The notes below the pieces were generated by a model, which did not search any database, was not told the origin of the DNA, and worked only from the letters and a program-made list of their open reading frames with translations. A DNA stretch of 64,000 bases from Balanoglossus misakiensis. Its lineage: Eukaryota; Animalia; Hemichordata. Positions within the stretch are counted from its first letter, which is position 1, and every line of letters starts with the position of its first letter. The position numbers and the translations under genes are program-made. Shown here in pieces: positions 1 to 64,000 of the stretch. Location of the stretch: assembly GCA_040954595.2 (NCBI GenBank), contig CM082585.2, forward strand, positions 2,758,902-2,822,901, read 5' to 3'.

Positions 1-10
1 CTTAACAGCA

Positions 11-3000
11 ATGAATGGAACTGATATTCCATATAGCGGATGGGTAGAAGTTGACTTCCAGCTGATCAGCAATGGTGAAAATCAAAGACAGTTGAAAGTA
101 CTAGTGTTGGTAAGCCGGGGACAACCAACAGAGACTGACTACCCAATTATTGGTTATAATGTAATTGAAGAAGTTTGTAGAGATTACAGCACTGGGGTAC
201 CTGGACAAATTCCAAATACTGCACTCATTAATGTCATTACGGCAGCACTGCCTACTATTCCAGAGAAGGATGTAAAAGCAGTCGTGAATTTAATTCAGAA
301 CAACAGTGAAGATGATCATCATTATCTGGTGAAGGTTGGACGAAGTGGTGTTAGAATTCCGGCTGGAGGGACGGTTGAGGTGAAGTGTTCAGTGCATACG
401 GGACCAATCACAGAAGAAAGACCAGTAGTATTTGAACCGAATGTGGAACATACCTGGCCTGATGGATTGGAGGTGTTAGAACAACTCACCAAGCTTTCCA
501 GAGGATCATCACATCGTGTGACCATTCCTGTACACAACACAACAAAACATGACCTTGTCCTCAGAAATAGGACAGTGTTAGGGACAATTCAAATGGTCCG
601 GTCATTCACCCCACTGGAAGTCCGTGAAGTGGAGAAACAAGCTGAGGTGAACAGTCTTCATTCAGAAATGACTTCAAAGCCCCGGGGGGATGAAAATAAA
701 ATGCCAGCACCTGAAGAAACGTGGGAACCACCTGTTGATCTGAGCAGCTTGACTGAGTCACAGCAAAAGGTAGTTCGACAAATGCTGAGAGATGAAGCCG
801 GAGCTTTTGCCAAGACTGATACCGATATTGGGTGCATTGACGACTTGAAGTTGCGGATTGATCTAACAGATCAGGAGCCAGTGCAGAGAAGTTACAGATC
901 AATACCCAGCCCACTTTACCAAGAAGTAAAGGAATATCTGGAGGATTTGATTGACCAAGGCTGGATAACCAAGTCAAAGTCATCATATTCATCGCCAGTG
1001 GTATGTGTCAGAAAGAAAGATGGAAGTCTAAGACTTTGTATAGACTACAGGGAACTTAATAAGAAGACCAAGCCAGACCGACAACCCATACCACGTATCC
1101 AAGATATTCTTGATGGGCTGGGAGGAAATACTTGGTTTTCTGTACTGGATCAAGGCAAAGCATACCACCAAGGGTTTATGTCGGAAGAAAGTAAACCACT
1201 GACTGCATTTGTCACACCATGGGGACTGTATGAATGGGTGAGGATCCCGTTTGGCCTGACTAATGCCCCACCTGCATTCCAACGACACATGGAAGAATGC
1301 CTAGATGGACTGAGTTATGTAATTTGCATACCATACCTGGATGACATCCTTATATACAGCAAGACATTTGAAGAGCATGTTGAAAACATCAGGAAAGTAC
1401 TAAAACGACTGCAGCAGCACGGCATCAAGCTAAAACCCAAGAAATGTGACCTATTCAAGAGAAAAGTGCGCTATTTGGGAAAAATAGTCTCAGCAGATGG
1501 GTACAGGGTGGATCCAGCTGACACAGCTGCAGTAGTTGCCTTGAAAGAGAGGAAGCCAACCAACGTCGGTGAACTCCGGAAGTTGTTAGGTTTCCTTGGT
1601 TACTACCGACAATACATCAAAGATTTCTCAAGAATTGCAAGACCACTGTATGACTTAATGACATCATCCACGGCCAGTATTGAAAATACAGCAAAGAAGA
1701 AATCGAAATCAGTAAAGAAGCAGAAGACTATGACAGGACAAGTACATTCACGTCAACCAATTACATGGACAGATGACCACCAGGAGATTGTCGACCAATT
1801 GATTGAACATCTCATAAAGGCACCAGTAATGGCTTATCCAGACTACAGTCAACCACTTATACTCCATACAGATGCCTCACATGACGGCTTGGGAGCAGTC
1901 CTTTATCAATATCAAGATGATAAACTGAGGGTTATTGGTTATGGATCAAGAACTCTGACACCGGCTGAGAAGAACTACCACCTTCATTCTGGCAAATTGG
2001 AGTTCTTAGCACTGAAGTGGGCTGTAACAGAGAAGTTTCGAGATTACCTGTCCTATGTACCGTCTTTCACCGTTTATACTGACAATAACCCCCTGACATA
2101 TGTTCTTACAACAGCAAAGCTGAATGCCACGGGACATCGATGGGTTGCAGAACTAGCTGATTTCAACTTCACCATCAAGTATCGACCCGGAAAAATCAAC
2201 ATTGATGCTGATGTACTATCTAGGCTACCACTTGATGTAGAGAAATTCATGGATGAATGCAGTGAAGAATATTCAAAGGATGTAATTGAAGCAACGGTCA
2301 ACTCAGCAAATGCAATGGAGGTTGGTAAAGCAACATGGCTGACAGCAGTGACAACAAACCCAACTGTCTTGGATGAAAACATAGGCATTTTCAGTCCAGC
2401 AGTACAGCCAGTCCAGTCATTCAGCACTGAAGAAATAAGAAAAGCCCAACAAGAGGATCCTGCTATAAGCCGACTGATGGCATATCGTAACCATGGACGC
2501 CGTCCAACCCGTGAAGAAAGACGTGGTGAATCACATGAAACCACAGTGTTAATACGTGAGTGGCATTATCTGGTAATTGGCGAAGATGAGGTGTTGCGGA
2601 GAAAGACAACAAGATCCCAGCTGATCCTGCCAATGAAGTACAGACAACTAGTCTACAAAGAACTTCATGAAGAAATGGGTCATCTTGGAGTAGAAAGGGT
2701 AGTCACCCTAGCAAGAGATCGGTTCTACTGGCCTCATATGCAACGTGACATCGAACAGTACATCACCAAACAGTGCGTGTGCATCAAACAAAAGCGACCC
2801 AACTTCAACACCAGGGCTCCACTCACCAACATAGTCACTACATCACCCTTTGAATTGGTATCAATCGACTTCCTTCATCTGGAGAAGAGTAGTGGTGGTT
2901 ATGAGTACATCCTAGTAATCATCGACCATTTCACCCGATTTGCACAAGCCTATCCTACCAGAAATAAGTCTGGAAAAACAGTGGCTGACAAGATCTTCAA

Positions 3001-4519
3001 TGACTTCATACCACGCTTTGGGTTTCCAGCCAGAATCCACCATGACCAGGGAGGAGAGTTTGAAAATCACATGTTCAGGCGTCTACAGCAGCTAGGTGGT
3101 ATCAACGCATCAAGGACAACACCGTACCACCCCCAGGGCAATGGATCGTGTTAGCGAATGAACAGGACGCTTCTAGCCATGCTGAGAACACTTCCGGAAA
3201 AAGAAAAATCTAACTGGAAAGACCATGTCAACAAAGTAGTACATGCTTTCAACTGTACCCGGAATGAAGCCACTGGTTACTCACCATTCTATCTACTGTT
3301 TGGGAGGACACCGAGACTGCCAATTGACATCCTGTTCGACCTACATCCAAAGTCACAGCCATGCAGTTATCAAAACTATGTGGACAAGTGGCAGAAGGGA
3401 ATGAAGGAGGCATATGACCTGGTAGCGGAAAGTGCTAAAAAGTCAGCTGCAAGAGGGAAGGTGTATTATGACCAGAAACAACGCAGTACTGTACTTCTAC
3501 CAGGGGACAGAGTATTGGTCAGAAACTTGACAGAACGTGGTGGACCAGGTAAACTACGGTCCTATTGGGAACAGAAAATCCATGTTGTAACACGTAGGAA
3601 GGGCGAAGACAGTCCAGTGTATGAAATTAAGCCAGAACGAGGTGAGGGGCGAAAACGTGTACTACACCGAAATCTCTTACTGCCTTGTGATGACCTACCA
3701 ATGGAGGCGGAATCAACACCAGCAATCACTCCAGTCATTACACCAAGAAATACTAGGAAGAGAAATAAAACACCACTGACTGAACCTGACTGTGACCCTG
3801 ACCTACAAGATGATGAGTCGTCAAGTGATGATGAAGATGGTTATTTCTATAGACCAATCATCCAGAGACAATGGACTGAAGACAGGCAGCACCAGCGGAG
3901 ACACAATCAACAAGTGGGTGCTGAGAAAAGTTCATTGAACCCACTGGCGGAACAGTTTGAAGCAAGAAATACACCATCATCACCAGAAACTGACATTACA
4001 CCAGTTTCTGAACTGATTCCTGATATCGAACTGATTCATGACACCAATAGTGAGACAGCAGAAGATGTGTCAACCACCACACCTGTACCAGGGGATATAG
4101 TACCTGAAAATGATGTGGCTGCGGCTGATGACACGTCTGCAGAAGCGGCTGATGACACATCTGCAGAAGCGGCTGATGACATATCTGCAGAAGAAAATGT
4201 GGAAATTGCTGAACAGCTACAACCACCTGAAGGATTACCTGACAACGCAGAGATGGAAGCACAACCACGAAGGTATCCTACCAGGGACAGACATCCACCA
4301 GCAACCCTGACATACACTTTACCAGGACAGTCAGAGTATCAACACATCAACCCAGTAATCAACGCAGCAATGGTAGCTCCAATACTGCAAACACCTACTC
4401 ATCCAGTACCATTGTGGAATACACCATATGTACCACTGCAACCTGTGATGTACCCACTGCCAGCAACGTTTTGGAATAATCAACAGTATATGCAACAACA
4501 GCGTGGAGTAATGTGTTAA
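11..4519 (+). pseudogene. pol: Gypsy pol polyprotein (RT, RNase H, integrase, low-complexity C-terminal tail) interrupted by one in-frame TAG at 3152-3154
   Basis: RT motifs [21 protein letters not shown]; RNase H TDAS...LEFLAL...TDN; integrase HHCC (HEEMGH..CVC) and D,D (SIDF, HDQG). ORFs 11-3154 and 3158-4519 are in frame: [15 protein letters not shown], with the stop at the position of the catalytic E. Confidence 0.93.
4118..4192 (+). repeat. 24-bp coding repeat x3 (AADDTSAE) in the pol C-terminal tail
   Basis: gcggctgatgacacgtctgcagaa repeated three times with minor changes. Confidence 0.85.
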
Positions 4520-5390
4520 TCTGCAGAGAAAATAGACAATGAACTGTTAACAATGAAGACTCTATTATTGTGAAACAGGACTGTATAGCTGTACTGCCGA
4601 TACAATGAACTCCTAGTATGAAACTGAACTCTGTTGTTATTCCATGGAACTGTATACATTTAACTGACAATGTTAACTCTGAACTTTTGAGTGAATCTGC
4701 GTAGTAACGGTATTGTGATACCAGCTGAGCAAGGACTGACCAGATGCTAGCAAGGACCAGGAGTTTGAAAGCTGCAACCAGTGTGGGGAAAGGTGATAGC
4801 TGAGAACCGGATACCAGAACTGAGGCAGAATGCAATCTCCGACCGAGGCAATCTACGTTTGTGAGGAGTGACTCTTGAAAAATAGACAATTGTCGCCGCC
4901 AAGAACTGATGTAGAATTGCATGTTGTTTCGCTCACGCTGATATCTTAAGAAGTTTCAATTGTTTATTGTGTAGTGTAAATTATCACTGAAAACAGCCAT
5001 TTCAATGTTTGACAAGATTTTGAATCTTCTGACTATTAAGTATTCTGATGGCCACAGATCTTAATTAGTCACCCATACAGTATATGAAAGGGAAATTGTA
5101 TCTGTGTGGCCAAGGAAAATTATCCTATGAAATGAGCTGTATTTGAAACCCAGCAATTACAATTGATCCAAAATACATGATGACCTGAATTGAACCCTTG
5201 AACTTTGAACTCTGACAATACTGAACAATGAACACTGAACTCAGAACTGAATATAAACTTGCGTGTTTTGATATATTACTTGCATGTTTTGATTAGTACT
5301 AAAATGTTTTTTTTTTAGAATGCATGAATTGATTTTTTTAGCTTCTGATAGGGAAATGTCTGGGACGACATTTATTTTACAGGGGGAGAG

Positions 5391-6007
5391 TGTAGGGTAT
5401 ACAATTGATACACAAAATTCAATTTCAGTAAAGTCCTGCCCCACACCAACGAAATCTACTTGGTAACATAAATGTTGACATTATAGTCGTAAAGCCTTGA
5501 GAATGACTTGACTTAATGACTTCCATCTGAACACACACAGAGCATAGTCTCAAAGTTTGACAGAGTTTTATGAGTGACCAAAACAAACTTGCTCCATTGG
5601 GAAACACTGGAATTTGGGCAAGTCTGGAATTTTGCAGGGTTTTAGGAAATGTCCATCATTGACTATCTGTTTGATCTTAAGCTAAATTAATTGATTTGTA
5701 ATGAGCAAGAATCCTTATATGTAGTTAGAGGAGGTATACCACTATCTGTATTTGGCAAAGAGGTGGCGACAATTATTATAATTGTAGCATGCCGGTTAGT
5801 TTGAGAAGCACATGGAAAACCGGAGTGCAGTGTGCGGTTTGGTTAATGTCAGATGTGTGGTCTAGTGCCTCTGTGTGCATGAACTGACAGTAAACTTGTT
5901 GTGTTAGAGTCTTAAACTCCTTGGAAGTTAGGGTACTTCAATAAACCAAAGGAACCATTCATATATACAACTACGCTCGTCTGGATTGTCTATTGAAGAG
6001 TGTAACA
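5391..6007 (+). repeat. 3' LTR of Gypsy element 1 (~617 bp)
   Basis: Starts TGTAGG directly after the PPT, has AATAAA near 5940, ends ...TGTAACA where the host element's RT codons resume; right end uncertain by about 2 bp. Confidence 0.8.
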
Positions 6008-6655
6008 CATGGTCAGACAAAGCCCATACTTGCTAAAGTTGAAGCAGTTCTAGATTTTCCAACACCAGGAAATAAGAAAGCGTTGATGAGATTTCTCGGC
6101 ATGGCTGGTTATTATCGACGCTACTGTCGAAATTTTGCAACCATTGCCGAGCCATTGACCAACTTACTGCGTAAGGATAACAAATTTATTTGGTCAGAAG
6201 ATTGCCAGTCTGCATTTAACAAAATTAAAGCAGTACTTTCTCACTCTCCAGTTCTTGCAATCCCAGAATTTGACAAGCAGTTTAAATTGTGTGTGGATGC
6301 TAGTGATGTTGCTGTTGGTGCAGTTTTGACGCAACAGAACGCAGATGGTGTTGACCACCCAATTGGTTATTTCTCCAAGAAACTTAATGTACACCAGAGA
6401 AAGTATTCGACAATTGAAAAGGAATGTTTGGCTGTATTGCTAGCTTTACAACATTTCGATGTATATTTAAGTTCCACAGTGCATCCAATCCTTGTATTCA
6501 CTGATCATAATCCATTGACCTTCATCCACAAAATGAAGAATAGGAATCAAAGATTAATGAGATGGAGTTTAACACTCCAAGAATATGATTTGGCAATAGC
6601 CCACATAAAAGGTAAAGACAATGTAATTGCAGATGCATTGTCGAGAGGATTTTGA
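6008..6655 (+). pseudogene. pol: C-terminal pol fragment (end of RT plus RNase H) of element 2
   Basis: FLGMAGYYRRY, VDASDVAVGAVL, YSTIEKECLA, TDHNPL, IADALSR* motifs; N-terminus cut by element 1 LTR. Confidence 0.9.
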
Positions 6656-6746
6656 ACACATGCATGTAACTACATGTACTTTGTGATATTCAACTTTGTA
6701 TTTTTTGAAGTTTTCATTGTATTCAAACTTTTTCCAAAGGGGGAGG

Positions 6747-7264
6747 TGTTACGACACACCCTGTTTAGTTGCTTGGTCGAGAGAGGGGTAGCTTTTCTTT
6801 GCATAACAAAGGGCCCTGCCTTTTGAAGTAGTTCATTTAAATATTGGTAATAACCAGATGGTCACCCATATGAAAGGCCTTCTCACCAAAACCACGAGGC
6901 ACACTTCTCAACACGGACTCGGAGGAGCACGTAGCTGTCGTAGCTCCAGCCACATCGCCTTGGGAATTAGGAATTTACCTAGCTGAGCTGGATTCTGTGA
7001 GCAACCGACTTCATGAGCAACGGATTTTGTGTGAGCAACTGGCTTCTGTGAATGACGGACTTGGTCAGCAACGGACTTCTGTGCCTTGAGTTCGGCCAGG
7101 ACTTTTGTGGACTCGGTAACTCCTCGACCAAGCAGGGTAAAAACACGCAGTGAACATTTTCTTTTGTGTGACCTTTTTATTTTAGAAGGCTAGTTGTTTA
7201 ATTAAATATTCTGTTGTTGAACCACATTCTCCATTGTGTGCTCCCGGTTTTTTCTACCGTAACA
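6747..7264 (+). repeat. 3' LTR of element 2 (518 bp)
   Basis: Perfect 7-bp terminal inverted repeat TGTTACG...CGTAACA after the PPT; ATTAAA near 7201; internal ~20-bp repeats (gagcaac.g.ctt) at ~6990-7085. Confidence 0.88.
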
Positions 7265-10200
7265 CTAGCAGTGTAAAAAAATTATTACAACAATCACTAG
7301 TGATTACTATTAGATCTCTGTACTCAATTATGAAGTCATGTCAAGCACAAAACAATGCAAAAGATAAAGTTCAAATGGGCTTTTAAATGCTATTAAACAT
7401 TAAAAAGCACTTTGTCAATTATGCCCTGTTAGTGCTGTTAGTGTCATTTCAAATTTACCTCCGTTTCTTTGATATCTCTATACCAAATCTTAAATCTTGA
7501 ATTCCACATGCAAATTAAAAACTGATAACTCACTAAATATTAAACCCCCTCATTCGACCATAATTTCACAGCTTTATATCTAGCTAATCTCTCGGAAAAT
7601 GTATTCTACTTTTTATACTGAGAATGGTCTTGGTACTTAAATCGAACTAGCTATCAATAAGATAACGGTATAACCAAAAACATCAACAATAAAACTCCAT
7701 TTTCCATAGAACACAAAATCATAAAAAATTTTGCACAAGCTTCCAAAAGTAACATATGGTAATACATAGTTTCACTTGATAATGGCCATTTTTTTTACAA
7801 ATGATATTCTCTGTTCATCAAATATATATTTAAAAAAAACAGCATCTATGCATCAAAATACAGTTTTCTTATTGTGTGTATGACCGGAAAAAAGACCCTC
7901 AAGAAGCATGTTTTTACCATTTTAAATTTGGCTTTTGAAAAAATTTAACATTTGAAAGATTAACAAACAATTTTGTCTGATATGTAGAGCACTTGTCAAA
8001 ACAGTTTAATTAATATAACACTTTGTAAAAACTGACTATTTTAATCCAAGTCTTTTTATGGGAACATAATTTTTAATCATTTAACAACAAAACCATTCAA
8101 AATATCAAGGCTTACTAGAAAATTGTCAAAAAGACTGGAAAAAAGATTTCTAAATAGCTACAGATTTAACAATTAGTTGAAAACACCTAACTCAGTGTAA
8201 GATGTATCATCAGCGGTATTGGTAACAGAAAATTCTGGTACCTCAGTCAATTAAAGAATAAAAATAATACTAATATGACCTTATTTGATATGACTTTTGA
8301 TTAAAAAAGGATAAATTATTTCAAATCAACTCCTAAGATTATCTTTAAATCTACCATTTTTGATAGTTTTCGCCTGATGTACAAATTGAACTGTTCGAAG
8401 TCGTTTGTTTTCTCCAATTTCTATCTAGATTTTCTTTGTACATAGCAAAAACGGAAAGAAGTCTATGATCAATCGCAAATCTTGATGACAATTGTACAGG
8501 ACAGATTGTAAAGTGTCATGTTTCTCATTTTAAAGATAATTTTGCCCGGATGTTAAACATACTAGTGTGAAAGTTTTGGTTTTTACCAACTTCTGTCCAC
8601 TTTTTCTTGATGAACAGAAAAAATGGAAAAAAAGCAATGAAAAGTTTTAATTTTTTATAACTTTTGTGTGCTACAGAATATGCAGTAATATTTTGGACAG
8701 TTATATTCATTTTATTTCTATTACTCAAATACACTAGCAAGAACATTAATATACAAAAGATCATGATTTCAATACCAAACAGTTCCATCATTTCCTCTCT
8801 AACAGAATTCTCAAAGCGCAAATGTTGTTTCACTTCACCAGAATCTATTCAGTCATATAAAAACTGCACTTGATAGACTGTACAAGACTGTCCTACTTGC
8901 TTCATCATGGATGCATACTCCAGACAGTGAAGGCGCTAAACATAAACATTCGGCACTGCAACCGCAGTTGAAGGATCAACAGAACGCTACATTGTTCGGA
9001 ATGTGAACGAAGGCACGATAGCAGCCATCACTTTGCTTCGTGAACATTACCTATTTCTATGTCCCGTTGAGGTAGTTTCCGTGAAATAACATTCAGAAGA
9101 ACACACACCAGACGACATATCTTAATACCTAATCATGGATGTATGCGAAGCATTCCAATGAAAGTGTCAAAAATAGAACTAAGATGGCTACTAATGTTTT
9201 GAAAACAAAAATAGAATATTATGCTAAGAAAAAAAAGACATTTCCGGTAACCCGACGTACTTCAAACCCCTGACCACTAACTTTCTTTTCGCTGCTGTCA
9301 ACTCAAAACGATATGTCGCTGGTTTCCGGATACATTTTTTTTAGAATCAGCTCACAGTTTTTAACTCTATTATTAACTCAGGTCGAATTGTGGACGATAA
9401 AGGGGAATTTCGATGACATCCAAACACAGTTTGCCAGGAATAAGACAACCAACTCGCGCGTGCTCACATGGCGCCTGCTACAACTCTCTCTTGATAACGC
9501 GATAAATGTTGCAAGTTGTGGCTGGCTGACTTCAGTGGGATGAGCGAATTTTGATTTCATTCCACAAAATAATGTGATTTTACATTACTTTTTGTCGGTC
9601 TTGGTCTATTCAAACATCATTTTTCGTGTATTTCTCGATCTTTGCCGTGAAGAGAAAAATTGTAGTGGGCGTCTCTCGGCACACGTTCTAAAATTATCTA
9701 TTCTCACATGTGAAAATACTCTGTCGTAATCTTCGCTCTGAGAACAATACAGCAATAGCGCAGTGGCATACAGGCGTTGCATGTATGATAAGCTCCTCTT
9801 CTCCAATCGCAAACATGTTTCCGTGGTGTAATTTATCGCATACTCCTTTGATTTAGAATAATATGAACAAAAAAATCTAATTCGCCTAACCTATTTCTGA
9901 ACCGCGTGTAACATAAAAAAACCTCCACTACAAACGAAACATAAATTTCAATATAAAACGACTAAAGCCATAATTTCTACAAGTTGTTGTTGTTGTCACC
10001 CTTTCTCACTGTTCGTTCAAATTCTCTAAAATGTGAAACTCATGCTTCCATTTCTGTATTCATTTAAATGTTGAAAGTAGTAGGCCTACTGGAAAATTTA
10101 CCGGACAAAAAGTAGACATTCATTAAAAGTCGTTTTCGAACAAGCTTTGTTTTTGTAACTAAAACTACAAAGTTATAGCTTTCGCGCAGTAAATCTGTCT

Positions 10201-11037
10201 TTGAATTGTTACTATTGAAGCCCAGTTCATTATCATAAAGTTTCGATTATAAGTTTAGTGTGAAATAAGATGTTTTTCGTTCTGCCTGCTGGTGTAGAAT
10301 CTACAAAGTCGGACTTATAATCACAGGATACATCAAATTTCAACGTTTTATTGCCGTTTTTGTACATAGTCTGGTGGTACAGTTTTGACCCAACGAACAC
10401 CGTGTTTATAAATTACAAACATTTTAACGATACATTTTGATACTTTTGTTTGATTAGCGGTTAAAAATTTCTATGGGCGGTATGTCTTCGACTTCCTTTA
10501 TTTTGTGTGTTTTGTTCCAAAAAACGTCAGTGTATGCGTATCGTGTTGCACAGGTGCCCGTACGGCGCCCGCTACGACGGCTCTGCGTAGTTTCATGAAA
10601 TCTTGAAAAATGATATCGAACATTTCATCAAATATTCAGCGGGAAAAATAATACCTATCAAACTTTACATTATACTATACATAACGATGGTAAAGATTTT
10701 TCAACACTAGTACAACGCCTCAACTTGCGTACGCATCTGCAAATGAAAAGTGACCAAAACACTGATTCTCGGTTAAAGTTTCAACACAATTAACGAGAAT
10801 ACTCTGCATGGTTCAGATCGAATACCTTATCATTCTAATAGGATCCTGCTCACCTAATTGTGTATGCATTTCGATTTTGAATTGTCATTGGCCCAGCTTC
10901 AAGCTTGCAACATTTTTGGAAACTACACTTGGACACACCCACTCCCTTGCTCACTTTTACGTTCGATCTCTTCTTTCCTATACCTGCCATTGGTTCGGAC
11001 TTTGCAGGCTCAGAATCCACTGAATATTCATGAGCAG

Positions 11038-11045
11038 TATATAAA
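11038..11045 (+). promoter_or_regulatory. Candidate TATA box of the OB-fold gene
   Basis: TATATAAA upstream of a putative non-coding exon 1 ending at donor CAA/GTGAGT (11239/11240); intron runs to acceptor ttgttcacag (11560). Confidence 0.5.
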
Positions 11046-11110
11046 CCCACCCTCGTGCTCTGGCGTGGGTCATTTTTAAGGAAACCTGCTAGGAGAAAAG
11101 TTTCTGTCCT

Positions 11111-11206
11111 GTGCGTCTCAGTGACGTATACTTGGAAAAAAGTGTCCGCCATCCAGAAGTGCGTCTCAGTGACGTGTACTGAACAAGTGTCCGACACCCA
11201 GAAGTG
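11111..11206 (+). repeat. Two ~46-48 bp tandem repeats, each with TGACGT, in the putative 5' UTR exon
   Basis: gtgcgtctcagtgacgt...aagtgtccg.ca.ccagaa twice. Confidence 0.75.
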
Positions 11207-11584
11207 CCTGTCGTCCACAAGGAATCATTAAATAAGCAAGTGAGTAAAGTTTTTTCCTATTTTTATAGTAATACTAAAAGGAATGCCTTTGCGTTATTGC
11301 GAAACCATGTCGCAGCATTTCATATTTTATTCAGGACAAGATTGCATGACAACCGTTTCACCAGTTTTGCCTGAATACGTTACCAGTCGGTATTATGATT
11401 TATTATCATAGACATATCAATGTGTACAAAAATCATTCGTCTAGCGTTCGACGCAATCATCATTAACACAATCACAGCTCTCAGGAGAAATTGTCTAACT
11501 TCGCTGCAACTGTCTACTGTTTTCATGAACTCATAAATACCATTATCCACTTGTTCACAGGTTGCATCAGATCCCAGTCTGAAA

Positions 11585-14500
11585 ATGGCAACCAACAGTC
11601 AAGATCTAGCCATAAAAATAAAGGTTCTGGAAGAACCTGAAGAGCGTTACGCCGCAACTGGACCCTTCTACAACTTAACAGCAATCGACGACAACGGCCA
11701 CTTCCACGAAATTAAAATCTGGAAAGACGGGTGCGTCGATAAATTCACAAAAGGCACATTTCTGGAACTACGGCGGTTCACTAATTGTCGAGACGGTGGG
11801 ATTGGCGTCAACAAATATACCAAGGTGAACACTTGTCTTGACCCTTTAATCGTCAGTTCCCTCTATAAACCTCAAAACTCGACATCGCATGATATTACAA
11901 TTCCGATAGATCTCGTCTTTTCTCTCTACTAAACGGCAACGTCAAAAGATTGATGTTTACAAAAAAAATGATCAAGTTTGGGGGTTGGGTTTTTGGGCCA
12001 AATTCATGTCTGCAGTCAAAAACGATTCGACTTTTTGGCAAAACGAAAGATTTCAAGACTGCTTTTTGTTGTGTTGCAATATGAATATTTTTGTCAATTA
12101 ATAATGGTTTTCTGTTTTCACTCAATTTAATAGTACGCTGTCTGAAAGAATTAATGCAGGGTACGCTTCGAATGTTTTTCAATTTTCGGTCTGTTTAGTT
12201 AGAGTGGGGGGTGGGTCTGAGACCAAACTTTTAAACAATTAAGTTACTTTTATTGAACTTTAGATCTTGCCCCTAATTTATTCAAAAACGAGATTTATTT
12301 CATGACCCATTCCCGAATTTTCACTTACATGTTGTAATCTTTAAATAATATCGCTTTACATTTTAATTGATTTTTTCCCCTTTTTGCCGTAGATTGCCCG
12401 TACTGGGAACAATGCATTCAAAGTTGAAAAAGAACAGGAGAAACTATTCAATGAACCAGAGGAGGTCCCACTAGCTGATTTACAGCACTCGCCCCGAAAA
12501 AGGAGGGTCAGTGTTGTGGCTAGAATTGATAAGGTAATCACATATGCACACATTATGACAAAATATTTTGTTTACTCAGACAATAACGCCTACTTTCCCC
12601 CAATAGATTTCTATGCAAATTGACTGTTCTCCCCATGATTCCTCACAGTGATGACTAATTTCTACAACATTGCAGGTTAAAATTCTTATCTTGATGATTT
12701 CTGATTGTCATCCAAAATTATACAGGCAGAAAATGCTTCGGTGAGAATAAAATAATTTCACATCAATAACTGTAAACTTACCATACTAAACAACACCTTT
12801 TCTTACTCTTATTTCACCAATTGACTAGCATTACTTGTACCAGTCAAGACACATTTCCATTGCACAGTATCACCTTGCAATTTAATTTCTTTACATTTAG
12901 GTTTCGCACGAACAGCAAACAACAAATAAAACACGTAGAACAGATATCGTTTTAACAGATGGTTTGAGGTCAATGCAAATGAACCTTTGGGGCAAACAGT
13001 GTGACCTGCAAGTCAGAGAAGGTGCAAAAGGGAAAATTGGACCAGTAATCGTAGACAAGTACAAGGATGTCAATCATGTCAATAGCACAGTCTCCACAAA
13101 AATAAAGGTCAGTATTCATCCACTGTCAAAATTCAGCCTCAGTATTTCTTGTTTCGACATATTTTTGTTTGAAATATCTTCAATTTCTAAAAGTAGATAA
13201 TAATTGATAATGACTCTCACAGTTTTTATGACCAGCCCTGCTCACAAATGTATATACTTTTCAATATAACAATTGAAAATGACTTTCTGTCCGGACAGAA
13301 AGTCAGGCTTTGTTGACACATGGAATCCAATCTAACCCCTGCTGTGCCTATACAACTAAATGTACACAGATTCAGCCATGCATAACATTTATAGAACCCA
13401 CACTGAAGAGGTTTGATTGTCCCAAATCTAGTAAATGTTTGAAGAAACTCGCAAAAATTCACATATGCACCATTTCTGTTGTAAACAAACCTGTCGGTCA
13501 TTTCAAATTTTACAGGCAATATTTAGGGTTTGCACATAGTTACAGCAGCACAAATCTTGCTAATATCTTCATTATCTAGTATTCCAAGATGAATGCGGAA
13601 AAAACAGGAAATTTTTGATGATGAAAAATTGTCAAAATGAGAAATACTGGGGCTTCAATGTGTTTTCTAACAGTCACTACACACTATCAACACTACGATA
13701 CAGATATTTCAGATTCACTAATATGTCTCATACTTATTTTCAGACTATAGAAGATGATGCTGAAATTCTTGAGGCAAATGGTACACTTCAAGGAATAGAC
13801 ACAGACGAGAAGTTAGTACATCTTCATTATCACTTCCACACATGTCAGTGTGGCGTTATCTTTGGCTAAACTACTGGACAAACGACACCAAATTTAAATT
13901 CTTCATATTGGACAACGTCTGATGGTGATCTCATCTGCCAAAAATACTATTAATACACGATCATGCACTCTGTTCTGACCAGTAGTATAACCTGGTTATG
14001 ATTAAAAATGTCACTTTTACAACCAAGTTGTATATTGTCAATTTCACATCCATTGAAAATACTTACATCATAACATTTTAGTATTTGGCACAAACCAACT
14101 TGGCTTTCCTTGGGACATGTGAAGAAAATCATAGCTGTGTTGTCTTCCCCTTTCAAAAAGTTCATCCAAAAAATGCGCGAACTTTTTTTTCTCTTCCACA
14201 GATGTCTGGTCATAGATGGTGTGTACACGCCATACAAGGCAGATATCAGTTCCCTTGGCTCCGAAGAGGACATTATATCCAAACTGCCAGTGCAGATTGT
14301 ATACAAGAAAGACAACGGAACAGTTGTACAATTGAGGTAAAACTACTTTTTCGGTCTGCTGTCGGTGACAACTGAGCTCATCACATTGGTGGAATGTCTG
14401 TCATGGTGTACAGGTTTCTATGGATATTTTCAGTAACATGTATTCAGATTGTCCTGACATATGCAGGATTGGATTTTTGGAGCAAATGTTGCCATTCTTT

Positions 14501-14899
14501 GTTTGTTAAAAATATCTGAAACCAATGGTCCAATTGCTTTGAAACTTCGTTTGCAAGCTTCCTAGAGATTTCCTTACTCGCTTAAAATTGTAGTGAACTT
14601 TGAATAATTCTCTCTTGAGGGCAATTCTTTCCGTTTTTTGACCAAATCATTTTCTCTGAATCCACTTATCAGATTTCTTTCAAGTTTGGTGTGTAGGATC
14701 TTGGAGATTGTATTAGTAAGATGTAACCAAATTGTCCTGAAATAAATATTTCAAGATCTCCAGACATCTTAAAGTTGCTTGACAATGAATATCAGTCAGG
14801 TTGCAAACATTAGATTATTTTTATCACCCATTCTTACAATGTAATTATTTGCCTCTTATTTCCAGGTACAGAACCAAACCTAGCAAGGGCAAATGCTGA
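11585..14899 (+). CDS. Spliced gene for a ~264-274 aa tandem OB-fold-like (RPA/HIN-200-like) putative nucleic-acid-binding protein. Coding exons: 11585-11824, 12393-12533, 12901-13107, 13744-13811, 14202-14336, 14866-14899 (or ending at TAA 14340 if the last intron is not used)
   Basis: All introns GT..AG with pyrimidine tracts; phases consistent (0,0,0,2,2); no stops. Two repeats of a beta-rich pattern: IKIKVLE..LTAIDDNGHFHEIKIW..KFTKGTFLEL and VSVVARIDKV..IVLTDGLRSMQMNLWG..VREG..VNSTVSTKI. The fold is assigned by eye. Confidence 0.8.
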
Positions 14900-15059
14900 G
14901 CTTTCCCTACCATACATCACATTCTTTTACAATGACTATGTAGGCGCATTGCTAGGATTTCAATGTTTTCAGCCACTATTAGAGTGGTGAATAGTTTCAG
15001 TTTTGTTACCCACACGAACTTGTTAGACATTAGAATTTAAGATAGTTTCTTCAAAAATA

Positions 15060-15620
15060 TTTTAGAAGTCTTTTTCATCAAACGTGCACATCAGACGACT
15101 TTGATATTTGGTACTCAGACACAGGAATGACAGTAATAAGATTTTTTAAAAGTGTGCTTAAAATATGTACATTTGTGTTTTGAGGCAGTTTGTTCATTAA
15201 TTCATTTGAACTCTCCTCCAAAAAAATGCACATTGGACAGCTTTGATATTAGGTATTCAAAAGCCCAGGAATGACAGTGAATAGAGTTTTTTTCAGTGTG
15301 CTTAAAATATGCAAATTTGTGTTTTAAGGCTGTTTGCTCAGTTCTTTTGAAATCTTCCTAAAATACTGCACATCAGATGGCTTTGATATTAGGTATTCAG
15401 AAGCCTAGGGATAACAGTAAATAGATTTTTTAAGTGTCCTTTAAAAGTAATAATTTGTGTTTTAAAGCAGTTTGTTCAGAAATTCTTTTCAAATCTTCCT
15501 AAAATACTGTACATGGGATGGCTTTGATATTTGGCATTCAGAAACCCAGGGATAACAGTAATCAGATTGTTTTTATTAAATGTGCTTAAAATATGCAAAG
15601 TTATGTTTTAAGGCATTTTT
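15060..15620. repeat. Degenerate ~140-bp tandem repeat, about 4 copies
   Basis: ctttgatatt(t/a)gg(t/c)a(t/c)tca...agg(a/g)at(g/a)acagt...gtgcttaaaatatg recurs near 15100, 15241, 15381 and 15522. Confidence 0.7.
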
Positions 15621-17404
15621 TTGTCAAGTTCACTTTTCTATCAGAGTACTCCTAATAGCTTTAACATTTACTATGCACATTTTTCGGGATGTGAGATGAA
15701 TCATTTGATCGAGGTGTAGGAAAACCCACAAATTTGTATTTGGGGGGGGGAGACCATTTTCACCAATATTTCTAATACGAGCTACACTTATATAGCTGGC
15801 ATAAAATATGTGGTGTGTACGTCTTCCAGACCATTCTCATCCATAGTAAGTTCTAAGACAATTGTTGCTTTTTTAAAATTTGTTTACTTTGTTCCTGTTC
15901 TTGTGTCTGTTAAAATTAACGCAACTTCACACTTTGTATCCACACCAATGTGAGCTTTTACCTACCAGATATCTGATTCTGTTGCCAATGTAGGACACAT
16001 TCATTTTCTTACCAGATGTTTGAATTATTACAACCACTAGTGTAGAACAGCGATATTTTCTACATCTGTTTTGGTACACATACCAATGCAGGTTTATAGC
16101 ACAATTCAGCATCGATATATTGCAAAAAACCTTGAGAACTGCTGTAGTTTCATTCAAATGAAGGTGACATTGCCCAAATTATACTAAGCTCAAATGTGGA
16201 AAATTGACTCCAGAACTGCTGTTCGGATTGCTTTGAAAATTGGTATGCAGTACCTTGAGTAGACCACCTGTTGTGAAGAGATCTTTAGTTTTCTATTTTT
16301 TGGTGTTTTATCCCTATTTGGGGAAATTGTTAGTTCTGATCAATAAAACTTCTCTAAAAGTATTTGTCTGCTGTGTCTGAAATTTGGTGTTAAAGTCCCT
16401 ATGGGTGTTATGTGTTACGAAACCTCAAATTGGTGTTTTAGGAAATTTTCTCATTAAACTTGAATGACCTACACTAACCCTGGGTATGATGCAAGACCAT
16501 AATGAAAGCAGAGGACAATTTTTCTCACATTTCGTATCAATCTGTAGTGAAATTTTATCAAGAAAACAAATCTGACGTTAATTTTTTTGTTCAGGAACTG
16601 GTATAAGACTCCTTTTTTACTATTCCATGTTGGATATTGGATCTCATCCATAGCTCTACACATTTTATTTAAAATGCAAACGATACAAAGCTCAACCTGC
16701 AACCTCGAATATGTAAGAGCGCCCTCAACAGCAATGGTTAGCCCTCTGACTTCATCCTCTCTTCTATTAACACACGAGGGCACACCTGTTGCATCACAAC
16801 CACCTCAATTTCCAGTACCCCTTGCCAAGTTAAGGGACGATGTCAAAGGATTCAGGTCTGATAAAAATCTAACTTCTTGAAGTTTAGGGGGTGGGGGTTT
16901 TGACCCAAAAAAGTGTTCCATCGAACAAAATAGTTGAGTAAGTCGAGAATTCTTTACATTGCATATTCTTATTCTATAAGCAGAAAAATCAATCAAGACC
17001 TGATGTAAACTCAGAATTGAAAAGAAATGTTTTCATTCAAATATTGTCTAAATATCAATATGTGTGATAGTGTACTTTTCTATCCTGGTTATGGTTTAAA
17101 TATGGAGTTGTCACAATAATGAAATAATGAGAGGCACTGATCAGTATTCAACAATTAGGTTACAAGGGGGAGTGCAGGGGTTTCAAGCTAAACTTATTTT
17201 TTGTTATTTGACATCGTCCATAACCCCTTACAAAAATTGACAAGGCAACAATTCCACAAATATGTTTACATTTCACAATGGTGCAACACACAACCCTTAC
17301 ACCATATACACTATAAACCAACATGGTTTAACACTGGTTTTTCTTATCTTGTTATTCTGTCAACCAATCACAGTACTGCACGTGAGCATATTCAGTTAAT
17401 ATCT

Positions 17405-20400
17405 GGTTTTGAGTGTTTGGTGGGGTCAACCTTTGCGTCAACATTAACCAGAGCACACAGTAACCAGGCCAGAGTGGACAGTATGTTGCCCATTAATTTT
17501 GAGTGTTTGGTGGGGACAACCTGTGCGTCAACATTAACCAGAGCACACAGTAACCAGGCAAGAGTGGACAGTATGCTGCCCATTTATTTTGAATGTTTGG
17601 TGGGGTCAACCTTTGCGTCAACATTAACCAGAGCACACAGTAACCAGGCCAGAGTGGACAGTATGCTGCCCATTAATTTTGAGTGTTTGGTGGGGTCAAC
17701 CTTTGCGTCAACATTAACCAGAGCACACAGTAACCAGGCCAGAGTGTACAGTATGCTGCCCATTAATTTTGAGTGTTTGGTGGGGTCAACCTATGCGTCA
17801 ACATTAACCAGGGCACACAGTAACCAGGCCAGAGTGGACAGTATGCTGCCCATTAATTTTGAGTGTTTGGTGGGGTCAACCTTTTCGTCAACATTAACCA
17901 GAGCACACAGTAACAAGGTCAGAGTGGACAGTATACTGCCCATTAATTTTGAGTGTTTGGTAGGGGTCAACCTTTGCGTCAACATTAACCAGAGCAAACA
18001 TTAACCAGGCAAGAGTGTACAGTATTCTGCCCATTAATTTTGAGTGTTTAGTGGGGTCAACCTTTGCGTCAACATTATCCAGGGCACACAGTAACCAGGC
18101 AAGAGTGGACAGTATGCTGCCCGTTAATTTTGAGTGTTTGGTGGGGTTAACCTGTGCGTCAACATTAACCAGAGCACACAGTAACCAGGCCAGAGTGGAC
18201 AGTATTCTGCCCATTAATTTTGAATGTTTAGTAGGGTCATTCTGTGTGTCAACATTAACCAGAGCACACAGTAACCAGGCCAGAGTGGACAGTATGCTGC
18301 CCATTAATTTTGAGTGTTTGGTGGGGTTAACCTGTGCGTCAACATTAACCAGAGAACACAGTAACCAGGCCAGAGTGGACAGTATGCTGCCCATAAATTT
18401 TGAGTGTTTGGTGGGGTCAACCTTTGCGTCAACATTAACCAGAGCACACAGTAACCAGGTCAGAGTGTACAGTACGCTGCCCATTAATTTTGAGTGTTTG
18501 GTGGGGTCAACCTTTGCGTCAACATTAACCAGGCCAGACAGTAATCAGGCCACAGGCCAGAGTGGACAGTATGTTGCCCATTAATTTTGAGTATTTGGTG
18601 GGGTCAACCTGTGTGTCAACATTAACCAGGCCAGACAGTAACCAGGCCAGAGTGGACAGTATGCTGCCCATTAATTTTGAGTGTTTGGTGGGGTCAACCT
18701 TTGCGTCAACATTAACCAGGCCAGACAGTAACCAGGCAAGAGTGGACAGTATGCTGCCCATTAATTGTGAGTGTTTGGTGGGGTCAACCTTTCCGTTAAC
18801 ATTAACCAGAGCACACAGTAACCAGGCCAGAGTGGACAGTATGCTGCCCATTAATTTTTAGTATTTGGTGGGGTCAACCTTTGTGTCAATATTAACCAGA
18901 GCACACACTAACCAGGCAAGAGTGGACAGTATGCTACCCATTAATTTTGAATGTTTAGTAGGGTCATTCTGTGTGTCAACATTAACCACAGCACACAGTA
19001 ACCAGGCCAGAGTGGACAGTATGCTGCCCATTAATTTCGAGTGTTTGGTGGGATCAACCGTTGCGTCAACATTAACCAGGGCAGACAGTAACCAGGCGGA
19101 GATTGGACAGTATTCTGCCCATTAATTTCGAGTGTTTGGTGGGGTCAACCTTTGCGTCAACATTAACCAGGCCAGACAGTAACCAGACCAGAGTGGACAG
19201 TATTCTGCCAATTAATTTCGAGTGTTTGGTGGGGTCAACCTTTGCGTCAACATTAACCAGGCAAGACAGTAACCAGTCCAGAGTGGACAGTATTCTGCCC
19301 ATTAATTTCGAGTGTTTGGTGGGGTCAACCTTTGCGTCAACATTAACCAGGCAAGACAGTAACCAGGCCAGAGTGGACAGTATTCTGCCCATTAATTTCG
19401 AGTGTTTGGTGGGGTCAACCTTTGCGTCAACATTAACCAGGCCAGACAGTAACAAGACCAGAGTGGACAGTATTCTGCCAATTAATTTCGAGTGTTTGGT
19501 GGGGTCAACCTTTGCGTCAACATTAACCAGGCCAGACAGTAACAAGACCAGAGTGGACAGTATTCTGCCCATTAATTTCGAGTGTTTGGTGGGGTCAACC
19601 TTTGCGTCAACATTAACCAGGCAAGACAGTAACCAGGCCAGAGTGGACAGTATTCTGCCCATTAATTTCGAGTGTTTGGTGGGGTCAACCTTTGCGTCAA
19701 CATTAACCAGGCCAGACAGTAATCAGGCCACAGGCCAGAGTGGACAGTATGTTGCCCATTAATTTTGAGTATTTGGTGGGGTCAACCTGTGTGTCAACAT
19801 TAACCAGGCCAGACAGTAACCAGGCCAGAGTGGACAGTATGCTGCCCATTAATTTTGAGTGTTTGGTGGGGTCAACCTTTGCGTCAACATTAACCAGGCC
19901 AGACAGTAACCAGGCCAGAGTGGACAGTATGCTGCCCATTAATTTTGAGTGTTTGGTGGGGTCAACCTTTGCGTCAACATTAACCAGAGCACACAGTAAC
20001 CAGGCCAGAGTGGACAGTATGCTGCCCATTAATTGTGAGTGTTTGGTGGGGTCAACCTTTCCGTTAACATTATCCAGAGCACACAGTAACCAGGCCAGAG
20101 TGGACAGTATGCTGCCCATTAATTTTTAGTATTTGGTGGGGTCAACCTTTGTGTCAATATTAACCAGAGCACACACTAACCAGGCAAGAGTGGACAGTAT
20201 GCTACCCATTAATTTTGAATGTTTAGTAGGGTCATTCTGTGTGTCAACATTAACCACAGCACACAGTAACCAGGCCAGAGTGGACAGTATGCTGCCCATT
20301 AATTTCGAGTGTTTGGTGGGATCAACCGTTGCGTCAACATTAACCAGGGCAGACAGTAACCAGGCGGAGATTGGACAGTATTCTGCCCATTAATTTCGAG

Positions 20401-23400
20401 TGTTTGGTGGGGTCAACCTTTGCGTCAACATTAACCAGGCCAGACAGTAACCAGACCAGAGTGGACAGTATTCTGCCAATTAATTTCGAGTGTTTGGTGG
20501 GGTCAACCTTTGCGTCAACATTAACCAGGCAAGACAGTAACCAGTCCAGAGTGGACAGTATTCTGCCCATTAATTTCGAGTGTTTGGTGGGGTCAACCTT
20601 TGCGTCAACATTAACCAGGCAAGACAGTAACCAGGCCAGAGTGGACAGTATTCTGCCCATTAATTTCGAGTGTTTGGTGGGGTCAACCTTTGCGTCAACA
20701 TTAACCAGGCCAGACAGTAACAAGACCAGAGTGGACAGTATTCTGCCAATTAATTTCGAGTGTTTGGTGGGGTCAACCTTTGCGTCAACATTAACCAGGC
20801 CAGACAGTAACAAGACCAGAGTGGACAGTATTCTGCCCATTAATTTCGAGTGTTTGGTGGGGTCAACCTTTGCGTCAACATTAACCAGGCAAGACAGTAA
20901 CCAGGCCAGAGTGGACAGTATTCTGCCCATTAATTTCGAGTGTTTGGTGGGGTCAACCTTTGCGTCAACATTAACCAGGCCAAACAGTAACAAGGCCAGA
21001 GTGGACAGTATTCTGCCCATTAATTTCGAGTGTTTGGTTGGGTCAACCTTTGCGTCAACATTAACCAGGCCAGACAGTAACCAGGCGGAGAGTGGACAGT
21101 ATTCTGCCCATTAATTTCGAGTGTTTGGTGGGGTCAACCATTGCTTCAACATTAACCAGGCCAGACAGTAACACGGCCAGAGTGGACAGTATCCTGCCCA
21201 TTAATTTCGAGTGTTTGGTTGGGTCAACCTTTGCGTCAACATTAACCCGGCCTGAAAGTAACCAGGCAGAGAGTGGACAGTATTCTGCCCATTAATTTCG
21301 AGTGTTTGGTGGGGTCAACCTTTGCGTCAACATTAACCAGGCCAGACAGTAACCAGACCAGAGTGGACAGTATTCTGCCAATTAATTTCGAGTGTTTGGT
21401 GGGGTCAACCTTTGCGTCAACATTAACCAGGCAAGACAGTAACCAGTCCAGAGTGGACAGTATTCTGCCCATTAATTTCGAGTGTTTGGTGGGGTCAACC
21501 TTTGCGTCAACATTAACCAGGCAAGACAGTAACCAGGCCAGAGTGGACAGTATTCTGCCCATTAATTTCGAGTGTTTGGTGGGGTCAACCTTTGCGTCAA
21601 CATTAACCAGGCCAGACAGTAACAAGACCAGAGTGGACAGTATTCTGCCAATTAATTTCGAGTGTTTGGTGGGGTCAACCTTTGCGTCAACATTAACCAG
21701 GCCAGACAGTAACAAGACCAGAGTGGACAGTATTCTGCCCATTAATTTCGAGTGTTTGGTGGGGTCAACCTTTGCGTCAACATTAACCAGGCAAGACAGT
21801 AACCAGGCCAGAGTGGACAGTATTCTGCCCATTAATTTCGAGTGTTTGGTGGGGTCAACCTTTGCGTCAACATTAACCAGGCCAAACAGTAACAAGGCCA
21901 GAGTGGACAGTATTCTGCCCATTAATTTCGAGTGTTTGGTTGGGTCAACCTTTGCGTCAACATTAACCAGGCCAGACAGTAACCAGGCGGAGAGTGGACA
22001 GTATTCTGCCCATTAATTTCGAGTGTTTGGTGGGGTCAACCATTGCTTCAACATTAACCAGGCCAGACAGTAACACGGCCAGAGTGGACAGTATCCTGCC
22101 CATTAATTTCGAGTGTTTGGTTGGGTCAACCTTTGCGTCAACATTAACCCGGCCTGAAAGTAACCAGGCAGAGAGTGGACAGTATTCTGCCCATTAATTT
22201 CGAGTGTTTGGTGGGGTCAACCGTTGCGTCAACATTAACCAGGCCAGACAGTAACCAGGCGGAGAGTGGACAGTATTCTGCCTATTAATTTCGAGTGTTT
22301 GGTTGGGTCAACCTTTGCGTCAACATTAACCAGGCCTGGAAGTAACCAGGCGGAGATTGGACAGTATTCTGCCCATGAATTTCAAGTGTTTGGTGGGGTC
22401 AACCTTTGCGTCAACATTAACCAGGCCAGACAGTAACAAGGCCAGAGTGGACAGTATCCTGCCCATTAATTTCGAGTGTTTGGTGGGGTCAACCTTTGCG
22501 TCAACATTAACCAGGCCAGACAGTAACCAGGCGGAGATTGGACAGTATTCTGCCCATTAATTTCGAGTGTTTGGTGGGGTCAACCGTTGCGTCAACATTA
22601 ACCAGACCAGACAGTATCCTGGCTAGAGTGGACAGTATCCTGTCCATTAATTTTGAGTGTCTGGTGGGGTCAACCGTTGCGTCAACATTAACCAGGCCAG
22701 ACAGTAACCAGGCGGAGAGTGGACAGTATTCTGCCTATTAATTTCGAGTGTTTGGTTGGGTCAACCTTTGCGTCAACATTAACCAGGCCTGGAAGTAACC
22801 AGGCGGAGAGTGGACAGTATTCTGCCCATGAATTTCAAGTGTTTGGTGGGGTCAACCTTTGCGTCAACATTAACCAGGCCAGACAGTAACAAGGCCAGAG
22901 TGGACAGTATCCTGCCCATTAATTTCGAGTGTTTGGTGGGGTCAACCTTTGCGTCAACATTAACCAGGCCAGACAGTAACCAGGCGGAGATTGGACAGTA
23001 TTCTGCCCATTAATTTCGAGTGTTTGGTGGGGTCAACCGTTGCGTCAACATTAACCAGACCAGACAGTATCCTGGCTAGAGTGGACAGTATCCTGTCCAT
23101 TAATTTTGAGTGTCTGGTGGGGTCAACCTTGTGTCAACATTAACCAGACCAGACAGTAACCAGGCCAGAGTGGACAGTATTCTGCCCGTTAATTACGAGT
23201 GTTTGGTGGGGTCAACCTTTGCGTCAACATTAACCAGACCAGACAGTATCCTGGCCAGAGTGGACAGTATTCTGCCCATCAATTTCGAGTGTTTGGTGGG
23301 GTCAACCTTTGCGTCAACATTAACCAGACCAGACAGTATCCTGGCCAGAGTGGACAGTATTCTGCCTATTAATTTTGAGTGTCTGGTGGGGTCAACCTGT

Positions 23401-26400
23401 GCGTCAACATTAACCAGGCCAGACAGTATCCTGACCAGAGTGGACAGTATCCTGTCCATTAATTTTGAGTGTCTGGTGGGGTCAACCTTTGCGTCAACAA
23501 TAACCAGGCCAGACAGTATCCTGGCCAGAGTGGACAGTATCCTGTCCATTAATTTTGAGTGTCAACATTAACCAGGCCAGACAGTATCCTGGCCAGAGTG
23601 GACAGTATCCTGTCTATTAATTTTGAGTGTCTGGTGGGGTCAACCTTTGCGTCAACATTAACCAGGCCAGACAGTATCCTGGCCAGAGTGGACAGTATTT
23701 TGCCCATGAATTTCGAGTGTTTGGTGGGGTCAACCTTTGCGTCAACATTAACCAGGCCAGACAGTAACCAGGCCAGAGTGGACAGTATCCTGCCCATGAA
23801 TTTCGACTGTTTGGTGGGGTCAACCTTTGCGTCAACATTTACCAGGCCTGAAAGTAACCAGGCGGAGAGTGGACAGTATTCTGCCCATGAATTTCAAGTA
23901 TTTGGTGGGGTCAACTTTTGCGTCAACATTAACCAGGCCAGACAGTATCCTGGCCAGAGTGGACAGTATTCTGCCCATGAATTTCAAGTGTTTGGTGGGG
24001 TCAACCTTTGCGTCAACATTAACCAGGCCAGACAGTAACAAGGCCAGAGTGGACAGTATCCTGCCCATTAATTTCGAGTGTTTGGTTGGGTCAACCTTTG
24101 CGTCAACATTAACCAGGCCAGACAGTAACAAGGCCAGAGTGGACAGTATCCTGCCCATTAATTTCGAGTGTTTGGTGGGGTCAACCTTTGCGTCAACATT
24201 AACCAGGCCAGACAGTAACAAGGCCAGAGTGGACAGTATCCTGCCCATTAATTTTGAGTGTTTGGTGGGGTCAACCTTTCCGTCAACATTAACCAGGCCA
24301 GACAGTAACCAGACCAGAGTGGACAGTATTCTGCCCATTAATTTCGAGTGTTTGGTGGGGTCAACCTTTGCGTCAACATTAACCAGGCCAGACAGTAACA
24401 AGGCCAGAGTGGACAGTATCCTGCCCATTAATTTCGAGTGTTTGGTGGGGTCAACCTTTGCGTCAACATTAACCAGGCCAGACAGTAACAAGGCCAGAGT
24501 GGACAGTATCCTGCCCATCAATTTCGAGTGTTTGGTGGGGTCAACCTTTGCGTCAACATTAACCAGGCCAGACAGTAACCAGGCCAGAGTGGACAGTATC
24601 CTGCCCATTAATTTCGAGTGTTTGGTGGGGTCAACCTTTGCGTCAACATTAACCAGACCAGACAGTATCCTTGCCAGAGTGGACAGTATCCTGCCCATTA
24701 ATTTTGAGTGTCTGGTGGGGTCAACCTTGCGTCAACATTAACCAGACCAGACAGTATCCTGGCCAGAGTGGACAGTATTCTGCCCATTAATTTCGAGTGT
24801 TTGGTGGGCTCAACCTTTGCGTCAACATTAACCAGACCAGACAGTATCCTGGCCAGAGTGGACAGTATCCTGTCCATTAATTTTGAGTGTTTGGTGGGGT
24901 CAACCTTTGCATCAACATTAACCAGGCCAGACAGTAACCAGGCCAGAGTGGACAGTATCCTGTCCATTAATTTTGAGTGTCTGGTGTGGTCAAACTTTGC
25001 GTCAACATTAATCAGACCAGACAGTATCCTGGCCAGAGTGGACAGTATTCTGCCCATTAATTTCGAGTGTTTGGTGGGGTCAACCTTTGCGTCAACATTA
25101 ACCAGACCAGACAGTATCCTGGCCAGAGTGGACAGTATCCTGCCCATTAATTTTGAGTGTCTGGTGGGGTCAACCTTGCGTCAACATTAACCAGACCAGA
25201 CAGTATCCTGGCCAGAGTGGACAGTATTCTGCCCATTAATTTCGAGTGTTTGGTGGGCTCAACCTTTGCGTCAACATTAACCAGACCAGACAGTATCCTG
25301 GCCAGAGTGGACAGTATCCTGTCCATTAATTTTGAGTGTCTGGTGGGGTCAACCTTGTGTCAACATTAACCAGACCAGACAGTAACCAGGCCAGAGTGGA
25401 CAGTATTCTGCCCGTTAATTTCGAGTGTTTGGTGGCGTCAACCTTTGCGTCAACATTAACCAGACCAGACAGTATCCTGGCCAGAGTGGACAGTATTCTG
25501 CCCATTAATTTCGAGTGTTTGGTGGGGTCAACCTTTGCGTCAACATTAACCAGACCAGACAGTATCCTGGCCAGAGTGGACAGTATCCTGTCCATTAATT
25601 TTGAGTGTCTGGTGGGGTCAACCTTTGCGTCAACATTAACCAGGCCAGACAGTATCCTGGCCAGAGTGGACAGTATCCTGTCCATTAATTTTGAGTGTCA
25701 ACATTAACCAGGCCAGACAGTATCCTGGCCAGAGTGGACAGTATCCTGTCTATTAATTTTGAGTGTCTGGTGGGGTCAACCTTTGCGTCAACATTAACCA
25801 GGCCAGACAGTATCCTGGCCAGAGTGGACAGTATTCTGCCCATGAATTTCGAGTGTTTGGTGGGGTCAACCTTTGCGTCAACATTAACCAGGCCAGACAG
25901 TAACAAGGCCAGAGTGGACAGTATCCTGCCCATTAATTTCGAGTGTTTGGTGGGGTCAACCTTTGCGTCAACATTAACCAGGCCAGACAGTAACCAGGCC
26001 AGAGTGGACAATATCCTGCCCATGAATTTCGAGTGTTTGTTGGGGTCAACCTTTGCGTCAACATTAACCAGGCCTGAAAGTAACCAGGCGTAGAGTGGAC
26101 AGTATTCTGCCCATGAATTTCAAGTATTTGGTGGGGTCAACCTTTGCGTCAACATTAACCAGGCCAGACAGTATCCTGGCCAGAGTGGACAGTATTCTGC
26201 CCATGAATTTCAAGTGTTTGGTGGGGTCAACCTTTGCGTCAACATTAACCACGCCAGACATTAACAAGGCCAGAGTGGACAGTATCCTGCCCATTAATTT
26301 CGAGTGTTTGGTTGGGGCAACCTTTGCGTCAACATTAACCAGGCCAGACAGTAACAAGGCCAGAGTGGACAGTATCCTGCCCATTAATTTCGAGTGTTTG

Positions 26401-29400
26401 GTGGGGTCAACCTTTGCGTCAACATTAACCAGGCCAGACAGTAACAAGGCCAGAGTGGACAGTTTCCTGCCCATTAATTTTGAGTGTTTGGTGGGGTCAA
26501 CCTTTGTGTCAACATTAACCAGGCCAGACAGTAACCAGACCAGAGTGGACAGTATTCTGCCCATTAATTTCGAGTGTTTGGTGGGGTCAACCTTTGCGTC
26601 AACATTAACCAGGCCAGACAGTAACAAGGCCAGAGTGGACAGTATCCTGCCAATTAATTTCGAGTGTTTGGTGGGGTCAACCTTTGCGTCAACATTAACC
26701 AGGCCAGACAGTAACAAGGCCAGAGTGGACAGTATCCTGCCCATCAATTTTGAGTGTTTGGTGGGGTCAACCTTTGCGTCAACATTAACCAGGCCAGACA
26801 GTAACCAGGCCAGAGTGGACAGTATCCTGCCCATCAATTTTGAGTGTTTGGTGGGGTCAACCTTTGCGTCAACATTAACCAGGCCAGACAGTAACCAGGC
26901 CAGAGTGGACAGTATTCTGCCCATTAATTTCGAGTGTGTGGTGGGGTCAACCTTTGCGTCAACATTAACCAGGCCAGACAGTAACCAGGCCAGAGTGGAC
27001 AGTATCCTGTCCATTAATTTCGAGTGTTTGGTGGGGTCAACCTTTGCGTCAACATTAACCAGGCCAGACAGTAACCAGGCCAGAGTGGACAGTATCCTGT
27101 CCATTAATTTTGAGTGCTTGGTGGGGTCAACCTTTGCGTCAACATTAACCAGGCCAGACAGTATCCTGACCAGAGTGGACAGTATCCTGTCCATTAATTT
27201 TGAGTGTCTGGTGGGGTCAACCTTTGCGTCAACATTAACCAGGCCAGACAGTATCCTGGCCAGAGTGGACAGTATCCTGTCCATTAATTTTGAGTGTCAA
27301 CATTAACCAGGCCAGACAGTATCCTGGCCAGAGTGGACAGTATTCTGCCCATTAATTTCGAGTGTTTGGTGGGGTCAACCTTTGCGTCAACATTAACCAG
27401 ACCAGACAGTAACCAGGCCAGAGTGGACAGTATTCTGCCCATTAATTTCGAGTGTTTGGTGGGGTCAACCTTTGCGTCAACATTAACCAGGCCAGACAGT
27501 ATCCTGGCCAGAGTGGACAGTATCCTGTCTATTAATTTTGAGTGTCTGGTGGGGTCAACCTTTGCGTCAACATTTACCAGACCAGACAGTATCCTGGCCA
27601 GAGTGGACAGTATCCTGTCCATTAATTTTGAGTGTCTGGTGGGGTCAACCTTGTGTCAACATTAACCAGACCAGACAGTAACCAGGCCAGAGTGGACAGT
27701 ATTCTGCCCGTTAATTTCGAGTGTTTGGTGGGGTCAACCTTTGCGTCAACATTAACCAGACCAGACAGTATCCTGGCCAGAGTGGACAGTATTCTGCCCA
27801 TTAATTTCGAGTGTTTGGTGGGGTCAACCTTTGCGTCAACATTAACCAGACCAGACAGTAACCAGGCCAGAGTGGACAGTATTCTGCCCATTAATTTCGA
27901 GTGTTTGGTGGGGTCAACCTTTGCGTCAACATTAACCAGACCAGACAGTATCCTGGCCAGAGTGGACAGTATTCTGCCCATTAATTTCGAGTGTTTGGTG
28001 GGGTCAACCTTTGCGTCAACATTAACCAGACCAGACAGTATCCTGGCCAGAGTGGACAGTATTCTGCCCATTAATTTTGAGTGTCTGGTGGGGTCAACCT
28101 GTGCGTCAACATTAACCAGGCCAGACAGTATCCTGACCAGAGTGGACAGTATCCTGTCCATTAATTTTGAGTGTCTGGTGGGGTCAACCTTTGCGTCAAC
28201 ATTAACCAGGCCAGACAGTATCCTGGCCAGAGTGGACAGTATCCTGTCCATTAATTTTGAGTGTCAACATTAACCAGGCCAGACAGTATCCTGGCCAGAG
28301 TGGACAGTATACTGTCTATTAATTTTGAGTGTCTGGTGGGGTCAACCTTTGCGTCAACATAAACCAGGCCAGACAGTATCCTGGCCAGAGTGGACAGTAT
28401 TCTGCCCATGAACTTCGAGTGTTTGGTGGGGTCAACCTTTGCGTCAACATTAACCAGGCCAGACAGTAACCAGGCCAGAGTGGACAGTATCCTGTCCATT
28501 AATTTTGAGTGTTTGGTGGGGTCAACCTTTGCGTCAACATTAACCAGGCCAGACAGTATCCTGACCAGAGTGGACAGTATCCTGTCCATTAATTTTGAGT
28601 GTCTGGTGGGGTCAACCTTTGCGTCAACATTAACCAGGCCAGACAGTATCCTGGCCAGAGTGGACAGTATCCTGTCCATTAATTTTGAGTGTCAACATTA
28701 ACCAGGCCAGACAGTATCCTGGCCAGAGTGGACAGTATCCTGTCTATTAATTTTGAGTGTCTGGTGGGGTCAACCTTGCGTCAACATTAACCAGACCAGA
28801 CAGTATCCTGGCCAGAGTGGACAATATTCTGCCCATTAATTTCGAGTGTTTGGTGGGCTCAACCTTTGCGTCAACATTAACCAGACCAGACAGTATCCTG
28901 GCCAGAGTGGACAGTATCCTGTCCATTAATTTTGAGTGTCTGGTGGGGTCAACCTTGTGTCAACATTAACCAGACCAGACAGTAACCAGGCCAGAGTGGA
29001 CAGTATTCTGCCCGTTAATTTCGAGTGTTTGATGGGGTCAACCTTTGCGTCAGCATTAACCAGGCCAGACAGTATCCTGGCCAGAGTGGACAGTATCCTG
29101 TCCATTAATTTTGAGTGTCTGGTGGGGTCAACCTTTGCGTCAACATTAACCAGGCCAGACAGTATCCTGGCTAGAGTGGACAGTATCCTGTCCATTAATT
29201 TTGAGTGTCAACATTAACCAGGCCAGACAGTATCCTGGCCAGAGTGGACAGTATACTGTCTATTAATTTTGAGTGTCTGGTGGGGTCAACCTTTGCGTCA
29301 ACATTAACCAGGCCAGACAGTATCCTGGCCAGAGTGGACAGTATTCTGCCCATGAATTTCGAGTGTTTGGTGGGGTCAACCTTTGCGTCAACATTAACTA

Positions 29401-32400
29401 GGCCTGAAAGTAACCAGGCGTAGAGTGGACAGTATTCTGCCCATGAATTTCAAGTATTTGGTGGGGTCAACCTTTGCGTCAACATTAACCAGGCCAGACA
29501 GTATCCTGGCCAGAGTGGACAGTATTCTGCCCATGAATTTCAAGTGTTTGGTGGGGTCAACCTTTGCGTCAACATTAACCAGGCCAGACAGTAACAAGGC
29601 CAGAGTGGACAGTATCCTGCCCATTAATTTCGAGTGTTTGGTTGGGGCAACCTTTGCGTCAACATTAACCAGGCCAGACAGTAACAAGGCCAGAGTGGAC
29701 AGTATCCTGCCCATTAATTTTGAGTGTTTGGTGGGGTCAACCTTTGTGTCAACATTAACCAGGCCAGACAGTAACCAGACCAGAGTGGACAGTATTCTGC
29801 CCATTAATTTCGAGTGTTTGGTGGGGTCAACCTTTTCGTCAACATTAACCAGGCCAGACAGTAACAAGGCCAGAGTGGAAAGTATCCTGCCAATTAATTT
29901 CGAGTGTTTGGTGGGGTCAACCTTTGCGTCAACATTAACCAGGCCAGACAGTATCCTGGCCAGAGTGGACAGTATCCTGCCCATTAATTTTGAGTGTCTG
30001 GTGGGGTCAACCTTTGCGTCAACATTAACCAGACCAGACAGTATCCTGGCCAGAGTGGACAGTATACTGTCTATTAATTTTGAGTGTCTGGTGGGGTCAA
30101 CCTTTGCGTCAACATTAACCAGGCCAGACAGTATCCTGGCCAGAGTGGACAGTATTCTGCCCATGAATTTCGAGTGTTTGGTGGGGTCAACCTTTGCGTC
30201 AACATTAACCAGGCCAGACAGTATCCTGGCCAGAGTGGACAGTATTCTGCCCATGAATTTTGAGTGTCTGGTGGGGTCAACCTTTGCGTCAACATTAACC
30301 AGGCCAGACAGTATCCTGGCCAGAGTGGACAGTATTCTGCCCATGAATTTCAAGTATTTGGTGGGGTCAACCTTTGCGTCAACATTAACCAGGCCAGACA
30401 GTATCCTGGCCAGAGTGGACAGTATTCTGCCCATGAATTTCAAGTGTTTGGTGGGGTCAACCTTTGCGTCAACATTAACCAGGCCAGACAGTAACAAGGC
30501 CAGAGTGGACAGTATCCTGCCCATTAATTTCGAGTGTTTTGTTGGGGCAACCTTTGCGTCAACATTAACCAGGCCAGACAGTAACAAGGCCAGAGTGGAC
30601 AGTATTCTGCCCATTAATTTCGAGTGTTTGGTGGGGTCAACCTTTGTGTCAACATTAACCAGGCCAGACAGTAACAAGGCCAGAGTGGACAGTATTCTGC
30701 CCATTAATTTCGAGTGTTTGGTGGGGTCAACCTTTGTGTCAACATTAACCAGGCCAGACAGTAACCAGACCAGAGTGGACAGTATTCTGCCCATTAATTT
30801 CGAGTGTTTGGTGGGGTCAACCTTTGCGTCAACATTAACCAGGCCAGACAGTAACAAGGCCAGAGTGGACAGTATCCTGCCAATTAATTTCGAGTGTTTG
30901 GTGGGGTCAACCTTTGCGTCAACATTAACCAGGCCAGACAGTAACCAGGCCAGAGTGGACAGTATCCTGTCCATTAATTTCGAGTGTTTGGTGGGGTCAA
31001 CCTTTGCGTCAACATTAACCAGAGCAAACAGTAACCAGACCAGAGTGGACAGTATGCTGCCCATTAATTTTGAGTGTTTGGTGGGGTCAACCTTTGCGTC
31101 AACATTAACCAGAGCACACAGTAACCAGGCAGAGTGGACAGTATCCTGTCCATTAATTTCGAGTGTTTGGTGGGCTCAACCTTTGCGTCAACATTAACCA
31201 GACCAGACAGTATCCTGGCCAGAGTGGACAGTATCCTGTCCATTAATTTTGAGTGTCTGGTGGGGTCAACCTTTGCGTCAACATTAACCAGACCAGACAG
31301 TATCCTGGCTAGAGTGGACAGTATCCTGCCCATTAATTTTGAGTGTCTGGTGGGGTCAACCTTTGCGTCAACATTAACCAGGCCAGACAGTATCCTGGCC
31401 AGAGTGGACAGTATCCTGTCCATTAATTTTGAGTGTCTGGTGGGGTCAACCTTTGCGTCAACATTAACCAGGCCAGACAGTATCCTGGCCAGAGTGGACA
31501 GTATCCTGTCCATTAATTTTGAGTGTCTGGTGGGGTCAACCTTTGCGTCAACATTAACCAGGCCAGACAGTATCCTGGCCAGAGTGGATAGTATCCTGCC
31601 CATTAATTTTGAGTGTCTGGTGGGGTCAACCTTTGCGTCAACATTAACCAGGCCAGACAGTATCCTGGCCAGAGTGGACAGTATCCTGTCCATTAATTTT
31701 GAGTGTCTGGTGGGGTCAACCTTTGCGTCAACATTAACCAGGCCAGACAGTATCCTGGCCAGAGTGGATAGTATCCTGCCCATTAATTTTGAGTGTCTGG
31801 TGGGGTCAACCTTTGCGTCAACATTAACCAGGCCAGACAGTATCCTGGCCAGAGTGGACAGTATCCTGTCCATTAATTTTGAGTGTCTGGTGGGGTCAAC
31901 CTCTGCATCAACATTAACCAGGCCAGATAGTAACCAGGCCAGAGTTGACAGTATTCTGCCCATTAATTTCGAGTGTTTGGTGGGGTCAACCTTTGCGTCA
32001 ACATTAACCAGGCCAGATAGTAACCAGGCCACAGTCGACAGTATCCTGTCCATTAATTTTGAGTGTCTGGTGGGGTCAACCTTTGCGTCAACATTAACCA
32101 GGCCAGATAGTAACCAGGCCAGAGTCGACAGTATCCTGTGCATTAATTTTGAATGTCTGGTGGGGTCAACCTTTGCGTCAACATTAACCAGGCCAGATAG
32201 TAACCAGGCCAGAGTGGACAGTATTCTGCCCATTAATTTTGAGTGTTTGGTGGACAACCTTTGCGTCAACATTAACCAGAGCACACTGTAACCAGGCCAG
32301 AGTGGACAGTGTCCTGTCCATTAATTTTGAGTGTTTGGTGGGGTCAACCTTTGCGTCAACATTAACCAGGCCAGACAGTAACCAGGCCAGAGTGGACAGT

Positions 32401-32437
32401 ATCCTGCCTATTAATTTTGAGTGATTTGTGGGTCAAT
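17405..32437. repeat. 90-bp satellite array (~15 kb, about 167 monomers)
   Basis: Monomer gagtgtttggtggggtcaacctttgcgtcaacattaaccaggccagacagtaaccaggccagagtggacagtattctgcccattaattt(c/t), with 89/91-bp, 68-bp and +7-bp variants. Confidence 0.98.
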
Positions 32438-33380
32438 TTGATCAAATACTGCCTACTGCTGGCGCTGCATATTTAAAGAAATGTGAAAAGATGGCAAGAC
32501 AGGTTTGGTAAGTGTGGGCCCCCTAACTGAAGCAAAAGCACAAACTGAAAACTAAGATATGAATTTGGAATAGTTTTATTTATTACATATGAAAAATAAT
32601 GAAGACGTATGCTTCAAAGTAAGTATCGACGGAGTCGAACCGCCAATGCTGCAATGGCATTATACCCATAATACTTTTTTGCTTTTTGCATGAATTTCAT
32701 TATTTTTCATATGCTGTGCAGCTAAAGTGTGGCTAGATGGCTAACTGCTGATGTAAAATATCTTGCATAGCAATTTGGAACAATTACCCCAAGTAGTGGT
32801 CAAACAGAAACAATGCTTGCATTCAATTTAAAACAAGGTGACAAAAGTGGTTGAAATAAAACAAAAAGCAAAAACAGTGTTTATCAAACTGAAATAATGT
32901 GGTCGAAATGAAACAATGAGCAAAAACAGTGTTTATGAAACTGAAATAATGTGCCAAAATAGCTCCTGTTGATATTGCACAAAATAAACTGTTGCATTCT
33001 ACCCTTGAGTTAATTTTTATTTCTAGGCAATTATGTGTTAATACTAATTATTACCTATGGGTAAAAACCATCAGTTTCTTAAGTGCAAATCGCAAGAAGC
33101 TCCCCCATACAATTTTAGTTTTTTTTTTTAATCAAGCAAGATAATTACATTCTGTGTGATAAACTAACTAACTTTACGCGCCTGGGGACAGTTAAAAACC
33201 TCGAGCCAAATATAAAATGAGGAAAAACTGCCCCCTCCCCCGTTGTGAATTTTAAAAGGTTGGGGCTCACACTAACCAGAATTGTCTTGCCGACTCCTAT
33301 TTTTCTGTGTACATTTTGATGTATTGTTGTTACGTGAGATTGAGGATTCGTGTTGATGCGGGAATTACGATGACGAAAGC

Positions 33381-33580
33381 AAAAAATCCATCGGTGAATC
33401 AAACGGGCACACGGCGAAATTCCATTACACGACGAGCGAACTGCGATGAAGAACGCGAACGCGGGTAACGTTGTAAAAAAATCCATCGGCGAATCAAACG
33501 GGCACACGGCGAAATTCCATTACACGACGAGCAACCTGCAATGAAGAACGCGAACGCGGGTAACGCTGCAAAAAATCGGC
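33381..33580. repeat. ~95-bp CpG-rich tandem repeat, about 2 copies
   Basis: aaaaaatccatcgg.gaatcaaacgggcacacggcgaaattccattacacgacgagc...gcgaacgcgggtaacg twice. Confidence 0.9.
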
Positions 33581-33997
33581 AGACAAATTACACGAATGCA
33601 TAGCAAAAATTATTTTACCCAACCTGACACTAATAAATTACCCAATGATTTTAAATTTCTTATTATTACACCCCAATTAATCATCATACCTTTGTAATAT
33701 TAACACCATTTATACACATCCCATAATGTTTATACCATCAAGTTAATACCATTTTATTATTATTATACCACCAAAACCTTGTGTTACCCATTTTTTATTA
33801 TTACACCATTGATGTTTACACCCTTATATATTATACCGGTATTTACCCTCTGTACATGTACAGTTTTTATTTACCACGTGGCATTACCCTCGTTTTTATA
33901 GTATTTTAATTACTTGTCATACCCTTGAAACCATAATATTATACCCATGCAGACAGTTTTGTTACAGTACCCTTGTGCACACTGTTTTATTAGTCAT

Positions 33998-34175
33998 CAT
34001 ACACCAACCCTTCACCATTCCATTACATTGTACCATTTCTTATTAGCCTAACCTATTCATACACCAACCCTTCACCATTCCGTTAGATTATACCATTTTT
34101 TATTACCCTAACATATTCATACACCAACCCTTTACCATTCCCTCAGATTAAACCATTTTTATTAACCTAACCTAT
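33998..34175. repeat. 60-bp tandem repeat x3
   Basis: catacaccaaccctt(c/t)accattcc at 33998, 34058 and 34118. Confidence 0.88.
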
Positions 34176-34329
34176 TGACAGCATCCCTCTGGTTATGATA
34201 TTGTTATCTGGCGCAGCGTTGTTGTAGATATTGATTAGACTCCCTCCGACGATGATATTACCAATGAACCTATTGAAAAAAAAAGAATGAATATTATTAA
34301 TTAGATCAGATCAACAAATCATGGCGTTG

Positions 34330-34880
34330 TTCATCCCTCTGGTCACAGAAGCATCGTCTGGCGTCGTTACAAGTTTAAGTTCATCCCTCCAGTACAGTAT
34401 TAGGTGGCGGCGGCGTTACAAGTATTAAGTTCATCCCTCCAGTACAGTATTAGGTGGCGGCGGCGTTACAAGTATTAAGTTCATCCCTCCAGTACAGTAT
34501 TAGGTGGCGGCGTCGTTACAAGTATTAAGTTCATCCCTCCAGTACAGTATTAGGTGGCGGCGTCGTTACAAGTATTAAGTTCATCCCTCCAGTACAGTAT
34601 TAGGTGGCGGCGTCGTTACAAGTATTAAGTTCATCTCTCCAGTACAGTATTAGTTGGCGGCGTCGTTACAAGTATTAAGTTCATCCCTCCAGTACAGTAT
34701 TAGGTGGCGGCGTCGTTACAAGTATTAAGTTCATCCCTCCAGTACAGTATTAGGTGGCGGCGTCGTTACAAGTATTAAGTTCATCTCTCCAGTACAGTAT
34801 TAGGTGGCGGCGTCGTTACAAGTATTAAGTTCATCTCTCCAGTACAGTATTAGGTGGCGGCGTCGTTACAAATATTACAC
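34330..34880. repeat. 50-bp minisatellite, about 10 near-identical copies plus diverged flanking copies
   Basis: aagttcatccctccagtacagtattaggtggcggcgtcgttacaagtatt repeated head to tail. Confidence 0.95.
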
Positions 34881-37563
34881 TCCCTCTAGCAGCAGTGTTA
34901 CCAATGAACCTAATGTAAAAAAAGAATGAAATTATTTTAAAAAACTGATTAGATCAAGTCATCATCATTGATAAAAAAACAATGATAAGAAGAAATCATT
35001 TAAAAATTAAAGCTGCCAGCACCATTGGTGGGGCCCAAACAGTTCCCATGGTTACCAGGGTTAGTATGCCAAGGCTGTATTCTGCTGTGAATACTAAGAT
35101 ATAGGAAAGCTGGTCAAAGGTTACCCTGGGGTCACTGAAAATCGCGTCAGGGACACTGTGGTCTCATTTAGTGATTACACTAAAAGAAGTCTACACAGGA
35201 GTACAGACAGACAGACACACACATAGAGGCAATAAAATCCGTTTAAATTCCCCCCTAGCCTTTGCCGTCGCCCAAAGAAGTCGACTCATCAATTCTAGAA
35301 AAGTAGACTTTTTGCCAAAAATGATGAAAAAATGCATAAAAATAGAATATTCAAACTATTTGTTCAAAAAAATATAGGACTGTATGTGGTTGACATAAGG
35401 TACTTGCATACCAATTGTCAAATCAATCTGACCAGTGGTTGTCGAGTTTCTGAGTTTTGACCAATTTCAAATTGTCCCAGCTAATTTGCATTAATTCAAA
35501 AAGTTTAACTGAATATGGCTGCCAGGTCAAATAACTGATTTGAATTTCAAGGTGCACACTCGTTGGCAAGGACAGCTGTGACAAATTTGAGAAGCCTAGG
35601 TGTGGCAGCTTTTCAGAGCCAGGTGTGCAAAAAAAATCCAGGGAATGGGGCCCAAGCTCCTGAAAAAAAACAGCACAATACCAAAAAGGGACTGATATTA
35701 CTAACAAAATGTAAGCCTGTAAGAAGTCAAAAGCTGCATATCTTTTTACCACCTTGTGTCAGTACTAAGCAATAAGACTTTTTATAGAGTTGCTGTTTTA
35801 GTGGTCTTTGCAGATGCTAGAGATTAAAAAAGAATCCTACAAGTTAAGATTTTCAGAAACAATGATAGCTATATCAATTACTGTTTGAAAACATGTGATG
35901 TTCACCACCTTGTTTTCAGAAAAGTATTTAAATAAATGTTTTTCCAAAGAGTTAAAACAAAGATTGGCAGCCATCTTGAACTTCAAAAAACTGCAACAAT
36001 ATCCCATATGCAACAAATATGCAAATTATACTATTTGACACCTGACTTTAGGGCAAGGGGTTTCAGAGAAGAGGACTACTCTTCAGACTCAGACATAAAA
36101 TAATAATGCAATATTCAGCAGAATTTAAAAAAAATGACTAAGATCACTCAGGGACAATTCACAACAAAGATCGAAACAATTAGACGTACCAATTTTAAAG
36201 ATCATTATGAAAACTTTACAGATTCGGTCATAATGTAAACAAATAATATCACCCCTGTGGACATGACAATCAGATATGCATATTCTAATATGATTTTAAG
36301 TCCAAATAAAAAGGCAACTGCCCCCAAAATACAAAATTGCAAGTTATGTCACAAACCTCATGGAGATACATACTAAATTTCAGAGAAAATTCCCCCCCCC
36401 CCCAAAAAAAAATATGCAAATTTCACCACATTTTGAAGAAACAACTTGCGTTATCCCTAGAAACTTGCATAGTCAAAGAAATCCTACAAGCTTACTTCTT
36501 CTTCCAAAGACAGCAAAAACTCGTTTCAAACTACAAATATGCAGAATTCAACACAATTTGAACACGCATTACTTCGCTACCCCCAGAAACCTGCATACCA
36601 AATTTGAAAGCACTTGCACCAGTGATTTCAGAAAAGAAAAAGTGTTGACAGACATAGGATGACTGAACATCTATCTACCTGTCTGATAACATTTGCAGTG
36701 CTAAGAGCAGAGCTAGAGATTGGTGTTGCCTTTTCACATTTTAAATCATCACACTTTGCTTCTCTAAGCTACTATTCTGCTCTGCTTGAGAAATGACTTG
36801 GGACCATTTTTGACAAACAATAGTCACTTATCTTCCTGAGTTTATAGTACAATGTACCTACACTGTTTTAGTAATGTACTGATTATGTTCAGACTTTTTC
36901 TTGTGTCTGCATATGTCTTTATTACAGAGGAATAATCTATCGGTTGTCATTTCTCTGTTTACTCAGAAATAAACTAGTCTGGGTTGAAACAGTAGAAATT
37001 TTAAAATTTTCATACCTATTTCAGAAGAGAGTTCAAAACCAATACCTTTGGGAAGCATTAAATCAAATTTGCTGGGTAACTGTGGATTTATAACTTTGGC
37101 TAATTACAGTGCTAACTCACACTGGATGAGTCGATGGTATTTTTAGATTCAGATCAAAATATAAAGAACAGTACAAAGTGGCAAAATGGGATTGTTTTGT
37201 GAAAGCAAGTGGCTTGCATTGAGAGACAATAGGGTACTATACATAGGCCAAGTTGCTCAAAAAGCATGGAGAAATTACTTTTGATGAATGCATGGATGGG
37301 ATGCGTTTCATTACTGTCAGTATTAATTGTCTTTTTTCGTGGTCCAAGCAATACCTTCTAAATTGAAACCAGTTCTATCACTGCTTTTATCACAGTTTAG
37401 TTAACTTGAAATAAATATGGGTTATATCATTACTCATACCATTGGTGTTGTCTTATCATTTTTCACTGGAGATAGGAAGGCGAGATTGCGACTTACAGCA
37501 TTAGATTATTACGTTTTGAACCCTTCTGTTATGACGGAAATAGTTTCAGCCTATACTATTTAA

Positions 37564-38281
37564 GGTGGCATTGCATGAAAAGTTGTGATTTTTGCCAAAT
37601 TTTACTTTTTTACATAAATCGGTAGGCCTAATACTGACCCACAACCTGACTAATACGTCTTGGCGGAAATGGTGCATAATCACCCCGAAATAGCACTTTT
37701 CTGAATGAGTTCACAGCTTAACAAATAGGTGTCAACAATGCAAATAGCCGTTTTTCGCTGCTCTTGACAACTTCGGACTAAAATAGCTTCGCCCTGCGTT
37801 GGCCGAATTTGCTCAAATTTTGACAGGGAATTGTGTATGACCCATCCAACAAAACGCTAGTTTTGTTTGTCGATAAAGTGTCCCTGGCGGGAATAAACTC
37901 TGATTCAATACAACTCACCGTGAATTTGATCAAATTTTCTGAAAATCTAACTTTTAAACGCTGTTACTCCTCAATGGAAGCAGATAACGCAAAACAAAAT
38001 TAGCGTTTTTTTGCACGTGTACTCTAGTTTTGAATGACATATTAAGATGCATGATGCATGGTCAACTTTTTTACCTATTTTAAATTTCATGACATAATAT
38101 CAAAAAATGTTTTTTTTCACCCAAAATCGCCACCATTTCCGGGGATCAATAATATTTGCAACTCAAACAAAAGTTCAAAATCTCAGCTTCCAGAATATAT
38201 ATGGTTTATGGGGGTTTTAACTTTTTCTTTGATGAGAAATAGGCCTCTGAAAAAGTCTCGACGGTTTCATGCAGTGCCACC
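37564..38281. mobile_element. Non-autonomous DNA transposon (MITE), Kolobok-like
   Basis: TIRs GGTGGCATTGCATGAAA...TTTCATGCAGTGCCACC flanked by TTAA on both sides (37560-37563, 38282-38285); GG termini fit Kolobok better than piggyBac. Confidence 0.85.
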
Positions 38282-41200
38282 TTAATATAAGAATCCTTTG
38301 GAATCAGTCTGCATTTTCTCGGCAGATTTTTATTGAAAATAATAGTTTTATCGACAGTCACAAGCTGAGTACAACCAGAGTTTTGATCGGATTGTTTATT
38401 TACAAAAAATATGGAAAAGTCCAAACAAGCATAAAAAATAGAAAATTTATGATATGAGCTCAAAACATGCAGGACTTTGAAGTCGTCATGCATACAAATT
38501 TATAAAGCAATTTGCCCAGTAGTTGATGAGTTTAGACCAATTTAACGTTTTTCAAGCTCATTTGCACATTTTTGGCCATGACAACTTAAACAAAATTATA
38601 TCTACAGAACAGCCTTTACACTCCAAATATTGCGGCTATAAGTTTTTGTTGTGGATGGACATAGATACAGAAGCAGCTGAATCGCATAAGGTCCCAGTGG
38701 TATACACATATATTGAATGGGGCCTACAAAGATTGACTAAATTTACAATCAATCTGACAAGTAGTTTCAAACAATTTTTGATGAAAAGTTGCAAAATTTC
38801 CCAAAAGTTTCACCAAATTTCACACCAACAGTTTACTTAGGTTTACACCCCTCGCCTGAGTAGGAACATACCTTCCAAATTTCAAAGCTATCTGACAAAA
38901 AGTTTCAGAAAAACGATTTTCGACTCGGAATGGCAAAAATTGACCAAATATTACAAATATGCAAAACTGGCAACAATTTGCGCCAAACTAACTAAGATCA
39001 CAAAATGAAGGAAAAAAATCTCCAATGAGTTGAAATGAGAAATCCATGTACACAAACATTTGTGAAATACTTCCCCTATACCCTTAATACAATTAGGTAC
39101 CCTATTCAAATAGTCATAATCAACCCACTTCTTGATCGTGGAGGACAGCACTACATAAAGGTTACCAAGTGGAGAATATTCATCCGACAAGTGATTATTA
39201 GAGGTGTGCATAATAAACCAACGGTGGATTGCTGCCCCAATAAAATTGAGAGGGTGAATTAACTATTTGATTAAAAACAGTAACATATAAACTGGCTATG
39301 AAGCATGTATACAACAAGTTGTGGTTACCGAAAAAAGGTACTTGACGGGGCCGCAAGGGTCTTTAACATAGGGTCCAAGGTCTTCTCCCCCTCCTGCACA
39401 GCCTAATGATGACCATTTAAGACAGTCCACCTGTGAATCAAATATATGTGCATGTTTATAAGTAACCAATCACAAACTTGCATTATGTCATACTAATAAG
39501 TCAAAATATGCAGAACATGGTATAATGTAGGGTCAAGGCAGTGTTGTGACAATGCATAACAATAGAATACTTAGCAGATAAATCTGTGAAACAGCAATTT
39601 TGAAACTCCATTTACATCTGACTAAGTAATAGTACTGCAGAGTATAGAAGCTCCATATGGGTATTCTCTTACATGGCAATCAGGTGACAAATGATATTTA
39701 TGTGTAAACAACAAAAACATGCACACAGACTTAATAACACTGTACCTAAAACATACCCACCCATGGACGGCAAACAAATAATTAAATTCAAGGCGCCTAT
39801 ATACAATTATAGCTATGGGTAATTCTGCCAATTCTAAATGTGTCCAAACTGAATTTATGTCCAGTTCATTCACCTCATCATAATCACATTACAGGAAATC
39901 AATAATGCCCTAAAAAAGCAAATATAGATGAACTCATGCTTACCAGAAAGTAGTCTTAACCAAGCTTCAGCGCACAGGAGAACGAGAAACCCTGGACCAG
40001 TTGAAATTGCGACAATCATGGCTTCCATCTGTGAATGAAATATGCATAGCAGTTAGTAACAAATCATAAACCTGTAGGTCGCAATATATGGGATGTGATA
40101 TAAGGGAGTGTTGAGAATATACTTCCCAAGGAATTGAGGTGGCTGTAGGATTTCCAGGGGGCCATCGATTTTTTTACATGAGAAATTGGGGGGGGGGGGC
40201 ACATAACACCAGACTTTTAGGGATGACTATGAAAAAATAGCGTCAAGGACACTGTGGTCCCATTTGAGGATTACACGGAATTAGTTATAGACAAGAATAA
40301 AAATCACATGCGACACTTGCAAGCAGATATGACCTAACCATATATAAATATGAAAATGTAAAAAAATTAACAAGGACCATGCCCAATAGACTGTCATGTG
40401 TCATGGCAGTCTTACAAGTGATGCAAGAAAAATTTATGTTTGACCAAAAATTGTGTGTAGAAACACACATGACAAGCAACTTCTTACAGTCAGCCCTTGG
40501 ACAGACTGACAGACATTCAATAGCTAATGGTCTCTGTAACAGCTGGCCTATTAAGTTATGTAAACATGTAGTGTAAACAGTCTCGGGGTACAAATACCTT
40601 GTAAACAGTAACTTTCAATGCAACTGGACATGAGTTTAGAAGATTTGCTAACCAAAATCAATAATTTGCAAAAAACTCGCTAAATATTTGTTCAAAAGTG
40701 GCAAAAACACATACAAGCAAATATCACCAAAATTGTTCAAAATCCTAACTTCAATCACCACAAGGAACATGCCTGCCAAAAAGCGAATCAATCAAAGCAA
40801 TCTGACAAGCGGTTTCAGAGGGGAAAAATAACAAAAAAATTATCATCAAAATTATAAATATGTAATTTTTTGCAATAATTTGAACAAAACCATGGTTGCT
40901 CAGACAACCTATAAGAAGCTTCATACTAAATTTCAAAGAAGTAGGCCGATCACTTTCAGAAATGAAGATTTTTTACCAATAATGTTGAAAAATTAATATA
41001 AACAAATGCATCAAAAATAGAAAATCAATATTAGCTCTAAACATACAGGACTGTTTGAGGTAGACATAAGGTACCTGCATACCAATTTCCAAATTAATCT
41101 GATTAGTAGTTGGTGAGTTTGAGTTTTGACCCATTTCAAATTTTTCCACCTAATTTGCATATTTTTTAAAGTCAATGACAACTCCATTTGAAGAAACTCC

Positions 41201-44200
41201 CTTTCACAGCCCAGCATGCATCTACACACCAAATATCAAGGTGATACACGCAGCGGTTTTCAAGTTTTTGATGTGGACGGATATACAGACATACATCCAT
41301 CCATACATACAGACGCAACTGATTCCATTAGGTCCCAAATGGGACCTAAAAGTTCAAAGCAACCTGACAAGCGCTTTCAGAGAAAAAAGTTTTTGATAAA
41401 AATTGTACAAAAATTCCCCAATAACACAAGCACGCAATTTTAAGCATATTTTACATCTTACTTGGGTTACCCCCTAGGAATCTGCGTACCAAATTTCAAA
41501 GCATTCTGAGCAAAAATGGCAAAAATTGTTCAAAATTAAAAATGCCAATTTTACAACAATTTCGATTTGAACAAAACTATGGTAACTCGGACCACCTATA
41601 GGCAGCTTCATACTATATTTTGAAGGAGTCAGTCTATCGCTTTCAGAAATTAAGATGTTTTTACCAATAATGCAGAAAAAGACAAAACGATAAAAAATAG
41701 AAAATTCATAATATTAGCTCAAACCTACAGGACAGTATGGCGTTTATTGACATATTTATATGAATATGGATAGCGTATGATGGGGGAGGGAGTATAAATT
41801 CTGAGGGTGTCATCAATTTTTTGTCATAACTTTTGGGGGGCATATAAAAAAATAACCTAAAATGTAGGAAATCCTACACCCCCCCCCCAAGCTTTCATTC
41901 TTGCCAACAACTTTTTATAAAGGCCTCTGCAGTTTTGAAAGAAAGATTGCCTGCTATGTTAGACTATCAATCTACAGAGGGGATGAAAAATCCTATGTGA
42001 AGTGTCCAGTTTTTGATCAACTTCCGTAAGTTTCAACAGGTAAAAATATACCCGTAAATGTTTATCAACTTCACTACGTCTGAAACAGTATGCTTGCAAA
42101 TGTATTAATATAGTCAGATAACATGAATAGTGAAGATAGCAAAACAAACAGGTTTATGCTTATGGCCATACCTACTGTTAGCGATTGAGATGTTGTACAT
42201 AGCAAATTATTGTTTGGAGTTATGATCAACATGTTTTTATTGCATAAAGTCTCTTTATTGCATGTTTCGTTTTACTCTGGAGAGAAATCTGTCCAAAGAC
42301 GTTTACAGACTTGATGGGGATGATTTTGAATAGTGTTCTCAAAAACCTGCAATTTCATGCCCTATATTATGAAGTTGAGGAGGGGGTTGTATTCCTAGTA
42401 GGATGTTGAAATCACTGGAGAGAAACCATGTCAGTATAAAAAATTGCTAGGGGTGGTATCAAAGTTTGAAGATATCCAACATGATAAAATCAGTGTCCAC
42501 ACAAGTTTTAAGCAGCTTGCAGGACTGTAAATAGCAAGTAATTCAAGTGTGTGTTTTTCAACCCAACATAACAAGTGGACTGATGAACTGACTAATGATC
42601 TCTGAAATGCCTAAATGTTTTTGGACATTGGCTAATCAAGGGGCTAAAAGTGTCTAATGGGAGACCTGTTCGAGACGATTTTGTGATATCAAGAAACCAT
42701 GGAATACCTGCTCAAAAATTTTGAGTGACCTGCCACTGGGTAATTCAAAATAGAATAGCTGGTGGTCTGTGTAAAAGCTGGCATATTAAATTTACGTAAA
42801 CATGTGGTGAATACAGTCTAAGTTGGGTATACCATCACCTTGTTAACATACAGTAACTTTCAAAGAAACTGGGCAATTGGTTCAAGAGAAGATTTGCTAT
42901 CCAAAAACAAAGAATTTATAACAAAACTACCTAAATATTAAAAACCAGACTTTAATAAAAGTCGCACATACAGGTACATGTGTTATGAAATTGTAAACTA
43001 ACTTCCAAAGCAATCAGAAAAAATAGTATTACCCCTAGGAATATTCCTACCAAATCAAAAGAACAGTTTCAAAGAAAAACACATTTGTTCAAAAGTGGCA
43101 AAAACACAAATATGCAAAAATCACTATAATTGTACACCATCTTATTTTAATCACTACAAGGAACATTTCTGCCAAAGTTTGAGATTTGGGGACCTAACCC
43201 ACCATAAATTGCAACAGAATTTTTTTCTTCAGAATATATTTTGGAGAGGTGTCTAGATTAATTGAACCCGAATCCACCTTGTAGAAATATTTCTAATTTG
43301 CATACATTTAATATTGAAAATTTTGGGGCCAAATATCAAGAAATAAACACGACCTTTTCTATGATTTTAAAGTATAACAATATTTCATGTACATTAAGAA
43401 CCATCTTGAAGTAATATTTGACATGGGCAGATTTCATAATTTGCATAAATTCAATATGCTGAACAGTATTCCTAGAGTCCCATATTTGGGCTGTATATTG
43501 GGTATTACACAAGCTATTTTAGTGTTTTTATTCAAAACTATCTCTATGACATTTGGAACAATTTTGAAAAAAAAAAAAAAGTTTACGTTTGCACTTTATA
43601 TTTTGAATAAATTCAATATGGCCACCAAATGAATGTTCTACAGCTTATCATACTCCAGCATATGTAATATAACCTCATACTAAATTTAGAAGGATTCAGA
43701 CTATCGCTTTCAGAAGTGAAGATTTTTTTTGCCAATAATGTGGAAAAAGAAAAAAAAATTAATAAACATTAGAAAATTCATAATATTAGCTCAAAACATA
43801 CATGACTGTATGGGTTCATTGACATACCAATTTTCAGATCAATCTGACCAGTGGTTGTCGAGTTTCTGACTTTTGACCAAATTTCTCATTTTCACAGGTA
43901 ATACTTTCGGCAATGACAACCTCATTTGAACAAAATCCCATCTACAGCCCCGACTGCATCTACACACTAAATACGGAAGTGATACGCGCAGCGGTTTTCA
44001 TCCATTCACTCCATACATACAAATGCAACTGATTCCTCGGGTCCCAATCATATACATGCACATAAACCAAATGGGACCTAAAAATTGCTCCAAAATTATA
44101 AATACCCAAATTTTGGCAATAATTTAAACAAAACTAAGGTTGGTAACACAGATCACCTATGAAGCTTCATACTAATTATCAAACAAGTCAGCTGATCAAT

Positions 44201-44807
44201 TCCAGAAAAGTAGATTTTTTACTGCTAATGTGGAAAGAAACAAAAAATGCATAAAAAAAAATCACATTATTATAGTCAGGTGGAGATTTGAGAAATTGTG
44301 ACCCCCTCTGGCATTTTTTGGTACAAGCAAACCAAATATGTTTTTTGGTCAATTCGACTACGCTGATTTCGAAAATGCCTGTTCCCAAAAGATCTTTTTG
44401 AGATAAGAGCCTCGTTTTGGCAAATCAAAATGGTCGCCAAGGATCGCAATTCTCACATGAATAGCATCAAAGAAATGTTCACGTACCTCCTTAAACAATG
44501 AAACTAAACTACATGTTTACATCAACAACTTTTTTGGTTGTATAAACACAAAATAGCAACAATAAAACAATAATTATGCAAAAATTTGCATATTGTATGA
44601 ATAATTCGTTGATTTTTGGCTACCTAATAATAATAAAGCTAGGTGTAACAGTACATGTACTGAAAACTCACAAGCATTGGAAAAAATTACCTTTTCTTTA
44701 TTTTAATAAAGGACTTAAACCTTGTTCAAAACAATACTTCAAGTGTGAAGTTCATTTTGAGACAAGAGCCTCGATGTGGCAATTCAATATGGCCGTCTAA
44801 AGCCCCG

Positions 44808-47013
44808 TAGTGGAGCGGCCAAACCCTAATTTTCATAGCGATTGTGCATTTTGTGATAAAAGCACCAAACTTGGCTCAGATGTGTGTTAATGTGTACTAA
44901 ATAAATTCAGATAGGGAGCCACTAAATATCTGTTGATGAGTTTCCATGGCAACCAATTTTTCAAAATGGCCACCAATACAGATAATTTCACCCACCAAAT
45001 AACATCTGCAAACACCAAAATAAATTTAGATTACTATATTTGATACAAGGAACTGTGGAAAGAATGATTTGCAAAGATATTATGGTTACTAAACTACTTA
45101 TAGGGGTAAGTAAGTTATCAAAACACAATTTAAAGGCACAACTTTTAATCCCTTTCGGATTAATAGGTGCTCCTCTAGAAGTCAAACCATACTGTCTATG
45201 GTCAAACATTAGGCTAATTGCGATATTTAACTTGCAGTACGTAAATTACACATATGAATCACAACAGTTTACCACCTTAGCTAATGATAATCATATAAAC
45301 AGATCACCGATATATTCGAATTGCACACGGATGTGGGCTTGGCTTACTCGTGACTGGTAAAATTTCCTTATCAACTTGATAGGAGAGTCCACTGCCCGAA
45401 ATAGACGTTGATCCAAACTGAGTCCGCGGTCGTCGCGTTTATTGGTCGACAGACATAGGGCCTCAAACGCAATGCAATCTAAATGGACCCCGGGTAACGA
45501 ACCACGCGGCTTTGTTTCGACCACAATCGCCACCGCAGCGTTGACAACGTTTTTTCGGGGCGTTAATGTTTGTCAAAATGCCATAGGAAATTAAAGAAAC
45601 TTAAGTCAAATTGCTGAAACGTTAATAATCGACCATATGTCTTGATACTTTAGATCATGTATCAGTTCCACTCCAGCAATTTTGGCGACTGTTAACAGAG
45701 TTGACCAAAAGATAAATGGTGTCTATGATTCCAAACTCATAAAAATTACACCGGAGGACACAACATTATTTTATTTGTCGAGAATAGTGTCCATCATGCC
45801 ATAAATATTGTCAAAAATGTGTGTTAATTATAGAAACCCAACTAAATATACAAGCAGTTGGCCTTTAGATTGGTAAATGGAAAAACAGGTCTTATTGCAA
45901 TTTTCTGGGATTAGGTGCCCCAAGGCTCCCAACAAGTCACTTGGAATGTACTTCCATTCTAATATCTCAATGTGTAAAGATCTGACTTTGCAAGAGATAT
46001 TACGGAAAACTTCATTTCATTTAATAGCATGAAGTAAGCGAAATCTTACTCTTTACAGAAAAGCTGTGATCCTGAAGACTTTTGGTGTTTTGAAGCTTAT
46101 TTTCACTTTATCATTTTATTCTTTTGGGGGTTCACAAATACACAAAATAACATGTCAAAATAGAACTGCTGACTATCATCAAGGTGTGATTAAAATTATC
46201 GATAACATGAGCAATACAAAGCACTTCAAGCGACTTCATCAAAACGCTTTCCGAAGGACAAGTATTGGATGAAAAGTTTGAAACAGATTTTGATTTTGAT
46301 TCCTAACATCTATCTATGTACATGCACCCTAGACATAGTTAGTTTCTATAGTAACTTTAACAAACCAATCGACTGTCATGATACTGGATTTCTGCCATCA
46401 TTTTATGGGGAAGTGATTCTTTATCTGCATGAATCATTTGATGAAGATAAAATAGAAAAGCTGGATTCTGCACTGATTCAAACTGGTCAGATCAATTTAT
46501 AAGGTTGAGAAACAAGATGCCGTTTTTTCCTGGGTTGACTAAATTTGGAATTTTGTTCATCAAAGATATTTTTATGGGGAAAATAACGAATCAACTGAGC
46601 TTTACTTGTTAAACTTTTATCACAAAATGCCCAAATGTTACGAAAATTGTGTTTATGCCAGGCCACTATTATAATATATATATGGTTATACAGTGTTTTA
46701 AATAAGTTTGTTGTAACCGGGGTTATTACCAAACTTGAATTTGTTTAGCGACTGAATCTCGATCCTGTATTTACCCCTATAACTAGTTTAGTGATGATAT
46801 ATATTTTGAAAATTTGAGCAGTTTCTTGTTTCAAATATTGTAATATGAATTTATTGTGGTGTTTTATAATTGTTATTTTGCGGGTGAGATTATCTGTATT
46901 GGCGGCCATTTCGCAAAAATGAAAAAAATGATTGCCATGGAAACTCATCAACAGATATTGTGGCTCGCTATCTGAATTTGTTTAGTACACATTAACGCAC
47001 ATCTGAGCCAAGT
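44808..47013. mobile_element. Second Academ-like non-autonomous element (TAGTGGAGCGGC family), right end truncated, nested in 44273-48539
   Basis: Closely similar to 53087-55120; long imperfect TIR (44870-45010 vs 46870-47012). Confidence 0.78.
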
Positions 47014-47829
47014 ACGACACCCAAGTGGATTAAACATACATGTATATATGTTGCCTCACTGACACAATCTTCACTTTGCACACAGTATCATATATAAAAA
47101 CGTAATAAAAATACACATTACTCTTTACTTATGAAGAGAAATTGTTGTTAGAGACCGGGTTTCAATAAAACACCGAGGACGTCGGGCCATCAGTGTGCAT
47201 TCAACGTCTTATAACTAAGCATGAATATACGGTGCTGGCATAATGTGAGTGTGGCCATACGATGCTTTCGCTATTAATGAACAACTTGTACGTTAACAAA
47301 TGCCAGTTTTGTTGGCAAAAAGTATGTTTTTGGCTTTTCACAACATTTAACATACATTCATAGTTCAATAACTTGTGAATTGTGGACCTAAACGTTCATA
47401 CGTTCAATGTTCTGGTGTTTTTTTAAACGGAGCGATCGGTCACGATGTTACCAACGAGCATGTACAGTCTAAACTAAATCCTCGTTGTGTATGTTTCTTT
47501 GTTTGTTTTTTGTTGTTTTTTACATGCTATTACATAGAAAATATGAAAAGTTTCATTTCAGTTATTCATTAAAATGCAAACATTTGCCAAAAAACATGTG
47601 AATAGACACCTCACAGGCCATAGTCGTATCATTAGCTTTCAATTGTCAATTTTAGCATGACATCGTGAGTAATTAAGCTAATTTTGCATATTTTCCATGC
47701 TGCTCCTTGTCTGACAAGGTAATCGATTGCATATTTGAATTCCTTGACCCTGAAAACATTGCAATAGACACCTCACTTAACACTGTTGGCTCTCTTTTAT
47801 AGACCATTGATTTTAGATGGGCGTGTCAC

Positions 47830-48535
47830 CTAATTAACATAAATTAGCATTTTACCAATTCACAAAATGTTTCTAAATTAAAAAAATTGTTTAAAAATAT
47901 TTAAATGAATATAAGAATATGATTTCAATAGACTATTATGGTGTTGACCTGTGATATTGCACCATAATGGCTACAAACAGCGTTTTCTTTTAGGTATTTT
48001 GAAATTATAACGTCACAAATTAATTTGCCATTTTCGACATGAAAACGTGAAAAGAATGTTTGGGAACAGGCAAATTCGAAATCAGCGTATTCGAAATATC
48101 CAAAAACAACTTGTTCCCAGCTTGTACCAAAAAAAATGCCTGACATGCTTTTAAAATGCTCATTTTCTGAAATTTCCACCTGGACCTAATTAACATAAAT
48201 TAGCATTTTACCAATTCACAAAATGTTTCTAAATTAAAAAAATTGTTTAAAAATATTTAAATGAATATAAGAATATGATTTCAATAGACTATTATGGTGT
48301 TGACCTGTGATATTGCACCATAATGGCTACAAACAGCGTTTTCTTTTAGGTATTTTGAAATTATGCGACACAAATTAATTTGCCATTTTCGACATGAAAA
48401 CGTGAAAAGAATTTTTGGGAACAGGCAAATTCGAAATCAGCGTATTCGAAATATCCAAAAACAACTTGTTCCCAGCTTGTACCAAAAAATGCCTGACATG
48501 CTTTTAAAATGCTCATTTTCTGAAATTTCCACCTG
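47830..48535. repeat. ~356-bp direct duplication of the right subterminal region of the 44273-48539 element
   Basis: cctaattaacataaattagc...gaaatttccacctg at 47829-48182 and again at 48185-48535. Confidence 0.9.
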
Positions 48536-51500
48536 ACTATTAGCCCACAACATATAGAATTGTGTAAGGTTAACGTAAGGTACATGCATACCAATTTTCA
48601 ATTTTGAAAGCAATTTGCCCAGTAGTTGTCGAGTTTCAGAGTTGACGAATTAGACACTTTCCCAGTTAATTTGCATATTTTGGCAATGACAACTTCATTT
48701 AGACAAACTCCCATCTACCCCTGTGCCTGCATCTCCACACTAAATATCAAGGTTTCCAAGTGTTTGATGTTGACGGACATACAAACATCCATACATACAT
48801 CAGGTGCAACTGATCCAATAAGGTCCCATGGTATAAATACAAATACCAAATGGGACCTAACAATTCTGATAAAATGCCTACATAGCTAGTGTAAAAACAC
48901 TTGTACCTTCAACGCCCTTGGACAACACATTTTTGTAACTTCCCCAGATCAATGGCTAATATGACTTTCCAAAGGCGACTAAAATTTGGGGGTGGGTGGG
49001 TGGGGGGGGGGGCCTGATGCAAATTCTGATACATGTACTTCATGATTTAGAGATATGGTGAAAATCCTGTCAACCAAATTACAGGGAAATCAGATTTTCC
49101 ATGTAAAATCATATCACCCAAAAATGTCAAAAGTGTCGAAAATAATTTTGAAACAAAAAGTCTACTCAAAATCATACCAAAATTTAAAGTTTAATGCAGT
49201 TGGGCAAGTAATTTGAGAATGAGGAAATTTACAAAATAATTTATAAATAATTTACAAATGCCGCACACAAACTTACAATTACTACCATGGTACCAGCAGA
49301 GACATTAGCATCGAGCAATCCCCAAGATATACATGACATGGTCTAATTACAAATATTGAATATGTAAAATAAGTACACTTCCAGTCTTTCAGTACAGTCA
49401 GCTGCTTGTGAACAATTTGCAGGTAGGTATTTCATCAAATTTACAGACCAAGTCATGCCTATACAATTCTCCCCTGAAATACGTTTTAAGCTACCCTAAG
49501 TGAGTGATGAAAATCTCATATTGTCGACAATTTCAAGATGGCCGATTTTTGCCATGTTAAAGAAATGGGAGTTCATAAGCTAAAGTGATAATGGGTCATT
49601 CTTGAACTTTTTAACAGAAAAAATAACAAAATGTGAAAAAAGTTTAATGAGTTTAATATGCTAACTACAGAGAACGACATGTTTGACCAAAGCATGAAAT
49701 ACAAAAAATGTATCATTTCTTCCATCTCTTACTACAGTGGGTTGTGGACTTTTCGCCCAGAATGCAATGTGATTTGACCCCCTAGCGCATAGTGAAAACC
49801 TATTTAAGGCAGCCAGAATGTTCTGCACTGTATGACGGGAAACATTTGTAAAGTCATGGCTAGCGTGGGCTGGTAAGTTTATGGGACTCTCCATGATAAC
49901 CGATTGTGGCTTGCCACCACCATAATTTTGAAAGGGCGACTTCACTGTTTGATGGGAAAAGGTAGCATTTACAAACAAGCTATGGAGCATGTATACAGCA
50001 AGTTGTGCTTACCGGAAAGCGGTCTTGGAAAAGGCCTAGGTATTCTCTTCCTCCTCCGGCATACGTTGAAATGCTGTGTTTAAGACTGTGAATCAAATAT
50101 ATGCAAATATTAATTAGTAACCAATCAACTTTGTTTTAGAATTATGTGGGCCATACTAATTAGTGAAAATATGCAAAACATGGTATAATGTACGGTCAGA
50201 CTGTGCTGCGATAATGTACAACAGTGGAATACGTCGATCTTAAAACTCCATTTACATCAGTACTGCAGTAAAGTGGTCCACATGGGTATATACCCCAAAC
50301 ATTGCAATTAGGTGACAACTGAAACTGACATGATATCAGATTCTGTAAATGACAGAAGGTGTACACGCACTTTGACATCTATGTAACACTGTACAATGAT
50401 TTCTTTGTTTGTTGTGAAAATGAAACTTGCATTTGATCCATCTCACTTTTCATACAACTGATTAGCATAAGAATGTACATTGTTGGCAATTATAAAACAT
50501 TTATTTAAGTATAGAAAAGTAAGCCTTAAAATTTAAACTTTAAATATCAGTATACTAAAATGTTTCAAACGTGGCTGTCAGTATATCTCATGGCGTGGTG
50601 GCGGAAGTAGATGTTGTTACCAGGGAAGACATATTGAACACAGACAAGCCCAATAGTCGCTTGGTGATTTTTTATCTTTATAAAGATTCTCAAAACTTTT
50701 TGTGCATTTAGTAGCTTTGAGCAAGTTTCTGGTACTGATCAGATTTCCGAATTCAGGACTGCGCTTCTCTGGCTTTGGTCACCATCAGCCAATGTGATCT
50801 TACGCACACATTTTTGAAAAAAAAATCCAGCCTGTTTGTGTCATGATTTATATTTTTCTTTGCGGCCTAAGGTATTGTTTTATTTCACTCTAAACAACAT
50901 TACTTTCCTTCATGTGTCTATACATAATAATAGATCTCTTAGCCAGTTTGATTAAGCATGGTGTTGGACTAGCACACTTTCAGCCAAAGTTACGGTATCT
51001 CCCTGTGTATTGATATGGGAGTAATTTCTAGCTATATGGTTAAGGAAATGCATCCAAATTTAATTTATGCATCACATGAAGATTTGAACTTGACCATTTA
51101 ATTCATGTCATCACGATCATATCACAGGCAATCGAGGCCAGAATTCGAAGGGAAAAAAAAAGTATTGATAACTGGAATGTGTAAATTAGTTCGTAGACAT
51201 ACAAATTGCTTCCTATTGCTTCGGTTGCAACGCCCGATAAAAGCAAATATATAGCAAGTCATGCTTACCATTGAGCGGTCTTAAACTCGCCCCAGACGAG
51301 GAAGAGAATCCTGAGTTGAAATGCAGGCAATCTCAGGCAGCATCTGAGAATCAAATAGACCTAGAAGTTAGTAACCAGTCATAGTAGCTCTAAGTTGGAT
51401 GTAAAAGTCTAAGTTGGGTGTACCAACTCACCTTGTTAACAGTAACTTTCAAAGAAACTGGGCAATTGGTTCAAGAGAAGATTTGCTATCCAAAAACAAA

Positions 51501-53086
51501 GAATTTACAACAAAACTACCTAAATATTAAAAACCAGACTTTAATAAAAGTCGCACATACAGGTACATGTGTTATGAAATTGTAAACCAACTTCTAAAGC
51601 AATCAGAAAAAAAATTTGGGTTACCCCTAGGAATTTTCCTACCATATTTCAAAGCCATCAAAAAAGCAGTTTCAAAGAAAAACACATTTGTTCAAAAGTG
51701 GCAAAAACACAAATATGCAAAAATCACTATAATTGTACACCATCTTACTTCAATCACTACAAGGAACATTCCTGCCAAAGTTCAAAGCAACCAGACAACG
51801 GTTTGAACGTTTTCAGAGAAAACAGTTTTTGACAAAGATTGCATAAAATATCTCCAAATAAGACAAAGATGGAGTTTTAACCATTTTTAAGACATCTCAC
51901 TTGGGTTACCCCTGGGAATCTGCCTACCAAATTGCAAAGCATTCTGACCAAAATTGGCATAATTGCTCAAAATTATAAATATGCCTATTTTACAACAATC
52001 TGAACAAAAAATATGGTAACTCGGACCACCTATAGGAAGCTTCATACTAAATTTCGAAGGAGTCGGACTATCGCTTTCAGAAGTGAAGATTTTTTTACCA
52101 ATAATTTGGAAAAAGACAAAAAATTAATAAACATTAGAAAATTCATAATATTAGCTCAAAGCATACAGGACTGTATGGGGTTTATTGACATACAAGTTTT
52201 CAGATCAATCTGACCAGTGGTTGCTGAGTTTCTGACTTTTGACCAATTTCACATTTTCACAGGTAATACTTTTGGCAATGGCAACCTCATTTGAACAAAA
52301 TCCCATCTACAGCCCCGCCTTCATCTACACACTAAATATGGAAGTGATATGCACAGCAGTTTTCATCCGCTCATCCATACATACAGATGCAAGTCATTCC
52401 ATAAGGTCCCAATCGTATATATATATATACACAAACCAAATGCCATGGGACCTAAAAATTGCTACACAATTAAAATACACAAATTTTGCAACACTTTAAT
52501 CAAAACTATGGTAACTCAGATCACCTGCGAAGCTTCATACTAAATTTCAAACAAGTCAGCTGATCAATTCCAGAAAAGTAGATTTTTTACCGATAATGTG
52601 GAGACAAAAAATGCATAAACATTGGAAATTCACATAAGCTGACAACATAAAGGGCTGTGTGAGGTTACTATAAGGTACATGCATATCAATTTTCAATTTT
52701 TAAAGCAATTTACCCAGTAGTTTTTGAGTTCCTCAGTTTTGACAAATTTGACACTTTCCCAGCTCACTTGCATATTTTGGCAATGACAACTTCATTTAGA
52801 CAAACTCCCCCCTACTGCCTTGCCTGCATCTCCACACTAAATATCAAGGTCACACGCCAGTAGTTTCCAAATGTTTGATGTTGATGGACATACAGACAAA
52901 CATCCATACAGACATCCATACATACAGGTGCAACTGATCCTGTAAGGTCCCATGGTATAAATACATATACCAAACGGGACCTAATAATTTTAATAAAATG
53001 CCTTCATAGCTAGTGTAAAAACCACTTGTACCTTCAACGTGCTTGGACAACACATTTTTGTAACTTTCCCAGATCAATGGCTAATA

Positions 53087-55492
53087 TAGTGGAGCGGCCA
53101 AACCCTAATTTTCATAGCGATTGTGCATTTTGTGATAAAAGCACCAAACTTGGCTCAGATGTGTGTTAATGTGAAGTAAACAAATTCAGATAGCGAGCCA
53201 CTAAATATCTGTTGATGAGTTTCCATGGCAACCGATTTTTCAAAATGGCCACCAATACAGATAATTTCACCCACCAAATAACAACTGTAAACACCAAAAT
53301 AAATTTAGATTACTATATTTGATACAAGGAACTGTGTAAAGAATGATTTGCAAAGATATTATGGTTACTAAACTACTTATAGGGGTAAGTAAGTTATCAA
53401 AACACAATTTAAAGGCGCAACTTTTAATCCCTTTGTTCTCGGATTAATAGGTGCTCCTCTAGAAGTGAAACCATACTGTCTATCGTCAAACATTAGGCTA
53501 ATTGCGATATTTAACTTGCAGTACATAAATTACACGTCATATGAATCACAACAGTTTACCACCTTAGCCAATGATAATCATATTAACAGATCACCGATAT
53601 ATTCGAATTGCACACGGATGCGGGCTTAGCTTACTCGTGACTGGTAAAATTTCCTTATCAACTGAGAGTCCACTGCCCGAAATAGACGTTGATCCAAACT
53701 GAGTCCACGGTCGTCGCGTTTATTGGTCGACAGACATACACATAGGGCCTCAAACGCAATGCAATCTAAATGGACCCCGGGTAACAAACCATGCGAAAAT
53801 GTTGGCTTTGTTTCGACCACAATCGCGACCGCAGCGTTGACAACGTTTTTTCGGGGCGTTGATGTTTGTCAAAATGCCATAGGAAATTAAAGAAACTTAA
53901 GTCGAATTGCTGAAACGTTAATAATCGACCATATGTCTTGATACTTTAGATCATGTATCAGTTCGACTCCAGCAATTTTGGCGACTGTTAACAGAGTTGA
54001 CCAAAAGATAAATGGCGTCTATGATTCCAAACTCATAAAAATTACACCGGGGGACACAACATTATTTTATTTGTCGAGAATAGTGTTCATCATGCCATAA
54101 ATATTGTCAAAAATGTGTGTTAATTATAAAAACCCAACTAAAGATACAAGCAGTTGGCCTTTAGATTGTCATGATACTGGCTTTCTGCCATCATTTTATG
54201 GGGAAGTGATTCTTTATTTGCATGAATCATTTGATGAAGATAAAATAGAAAAGCTAGATTCTGCACTGATTCAAACTGGTCAGATCAATTTATAAGGTTG
54301 AGAAACGAGATGCCGTTTTTTCCTGGGTTGCCTAAATTTGGAATTTTGTTCATGAAAGATATTTTTATGGGGAAAATAACGAATCAACTGAGGTTTACCT
54401 GTTAAACTTTTATCACAAAATGCCCAAATTTTATGAAAATGTTGTTTATGCCAGGTCACTATTATAATATATCTATGGTTATACAGTGTTTTAACTAAGT
54501 TTCTTGTAATCGTGGTTATTACCAAACTTGAATTTCTTTAGCGACTGAATCTCGATCCTGTATTTACCCCTTTAACTAGTTTAGTGATGATAAAAATTTT
54601 AGAAATTACTCTTTGAGCAGTTTCTTGTTTCAAATTTTGTAATATGAATTTACTTTGGAGTTTTATAATTGTTATTTTGTGGGTGAGATTATCTGTATTG
54701 GCGGCCATTTTGAAAAAATGAAAAAATAGTTGCCATGGAAACTCATCAACAGATATTGTGGCTCACTATCTGAATTTGTTTAGTTAAGCAATAAAACACC
54801 CCCAGCCATGGTATATCACGAGATTTTGACCAGTTCACGACATATACGCACGAGCGATAGCGAGTGCGTATATGGAGTTGAACTGGTCAAAATCGAGTGG
54901 TATACCATGGCTGGGGGTGTTTTATTGCTATTATATTATGCCAGTATATTGAAACTTTGCATAAAACATTTTAAAAAGGCATTTTCTTTAACTATGATAT
55001 ATGACTGTGGTATATGGCTAATATATCACGGTCACGTGTCGTGTCTCGACCAATCAAATAGCGTGATTTACACCATCAATATACTGGTATAATATAATAC
55101 ACATTAATGCACATAGCCAAGTTTGGTGCTTGTATCACAAAATGCACAATCGATTTGTTATGCCGCTGTACTGTAGACGTTAAACTGTGTTTTATCCTTT
55201 ATTCTATATTCAGAACTATTTCGGTGACCACAAATACCCTTTCTATAGTTTCTGGTTTCAAATATCCTAATCTGAAAGTACCTTGGTGTTCTTTAGTCGT
55301 TATTTTGTGTGAAAGATTAATGTAGTGGCGGCCATTTTGAAAAATGGTTGCCATGGCTACCCGTTAACAGATATTAAGTGGCTCGCTATCTGAATTTGCT
55401 TAGTACACAGTAACACACATCTGAGCCAAGTTTGGTGTTTTTATCACAAAATGCACAATCGCGATGAAAATTGGGGTTTGGCCGCTCCACTA
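53087..55492. mobile_element. Academ-like non-autonomous element with both ends, TSD ATA
   Basis: TAGTGGAGCGGCCAAAACCCTAATTTTCAT...ATGAAAATTGGGGTTTGGCCGCTCCACTA; ATA at 53084-53086 and 55493-55495; empty site near 48960. Confidence 0.85.
54785..55098. mobile_element. Small hairpin-ended insertion, resembling non-autonomous Crypton-type elements
   Basis: Interrupts tttagt/acacatt, which is contiguous at 46981-46993; contains ~52-bp inverted arms (54785-54836 and 54880-54930); no clear TSD. Family assignment is tentative. Confidence 0.65.
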
Positions 55493-57726
55493 ATACTACA
55501 TGCCAAGGGTGACTAGAATTTTTTTTTTTGGGGGGGGGGGAGGGGGCGATGCAATTCTGATACATGTACTTCATGATTTAGAGATCTGGTGAAAATCCTG
55601 TCAACCGAATTACAGGGAAATCAGATTTTCCATGGAAAATCATTTTACCAAAAAATTTCAAAAAGTGTAGAAAATAAATTTGAAACAGAAAGCCTACTCA
55701 AAATCATACCAAAATTTAAATTTTAATGCAGTTGGGCAAGCAATTTGAGAATGAAGAAACTTAGAAATAATTTATAAATTGAAAATAATTTACAAATGCT
55801 GCACACAAACTTACAATCACTACCATATTACTGTACAAGTTAAAAGGACATTGTACCAGCAGAGACATTGCGATCGAGCAATCCCCAAGATATACATGAC
55901 ATGGTCTAATTACAAATATTGAATATGTAAAATAAGTACACAACACTTCCAGTCTTTCAGTACAGTCAGCTGCTTGTGAACAATTTGCAGGTAGGTATTT
56001 CATCAAATTTACAGACCAAGTCATGCCTATACAATTCTCCCCTGAAATACGTTTTAAGCTACCCTAAGTGAGTGATGAAAATCTCATACGGTCGACAATT
56101 TCAAGATGGCCGATTTTTGCCATGTTAAAGAAATGGGAGTTCATATGCTAAAGTGATGATGGGTCATTCTGGAACTTTTTAACAGAAAAAATAACAAAAT
56201 GTGAAAAACAGTTTAATGGGTTTAATATGCTAACTACAGAGACAGACATGTTTGACCAAAGGAAGTCATGAAATACAGTAAACATATCATTTCTTCTATC
56301 TCTTACTACAGTTGGTTGTGAACTTTTCGCCCAGAATGCAATGGGATTTGACCCCCTAGCGCAAAGTGAAAACCTATTTAAAGCAGCCAGAATTTTCTGC
56401 ATAGTATGACGGAAACATTTGTAAAGTCATGGGTAGCATGGGTTGGCAGGTTTATGGGACCCTGCTCATGTTCCCTCGAATAAAACATGATACATGTTTG
56501 GTGACTTATTATTCTGTATTTTGTCATATTTTCAGATAAATCCCTATCAATCAGTCATATTTGTTCGGCCTTGCTATACAGCGAAATATAAATCTTGTTG
56601 ACTGAAATTGTTGAGGATAGTGTTACATAAAGGTTACCCATTGGAAAATATTAAAATGATTATTAGTGGTGTCCAACTCTTCATGATAACCAGTTGTGGC
56701 TTGCCACCACCATAATTTTGAAAGGGCGACTTCACTGTTTGATGGGAAAAGGTAGCATTTACAAACAAGCTATGGAGCATGTATACAGCAAGTTGTGCTT
56801 ACCGGAAAGCGGTCTTGGATCAGGCCTAGGTATTCTCTCCCTCCTCCGGCATACGTTGAAATGCTGTGTTTAAGACTGTGAATCAAATATATGCATATTA
56901 ATAAGTAACCAATCAACCTTGCTTTAGAATTATGTGGGCAATACTAAATAGTGAAAATATGCAAAACATGGTATAATATAGGGTCAGAAAAAATATCCAG
57001 CCTGTTTGTGTCATGATTTACATTTTTATTTCTGACCTAAATTATTGTTTTTGTCACTTTAAACAACATTACTCATTACTGTCCTTCATAAGTCTAATAT
57101 GATAATAGACTTCTTAGCCAGTTTGATTAAGCATGGTGTTGGACTAGCGCATGTTCAGCCAAAGCTACAGTATCTCCCTGTGTATTGGTATGGGAGTAAT
57201 TTTAGCTATATGTTTAAAGAAATGCATCCAAATGTATTCTATGCTCCATGTGAAGATTTGAACTTGTGAGTTGTCCATTTAATTCATGTCATCACTACCA
57301 TATCACAGGCAATCAAGGCCAGAATTCGAAGGGGAAAAAACAAGTATTGAAAGCTGGAATGTGTAAATTAGTTCGTAGACATACATTGCTTCCTATTGTA
57401 CCGTTTGCAACGCGTGATAAAAGCAAATATATAGCAAGTCATGCTTACCATTGAGCGGTCTTAAACTCGCCTCGGACGAGGAAGAGAATCCCGAGTTGAA
57501 ACGCAGACATTTTCAGGCAGCATCTGTGAATCAAATAGACATAGAAGTTAGTAACCAGTCATAGTAGCTCTGCGTGGCAGGGCTGCGTGTTAACAGCTAT
57601 GCCATAGCTGACACTGGTAGCTTATAACAGTCTCGATGGTGCCGAAAATCTCCCCAACAACAAAACTAATTCTGGTCAGTTTATTCGCTATCGCTTTGCC
57701 TTAAAAGTTATACTGTAGTGTGTTAC

Positions 57727-58149
57727 CACAGGGGGCTCTCCCTCCGCGATTTTATTGTTTGTTTGTTTGTTGTTGTTGTTGTTGTTGTTGTTGATGATTG
57801 GCATTATAAACAAATACATATTTCTTTATTAATAAATATGGTTTGTTGACATGTAAGTGTTAGGGAAAATTCAACGGTTAGCATTAGTGTTGGCACTTTT
57901 TTCGATCCACGGCCCCGGGCATCACTAAGCCACGAAGAGAGGGTGATGCTGGCCGTGGATCGCAATAATGCCAACACTAATACTAACAGTTGAATATACC
58001 ATAACCTGTCAAATATACCCTAATAACCTAACCCTTACATGTCAACAAACCATATTTATTGACAAAGAAATATGTATTTGTTTATAATGCCAATCAACAA
58101 CAACAACAAACAAACACACAATAAAATTGCGGAGGGAGAGCCCCCTGTG
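57727..58149. mobile_element. Fold-back MITE with CA...TG ends and 7-bp TSD (P-element-like)
   Basis: CACAGGGGGCTCTCCCTCCGC...GCGGAGGGAGAGCCCCCTGTG; GTGTTAC at 57720-57726 and 58150-58156; nearly the whole element is an inverted repeat. Confidence 0.85.
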
Positions 58150-61100
58150 GTGTTACGGTACCACCTGCCCCACAATGACAAAGCTGACTCGAGGCCACGA
58201 ACGACGTACAATTTACTCGCACGGTGTAAAACAACGCATGAATTCCATGCGACTGTGAGTTTACTGTTCGGCGCTGTAACGCTTCCCAAAGTCAGAATTT
58301 CGATGTTGGGAAGACACTGTCGCCCTACCACTACCAGTTTTTGCAAGAAGGAGTGTACATGTACTTGTAAAATAACATTAAATGCCATGCTTACCAGAGA
58401 AACGACTTCATCAAGCATGGAGGCGACCGGGACCTCCATGCTTGATGAACGTCGAAGCTGCAATGATTTTTCAAATGCAATGGTCAGCGGTACGAGAACG
58501 AGGCAGCACCTGCTCGTCAATTATGCAAATTAGTTACTACTCAATCAGAATCTTGCTTTCGCATTCTAATTAGTCAAAGTATGCAGTGCAACGTTTGTGT
58601 GCGGGTGGAGAATGCGCCTCGCCAACTGATGAATTCTCTGTCACGGCGTTCTTTGGAAGTGCGATTATGTAACCGATTATCTCATTAGGGACATAGATAA
58701 TATATTTTGTCTTCTTCAATTTGTTTGTACTACGAAAACAATTGCGAAACGAATAGCAAGCGCTTACGCTATGAAACGTAAATAAATATCAGTCATGGCC
58801 ATGTAGAAACGGAACGTCAATCCGCATTTGTCAAAAAATAATAGAAAAGACAAAGAAGCTGAGGGGAATGACCTCTCCGTTCTGACCTATCTGGGGAAGG
58901 CCTATTGCAATACGCAATATGTCAGATCATGCTACCATCCGCCATTCTGATTGGACGAGAGCTCAATCCATCGATACGAAAGTACTCAATAGAGCACTGC
59001 TGAAACTGGCCCTGAACTAATCGCATGCAACAGGGAAAACGCGACCTTTCAAATCAAATAAATACAAAAAATACAGCCAATGAATTTACGGCCGGCCGGT
59101 TTATTTCTTAACTGCTCTATAGGAATTGTTGTCACTGCCATGGACCACTTCGCGGATAGCATAACACAGGGTGTTGTGGGATAGTTTGCGTTCTGAGCGC
59201 GTGCGTTAGCCATGCAGTAGACGCTATGTTGAACGCAAATTATACCATCATGCATTGCAGATACCCTATCCGCGTAGTGGTCTATGCACGATGCATGTCT
59301 TGTCAGTGCGCACTCGACAAATTGGACCGTTTCTATAAAAAAATATGAACTGTGACTTTTGATTTTATTGAGAAATGTCTCTCGAATTAAACCATGTAAC
59401 GTAAATCAAGGAAATGTATTCTGCTAAAGTTGCTCCTGACGGGTTCGCTGAAACATTGTGTTATTGGTAAAATACGTCAAGTGTAAAATATTGAGTTACC
59501 TAATATGATAAAATATCAGATTTATGTGTTTAATCAAGATAGGCCTCTCTTCATATGTTTCATTTATTTGGTTTGAATAAAAGTTATCTGATTCAGTTTC
59601 ATGAAGTATACACGGATTAAATGTTTATCCACTGTAGTGCCACTGAAATGGCTTTCACGTTTGAGACTTCGGGCGGTAATCTTATATTTACTTTCTTCAT
59701 TTCTATTGGAGTAGACTACACCGGGGTCGACCTAAAATATCTATAAGCAATGCGCAAAGGGAGTATTTCAGCCGTGATGACCGGACGATGTCGGACAAAG
59801 TCTACAACTTAATACACGATCACCTCCAATTTGCATATGTCCATAAATGGCTAAACTTGCGTATCCTAGTGTTCTAAAGAACAAATGGTGGCGCTCTTAT
59901 TGTCGCGTGTGCCACCTCCTGAATATTTGTGATTGGCTGTATCTCAATTTGCCATGGTAACTGTAGCTAAATTTGCATAGGTTACCGTATACCTTTAAGG
60001 CACGTCAAGCGTATGTCCTTGTTGGGCTGTCTGACAGGAACGAATCGAGACCCACCGCACAGTCACGCAATAATGAAATCCACATCGCCAAAAACGATGT
60101 TTCACTAGACTCGGGTACATGCAACTATCTCATGCCATTTACAGAATTGAACACCCCAGGCAATGTTACGTGTTGCTCCATGACTGTTGCTCCATGACCA
60201 ACCAAACAGCAAACAACAAACTCATGTCCAAACCAATGACGGTCGCAACTCATTGCATTAAACAATATAGATGGGGATCCCAAAGAATAATTCAAATATA
60301 TTTGCAGAATTGCCACGCAAGTCGAGCATATTGTCCAAATTTAAGCACTCTGCAACTGAAACATAAAACCCAAGCTTTTTACAATACAGGAATTAAAAAT
60401 TCTGATTGAATTAATGCCAACATAAAACGAAAAAAGACAACTCACAAAATGTATATGTAGTGTTTCATGTAGTGTTTTGATCTCAAGAAGACATGAAAAA
60501 ATCGTCGGGGGAAAAGCAGGTGAGAACACCACCTCATTTTTGGGATATGAAATAAAAGTCTATTTTACGGAGACACCTGGTAAAAAGTCCACCCTAGTCT
60601 CAATTTTCCAGACCCCTCTGGGATAGTCGAGTAGTCCATCCCCATGAAACTGCATATTTTAAAATAGCCAAAATGAGTCAATGGGGCATTTTTTCATCCT
60701 ACCTCAACCTTGCTAAGAGTTTCCGTGCCAGTCACCTGCAAAAATTAAATTTACCACGGACAAATTGAAATACAGCCAATCGAAAAAAGTGCGCCACCAC
60801 ATGGTCATTTGAAGACTTTGATGCTCTCTTCTGGCCGTAACCGCATGTGATCCGGAATAAAATTGAGCCTTGATCGCGTTTTTTATTTTATTTTCACCAC
60901 CAACGAAAATCTACGACGGCCCAACCGCAGATTATTGCTGCTCCATACAACAACCGGCTTATACTGTACATAAGTTTTGTGTTCTGGTGGCATTTGCGGG
61001 TCTGAGACGTCATTTCTAGAAGGCCCTATTCGTTTTATACCAATAACTTTTACCACCCATGCTGGATTTTTTACGTTTTCTTTGACGACGCTTGACCCTT

Positions 61101-61420
61101 TTCTTGCTTTGTTGTAGTCTTGGTTACCCAGATGCCTTTGCAAAGGCGAATGGGTAACAGAGACCAGCTTTGTTGTTGGTAGTTTGTTTGTTCGTAACGT
61201 CTGTAACTGGGATTCTTCACTTGTGGAATATACTGCTTATTTCTTGTGTATCTGCATTTTGTTGATGCTGTCGCTCCTCTGGCAGTGAAGCAAGGGTGCT
61301 AGCTGGGACTGTTCGGGATTTACTTCCGGGGGCGGAGGATTTTCAGGAGGGACCGCCCATTTTCTCCAAGAACAATTTAGGGAGGAATAGACATAAAAAT
61401 CACAATCCTTTTGGGGGGAC

Positions 61421-63200
61421 CATGGAAAAACCCCAGGAAACTAAGGGGTACAACAGATTTCCTCCACAATTTACTGGGGTACGTCCATGGAAAAAACAAT
61501 CACCAGGAAAATAAAAAATCCTCCGGCCCCACCCTGGTAGTTAAATCTGAACAGTCCCTAACTTTTGTTTGTTTGTTTGCTTGTTTATTTGTCTGTCTGT
61601 TTGTGTATTCTATATTATGTTATATGAAGCTTCTGCTACATTTTGCATTTCCTTTTGCATAAACAATGACTAAACCGACTGGAGCGCGTTTGGGCGCAGG
61701 ATAGATTTAAGAGTTAATCCATCTGTGTTTACCGGCTAAAACCGTTCGATTTTTGCAACAAGTGAGACCGTAGTAGTAATCCGAAGGCCAGTCAGTGCAT
61801 GTTTGCATGACTGGCGTGTAGTGATACCTACCACAAAATGGTATCGCCCAAATAATGTTTGCCGGAATTTATAAGCCTGGCGCTCTCCTAACAAGTCGTC
61901 ATGTTCGCCCTCGTAGTCATGCTGCCAGTCGGGGAAAATGACGTACTTCATGTAAAAGTTTATAAAAAATAAACCAAATTTCACTGCCATGTATCCCAAA
62001 ACAATTTATGTGACAGATTTTTAAAAAGAACACTAACTTCGGCTAAGGAATGTCAAGTCATAGCTCCGCGTTCAGGTCTGTGTGTTCCCGACGCACCACA
62101 GCCCTGCATAAGGCCCCATAGACAAAACTGGTGCGCCCTCGGTCCGGACCCGGACGCCCGACCGCAGCTTTTTCTGTCGAAATTCGTTTTTATCGAAGCA
62201 AAATCCTTTCCCTTACTACTTCAACCGACCCCAAATATGATGCGTTTAACTTCTTCTAACGTCCATGTAACGCCGGGAACACACAGACCTGCACGCAGAG
62301 CTAGTCAAGTCATGGAAAAACCCCAGGAAACTAAGGGGTACAACAGATTTCCTCCACAATTTACTGGGGTACGTCCATGGAAAAAACAATCACCAGGAAA
62401 ATAAAAAATCCTCCGGCCCCACCCTGGAAGTTAAATCTGAACAGTCCCTAACTTTTGTTTGTTTGTTTGCTTGTTTATTTGTCTGTCTGTTTGTGTATTC
62501 TATATTATGTTATATGAAGCTTCTGCTACATTTTGCATTTCCTTTTGCATAAACAATGACTAAACCGACTGGAGCGCGTTTGGGCGCAGGATAGATTTAA
62601 GAGTTAATCCATCTGTGTTTACCGGCTAAAACCGTTCGATTTTTGCAACAAGTGAGACCGTAGTAGTAATCCGAAGGCCAGTCAGTGCATGTTTGCATGA
62701 CTGGCGTGTAGTGATACCTACCACAAAATGGTATCGCCCAAATAATGTTTGCCGGAATTTATAAGCCTGGCGCTCTCCTAACAAGTCGTCATGTTCGCCC
62801 TCGTAGTCATGCTGCCAGTCGGGGAAAATGACGTACTTCATGTAAAAGTTTATAAAAAATAAACCAAATTTCACTGCCATGTATCCCAAAACAATTTATG
62901 TGACAGATTTTTAAAAAGAACACTAACTTCGGCTAAGGAATGTCAAGTCATAGCTCCGCGTTCAGGTCTGTGTGTTCCCGACGCACCACAGCCCTGCATA
63001 AGGCCCCATAGACAAAACTGGTGCGCCCTCGGTCCGGACCCGGACGCCCGACCGCAGCTTTTTCTGTCGAAATTCGTTTTTATCGAAGCAAAATCCTTTC
63101 CCTTACTACTTCAACCGACCCCAAATATGATGCGTTTAACTTCTTCTAACGTCCCCGTAACGCCGGGAACACACAGACCTGCACGCAGAGCTAGTCAAGT
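61421..63200. repeat. 890-bp near-perfect tandem duplication
   Basis: 61421-62310 repeated at 62311-63200 with only a few differences seen (ctggtag/ctggaag; gtccatg/gtccccg). Confidence 0.97.
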
Positions 63201-63441
63201 CAGTGCACTGTGCAGTCGGTCGGTACACTCTGCTGGTGTATACAAACGATCGTGGCGACAGAATCTCTCCCTGGGACGGCCTTACACAAATTTAATCGAT
63301 TGTCTAACAATTTTACTGCGACTTGTTGTCACGTCTTATACATTTCGTTGACCGGTGGAATATAGAGGTTCAGTCGTCACGCTGAACTGGCTCGAAACCA
63401 TTCCCCACGCTGATTCGACTCTCGCGCCCGGGATATATGTC

Positions 63442-63865
63442 TGTGGTAGCTCCATGGTAACAACCGCAAGGGGCCAGGTCATGTGATTGTGGGTTGCCTA
63501 TCATTTGCTATAAGGCGCCTTCTGATTGGTTTATATTCCCAGTAAATCTCGTAGAGTTCAGCGGGATCTCCATTGAGAGTTGGTCAGATGTAGTGTGAGG
63601 CGACAGCATAAAAAAACAAGTCGCCGTTCCCTACATCTGATTTTAATCAGATTGTGGTGGCTCCATGGTAACAACCCAAGGGGCTAGGTCATGTGATTGT
63701 GGGATGCCTATCGTTTGCTATAAGGCGCCTTCTGATTGGTTTATTCGCCCAGTAAATCCCGTCGATTTCAACGGGAGCTCCAGTGAGAGTTGGTCAGATG
63801 TAGTGTGAGGCGACAGCCTAAAAAAACCACGTCGCCGTTCCCTACATCTGATTTTAATCAGATTG
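63442..63865. repeat. 211-bp tandem repeat x2 with internal hairpins and a CCAAT box
   Basis: tgtggt.gctccatggtaacaacc...ctacatctgattttaatcagat starting at 63442 and 63653. Confidence 0.9.
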
Positions 63866-64000
63866 GGGACACCCCCTCCCGAACCCACCCCCTTCATTCT
63901 TCGCCACATTTCATTTATTGGCTGGTTTGTCTAGTGTACCAGGGCAGACTACTTGCCACCCCACCCCACCGATGCTTACTTTGAGTGGAGTGTCAACATT

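Follow-up and report, generated by a model that had tools for sequence, protein, structure and literature searches.

The question raised by this locus is whether an array of short exon-like segments, complementary to each other in pairs, is spliced into an RNA whose hairpins give rise to small RNAs. The initial annotation of the window, that is, the whole 64 kb stretch of DNA that was analyzed, listed six such segments. All six were found where it had placed them, on the minus strand and at the lengths given in Table 1, and they form three modules, called here M1 (B1/A1), M2 (B2/A2) and M3 (B3/A3). The array is however larger than described: one additional homologous unit, C0, which lies upstream of the others, had been overlooked.

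Table 1. Positions of the units and related features in the window.
Feature	Position	Strand	Length (nt)	Remarks
CpG-undepleted stretch	58510..60000	-		o/e 1.07-1.08 vs 0.3-0.7 around the B/A exons; CCAAT/ATTGG boxes
Unit C0, seventh homologue	58395..58509	-	115	candidate first exon; donor G/GTAAGC
C0 internal hairpin	58403..58454	-		22 pairs predicted, including an uninterrupted stretch of 17 Watson-Crick pairs; loop of 7 nt; a single bulge
Inverted-repeat (MITE-like) element in C0-B1 intron	57725..58151	.		outside the modules
Recent tandem duplication with M1, M2 and repeat-filled spacers	42815..57571	-		blocks 84-95% identical
Unit B1, exon-like	57449..57523	-	75	TACTAAC branch-like site upstream
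B1 arm of core duplex	57472..57492	-		exon positions 32-52
B1 arm of upper stem, TTAAGAC	57458..57464	-		partner GTCTTAA at start of A
Predicted B1-A1 intron	56876..57448	-	573	in hairpin loop
Unit A1, exon-like	56803..56875	-	73
A1 arm of core duplex	56828..56849	-		exon positions 27-48; bulged A at 45
Unit B2, exon-like	51269..51343	-	75	91% identity to B1
Predicted B2-A2 intron	50086..51268	-	1183
Unit A2, exon-like	50013..50085	-	73	96% identity to A1
Unit B3, exon-like	39944..40028	-	85	older paralogue
Predicted B3-A3 intron	39431..39943	-	513
Unit A3, exon-like	39329..39430	-	102	donor G/GTAACC

Units and splice signals

The acceptor ttt(g/c)attc(a/t)cAG and the donor G/GTAA that had been claimed for the six segments are present on each of them. 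The acceptor pattern has six matches in the window, all at B/A units, while 0.00 are expected from shuffled sequences. The donor reads GTAAGC in five of the six B/A units and GTAACC in A3, and six of the eight minus-strand occurrences of GGTAAG in the 64 kb are ends of units. Three of the five TACTAAC words in the window are also located at units, and in all three modules a GT-AG intron with a branch-like site is predicted to separate the two arms. The acceptor of C0 is degenerate and is predicted to be buried in a short hairpin.

Two elements of the initial description have to be revised. The usual cut-offs for micro-exons lie below 73–115 nt, the size range of the units, which are therefore better called short exons. 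Furthermore, B and A are not separate exon types: they have their flanks and exon-end motifs in common and are homologous units. A3 is 29 nt longer than A1 and A2, with an apparent internal duplication of ca 21 nt.

Predicted folding

The arm sequences quoted previously are correct, and each B is complementary to its own A, with duplex energies of −45.8, −47.8 and −65.5 kcal/mol for the cognate pairs (z −3.5, −3.8 and −5.0 with one partner shuffled). For the B:B and A:A pairings, z lies between −1.4 and +1.9. The core duplex predicted for each pair is 21–27 bp long and has a conserved bulged A. The main duplex had thus been recognized, but a second stem of 7–9 bp, whose loop contains the B–A splice junction, had been overlooked. 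The predicted order is core duplex, asymmetric unpaired region and then this upper stem, with an imperfect basal stem below; in the spliced RNA, 49, 49 and 59 nt separate the core arms in M1, M2 and M3, respectively. All 14 positions of the upper stem, TTAAGAC/GTCTTAA, are invariant across the three modules. In M1 and M2 it takes in the acceptor G; in M3 its arm is placed 7 nt into the exon, and the stem no longer covers the splice site.

Folding of the spliced sequences, a check proposed earlier, reproduces the duplex, but the z-scores of the whole modules are modest (−2.6 to −3.4), and for each of the three modules at least one of 200 shuffles folds as well as the real sequence or better. 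When the seven-exon chain is folded locally (span 150), the cognate arms pair with a probability of 0.80–0.91; with unlimited span, the M1 and M2 arms exchange partners. The duplex had been proposed to arise after splicing. It is, however, also predicted in the unspliced RNA, with a pair probability of 0.85–0.86 (M1, M3), which means that splicing is not required for its formation. The core pair probability is 0.85–0.90 for the sense strand, compared to 0.61–0.75 for the antisense one. For M2, the antisense strand has the slightly better fold (−51.5 vs −49.4). The C0 exon folds with z = −5.5.

A gapless scan of 32.5–64 kb, requiring 17 or more pairs out of 18 and a spacing of 400–1400 nt, returns seven helices, of which one is a B/A pair. 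A duplex of B/A size is not rare alone; what is above chance is its placement in splice-bounded units and its persistence across copies.

Duplication history and maintenance of the pairing

The three modules are tandem duplicates, M1 and M2 being ca 90% alike and M3 ca 70%. In the comparison of M1/M2 with M3, the splice flanks are conserved at 120/144 and 122/142 positions (83–86%), and the other intron sequence at 288/399 and 129/180 (72%; Fisher P 0.009 and 0.003). The conservation adjoining the exons reaches past the splice motifs, and gene conversion might equally yield it. The exons are no better conserved than the intron. The same is true of the arms, where the identity between M2 and M3 is 14/21 and 16/22, and the paralogues are consequently without a common seed.

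The pairing behaves differently from the sequence. When the arms are set out in a register of 21 columns, canonical pairs fill 59 of the 63 cells, with 19, 20 and 20 pairs for the cognate arms and 17 for cross pairs with M3. Simulations of neutral decay in this register, which was set by hand, give 48–49 ± 3 (up to 52; P ≤ 0.0005). A conservative version has 48 of 51 cells paired vs 40–43 expected (P 0.004–0.020), and another, with the best 21 of 27 columns, has a P value of 0.024. This evidence is drawn from three copies within a single genome. At the four arm differences between M1 and M2, M2 stays paired every time and both copies are paired in three cases, and on the spliced strand the G-U columns outnumber the A-C columns by 6 to 1 (P 0.06). 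Two of the three two-sided changes fall in columns 18 and 21, where the homology is ambiguous and a MAFFT alignment differs; in the 17 unambiguous columns, the pair is kept in one of two two-sided changes. A1 pairs equally well with B3 and with B1 (−35.7 vs −35.3), and the case for co-adaptation rests therefore mostly on M3. Overall, the predicted B/A pairing has outlasted the divergence of the modules, above the neutral expectation.

These data have to be weighed against the scenario of a functionless relic, in which one micro-inversion was followed by segmental duplication together with repeats, and the apparent conservation is an effect of the small number of copies, of boundaries set post hoc and of gene conversion. 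A single event can indeed account for the complementarity, since inverting B positions ca 32–52 lifts the B:A alignment score from 1.5–6.5 to 39.5–45.5 (24.5–39 in 12 shuffled controls). The location of the modules inside repeat-rich tandem duplicates, an exon conservation no higher than that of the intron and the helices that occur by chance in the region fit as well, and metagenome scans found no homologue of the units outside the array: the full exon pattern has no match there, and none of the ten matches of the acceptor-only pattern is similar beyond the pattern, as expected from chance. However, neutral decay from a perfect duplex attains the observed pairing in only 0.4–2.4% of the conservative simulations, and all six acceptors and seven donors are intact despite a divergence of ca 30%. 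The excess of G-U over A-C columns, the invariant upper stem and the independent, near-perfect hairpin of C0 also argue against a relic, and we consider this scenario unlikely. The hairpin of C0 was examined as a source of A, and this was rejected, as positions 46–115 of C0 show similarity z-scores of −1.4 to 1.3 to the six other exons.

A putative cluster of small-RNA precursors

Judged from its sequence, the array is a likely source of small regulatory RNAs. The explanation that fits best, and to which we assign slightly less than an even chance, is that the array is a non-coding, spliced cluster whose intron-split hairpins would feed Drosha and Dicer. The earlier proposal of a lncRNA built from tandem two-exon modules is upheld in its non-coding, duplicated and duplex-retaining aspects by the duplication map, the conserved flanks, the pairing above neutral expectation and the lack of a coding signal. 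The suggested origin of siRNAs from a long hairpin is a poor fit, as the length of each duplex corresponds to only about one small RNA; there is no extended inverted repeat beyond the core duplexes.

In the proposed scheme, an exon would first have been duplicated. Inversion of ca 20 nt in the middle of one copy would have made it complementary to its partner, and two duplications of the resulting two-exon module would have followed. The seven copies of this exon cassette would be joined by splicing in one non-coding RNA. Splicing would cut the loop from 0.5–1.2 kb to 49–59 nt, leaving a compact hairpin of ca 100 nt, and since the loop is shortened in this way, cropping could come after splicing. 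Drosha and Dicer would then cut each B–A hairpin into one small RNA duplex, while the unsplit hairpin of C0 would provide an additional small RNA from the same transcript.

In canonical miRNAs, the mature arm and the seed are more conserved than the flanks among paralogues, which is not what is found for the arms here. The Microprocessor recognizes a basal UG and a downstream CNNC at set spacing. UG is present at exon positions 15–16 in all three B exons, and CNNC is at a fitting distance in M3 only; both are low-information motifs. Targets of the six arms within the window were rejected, the best matches there being equal to shuffled controls. Under the MirGeneDB criteria, the hairpin is imperfect and its stem should contain 16 or more paired nt (PMC12539619), and the predicted spliced modules, with 19, 20 and 20 of the 21 columns paired, as well as C0, have such a stem. 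The region to be excised by Dicer is more problematic. In one survey, typical miRNA loops are 15 ± 4 nt and a loop of >50 nt is found in 1 of 13,788 deuterostome miRNA homologues, although longer Dicer-excised regions exist in some invertebrates (PMC12553114). The inter-arm region of 49–59 nt in the modules is thus atypical and counts against the small-RNA reading; the loop of C0 is short.

Another option considered was that splicing takes place and selection maintains the hairpins, but that they are not diced. Pairing in the pre-mRNA could guide each B to its own A, with the upper stem covering the 3' splice site of A1/A2; the duplexes could provide a platform for dsRNA-binding proteins such as ADAR; or they could be an RNase III cleavage signal governing transcript maturation. 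A structural role would explain that the structure is retained and the arm sequence is not, that the core duplex is predicted in the unspliced RNA as well, and that the acceptor lies in a predicted hairpin in M1, M2 and C0. In snoRNA host transcripts, hairpins at splice junctions are reported to act as signals for RNase III (PMC12508059). On the other hand, the core is about as long as one small RNA and the basal stem is imperfect, the C0 hairpin has 22 bp, the upper-stem arm of M3 is off the splice site, and no hosted snoRNA was found by Rfam, motif and fold checks. A purely structural function is therefore also regarded as rather improbable.

Comparison with known systems

Intron-split miRNAs are described in plants, namely MIR444 of monocots and miRtop14 of Solanaceae (PMC11706861). 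As predicted here, an intron lies between the hairpin arms and splicing gives a compact precursor. However, the plant loci have known targets and their small RNAs have been sequenced, whereas the present array is from an animal, is known from sequence alone, and combines three tandem split modules and one unsplit hairpin made from one exon cassette. In C. elegans, an intron introduced into a miRNA hairpin did not block processing (Zhang, Maniar and Fire 2011, as cited in PMC12219410), showing that animal machinery handles the hairpin once the intron is removed. That intron is artificial and in a normal miRNA hairpin, whereas here the introns would be natural and arrayed, with a structured inter-arm region of 49–59 nt.

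Long invertebrate pre-miRNAs require a structured extension and a bulge adjoining the dicing site (PMC12553114). The modules resemble mir-989, mir-375 and mir-12 in that the inter-arm region is ca 50 nt or more, is predicted to be structured, and is unpaired or branched near the putative dicing site; these are however conserved seed families in contiguous DNA, while in the array a predicted splice junction falls within the extension and the seed is unconserved. The hpRNAs and testis miRNA clusters of Drosophila are, like the array, young, tandem-duplicated and fast-diverging, and their seeds can diverge (PMC12697358; bioRxiv 10.1101/125997). Drosophila hpRNAs are extended inverted repeats that give several siRNAs, unlike the duplexes here. 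D. pseudoobscura has one multi-exon transcript with four dissimilar hairpins, and the accessible text of these two reports describes none whose two arms lie in separate exons (PMC12697358; bioRxiv 10.1101/125997); the "spliced miRNAs" of the latter are mirtrons. EJ-retro-miRs are annotated only in intronless retrocopies (PMC10486083). S. pombe snR107-snoU14 and human SNHG25 share with the predicted fold of the array a hairpin across an exon-exon junction of a non-coding precursor and pair-preserving changes, but those precursors carry one snoRNA in an intron and another in an exon (PMC12508059), and no snoRNA is detectable here.

In the literature searched, mostly without subscription papers, no natural animal intron-split small-RNA precursor was identifiable. 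A broader and more doubtful proposal is that the array represents a natural animal small-RNA cluster in which each copy of a repeated exon cassette carries a single hairpin arm and the precursors would be put together by the spliceosome. Alternative B–A joining (B1-A1, B1-A2 or A1-B2, for example) would then choose the duplexes and thereby the small RNAs made, and new guides would come from exon duplication and micro-inversion. If the hairpins are diced, they would be a class missed by annotation that folds contiguous genomic DNA, with a small-RNA output tied to splicing. Exon duplication with a short inversion is a plausible birth route, seen here at three ages in one array.

Tests for coding, snoRNA and transposon origins

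The claim that no frame is conserved holds for M3, where the frame is lost, but M1 and M2 have a 49-codon open frame over B+A in common. Nine of its codons are changed, six non-synonymously and three synonymously, and the M3 indels break it, leaving no conserved frame with a synonymous excess. No open frame runs through the seven-exon chain, which has stops in all three frames. Among 86 ORFs of at least 75 aa, a set that leaves out the satellite and the left-hand retrotransposon, none matches Pfam apart from an RT/RNase H fragment at 5945–6652. Coding exons were rejected on these grounds, in agreement with the earlier non-coding assignment.

The whole window has no Rfam hit at gathering score, and the eight weak hits in 38800–59500 are all repeats, none of them on the seven units or the B–A introns, in line with the initial annotation, which recognized no known family. 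RTGATGA is present in all three B–A introns (the M3 copy is non-homologous), with the first CTGA at +137, +131 and +198 nt. This spacing of 131–198 nt, the lack of Rfam hits and the folding of the six intron blocks, no better than shuffles, led us to reject an intronic C/D snoRNA.

As to mobile elements, the seven copies in the window are on a single strand and in a single array, the collinear intron was copied along with them, and no terminal repeats were seen on the units. That the units belong as coding exons to a small-peptide gene family, or are internal pieces of an unrecognised transposon, with incidental complementarity, is thus very improbable, the frame common to M1 and M2 and the repeat-rich region notwithstanding.

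Surroundings of the array

The CpG-undepleted stretch next to C0 is a possible promoter. The region around the modules is rich in repeats. At the left end of the window, at 2–3151, lies a retrotransposon pol, whose best matches have 59% identity and whose named matches, from amphioxus, fishes and coral, have 54–58%.

Exon-like units

The exon-like array with complementary pairs is a real feature. The analysis covered the sequence of the window itself. The six segments reported in the initial annotation, the B and A units of three modules (M1, M2 and M3), are present on the minus strand with the coordinates and lengths it gave (see table), and each has, as claimed, an acceptor ending in ATTC(A/T)CAG and a G/GTAA donor. 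A branch-like TTACT(A/T)A is also present at each. The matches of the acceptor pattern are exactly these six units, with 0.00 expected (100 shuffles), and the array holds 6 of the 8 GGTAAG and 3 of the 5 TACTAAC words on the minus strand of the window.

Features of the array and of the surrounding window
Feature	Position	Strand	Remarks
C0	58509-58395	-	seventh unit
C0 hairpin	58454-58403		22 bp
B1, A1 (M1)	57523-57449, 56875-56803	-	
B2, A2 (M2)	51343-51269, 50085-50013	-	
B3, A3 (M3)	40028-39944, 39430-39329	-	
Box C-like RTGATGA	~57295, 51114, 39881	-	B-A introns
Gypsy-type LTR retrotransposon pol	2-4519	+	RT, RNase H, integrase; stop at ~3152-3154
Second RT/RNase H fragment	5945-6655		
131-aa open frame	11537-11932	+	reads like a real protein; no Pfam match
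Satellite	17290-32436		15 kb; 90-nt unit, ~164 copies, 90-95% alike
AATAAA words	34163-33758		numerous
Strong acceptor-like sites	34909, 34269	-	paralogous pair; each followed by a short frame starting FIGN
50-nt tandem repeat	34360-34877		
Tandem duplication	47828-48535		near-identical; 355 nt, 98%
Palindromic element	54787-54929		51-nt arms, 94% complementary
Tandem duplication	61421-63202		near-identical; 892 nt, 99.7%
Tandem duplication	63442-63868		near-identical; 217 nt, 92%

Searching with a profile of these units brings up one more, C0, that had been missed (E 0.003). Its donor matches theirs, its acceptor is degenerate, and it contains a complete hairpin of its own (z −5.5; 0 of 200 shuffles fold as well). 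Folding predicts that this acceptor (~58520-58495, minus strand) base-pairs with the start of the C0 exon, much as the upper stem described below covers the A1 and A2 acceptors.

When the seven units are aligned, flanks and exon ends can be aligned in all of them, and the middles differ. Inverting B positions ~32-52 raises the B-to-A alignment score from 1.5-6.5 to 39.5-45.5 (24.5-39 in 12 controls), a test that is partly the complementarity restated. It does show that the complementary block occupies a matching position with collinear flanks on either side, as expected of a micro-inversion in a duplicated exon. The C0 middle was considered as kin of the A or B middles and found unrelated to either. 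M1 and M2 lie in a 6-8 kb tandem duplication of recent date, with blocks 84-95% identical, and M3 is an older copy (68-71%).

Duplexes and predicted folds

The proposed complementarity also holds: duplexes between B and A of the same module (cognate pairs) have z of −3.5 to −5.0, and B:B and A:A pairs are unremarkable. It is important to point out that seven helices of similar size at the same spacing arise by themselves within 32.5-64 kb, one of them being a B/A pair, so that the duplex counts only through its context and persistence.

Folding of the spliced sequences gives this core duplex (21-27 bp) pair probabilities of 0.85, 0.90 and 0.87 for M1, M2 and M3, in line with the hairpins that had been suggested. 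After B-A joining, a second stem of 7-9 bp is predicted, with the junction at the loop edge (0.99, 0.97 and 0.73). The predicted order is thus an imperfect basal stem, the core duplex and this upper stem above it. The core duplex is predicted equally in unspliced RNA for M1 and M3, the modules folded. When the whole chain is folded, cognate pairs dominate at local span (0.80-0.91), while globally the M1 and M2 arms exchange partners.

Signs of selection

Splice flanks, taken as the 45 nt preceding and the 30 nt following each exon, share 83% (M2) and 86% (M1) identity with M3; the value for other alignable intron is 72% (P 0.009 and 0.003). This conservation is broader than the bare splice motifs, and gene conversion between copies may therefore be its source.

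In a hand-set register of 21 columns, 59 of 63 cells hold canonical pairs, with a bulged A common to the modules; cognate pairs have 19, 20 and 20 paired columns, and cross pairs with M3 have 17. A perfect duplex decaying neutrally, with an equal amount of change, would keep 48-49 ± 3 paired cells (P≤0.0005). Columns 18-21 are ambiguous, as MAFFT sets a 5-nt gap in them; of the three two-sided changes, two lie inside these columns. The test was therefore repeated in conservative versions. The 17 unambiguous columns have 48 of 51 cells paired versus 40-43 under neutrality (P 0.004-0.020); when the best 21 columns may be chosen from 27, P is 0.024. On the spliced strand the ratio of G-U to A-C columns is 6 to 1 (P 0.06), and both sides of the 7-bp upper stem are invariant (0.72^14 = 0.01).

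The arms themselves (14/21 and 16/22 identical) are no better kept than intron. What seems to be constrained is therefore pairing and splicing rather than the sequence as such. The case for selection on RNA structure and on splicing is moderate, as it draws on three copies, of which two are young, and on boundaries set post hoc. Set against the excess of pairs over neutral decay, and beside arms that diverge like intron, a neutral duplicated relic is in our view unlikely.

Proposed mechanism

We tentatively favor a minus-strand transcript whose spliced hairpin modules are cropped and diced. A single transcript, with a possible start in the stretch above C0 that is CpG-undepleted and bears CCAAT boxes, would be spliced in the order C0-B1-A1-B2-A2-B3-A3. 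At every B-A junction a hairpin of ~100 nt would be closed, consisting of a basal stem, a duplex of one small-RNA length, an unpaired shoulder and a short capping stem, and cropping and then dicing would follow. The boldest form, in which splicing assembles a cluster of small RNAs from exons that carry one arm each, is possible but doubtful.

Alternatively, the hairpin could be structural and undiced, steering splicing or binding dsRNA proteins. An apparent constraint on pairing rather than on sequence would fit this option, and a duplex only about one small RNA long speaks against it; we regard it, like the relic, as improbable.

A coding or transposon origin is highly improbable: M1 and M2 do share a 49-codon frame, and the initial view that no frame is conserved is only partly right, but of the nine codons that differ in it six are non-synonymous, and no reading frame of the seven-exon chain is free of stops. 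The Pfam scan of 88 window ORFs gave two matches, both retrotransposon pieces.

Comparison with known systems

In its working the array would resemble the intron-split miRNAs MIR444 and miRtop14 of plants, the only such families known to the authors of PMC11706861. In the worm, a miRNA hairpin with an engineered intron is still processed, as cited in PMC12219410. No natural animal counterpart was identified in the literature among the matches listed.

The predicted module stems reach the 16 pairs used for miRNAs in PMC12539619. They differ from canonical miRNAs in loop length and seed conservation; according to PMC12553114, deuterostome loops of >50 nt are almost never seen, and long invertebrate precursors require a structured extension and a bulge beside the dicing site. 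From hpRNAs they differ in duplex length. Fly hpRNA and testis miRNA clusters are described as young tandem hairpins with drifting seeds, one set of which sits on a multi-exon transcript (PMC12697358, bioRxiv 10.1101/125997). RNase III signals in snoRNA hosts are reported at splice-junction hairpins (PMC12508059), and the array differs from such hosts in snoRNA content: all three B-A introns retain a box C-like word, which lies within a conserved block and has no conserved D box. Exon-junction retro-miRs are, in the account of PMC10486083, annotated in retrocopies only. Rfam has no match on the units, which agrees with the earlier failure to recognize a known family, and metagenome scans with two patterns gave 0 and 10 matches, all 10 by chance. 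The array is not filed under the miRNA, intron-split miRNA, hpRNA or snoRNA-host families.

Surrounding sequence

Outside the satellite, the window is animal DNA of ~36% G+C. The satellite has long open frames on both strands and is probably ordinary satellite DNA. The best relatives of the Gypsy-type pol, at the left end, are 59% identical.

The two acceptor-like sites could each open a terminal exon, either in the hairpin transcript or in another gene. The frame after the first runs into the 50-nt tandem repeat, and the AATAAA words lie downstream.

The palindromic element, probably a MITE, has weak Rfam miRNA-family matches far under the gathering score. The longest tandem duplication could be of very recent origin, or else an artefact of assembly.

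What the first reader, a model, noticed from the sequence alone, without database searches (positions are those of the whole stretch)
39329..40028. Diverged third module shows compensatory base changes
Seen: aligning B1 GGGATTCTCTTCCTCGTCCG with B3 GGGTTTCTCGTTCTCCTGTG, and A2 CGGAGGAGGAAGAGAATACC with A3 TGCAGGAGGGGGAGAAGACC, shows a C-G to G-C pair swap, several Watson-Crick to G.U changes, one G.G mismatch repaired and another gained elsewhere. The stem is also extended by GGTCCA/TGGACC. Between the two recent copies, an A/G difference in A and a C/T difference in B also keep pairing as G.U. These wobble pairs work on the minus strand, matching the splice-site orientation. Inference: selection acts on the duplex while the arm sequence diversifies, which could give different small-RNA targets.
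Basis: partly seen in the sequence, partly recalled or inferred. Interest (0 to 1): 0.75.

Follow-up and report, generated by a model that had tools for sequence, protein, structure and literature searches.

The report
Intron-split RNA hairpins, tandemly duplicated
In what looks like an acorn-worm genome, a duplicated gene segment carries pairs of exon-like pieces whose sequences are complementary and would fold into a hairpin once the intron between them is removed; the pairing has survived many mutations, so it is likely kept by selection, perhaps as a small-RNA precursor, but no RNA data could test this.

Summary
They lie in seven paralogous minus-strand exon-like units (E0, B1/A1, B2/A2, B3/A3) with conserved splice signals; each B+A pair is predicted to splice into a hairpin with a 20-27 bp outer stem and an invariant 7-bp inner stem, the intron in the loop. 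Complementarity beats shuffles (at most 4 of 1000). Pairing kept across 10-11 arm differences is unlikely under neutral decay of a 20-30 bp inverted repeat (P 0.004-0.03), but not of a 50-85 bp one (0.04-0.14). Strict covariation is thin: the C-G to G-C swap depends on the alignment (indels sit there), one double change breaks a pair, and G.U versus A.C is 6:1 (P 0.06). B and A look like duplicates of one exon with an inverted centre. Sample DNA holds further diverged copies whose exons vary less than the intron, so purifying selection fits better than diversification. No joined ORF, no Rfam family, no RNA run, no targets testable. Best reading: an intron-split hairpin non-coding RNA, likely a small-RNA precursor (0.4). 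The scan noted loosely similar exon-intron hairpin repeats in two fungi (unchecked).

The parts
39944..40028 (-). Exon-like unit B3 (85 nt), 5' arm of module 3
   Evidence: Acceptor and donor match the family profile; branch-like CTAAC at -28, donor GTAAGC. Splicing inferred, not shown.
39972..39998 (-). B3 outer-stem arm (27 nt) including the GGTCC extension
   Evidence: Pair probabilities mostly 0.96-1.0 in the spliced fold; coordinates
39953..39959 (-). B3 inner-stem strand TTAAGAC, identical in all three modules
39431..39943 (-). GT-AG intron-like spacer of module 3 (513 nt), lying in the hairpin loop
   Evidence: ends 77-95% identical to module 1, interior near shuffle level
39329..39430 (-). 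Exon-like unit A3 (102 nt), 3' arm of module 3
   Evidence: donor GTAACC, no YTRAY at the usual branch distance
39372..39399 (-). A3 outer-stem arm (28 nt)
39417..39423 (-). A3 inner-stem strand GTCTTAA
51269..51343 (-). Exon-like unit B2 (75 nt); arm 51312-51293
50013..50085 (-). Exon-like unit A2 (73 nt); arm 50058-50039; B2-A2 intron 1183 nt
57449..57523 (-). Exon-like unit B1 (75 nt); arm 57492-57473
56803..56875 (-). Exon-like unit A1 (73 nt); arm 56848-56829; B1-A1 intron 573 nt
58395..58509 (-). Exon-like unit E0 (115 nt), same splice-flank family, with a self-contained 21-bp hairpin (58454-58403, 7-nt loop)
   Evidence: acceptor E 2.4e-9 and donor E 1.2e-5 against profiles that include it; fold z -5.5, 0 of 300 shuffles

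Best explanation
Three duplicated modules each carry two exon-like units with complementary 20-27 base arms, which are likely spliced into a non-coding RNA whose intron-split hairpin is likely kept by selection and predicted to be cut into ~22-nt small RNAs. Shown: coordinates, complementarity above chance, conserved splice-like flanks, no joined ORF, several diverged copies in the sample's DNA. Inferred: transcription and splicing; origin by tandem duplication of one exon with inversion of its central ~22 nt, then amplification of the B-intron-A block; RNA-level purifying selection that tolerates G.U wobbles and matched indels. Predicted only: RNase III (Drosha/Dicer) processing to a miRNA- or siRNA-like duplex whose seeds would differ between module 3 and modules 1/2.
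For: Seven units share acceptor and donor profiles and nothing else in the window does; flanks within 40 nt of the splice sites are 77-95% identical between module 3 and modules 1/2 against 54-63% deeper in the intron after B and 59-70% for shuffled controls. Spliced folds z -3.45, -3.14, -2.33 on the minus strand versus -1.67, -3.08, -1.08 on plus. 18 of 20 pairs in both old lineages despite 10-11 differences, cross-module combinations 16 of 20; neutral-decay P 0.004-0.03 for a 20-30 bp ancestral repeat. B2 and A2 share two direct anchors (10 and 9 nt) on either side of the arm, one at the same distance from the donor; 2 of 20000 shuffles do so, which points to a short (about 22 nt) inversion and so to the short-repeat null. 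G.U at 6 stem positions versus A.C at 1 (P 0.06; 0.016 if the edge A.C is left out). All 3 differences inside the 20-nt arms of modules 1 and 2 keep a pair. Both 5-nt B3-only segments pair with A3. Inner 7-bp stem unchanged in all three modules. In sample contigs 2 of 148 exon positions versus 37 of 573 intron positions differ among the 40 rows shown, none in the arms (Fisher P 0.007). Duplex size fits the 22 +/- 1 nt arms with about 19 pairs of miRNAs (PMC11701709 section 9); in module 1 a cut at exon position 29 gives -13/+11 geometry with basal UG; giant invertebrate miRNA hairpins can have a branched stem opposite a bulge at the dicing site (PMC12553114 passages), as module 1's predicted fold does.
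Against: No expression or splicing evidence at all. The neutral null is not rejected if the ancestral repeat was 50-85 bp (P 0.04-0.14 at kappa 2, up to 0.34 at kappa 4; estimated kappa 2.1). The swap column sits at indels in optimal alignments of both arms, and one of three two-sided changes breaks a pair. 13 variant rows were hidden; if 5 are exonic the exon-intron contrast is lost (P 0.13). Microprocessor geometry is inconsistent: lower stem 8 of 13 paired in module 1, not formed in module 2, -13/+15 in module 3; no CNNC at 16-18 or apical UGU in modules 1/2. The excised loop would be 51-59 nt, whereas only 1 of 13,788 deuterostome miRNA homologs has a loop over 50 nt (PMC12553114 figure legend). 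The outer stem is also predicted in the unspliced RNA (38 and 51 exon-exon pairs at p>0.5), so it need not depend on splicing. A3 lacks a YTRAY at the usual branch distance and has a weaker donor, so module 3 may be decaying.
Confidence: 0.4

Rival explanations
1. The spliced RNA is real and the duplex is selected, but it acts as a structural or protein-binding element of a long non-coding RNA (dsRNA-binding protein or ADAR site, or exon-exon pairing in the pre-mRNA that steers splicing), not as a small-RNA precursor.
For: All the selection evidence above; poor and inconsistent Microprocessor features; sequence-invariant inner stem; duplex predicted in the unspliced RNA too; exons conserved among extra copies.
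Against: Outer stem length of 20-22 bp in modules 1/2 and a pre-miRNA-sized 21-bp hairpin in the paralogous exon E0 match small-RNA dimensions; arm sequence has turned over by 25-30% between old modules, which a sequence-specific protein site would resist.
Confidence: 0.27
2. The complementarity is a neutral relic of a micro-inversion in a duplicated exon, carried along by segmental amplification and partly refreshed by DNA-level template switching between the arms.
For: B and A are direct paralogues with an inverted centre; neutral P 0.04-0.14 for a long ancestral repeat; three of the G.U changes are CpG-to-TpG (sequence); templated copying would explain the two B3-only 5-nt segments that pair; the whole 39-59 kb region is repetitive.
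Against: DNA-level copying gives WC pairs and no strand bias, yet wobbles are G.U on the splice-site strand 6:1; outside the two stems B and A are direct, not inverted, repeats, so a long ancestral repeat is unlikely; splice flanks are more conserved than intron interiors.
Confidence: 0.25
3. The units are protein-coding cassette exons and the complementarity is a by-product of purine-rich and pyrimidine-rich codons.
For: B1+A1 and B2+A2 are open in one frame for 49 codons, E0 and A3 are open alone, and E0, B1+A1 and B3+A3 all have lengths of 3n+1.
Against: No frame runs through the seven units, B3 has two stops in the frame of B1, consecutive modules are out of phase; 5 of the 6 codons that differ between B1 and B2 in that frame change the residue (translations); no Pfam match for 5 of 5 exon peptides; a nested second stem is not explained.
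Confidence: 0.06

Closest known systems
Plant intron-split miRNAs: miR444 family and miRtop14 (PMC11706861, passages read)
   Same: Intron between the 5' and 3' arms of a stem-loop; hairpin completed by splicing.
   Different: Here an animal; tandem, duplicated modules in what may be one transcript; no small-RNA or target evidence.
Inc-miRs, intron-interrupted miRNA hairpins in C. elegans (Zhang, Maniar, Fire 2011; paper not held, seen only as cited in PMC12219410)
   Same: Shows an animal Microprocessor can use a hairpin formed by splicing.
   Different: As cited there, the intron was introduced experimentally; this locus would be natural and multi-copy.
Drosophila hairpin RNAs, especially the tandem hp-CG4068 cluster (PMC10317233, passages read)
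   Same: Spliced non-coding transcripts, tandem hairpin copies, copy-number turnover, origin by local duplication.
   Different: Duplex here is a single 20-27 bp imperfect stem split over two exons; no homology to a target gene was found in the window; Dcr-2 pathway membership untested.
Giant invertebrate pre-miRNAs such as Daphniidae mir-375 (PMC12553114, abstract and passages read)
   Same: Long structured loop with a branch opposite a bulge next to the duplex.
   Different: Those are conserved miRNA families of protostomes; deuterostome loops are uniformly short; the words 'splic' and 'intron' occur there only in the references.

Membership tests
Canonical animal pri-miRNA | About 22-nt arms with about 19 base pairs | tested here: met
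   18 of 20 pairs in modules 1 and 3; criterion from PMC11701709
Canonical animal pri-miRNA | 30-35 bp stem with a lower stem of -13/+11 nt | tested here: inconclusive
   Module 1 -13/+11 with 8 of 13 paired; module 2 not formed; module 3 -13/+15
Canonical animal pri-miRNA | Short Dicer-excised loop, under 50 nt in deuterostomes | tested here: not met
   51 and 59 nt between the arms; precursors 94-123 nt; norm
Canonical animal pri-miRNA | Basal UG, apical UGU(G), CNNC | tested here: inconclusive
   UG at exon positions 15-16 in all three; UGU and CNNC only in module 3, and not in one register with the UG
Canonical animal pri-miRNA | Mature and star reads with 2-nt 3' overhangs | not testable with these tools
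   No RNA holder listed
Intron-split miRNA | Spliceosomal intron between the two arms | tested here: inconclusive
   GT-AG spacer with conserved splice-like flanks in 3 of 3 modules; splicing itself not observed
Intron-split miRNA | Splicing-dependent production of a mature small RNA | not testable with these tools
   No RNA data; the outer stem is predicted without splicing as well
Drosophila-type hpRNA | Tandem or multi-copy hairpins in a spliced non-coding transcript | tested here: inconclusive
   Three modules in the window and further diverged variants in sample contigs; transcript not observed
Drosophila-type hpRNA | Arms homologous to a target gene or transposon | tested here: inconclusive
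   With up to 5 mismatches the arms match only themselves in the window; no genome is held
Drosophila-type hpRNA | Dicer-2-dependent siRNAs | not testable with these tools
   Needs small-RNA sequencing and knock-down
Any Rfam family | Covariance-model match | tested here: not met
   0 at gathering score in the window; 0 at E<=1 in 38500-41000; only sub-threshold bacterial sRNA hits on the intronic foldback in 55500-61000. The spliced form was not scanned.
Protein-coding exon array | Continuous reading frame through the exons | tested here: not met
   Stops in all three frames of the seven joined units and of B3+A3

The most novel reading that the evidence does not exclude
A natural, amplified family of polycistronic intron-split small-RNA genes in a deuterostome: one ancestral exon was duplicated, a central micro-inversion made neighbouring exons complementary, and splicing now assembles each hairpin, so exon choice (B1 with A1 or A2, or skipping) could switch or recombine small-RNA duplexes, while old modules have drifted to new seeds.
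Probability: 0.2. Interest if true: 0.8.

Novelty: new variant of a known kind. Interest (0 to 1): 0.52.

Why it matters
Natural intron-split hairpin small-RNA genes are described from two plant families; none from an animal turned up in my searches. Genome-based miRNA finders that fold contiguous DNA would miss them. The locus also suggests a simple route to new hairpin RNAs (exon duplication plus micro-inversion), and the many copies in the genome make the selection claim directly testable. If it is neutral decay, it is a caution that three paralogues and a GGA repeat can mimic covariation.

Tried and rejected
No whole genome is held, so other copies could not be aligned. Run search: 3 runs listed, one sample, no RNA holder listed; this is no evidence on expression. 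Two metagenome pattern scans found 0 matches. Rfam: nothing relevant. Pfam: 0 families for the five exon peptides. Consensus folding of three modules was alignment-dependent (covariance term -1.0 or +1.6) and is not used. Whole-exon energy does not prefer cognate pairs between modules 1 and 2, so no co-adaptation of their basal stems is claimed. A resemblance of E0's 5' part to the B3 arm (score 23) is below an unrelated inverted control (27) and was dropped. Hammerhead, SECIS and IRE cores were looked for by eye from recalled consensus and not seen. The unspliced 700-nt module 3 folds no better than shuffles overall (z -0.31). Contig depths were not used as copy numbers; only variant classes and ratios at one place. 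The OB-fold-like ORF at 11537 had no homologue. Earlier-findings look-ups by place and by sequence were empty.

Full report
Observation. The pair table reproduces every change described: C-G versus G-C at position 18, G.G repaired at 16 and gained at 10, G.U at 4, 11, 12, 19 and 20 in module 3, and G.U-compatible A/G and C/T differences between modules 1 and 2. Exon-exon duplex energy is reached by 4, 0 and 0 of 1000 dinucleotide shuffles on the minus strand. The complementarity is real.

Anatomy. Profiles built from the splice-like flanks find exactly seven units, all on the minus strand: E0 58509-58395, B1 57523-57449, A1 56875-56803, B2 51343-51269, A2 50085-50013, B3 40028-39944, A3 39430-39329; the next best hits have E 0.3 or worse (the seven were in the training set). 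Acceptors end in CAG, six of seven donors are GTAAGC, six of seven have a YTRAY 24-32 nt upstream. Between module 3 and modules 1/2 the 35-40 nt next to the splice sites are 77-95% identical, while the intron further from the B donor is 54-63%, within the range of shuffled controls. Joining B to A by these sites gives hairpins with z -3.45, -3.14 and -2.33: an outer stem of 20-27 bp, an internal loop or three-way junction, and an inner stem whose 7 core pairs are identical in all modules, with the intron in the terminal loop. No frame runs through the units, B3+A3 has stops in all three frames, Pfam finds nothing for 5 of 5 exon peptides and Rfam nothing relevant. The host looks like a marine invertebrate; the best hit of a Gypsy integrase in the window is Ptychodera flava, a weak hint of an acorn worm.

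Origin (inferred). All seven units share acceptor and donor flanks. B2 and A2 also share two direct anchors of 10 and 9 nt that bracket the arm, the second 5 nt from the donor in both; 2 of 20000 shuffles give two shared 9-mers. The arm sits between these anchors in opposite orientation, as expected if one exon was duplicated and its central 22 nt or so inverted. The B-intron-A block was then duplicated with kilobases of flank (87-95% identity between modules 1 and 2, about 68-70% to module 3).

Is the duplex selected? With a perfect ancestral stem and two independent lineages, keeping 36 of 38 pairs with 10-11 differences has P 0.0002-0.0013 at kappa 2 and up to 0.005 at kappa 4 (the shared G.A position was dropped). 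Allowing for the choice of the best 20-pair window raises this to 0.004-0.03 for an ancestral repeat of 20-30 bp, 0.03-0.05 for 40 bp and 0.04-0.14 for 50-85 bp at kappa 2 (kappa estimated as 2.1). The direct anchors favour the short repeat. Neutral decay is strand-symmetric, so G.U and A.C should be equally common: counting distinct positions with a one-base bulge allowed gives 6 to 1 (P 0.06; 0.016 without the edge A.C), but only 5 to 1 in the ungapped register. Strict covariation is thin. Of three positions changed on both sides one is WC to WC, one WC to G.U and one breaks. The WC swap is alignment-dependent: optimal alignments put a 5-nt B3-only segment at that column, and a 3-nt gap in the GGA repeat of A scores as well as or better than a gap in the loop (27-29 versus up to 28 matches). 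Under that alignment the compensation is by indels: both 5-nt B3-only segments pair with A3, which either selection or DNA template switching could produce, or which modules 1/2 could have lost. There is no outgroup to tell.

More copies. Only one sample's DNA contigs hold the sequence. Laid on module 1 they show several diverged variant classes (contigs with 0, 6, 9, 13, 16 and 18 other letters), and at place 57101 about 94% of run X2's depth differs from the window's copy. Depth is not copy number, but the ratio at one place suggests some tens of copies. Among the 40 variant rows shown, 37 of 573 intron positions and 2 of 148 exon positions vary, none in the arms (Fisher P 0.007); 13 rows were hidden, and if 5 of them are exonic P is 0.13. 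This points to conservation rather than diversification of the arms among recent copies.

Mechanism. The best-fitting function is a small-RNA precursor assembled by splicing: the stem has miRNA-duplex dimensions (PMC11701709, section 9 part 1 read), the paralogous exon E0 carries a 21-bp hairpin on its own, and module 1 allows a -13/+11 cut with basal UG. Against it, lower stems and motifs are inconsistent across modules and the 51-59 nt loop would be exceptional for a deuterostome (PMC12553114, abstract and passages). I put this at 0.4, a selected duplex of another function at 0.27, a neutral relic at 0.25, coding exons at 0.06. The outer stem is predicted in the unspliced RNA too, so a role in the pre-mRNA stays open.

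Known systems. Intron-split miRNAs are described for miR444 and miRtop14 in plants (PMC11706861, passages); introducing an intron into a C. elegans hairpin does not block processing (PMC12219410, passages; the primary paper was not held). Drosophila hpRNAs are spliced, tandem and copy-variable (PMC10317233, passages). Nine literature searches (listings only apart from the papers named) showed no natural animal intron-split hairpin cluster and nothing on such RNAs in hemichordates; subscription papers and supplements were not seen. The scan's own notes include two fungal exon-plus-intron repeats with hairpins inside exons, unchecked here and not used as support.

Verdict. Observation confirmed; interpretation partly supported. 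A probably real, unusual non-coding RNA architecture with moderate evidence for selection on pairing, weak evidence for strict covariation, and no evidence yet on expression or targets. New variant of a known kind; interest 0.52.

Noticed in passing
window 58403-58454 (-): Exon-like unit E0 holds a near-perfect 21-bp hairpin with a 7-nt loop (z -5.5), the most pre-miRNA-sized structure at the locus; its basal extension would come from the next exon.
   Followed up: partly
window 57724-58136: About 410-nt foldback (MITE-like) in the E0-B1 intron; 185 pairs in a 460-nt fold.
   Followed up: partly
window 50200-50818: About 600-nt insertion in the B2-A2 intron (1183 nt against 573 and 513).
   Followed up: no
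window 58766-59090 (-): CCAAT boxes, a YY1-like word (recalled motif) and a GTAAGC donor upstream of E0; possible promoter and first exon, untested.
   Followed up: no
window 33750-34930 (-): Two copies of an acceptor-like site (about 34910 and 34270) with a 50-nt tandem array between them and six AATAAA signals downstream; possible terminal exon. The second copy reads as a RHIM-like peptide by recall, no Pfam match.
   Followed up: partly
window 17400-32400: 15-kb satellite with a 90-nt period (45-nt subunits), open on both strands over long stretches.
   Followed up: no
window 1-6700: Gypsy-type retrotransposon fragments; the integrase ORF's best hit is Ptychodera flava (380 bits against 292 for the next), a weak hint of an enteropneust host.
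   Followed up: partly
window 11537-11932 and 12901-13200 (+): Two ORFs that look OB-fold-like by eye; no homologue or Pfam match above cut-off.
   Followed up: partly
window 61421-63202: 892-nt tandem duplication at 99.7% identity.
   Followed up: no
run X1, table 7: GATCGATC loose ends suggest a proximity-ligation library (recalled signature), so its depths are biased.
   Followed up: no

Follow-up and report, generated by a model that had tools for sequence, protein, structure and literature searches.

How do short neighbouring exons on one DNA strand come to carry cores that are antisense to each other, and what would an RNA spliced from them do? This question is raised by a 64-kb stretch of Balanoglossus misakiensis DNA (hereafter the window), for which the original prediction had described two exon types, A and B, as paralogues with constant flanks around a variable core, such that a spliced product would read as an array of repeats and spacers. 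Here we examine the common descent of these exons, the predicted pairing between them, the likely origin of their complementarity and the functions that would be compatible with it.

An array of seven exon-like cassettes

Seven exon-like cassettes follow one another on the minus strand of the window in the order H, B1, A1, B2, A2, B3 and A3 (Table 1), their status as exons being predicted from splice signals. A branch-point-like variant of TACTAAC lies 19–27 nt upstream of a CAG acceptor in all seven, and the motif tggttact, to which the original prediction had drawn attention, is indeed present upstream of the exons but runs into this branch point. At their other end the cassettes read G/GTAAGCA (six of seven) or G/GTAACCA (the remaining one). 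In array order, the predicted introns measure 871, 573, 5459, 1183, 9984 and 513 nt, and the gaps of 5.5 and 10 kb between cassette pairs are filled with repeats. A search with profiles made from five of the seven cassettes recovered exactly these seven and no eighth copy below an E value of 0.6.

Table 1. Positions of the predicted cassettes and of their sequence features within the window.
Feature	Position	Strand	Remarks
Cassette H	58395-58509	minus	exon-like; one-exon hairpin paralogue
H hairpin	58403-58454	minus	22 predicted pairs, one bulge, 7-nt loop
Cassette B1	57449-57523	minus	exon-like, 75 nt
Cassette A1	56803-56875	minus	exon-like, 73 nt
Branch-point-like TTACTAAC of B2	51367-51374	minus	overlapped by tggttact
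Cassette B2	51269-51343	minus	exon-like, 75 nt
B2 core between AAC and GTT	51287-51314	minus	colinear with A2 when flipped
B2 duplex arm	51292-51312	minus	21 nt
B2 apical-stem strand GTTTAAGAC	51278-51286	minus	predicted to close the junction loop
Predicted GT-AG intron B2/A2	50086-51268	minus	1183 nt; within the hairpin loop
Branch-point-like TTACTAAT of A2	50113-50120	minus	
Cassette A2	50013-50085	minus	exon-like, 73 nt
A2 apical-stem strand TCTTAAAC	50078-50085	minus	predicted ninth pair with the last G of B2
A2 duplex arm	50038-50059	minus	22 nt, antisense to the B2 arm
Cassette B3	39944-40028	minus	exon-like, 85 nt; arm 39998-39969
Cassette A3	39329-39430	minus	exon-like, 102 nt; arm 39403-39372; without TTTCAAC

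Several cassettes have peculiarities of their own. B2 carries an additional AG 17 nt before its acceptor (51344-51362, minus strand), which makes an alternative exon length of 92 nt possible; this AG is absent in B1, and its use would open a frame that runs from B1 into A3 over about 135 codons and is probably due to chance. A3 contains a short internal direct repeat (AAGACCTTG / AAGACCCTTG; 39329-39395, minus strand) and 22 additional bases upstream of its donor, suggesting a local duplication that shifted the donor. Inside the predicted intron between H and B1 lies a self-inverted, MITE-like element of about 430 bp (57725-58151).

H itself appears to be a more distant member of the cassette family. 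Its acceptor region scores 11-26 against those of the other cassettes, its upstream intron resembles that of A3 (E 5e-4), 17 of its last 29 bases are identical to those of B3 (p 4e-4), and its exon start agrees with that of B1 and B2 at eight of nine bases. The acceptor of H is purine-rich, weak and less certain than those of the other cassettes, and H could be the first exon of the array. It folds alone, with a z score of -5.2 and none of 200 shuffles as stable, and its arms have no predicted pairing with A or B.

Common descent of the A and B cassettes

The motifs quoted in the original prediction are found on the minus strand of both A2 (GCATTTCAAC at 50074-50065, AAGACCGCT at 50026-50018) and B2 (GCATTTCAAC at 51324-51315, AAGACCGCT at 51282-51274), and those quoted for B3 exist as well, though beyond the range that had been noted (exon 40028-39944). 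A search of the 64-kb window for TTTCAAC-N25-50-AAGAC-N8-10-GGTAAG gave five matches and thereby retrieved five of the six A/B cassettes, A3 remaining unmatched, while 100 shuffles produced a mean of 0.00 and at most 0 matches. The AAGAC block begins 14 nt upstream of the donor in A1, A2, B1, B2 and B3. The asserted constancy of the motifs is nonetheless incomplete: TTTCAAC is present in five of six cassettes and exact AAGACCGCT in four of six, and A3, the partner of B3, has lost TTTCAAC and possesses only AAGACCCTT, located mid-exon. H has only a diverged form of TTTCAAC. Two pattern scans of metagenomes returned no match.

The intron ends said to be shared by A and B are indeed alike on both sides. 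Acceptor regions (45 nt) score 31-46.5 in all nine A-versus-B pairs, as compared with a mean of 3.2 (sd 7.1, maximum 15) in 42 comparisons of cassettes with six acceptors of an unrelated gene in the window. On the donor side, intron positions +7 to +30 are identical between A and B at 13-16 of 24 sites without gaps, and the last 14 exon bases of A1 and A2 match those of B at 9-10 positions. Within the exons, the two motifs are identical between A and B at 10/10 and 9/9 positions, which exceeds the expectation from the 67% identity of the intron flanks (p ~5e-4, uncorrected).

Taken together, these comparisons make it well supported that A and B are paralogues and that one ancestral exon cassette was duplicated, as had been proposed, with H enlarging the family by a seventh paralogue. 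A1/B1 and A2/B2 are 87-95% identical, introns included, and represent one recent segmental duplication, so that no more than two of the A/B pairs in the array are independent. An older copy is B3-A3 (~68-71% identity). Over 100 nt, the flanking introns of A2 and A3 agree at 74% per column; the A2 and A3 exons share 51 of 108 columns, and the flanks of B2 and B3 are ~60% identical per column.

Predicted pairing of B exons with the following A exons

No A or B exon folds notably by itself. Joined B+A exons, however, are predicted to fold with z scores of -3.25, -3.22 and -2.77 for pairs 1, 2 and 3 (1, 0 and 2 of 200 shuffles), and the B-A duplexes of the three neighbour pairs reach -3.1, -4.6 and -5.3 (2, 0 and 0 of 300 shuffles), as compared with -0.5 to 1.4 for six B-B and A-A pairings of different exons. 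Random neighbour windows attain z ≤ -3 in 5 of 300 cases and z ≤ -4 in 1 of 300. The strict inverted-alignment scores of the three pairs are matched by 9, 7 and 33 of 3000 random windows; under a permissive score, pairs 1 and 2 (53 and 49.5, against a random mean of 41.7) are not unusual, since 169 of 1500 random windows score at least 50.

In the predicted fold of each pair, the main duplex, 21-30 bp long and containing a G-G mismatch, is followed by an internal loop and an apical stem, TTAAGAC/GTCTTAA, which measures 9 bp in pairs 1 and 2, holds the splice junction within its loop, and is identical in pairs 1/2 and pair 3 despite the divergence of the exons. The canonical Drosha stem is roughly 35 bp long; the main duplex of pairs 1 and 2 (21 bp plus a weak lower stem) and the hairpin of H (22 bp) fall below this length, pair 3 forms about 30 pairs plus a weak basal extension, and the apical region far exceeds a canonical loop in size. 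In five of the seven exons, a candidate CNNC spacing whose middle bases vary (CCGC vs CTAC) occurs within the final 16 nt.

The best reading of these features, which we hold with about even confidence, is that of a non-coding host RNA yielding intron-split small-RNA precursors. A polymerase II transcript would be spliced so that B and A arms form compact hairpins, each B exon pairing with the following A exon around an intron in the hairpin loop, and H would form a one-exon hairpin of the same transcript. Splicing would leave 8-16 nt of a loop that measures 0.5-1.2 kb in the precursor and would in this way gate processing, and enzymes of the Drosha/Dicer type would cut the hairpins into small regulatory RNAs. 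What the sequence itself shows is that the cassettes share a common origin, carry near-consensus splice signals at either end, have antisense cores and lack a conserved reading frame.

The substitutions in the duplexes bear on whether pairing matters at the RNA level. On the spliced strand, the best ungapped 18-mers of the three pairs contain 7 G:U and 1 A-C, and a loose alignment of pairs 2 and 3 contains 16 G:U against 6 A-C (p 0.026), an excess that points to selection on RNA rather than to DNA-level conversion and that comes mostly from pair 3. For pair 3 the fold reaches -64.8 with the spliced strand and -49.2 with the opposite one, whereas pair 2 favours neither strand (-49.4 vs -51.5). 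Of the four differences that separate pairs 1 and 2 in the duplex or at its edge, three switch between Watson-Crick and G:U pairs. The consensus fold contains two double changes outside the main duplex and six broken pairs, which does not amount to a real covariation count because there are only two independent pairs, with indels. B3 and A3 pair at -65.5 vs -45.8 to -50.7 for cross pairs, their own partner being better by 15-20 kcal/mol, while for A1 and A2, B3 is as good a partner as their own B exon. When all exons are joined, pairing of A1 with B2 (24.7 expected pairs) is in competition with that of B1-A1 (15.4) and B2-A2 (13.7).

Pairing between B and A is likewise predicted before splicing (41, 32 and 60 pairs in the precursor), so that splicing is not needed for pairing in silico. 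This agrees with an unlikely alternative, in which the transcript is real and the pairing is a long RNA structure that steers B-A splicing, or a substrate of RNase III or of editing, with no stable small RNA made. Such a role would suit an apical stem placed right at the intron ends, where the acceptor AG of the precursor can lend its G to the ninth pair, and it would suit the stem geometry of pairs 1 and 2, which is not canonical for a pri-miRNA; junction-spanning RNase III signals are moreover described in fission yeast and proposed for human SNHG25 (PMC12508059). It sits less well with duplexes of 21-30 bp and a 22-bp H hairpin, which are small-RNA sized, and with searches beside the cassettes that revealed neither a hosted snoRNA or another Rfam RNA nor a hairpin conserved in the introns.

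A core inversion as the probable origin of complementarity

Whole A and B exons, aligned unflipped, are barely or not at all more alike than shuffles (z -0.2 to 1.9 over nine pairs). The B cores are homologous to each other, and the A cores are the reverse complement of the B cores. When B2 is flipped between 51314 and 51287, its alignment score to A2 rises from -9 to +31: of 67 aligned columns 48 then agree, and the stretch from TTTCAAC to the arm is free of gaps. When all breakpoints are tried, the highest-scoring flip gives 35, as compared with a mean of 4.0 and a maximum of 26 in 60 shuffles, in a test that mixes complementarity and motif sharing. In pairs 1 and 2 the best breakpoints coincide with AAC and GTT or lie just within them; in pair 3 they are poorly defined. 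B1 and B2 self-pair across AACTC/GAGTT (-6.2 and -5.1 kcal/mol), whereas A1 and A2 do not, and short inverted repeats favour loop inversions.

The cores are thus complementary, as originally stated, but a one-step micro-inversion in the A copy explains this better than their having gradually become so. We consider it reasonably probable that the locus arose by duplication of a cassette followed by inversion of the core in the A copy. An ancestral cassette would have been duplicated, and in the A copy a core of ~30 nt would have flipped at the short inverted repeat AAC...GTT or within it, the 'constant flanks' being the parts that kept their orientation. Two substitutions at the A start (GCCTGAA-type to GTCTTAA) would then have perfected a stem of 7-9 bp with TTAAGAC at the B end: the A3 start CTGTCTTAA and the B1 start CTGCCTGAA differ at two bases, and both changes complete the pairing with TTAAGAC. 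With this apical stem, TTAAGAC/GTCTTAA, the terminal loop would come to hold the splice junction. Two further duplications of the B+A unit would have followed, giving an old copy 3 and recent copies 1 and 2. A conceivable alternative starting point is an H-like hairpin ancestor of which each copy lost one arm.

Because an inversion yields complementarity without selection, the array could also be a non-functional relic of a duplicated cassette with an inverted core, in which complementarity is decaying or is kept by conversion of the inverted arms at the DNA level. We regard this as rather unlikely. The motif loss in A3, the repeat-filled gaps of 5.5 and 10 kb and the status of pairs 1 and 2 as a recent duplicate would all fit decay; yet branch point, AG and GGTAA donor are retained in all seven cassettes though the flanks of B2 and B3 have diverged to ~60% identity per column, the apical stem is unchanged between the old copies, and the excess of G:U over A-C on the spliced strand is not expected under DNA conversion.

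The mirror relation of the cores also undercuts the picture of a repeat-spacer-repeat product, since the supposed spacers are one sequence and its mirror image. As a reading in its own right, an array whose constant motifs act as protein-binding or cleavage signals that release variable spacers is very improbable. It can draw on motifs that lie in register with the donor and agree better between A and B than the intron flanks do, and on a C-N-N-C spacing that persists in five of seven exons despite altered middle bases, but it has to contend with an A3 without TTTCAAC, an H with only a diverged form, and cores that form one family plus its mirror image rather than acquired spacers. The role of the motifs as protein-binding or processing signals is, by the same token, weakly supported at best: the absence of TTTCAAC from A3, the identity of tggttact as a branch point and the structural partner of TTAAGAC, which is one strand of the junction-spanning stem, all weaken it. 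Given the excess motif identity and the CNNC spacing in five of seven exons, there is a case, though not a strong one, for some signal role.

Coding potential, known RNAs and genomic surroundings

No reading frame stays open through all joined exons, and Pfam gave no match for three ORFs overlapping or adjoining the cassettes. The indels between B2 and B3 are not multiples of three, and the changes between B1 and B2 mostly alter amino acids. An Rfam search of positions 35000-64000 found nothing at the cassettes, including no known miRNA family, and two weak matches elsewhere, both under their gathering scores. A scan of the introns in 700 windows detected no shared hairpin or snoRNA, the only hairpins being that of H and repeat-element-like ones.

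These results bear on the possibility that the cassettes are protein-coding micro-exons, or repeated exons whose introns hold the real RNA, as in host genes of the C19MC or snoRNA type, which we consider scarcely credible. In its favour, one frame is open across B2-A2-B3 taken alone, the A2 and A3 intron flanks are alike (74% per column over 100 nt), and a C/D-box-like pair follows B1 and B2. Stops occur, however, in all frames of the joined exons, and with the indels, the amino-acid changes and the absence of a Pfam match for the three ORFs the coding reading is largely refuted; the intronic variant is opposed by the absence of an Rfam match near the cassettes and by the lack of the C/D-like pair at B3. 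The pair in question (RTGATGA...CTGA, 135-141 nt) lies ~150-290 nt past the donors of B1 and B2 on the minus strand.

Other classes were rejected on the following grounds: (i) protein-coding tandem exons, since no open frame is conserved across paralogues; (ii) a transposon with terminal inverted repeats, since the homology of the copies extends hundreds of bases beyond the arms; (iii) a spliced-leader RNA, since every cassette has an upstream acceptor; (iv) a host gene of the C19MC or snoRNA class, since neither Rfam nor the 700-window scan detected a conserved hairpin or snoRNA per intron; (v) an hpRNA of the Drosophila type, given duplexes of 21-30 bp and no target within 64 kb; and (vi) a CRISPR-like repeat-spacer array, given that A3 is without the motif and that the cores are homologous or mirror copies. 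Targets of the arms were sought within the 64-kb window and none was found, and a literature search with six arm motifs returned no paper.

The remainder of the window is varied. A Gypsy-type LTR retrotransposon pol, with a second, shorter fragment after it that looks pol-like from the sequence, is found at positions 2-4519 and 5945-6655 (plus strand); it has one stop near 3154, and its relatives reach ~70% identity, those with names belonging to fish, sea cucumber and coral. A multi-exon gene at ~11200-14900 (plus strand), whose acceptors served as the controls above, gives the impression of repeated OB-type folds, and its exon at 12901-13107 has no Pfam match and one homologue, which is 75% identical and named as an uncharacterised protein of Ptychodera flava; this one hit points loosely to an acorn worm, and the relatives of the retrotransposon do not narrow the taxon. 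A 15-kb satellite (17407-32436) consists of 90-bp units of ~48% GC with recurrent 68-bp variant units; a 50-bp minisatellite lies at 34360-34877, and a direct tandem duplication of ~890 bp at ~61420-63200. The hairpin at 54787-54929 is strong, with 51-nt arms that are 94% complementary, and is probably a MITE; it has a weak Rfam match to mir-6095 (41.6 bits vs a gathering score of 100).

Relation to known systems

By analogy, the working mode of the array would be most like that of the intron-split plant microRNAs miR444 (grasses) and miRtop14 (Solanaceae), in which, as PMC11706861 describes, two separate exons carry the arms, the loop contains the intron and splicing gives a compact precursor. 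Here too, the arms are predicted to lie on two exons with a GT-AG intron between them, and the predicted hairpin of the joined exons is significantly stable. Unlike its plant counterparts, the array belongs to an animal, combines three predicted split hairpins with an unsplit one, consists entirely of paralogous exons, and carries putative arms that seem derived from exon duplication and inversion. The authors of PMC11706861 knew of no such gene outside miR444 before miRtop14. Our literature search, which covered mostly papers outside subscription, found no intron-split microRNA in an animal; lists of hemichordate miRNAs in supplements or databases may already contain these arms. Intron-split hairpins are also not among the non-canonical classes listed for MirGeneDB 2.1 in the sections of PMC8728216 consulted.

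Akin to a canonical animal pri-miRNA, as characterised in PMC6943042 and PMC8728216, the predicted hairpins have an imperfect, G:U-rich duplex of 21-30 bp and, in A1 and A2, a candidate CNNC spacing 3' of the stem; they differ from it in being split by an intron, in their large branched apical region and in the weak lower stem of pairs 1, 2 and H. Splice-junction RNase III signals, as reported in PMC12508059, are known from S. pombe mamRNA/snoU14 (Pac1) and from human SNHG25, for which DROSHA is proposed; like them, the cassettes would form a hairpin across an exon-exon junction in a non-coding host. In those two cases, however, the signals order snoRNA maturation, whereas the cassettes have no snoRNA that we could find and form a repeated unit.

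The C19MC host gene of primates, as outlined in PMC2691840, likewise has a non-coding transcript with tandem, short, frameless exons and a link to small RNAs, but there the hairpins are intronic and the exons of one sense, whereas here the exons themselves would be the arms. Drosophila hpRNAs (Nmy, Tmy), as described in 10.1101/2021.08.05.454923, resemble the array as lineage-restricted inverted repeats that arose by local duplication and then multiplied; their stems are longer (~130 bp in one case) and match target genes, whereas the cassette duplexes measure 21-30 bp and have no target in the window.

Discussion

What is valuable in this locus is not a code of repeats and spacers but the flip and the intron-split hairpins that it implies. 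Going beyond a host RNA with split precursors, we can entertain, tentatively and with less than even confidence, an animal cluster of intron-split microRNA or siRNA hairpins of one-step origin, through exon duplication and micro-inversion of the core, in which the loop would be closed by the splice junction itself and splicing and the choice of exons (for example B1 with A2) would select the small RNAs that are made. The intron-split hairpin layout has so far been described mainly in plants, and the annotation of animal microRNAs assumes that both arms lie on one contiguous genomic stretch. If the reading is true, a split-exon cluster in a deuterostome would represent a class that is invisible to finders that fold contiguous genomic DNA, and it would exemplify a birth of hairpin genes in one step, by which an exon is duplicated and its middle flipped.

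Follow-up and report, generated by a model that had tools for sequence, protein, structure and literature searches.

Small-RNA precursors whose hairpin arms lie in different exons are known from plants, where splicing takes the intron out of the loop of the miR444 family and miRtop14 precursors and where, in tomato, an unspliceable form of the precursor yielded almost no mature miRNA (PMC11706861). In animals, the engineered inc-miRs of C. elegans indicate that an intron within a miRNA hairpin is compatible with processing (PMC12219410). In the literature searched, mostly titles and abstracts of openly available papers, this engineered case was the only animal one found and no natural animal intron-split precursor was encountered; natural examples are documented in plants (miR444, miRtop14), and any novelty for animals is limited to that literature. 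The "spliced miRNA" of 10.1101/125997 was discarded as a precedent, the passage referring to mirtrons, and in PMC4307256 the term is confined to the reference list. Three further systems share parts of this anatomy. The Drosophila hairpin RNAs (hpRNAs) hp-CG4068 and hp-tHMG come from spliced transcripts, with tandem hairpins on one transcript, turn over fast and were born by local duplication of gene pieces (PMC10317233). The SOLE of oskar is a short stem-loop built from 18 nt of the upstream exon and 10 nt of the next (PMC4509934). Where mutually exclusive exons are governed by docking sites and selectors, competing pairings follow from the tandem duplication of exons with their stem-loop arms (PMC6071210).

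Here we describe a locus with seven paralogous cassettes, conserved splice signals, complementarity between its B and A cassettes and a better alignment of the two when the core of one is inverted. Our tentative preference, still short of an even chance, is that it is a spliced tandem hairpin-RNA gene that would yield intron-split small-RNA precursors and that was possibly derived from a small peptide gene.

An array of exon-like cassettes and its predicted transcript

All results were drawn from the sequence of a single 64-kb window (the whole stretch of DNA that was analysed, 64,000 nucleotides), in which splicing was predicted from its signals. A splice-site matrix and a profile HMM identified seven exon-like cassettes, all on the minus strand and paralogous to one another (C, B1, A1, B2, A2, B3 and A3); across the window both recovered these seven, with no further cassette below an E-value of 0.28. 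A 29-nt exon-like candidate (35084-35056), which does not align to the cassettes, was left out. Exon C (58395..58509, 115 nt) is a paralogue of B and A and holds a hairpin of its own. B1 (57449..57523, 75 nt) carries the 5' arms of a split hairpin and is separated by a predicted GT-AG intron of 573 nt (56876..57448) from A1 (56803..56875, 73 nt). B2 (51269..51343) and A2 (50013..50085), 1183 nt of intron apart, are recent tandem duplicates of B1 and A1, as the B exons are identical at 68 of 75 positions (91%), the A exons at 70 of 73 (96%) and the introns at 91%. The third unit, formed by B3 (39944..40028, 85 nt), an intron of 513 nt and A3 (39329..39430, 102 nt), has diverged. Compared with units 1 and 2, identity is 80-90% in the 30-45 nt adjoining the exons, about 74% in the B-A intron and 63-67% in the B exons; for the A exons it is 53-55% when few gaps are allowed and 77-79% when 7-8 are introduced.

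Every cassette has a donor made of an exonic G followed by GTAA[G/C]CA, a YAG acceptor and a branch-point-like stretch, and across the seven these signals are better kept than the exon bodies. A perfect TACTAAC occurs five times on the minus strand, three of them at -29 of the B acceptors. The earlier note had argued that a stem kept at the junctions supports the splice sites; the sites are well supported, the support coming from these conserved flanks and not from the stem. It is very improbable that the cassettes are untranscribed or unspliced relics of a repeat or mobile element. The repeat-rich window would suit such an origin, but in all seven cassettes one strand retains branch point, acceptor and donor while the exon bodies diverge, and outside the tandem array of 90-bp units GGTAAGC is found six times on the minus strand against once on the plus strand, although these copies are not independent.

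Upstream of C, a candidate first exon (E1, 58768..58960, minus strand, its 5' end not fixed) was predicted from a donor at 58768, an open ATG at 58802 and a CpG-rich stretch with CCAAT boxes. The CpG observed/expected ratio is 0.95-1.18 at 58.0-60.0 kb compared with 0.43-0.65 at 56.0-57.5 kb, and the E1 donor is one of nine donor-like sites on the minus strand between 32.5 and 64 kb. It is plausible that the CpG stretch, the CCAAT boxes and the donor represent the promoter and first exon; transcription would start in the CpG-rich stretch near 59 kb and splicing would follow the order E1-C-B1-A1-B2-A2-B3-A3.

The introns hold other features. A 618-bp stretch of the unit 2 intron (50200-50818), partly common to unit 3, is absent from unit 1, pointing to a deletion in the latter. 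An intronic stretch located 46-110 nt upstream of the A acceptors (56921-56985, 50131-50197 and 39476-39536, minus strand; also about 58560-58586) shows 86% identity when units 2 and 3 are compared; it is partly common to exon C, unstructured and endowed with extra ACTWAY motifs, and is a possible splicing regulatory element. An intronic snoRNA, as in a snoRNA host gene, was rejected, as Rfam gave no match and none of the four conserved pre-acceptor stretches showed excess folding relative to shuffles (z between +0.4 and +1.4). Over the 64 kb, Rfam gave no match at the gathering score; five weak matches at E<=5 lie within 34-60 kb, none on the cassettes. Metagenome scans with two flank patterns returned 0 and 1 match, and the sole locus, with nothing exon-like after the motif, was dropped.

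The surroundings, with a GC content of 33-48%, were also inspected. A 15-kb tandem array of a 90-bp unit (17290-32436, about 164 copies with higher-order variants), open as 30-residue repeats on both strands and broken by 91-, 97- and 68-bp steps, is probably satellite DNA, and its Pfam matches were set aside as repeat artefacts. Fragments of LTR-retrotransposon pol with RT/RNase H domains (PF17919, PF17917) lie in pieces at 3155-6655; among their best 120 matches, the two that carry an organism name are from a sea cucumber and a mussel, and the genome is therefore likely that of an invertebrate animal. The C-B1 intron harbours a 427-bp imperfect palindrome that is MITE-like (57725-58151). At 61421-63202, a near-perfect (99.7%) 891-bp tandem duplication includes a 243-bp element bearing terminal inverted repeats, whose repeat end is similar to 57565-57591, a stretch immediately 5' of the B1 branch point. 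Downstream of A1, an insertion of about 2.4 kb with long terminal inverted repeats (53087-55492; partial copies at 44808-46986) is likely a DNA transposon, of which a 143-bp palindrome (54787-54929), matched weakly by the Rfam family mir-6095 (41.6 bits against a gathering score of 100), is probably a part. A 50-bp tandem repeat (34360-34877, 10.4 copies) is preceded by acceptor-like sites and does not align to the cassettes. Two open frames of about 130 codons (11537-11932, plus strand; 13950-14342, minus strand) gave no significant Pfam family.

Hairpins across the predicted splice junctions

When B1 (57523-57449, minus strand) is joined to A1 (56875-56803), a perfect 9-bp stem with an 8-nt loop is formed. 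The apical portion of B1 (57449..57466) provides the 5' arm (57466-57458), the loop and a closing G, and the 3' arm is made of this final G and the first 8 nt of A1 (56875-56868). The B2/A2 junction (51343-51269 with 50085-50013) gives the identical 9-bp stem with an 8-nt loop, and the B3/A3 junction (40028-39944 with 39430-39329) a 7-bp stem with a 16-nt loop, all three reading as the earlier note had written them. The junction lies inside the 3' arm in the first two units and in the loop in B3/A3. Judged from 40,000 random window pieces, the chance per junction is 0.0009 for a stem of at least 9 bp and 0.017 for at least 7 bp; because unit 2 was recently duplicated from unit 1, the independent cases are two, not three. 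The seven shared apical pairs are letter-identical across all units, conserved without covariation, and in ungapped comparisons the apical arms are identical at 13 of 13 positions between units and the unpaired exon blocks of units 1 and 3 at 30 of 71.

The apical stem is only the tip of a larger feature, so that a description of this stem alone, as first given, leaves out the lower stem of 20-27 bp, exon C and the inversion origin, which carry most of the meaning. In the lower stem, the pyrimidine-rich arm of B (57473..57492 in B1) pairs with the purine-rich arm of A (56848-56828 in A1, which also has a 4-bp side hairpin). Units 1 and 2 consist of about 20 bp, a 6x19-nt internal loop and 9 bp, and unit 3 of about 27, 3-5 and 7 bp. 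Exon C folds on its own into a hairpin (58403..58454) of 22 bp with one bulge and a 7-nt loop, with 5 bp more beyond a 2x10 loop. The longest ungapped helix comprises 18-21 pairs with at most 2 mismatches. One duplex of at least 20 bp is found for C alone and for each B-A pair, and each cassette or cassette pair would therefore be predicted to give one duplex of small-RNA length.

Compared with shuffles, the cognate spliced B-A pairs fold at z -3.1 to -3.4 (3 of 3), single B or A exons without excess folding (z -0.8 to +2.2) and exon C at z -5.9, a value equalled by none of 200 shuffles. Non-cognate splices gave z -3.8 for B3 with A1 and +0.5 for B1 with A3. In terms of duplex energy, B1 pairs equally with A3 (-46.4) and A1 (-45.8), and B3:A3, the strongest duplex at -65.5 kcal/mol, exceeds its non-cognate pairs by 15-19 kcal/mol. 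Over the full length of the predicted transcript, pairing of A1 with B2 and of B1 with A2 is possible as well, and the apical stems stay (p 1.0, 0.99 and 0.73). Regarding strand, when unit 3 is aligned in a strand-neutral way, its predicted strand shows 11 G-U pairs versus 2 A.C mismatches (9:1 and 11:3 if the gap costs are altered), and unit 3 folds at -64.8 on that strand versus -49.2 on the opposite one. Unit 1 is without such bias (5 G-U versus 6 A.C; pooled P 0.08-0.29), and units 1, 2 and C fold equally well on the plus strand. A circular B-A RNA was rejected, as it folds worse than the linear form in all three units.

It had also been proposed that splicing acts as the switch that completes the hairpin. 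In equilibrium folding, the pairing probability of the apical stem in spliced and unspliced RNA was 0.99 and 0.67 for unit 1, 0.97 and 0.24 for unit 2 and 0.73 and 0.15 for unit 3, whereas that of the lower stem was unchanged (0.85-0.91 spliced versus 0.84-0.89 unspliced). In unspliced unit 1, the MFE and centroid structures already hold the entire 9-bp stem. It should be noted that the final base of the intron is also a G that can substitute for the exonic one, and therefore the 9-bp stem can form without splicing. The idea of a switch is thus upheld in part, for the size of the loop and, in units 2 and 3, for the apical stem, but not for the lower stem or the 9-bp stem of unit 1. In these models, overall pairing would not be gated by splicing; its certain effect would be on the loop, reduced from 0.5-1.2 kb to 8-16 nt.

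A hairpin assembled at an exon junction might also remain uncut and, as a SOLE-like structured RNA, serve to localise or stabilise the transcript through recognition by a dsRNA-binding protein acting with the exon junction complex. We regard this as improbable. The junction geometry of units 1 and 2 (18 + 8 nt) does match the oskar SOLE, and a second junction-closed stem is predicted at C/B1 (5 bp; p 0.93 spliced versus 0.0 unspliced), though stems of 5 bp are common by chance. The geometry of unit 3 differs (16 + 14 nt), however, and neither the 20-27-bp lower stems nor hairpin C would be explained; moreover, SOLE is present as one copy in a coding mRNA.

Origin and maintenance of the complementarity

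B and A share flanks in direct orientation and have cores that are inverted with respect to each other. When B was aligned to the reverse complement of A, 5, 7 and 0 of 3000 shuffles were as good in the three units, versus 167, 276 and 2613 in direct orientation. Inversion of the core of B raised the B-to-A alignment score from 112 to 143.5 in unit 1 and from 92.5 to 127 in unit 3, these scores being the best of many breakpoints, and the best breakpoints differing between the units. A looks like a copy of B with an inverted core, and one duplication plus inversion can therefore create both stems. Since a single DNA event can do so, complementarity is by itself no evidence of function. The extra 5' bases of A3 align with the start of B and C, and the longer loop of unit 3 may thus be ancestral.

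These observations bear on a neutral explanation, which we consider unlikely but serious: after duplication of an exon with short self-complementary ends, the copy would have had its core inverted, and two duplications of the B-A unit would have followed, the stems being remnants in a non-coding or dying gene. The gain in alignment score upon inversion fits this course of events, as do the overall identity of B to the reverse complement of A (39/58 and 45/61), close to the 74-77% of the introns, and the apical arms devoid of covariation. We simulated neutral decay from a perfect inverted copy in 600 runs at each of six settings. At intron rates, comparable junction stems were kept in 6-17% of runs (P 0.06-0.17), those of 9 and 7 bp in 6-14%; the helix alone survived in 14-40%, and both stems did so in 3-7% (P 0.03-0.07). 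At the faster exon rate, comparable junction stems were kept in 1-3% of runs, those of 9 and 7 bp in about 1%, and both stems in 0.3-0.5% (P 0.003-0.005). The simulation favours neutrality in that it presumes a perfect inversion just before the units split, and the splice flanks conserved in seven of seven cassettes, the G-U bias of unit 3 and the changes in the core stem further argue against pure decay.

Between units 1 and 2, the three changes in this core stem all keep pairing. Between units 1 and 3, an ungapped core of 18 columns has 10 unchanged, 2 changed on both sides, 3 with one-sided changes that keep pairing and 3 broken in one unit; 5 of the 8 changed columns thus keep pairing in both units. 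Among the outer predicted pairs, 4 of 5 changes break pairing. The two double changes are register-dependent, and in five automatic alignments the unit-specific columns numbered 1-3, 0 or 1, compared with 3-9 that were arm-specific. The excess of cognate pairing (D = -14.2 and -20.0 kcal/mol) has a neutral P of 0.07-0.14 for unit 1 and 0.02-0.05 for unit 2. Taken together, these comparisons suggest selection to keep the stems at a borderline level. The selection on the structure of the spliced RNA that the earlier note had read from the conserved stem is suggested but not established, such stems being retained by neutral decay in a minority of the simulated runs.

Possible products of the locus and comparison with known systems

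In the reading that we tentatively prefer, an exon duplication followed by inversion of the core, perhaps in a gene for a small secreted peptide, would have generated interrupted hairpins of a predicted 30-40 bp whose two arms lie in neighbouring predicted exons. With the loop shrunk by splicing, RNase III enzymes, presumably Microprocessor and Dicer, would cut the hairpins into small silencing RNAs, and the inverted A arms would have their natural targets among relatives of the parent peptide gene. The fuller version is rather doubtful: one exon cassette of a peptide gene would have been duplicated and inverted repeatedly to give a natural animal cluster of intron-split precursors, with every spliced exon pair making one hairpin, splicing deciding on processing and the inverted exons silencing the parent family. 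The 6x19-nt internal loop of units 1 and 2 is unlike canonical pri-miRNAs, the duplexes are short for hpRNAs, and reading-frame coincidences at the cassettes favour a coding role. As for possible targets, matches to the cassette exons elsewhere in the window do not exceed 12 nt.

According to the coding alternative, which we find quite unlikely, exon 1 would be joined to C, to B1 + A1 or to B2 + A2 to encode small peptides, and pairing of B and A in the pre-mRNA would form an RNA bridge that unites the B donor with the A acceptor and couples the pair. The ATG of exon 1 delivers the only open frame of C, B1, A1, B2 and A2, and C, B1 + A1, B2 + A2 and B3 + A3 all measure 1 mod 3; the chance that C and B1 + A1 are both open is 0.02 for the given frame and 0.07 for any common frame. 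Exon 1 with C encodes a hydrophobic, signal-like N-terminus (11-residue hydropathy 2.94, reached by 0.8% of open shuffles), a path chosen after several had been viewed. Both stems form across the intron in silico, A1 being able to pair with B1 or B2. Exons that diverge faster than their introns are known from toxin and defence-peptide genes, a pattern that this locus matches. The frame and phase expected of alternative cassettes are found in C, B1 + A1 and B2 + A2 but not in B3 + A3, as B3 has two stops in the exon-1 frame although unit 3 pairs best; furthermore, no convincing shared downstream exon was found (four weak phase-0 candidates), pN/pS is an uninformative 0.57 on 10 changes, and exon 1 is itself a guess. 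The path through all cassettes is closed by a stop in B1 that follows 70 codons; of the 127 splice paths, 20 are open, the longest encoding 95 aa. None of the four exon peptides has a Pfam family, and the C peptide, extended by a few read-through codons, has no protein relative among 219 candidates, which is weak evidence. The frame coincidences reflect either a functioning peptide gene with alternative cassettes or, in our opinion with greater likelihood, what is left of the gene that gave rise to the hairpins. Should the coding alternative hold, exon pairs coupled by pairing of the exon bodies would likewise be unusual.

If the small-RNA reading is true, the choice of splicing would be tied directly to small-RNA output, and exon duplication with core inversion would be a simple route for the birth of silencing hairpins. 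If confirmed, even one locus would imply a missed class, as miRNA finders that fold contiguous genomic windows cannot see such genes.

Canonical animal miRNAs have a stem of about 35 bp without large internal loops, and hpRNAs a duplex long enough for several phased siRNAs. Here, unit 3 comes nearest to the former with its about 27 + 3-5 + 7 bp, no described family is matched by the cassettes in Rfam, and a longest ungapped helix of 18-21 pairs falls short of the latter; the locus was therefore assigned to neither family. As in miR444 and miRtop14, the arms of all three units lie in different predicted exons with a GT-AG intron in the loop. The differences are an animal-like genome, three tandem split hairpins accompanied by one unsplit paralogue and a large internal loop. 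In silico, the lower stem forms here without splicing. The inc-miRs are an engineered construct (Zhang, Maniar, Fire 2011), and the present locus is natural. With the Drosophila hpRNAs, the likeness is one of anatomy only: inverted-repeat arms from local duplication stand in tandem on one predicted spliced transcript, and alternative pairing registers between neighbours are possible, but every arm here consists of an entire short exon, and the duplexes reach just 20-27 bp. Duplicated exons carrying stem arms with competing pairings recall the docking-site/selector systems, although the pairing elements are here exon bodies and not intronic sites, and mutual exclusion is hypothetical. The stem-loop made of an exon end and the start of the next recalls the oskar SOLE, a single element in a coding mRNA; here it is repeated, forms part of a longer hairpin and, to judge from the unspliced apical probabilities, depends on splicing to an extent that varies with the unit, being able to form before it. 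By analogy, the locus would work most like the plant intron-split miRNAs, while it is organised like the Drosophila hpRNAs and its junction geometry resembles that of the oskar SOLE.
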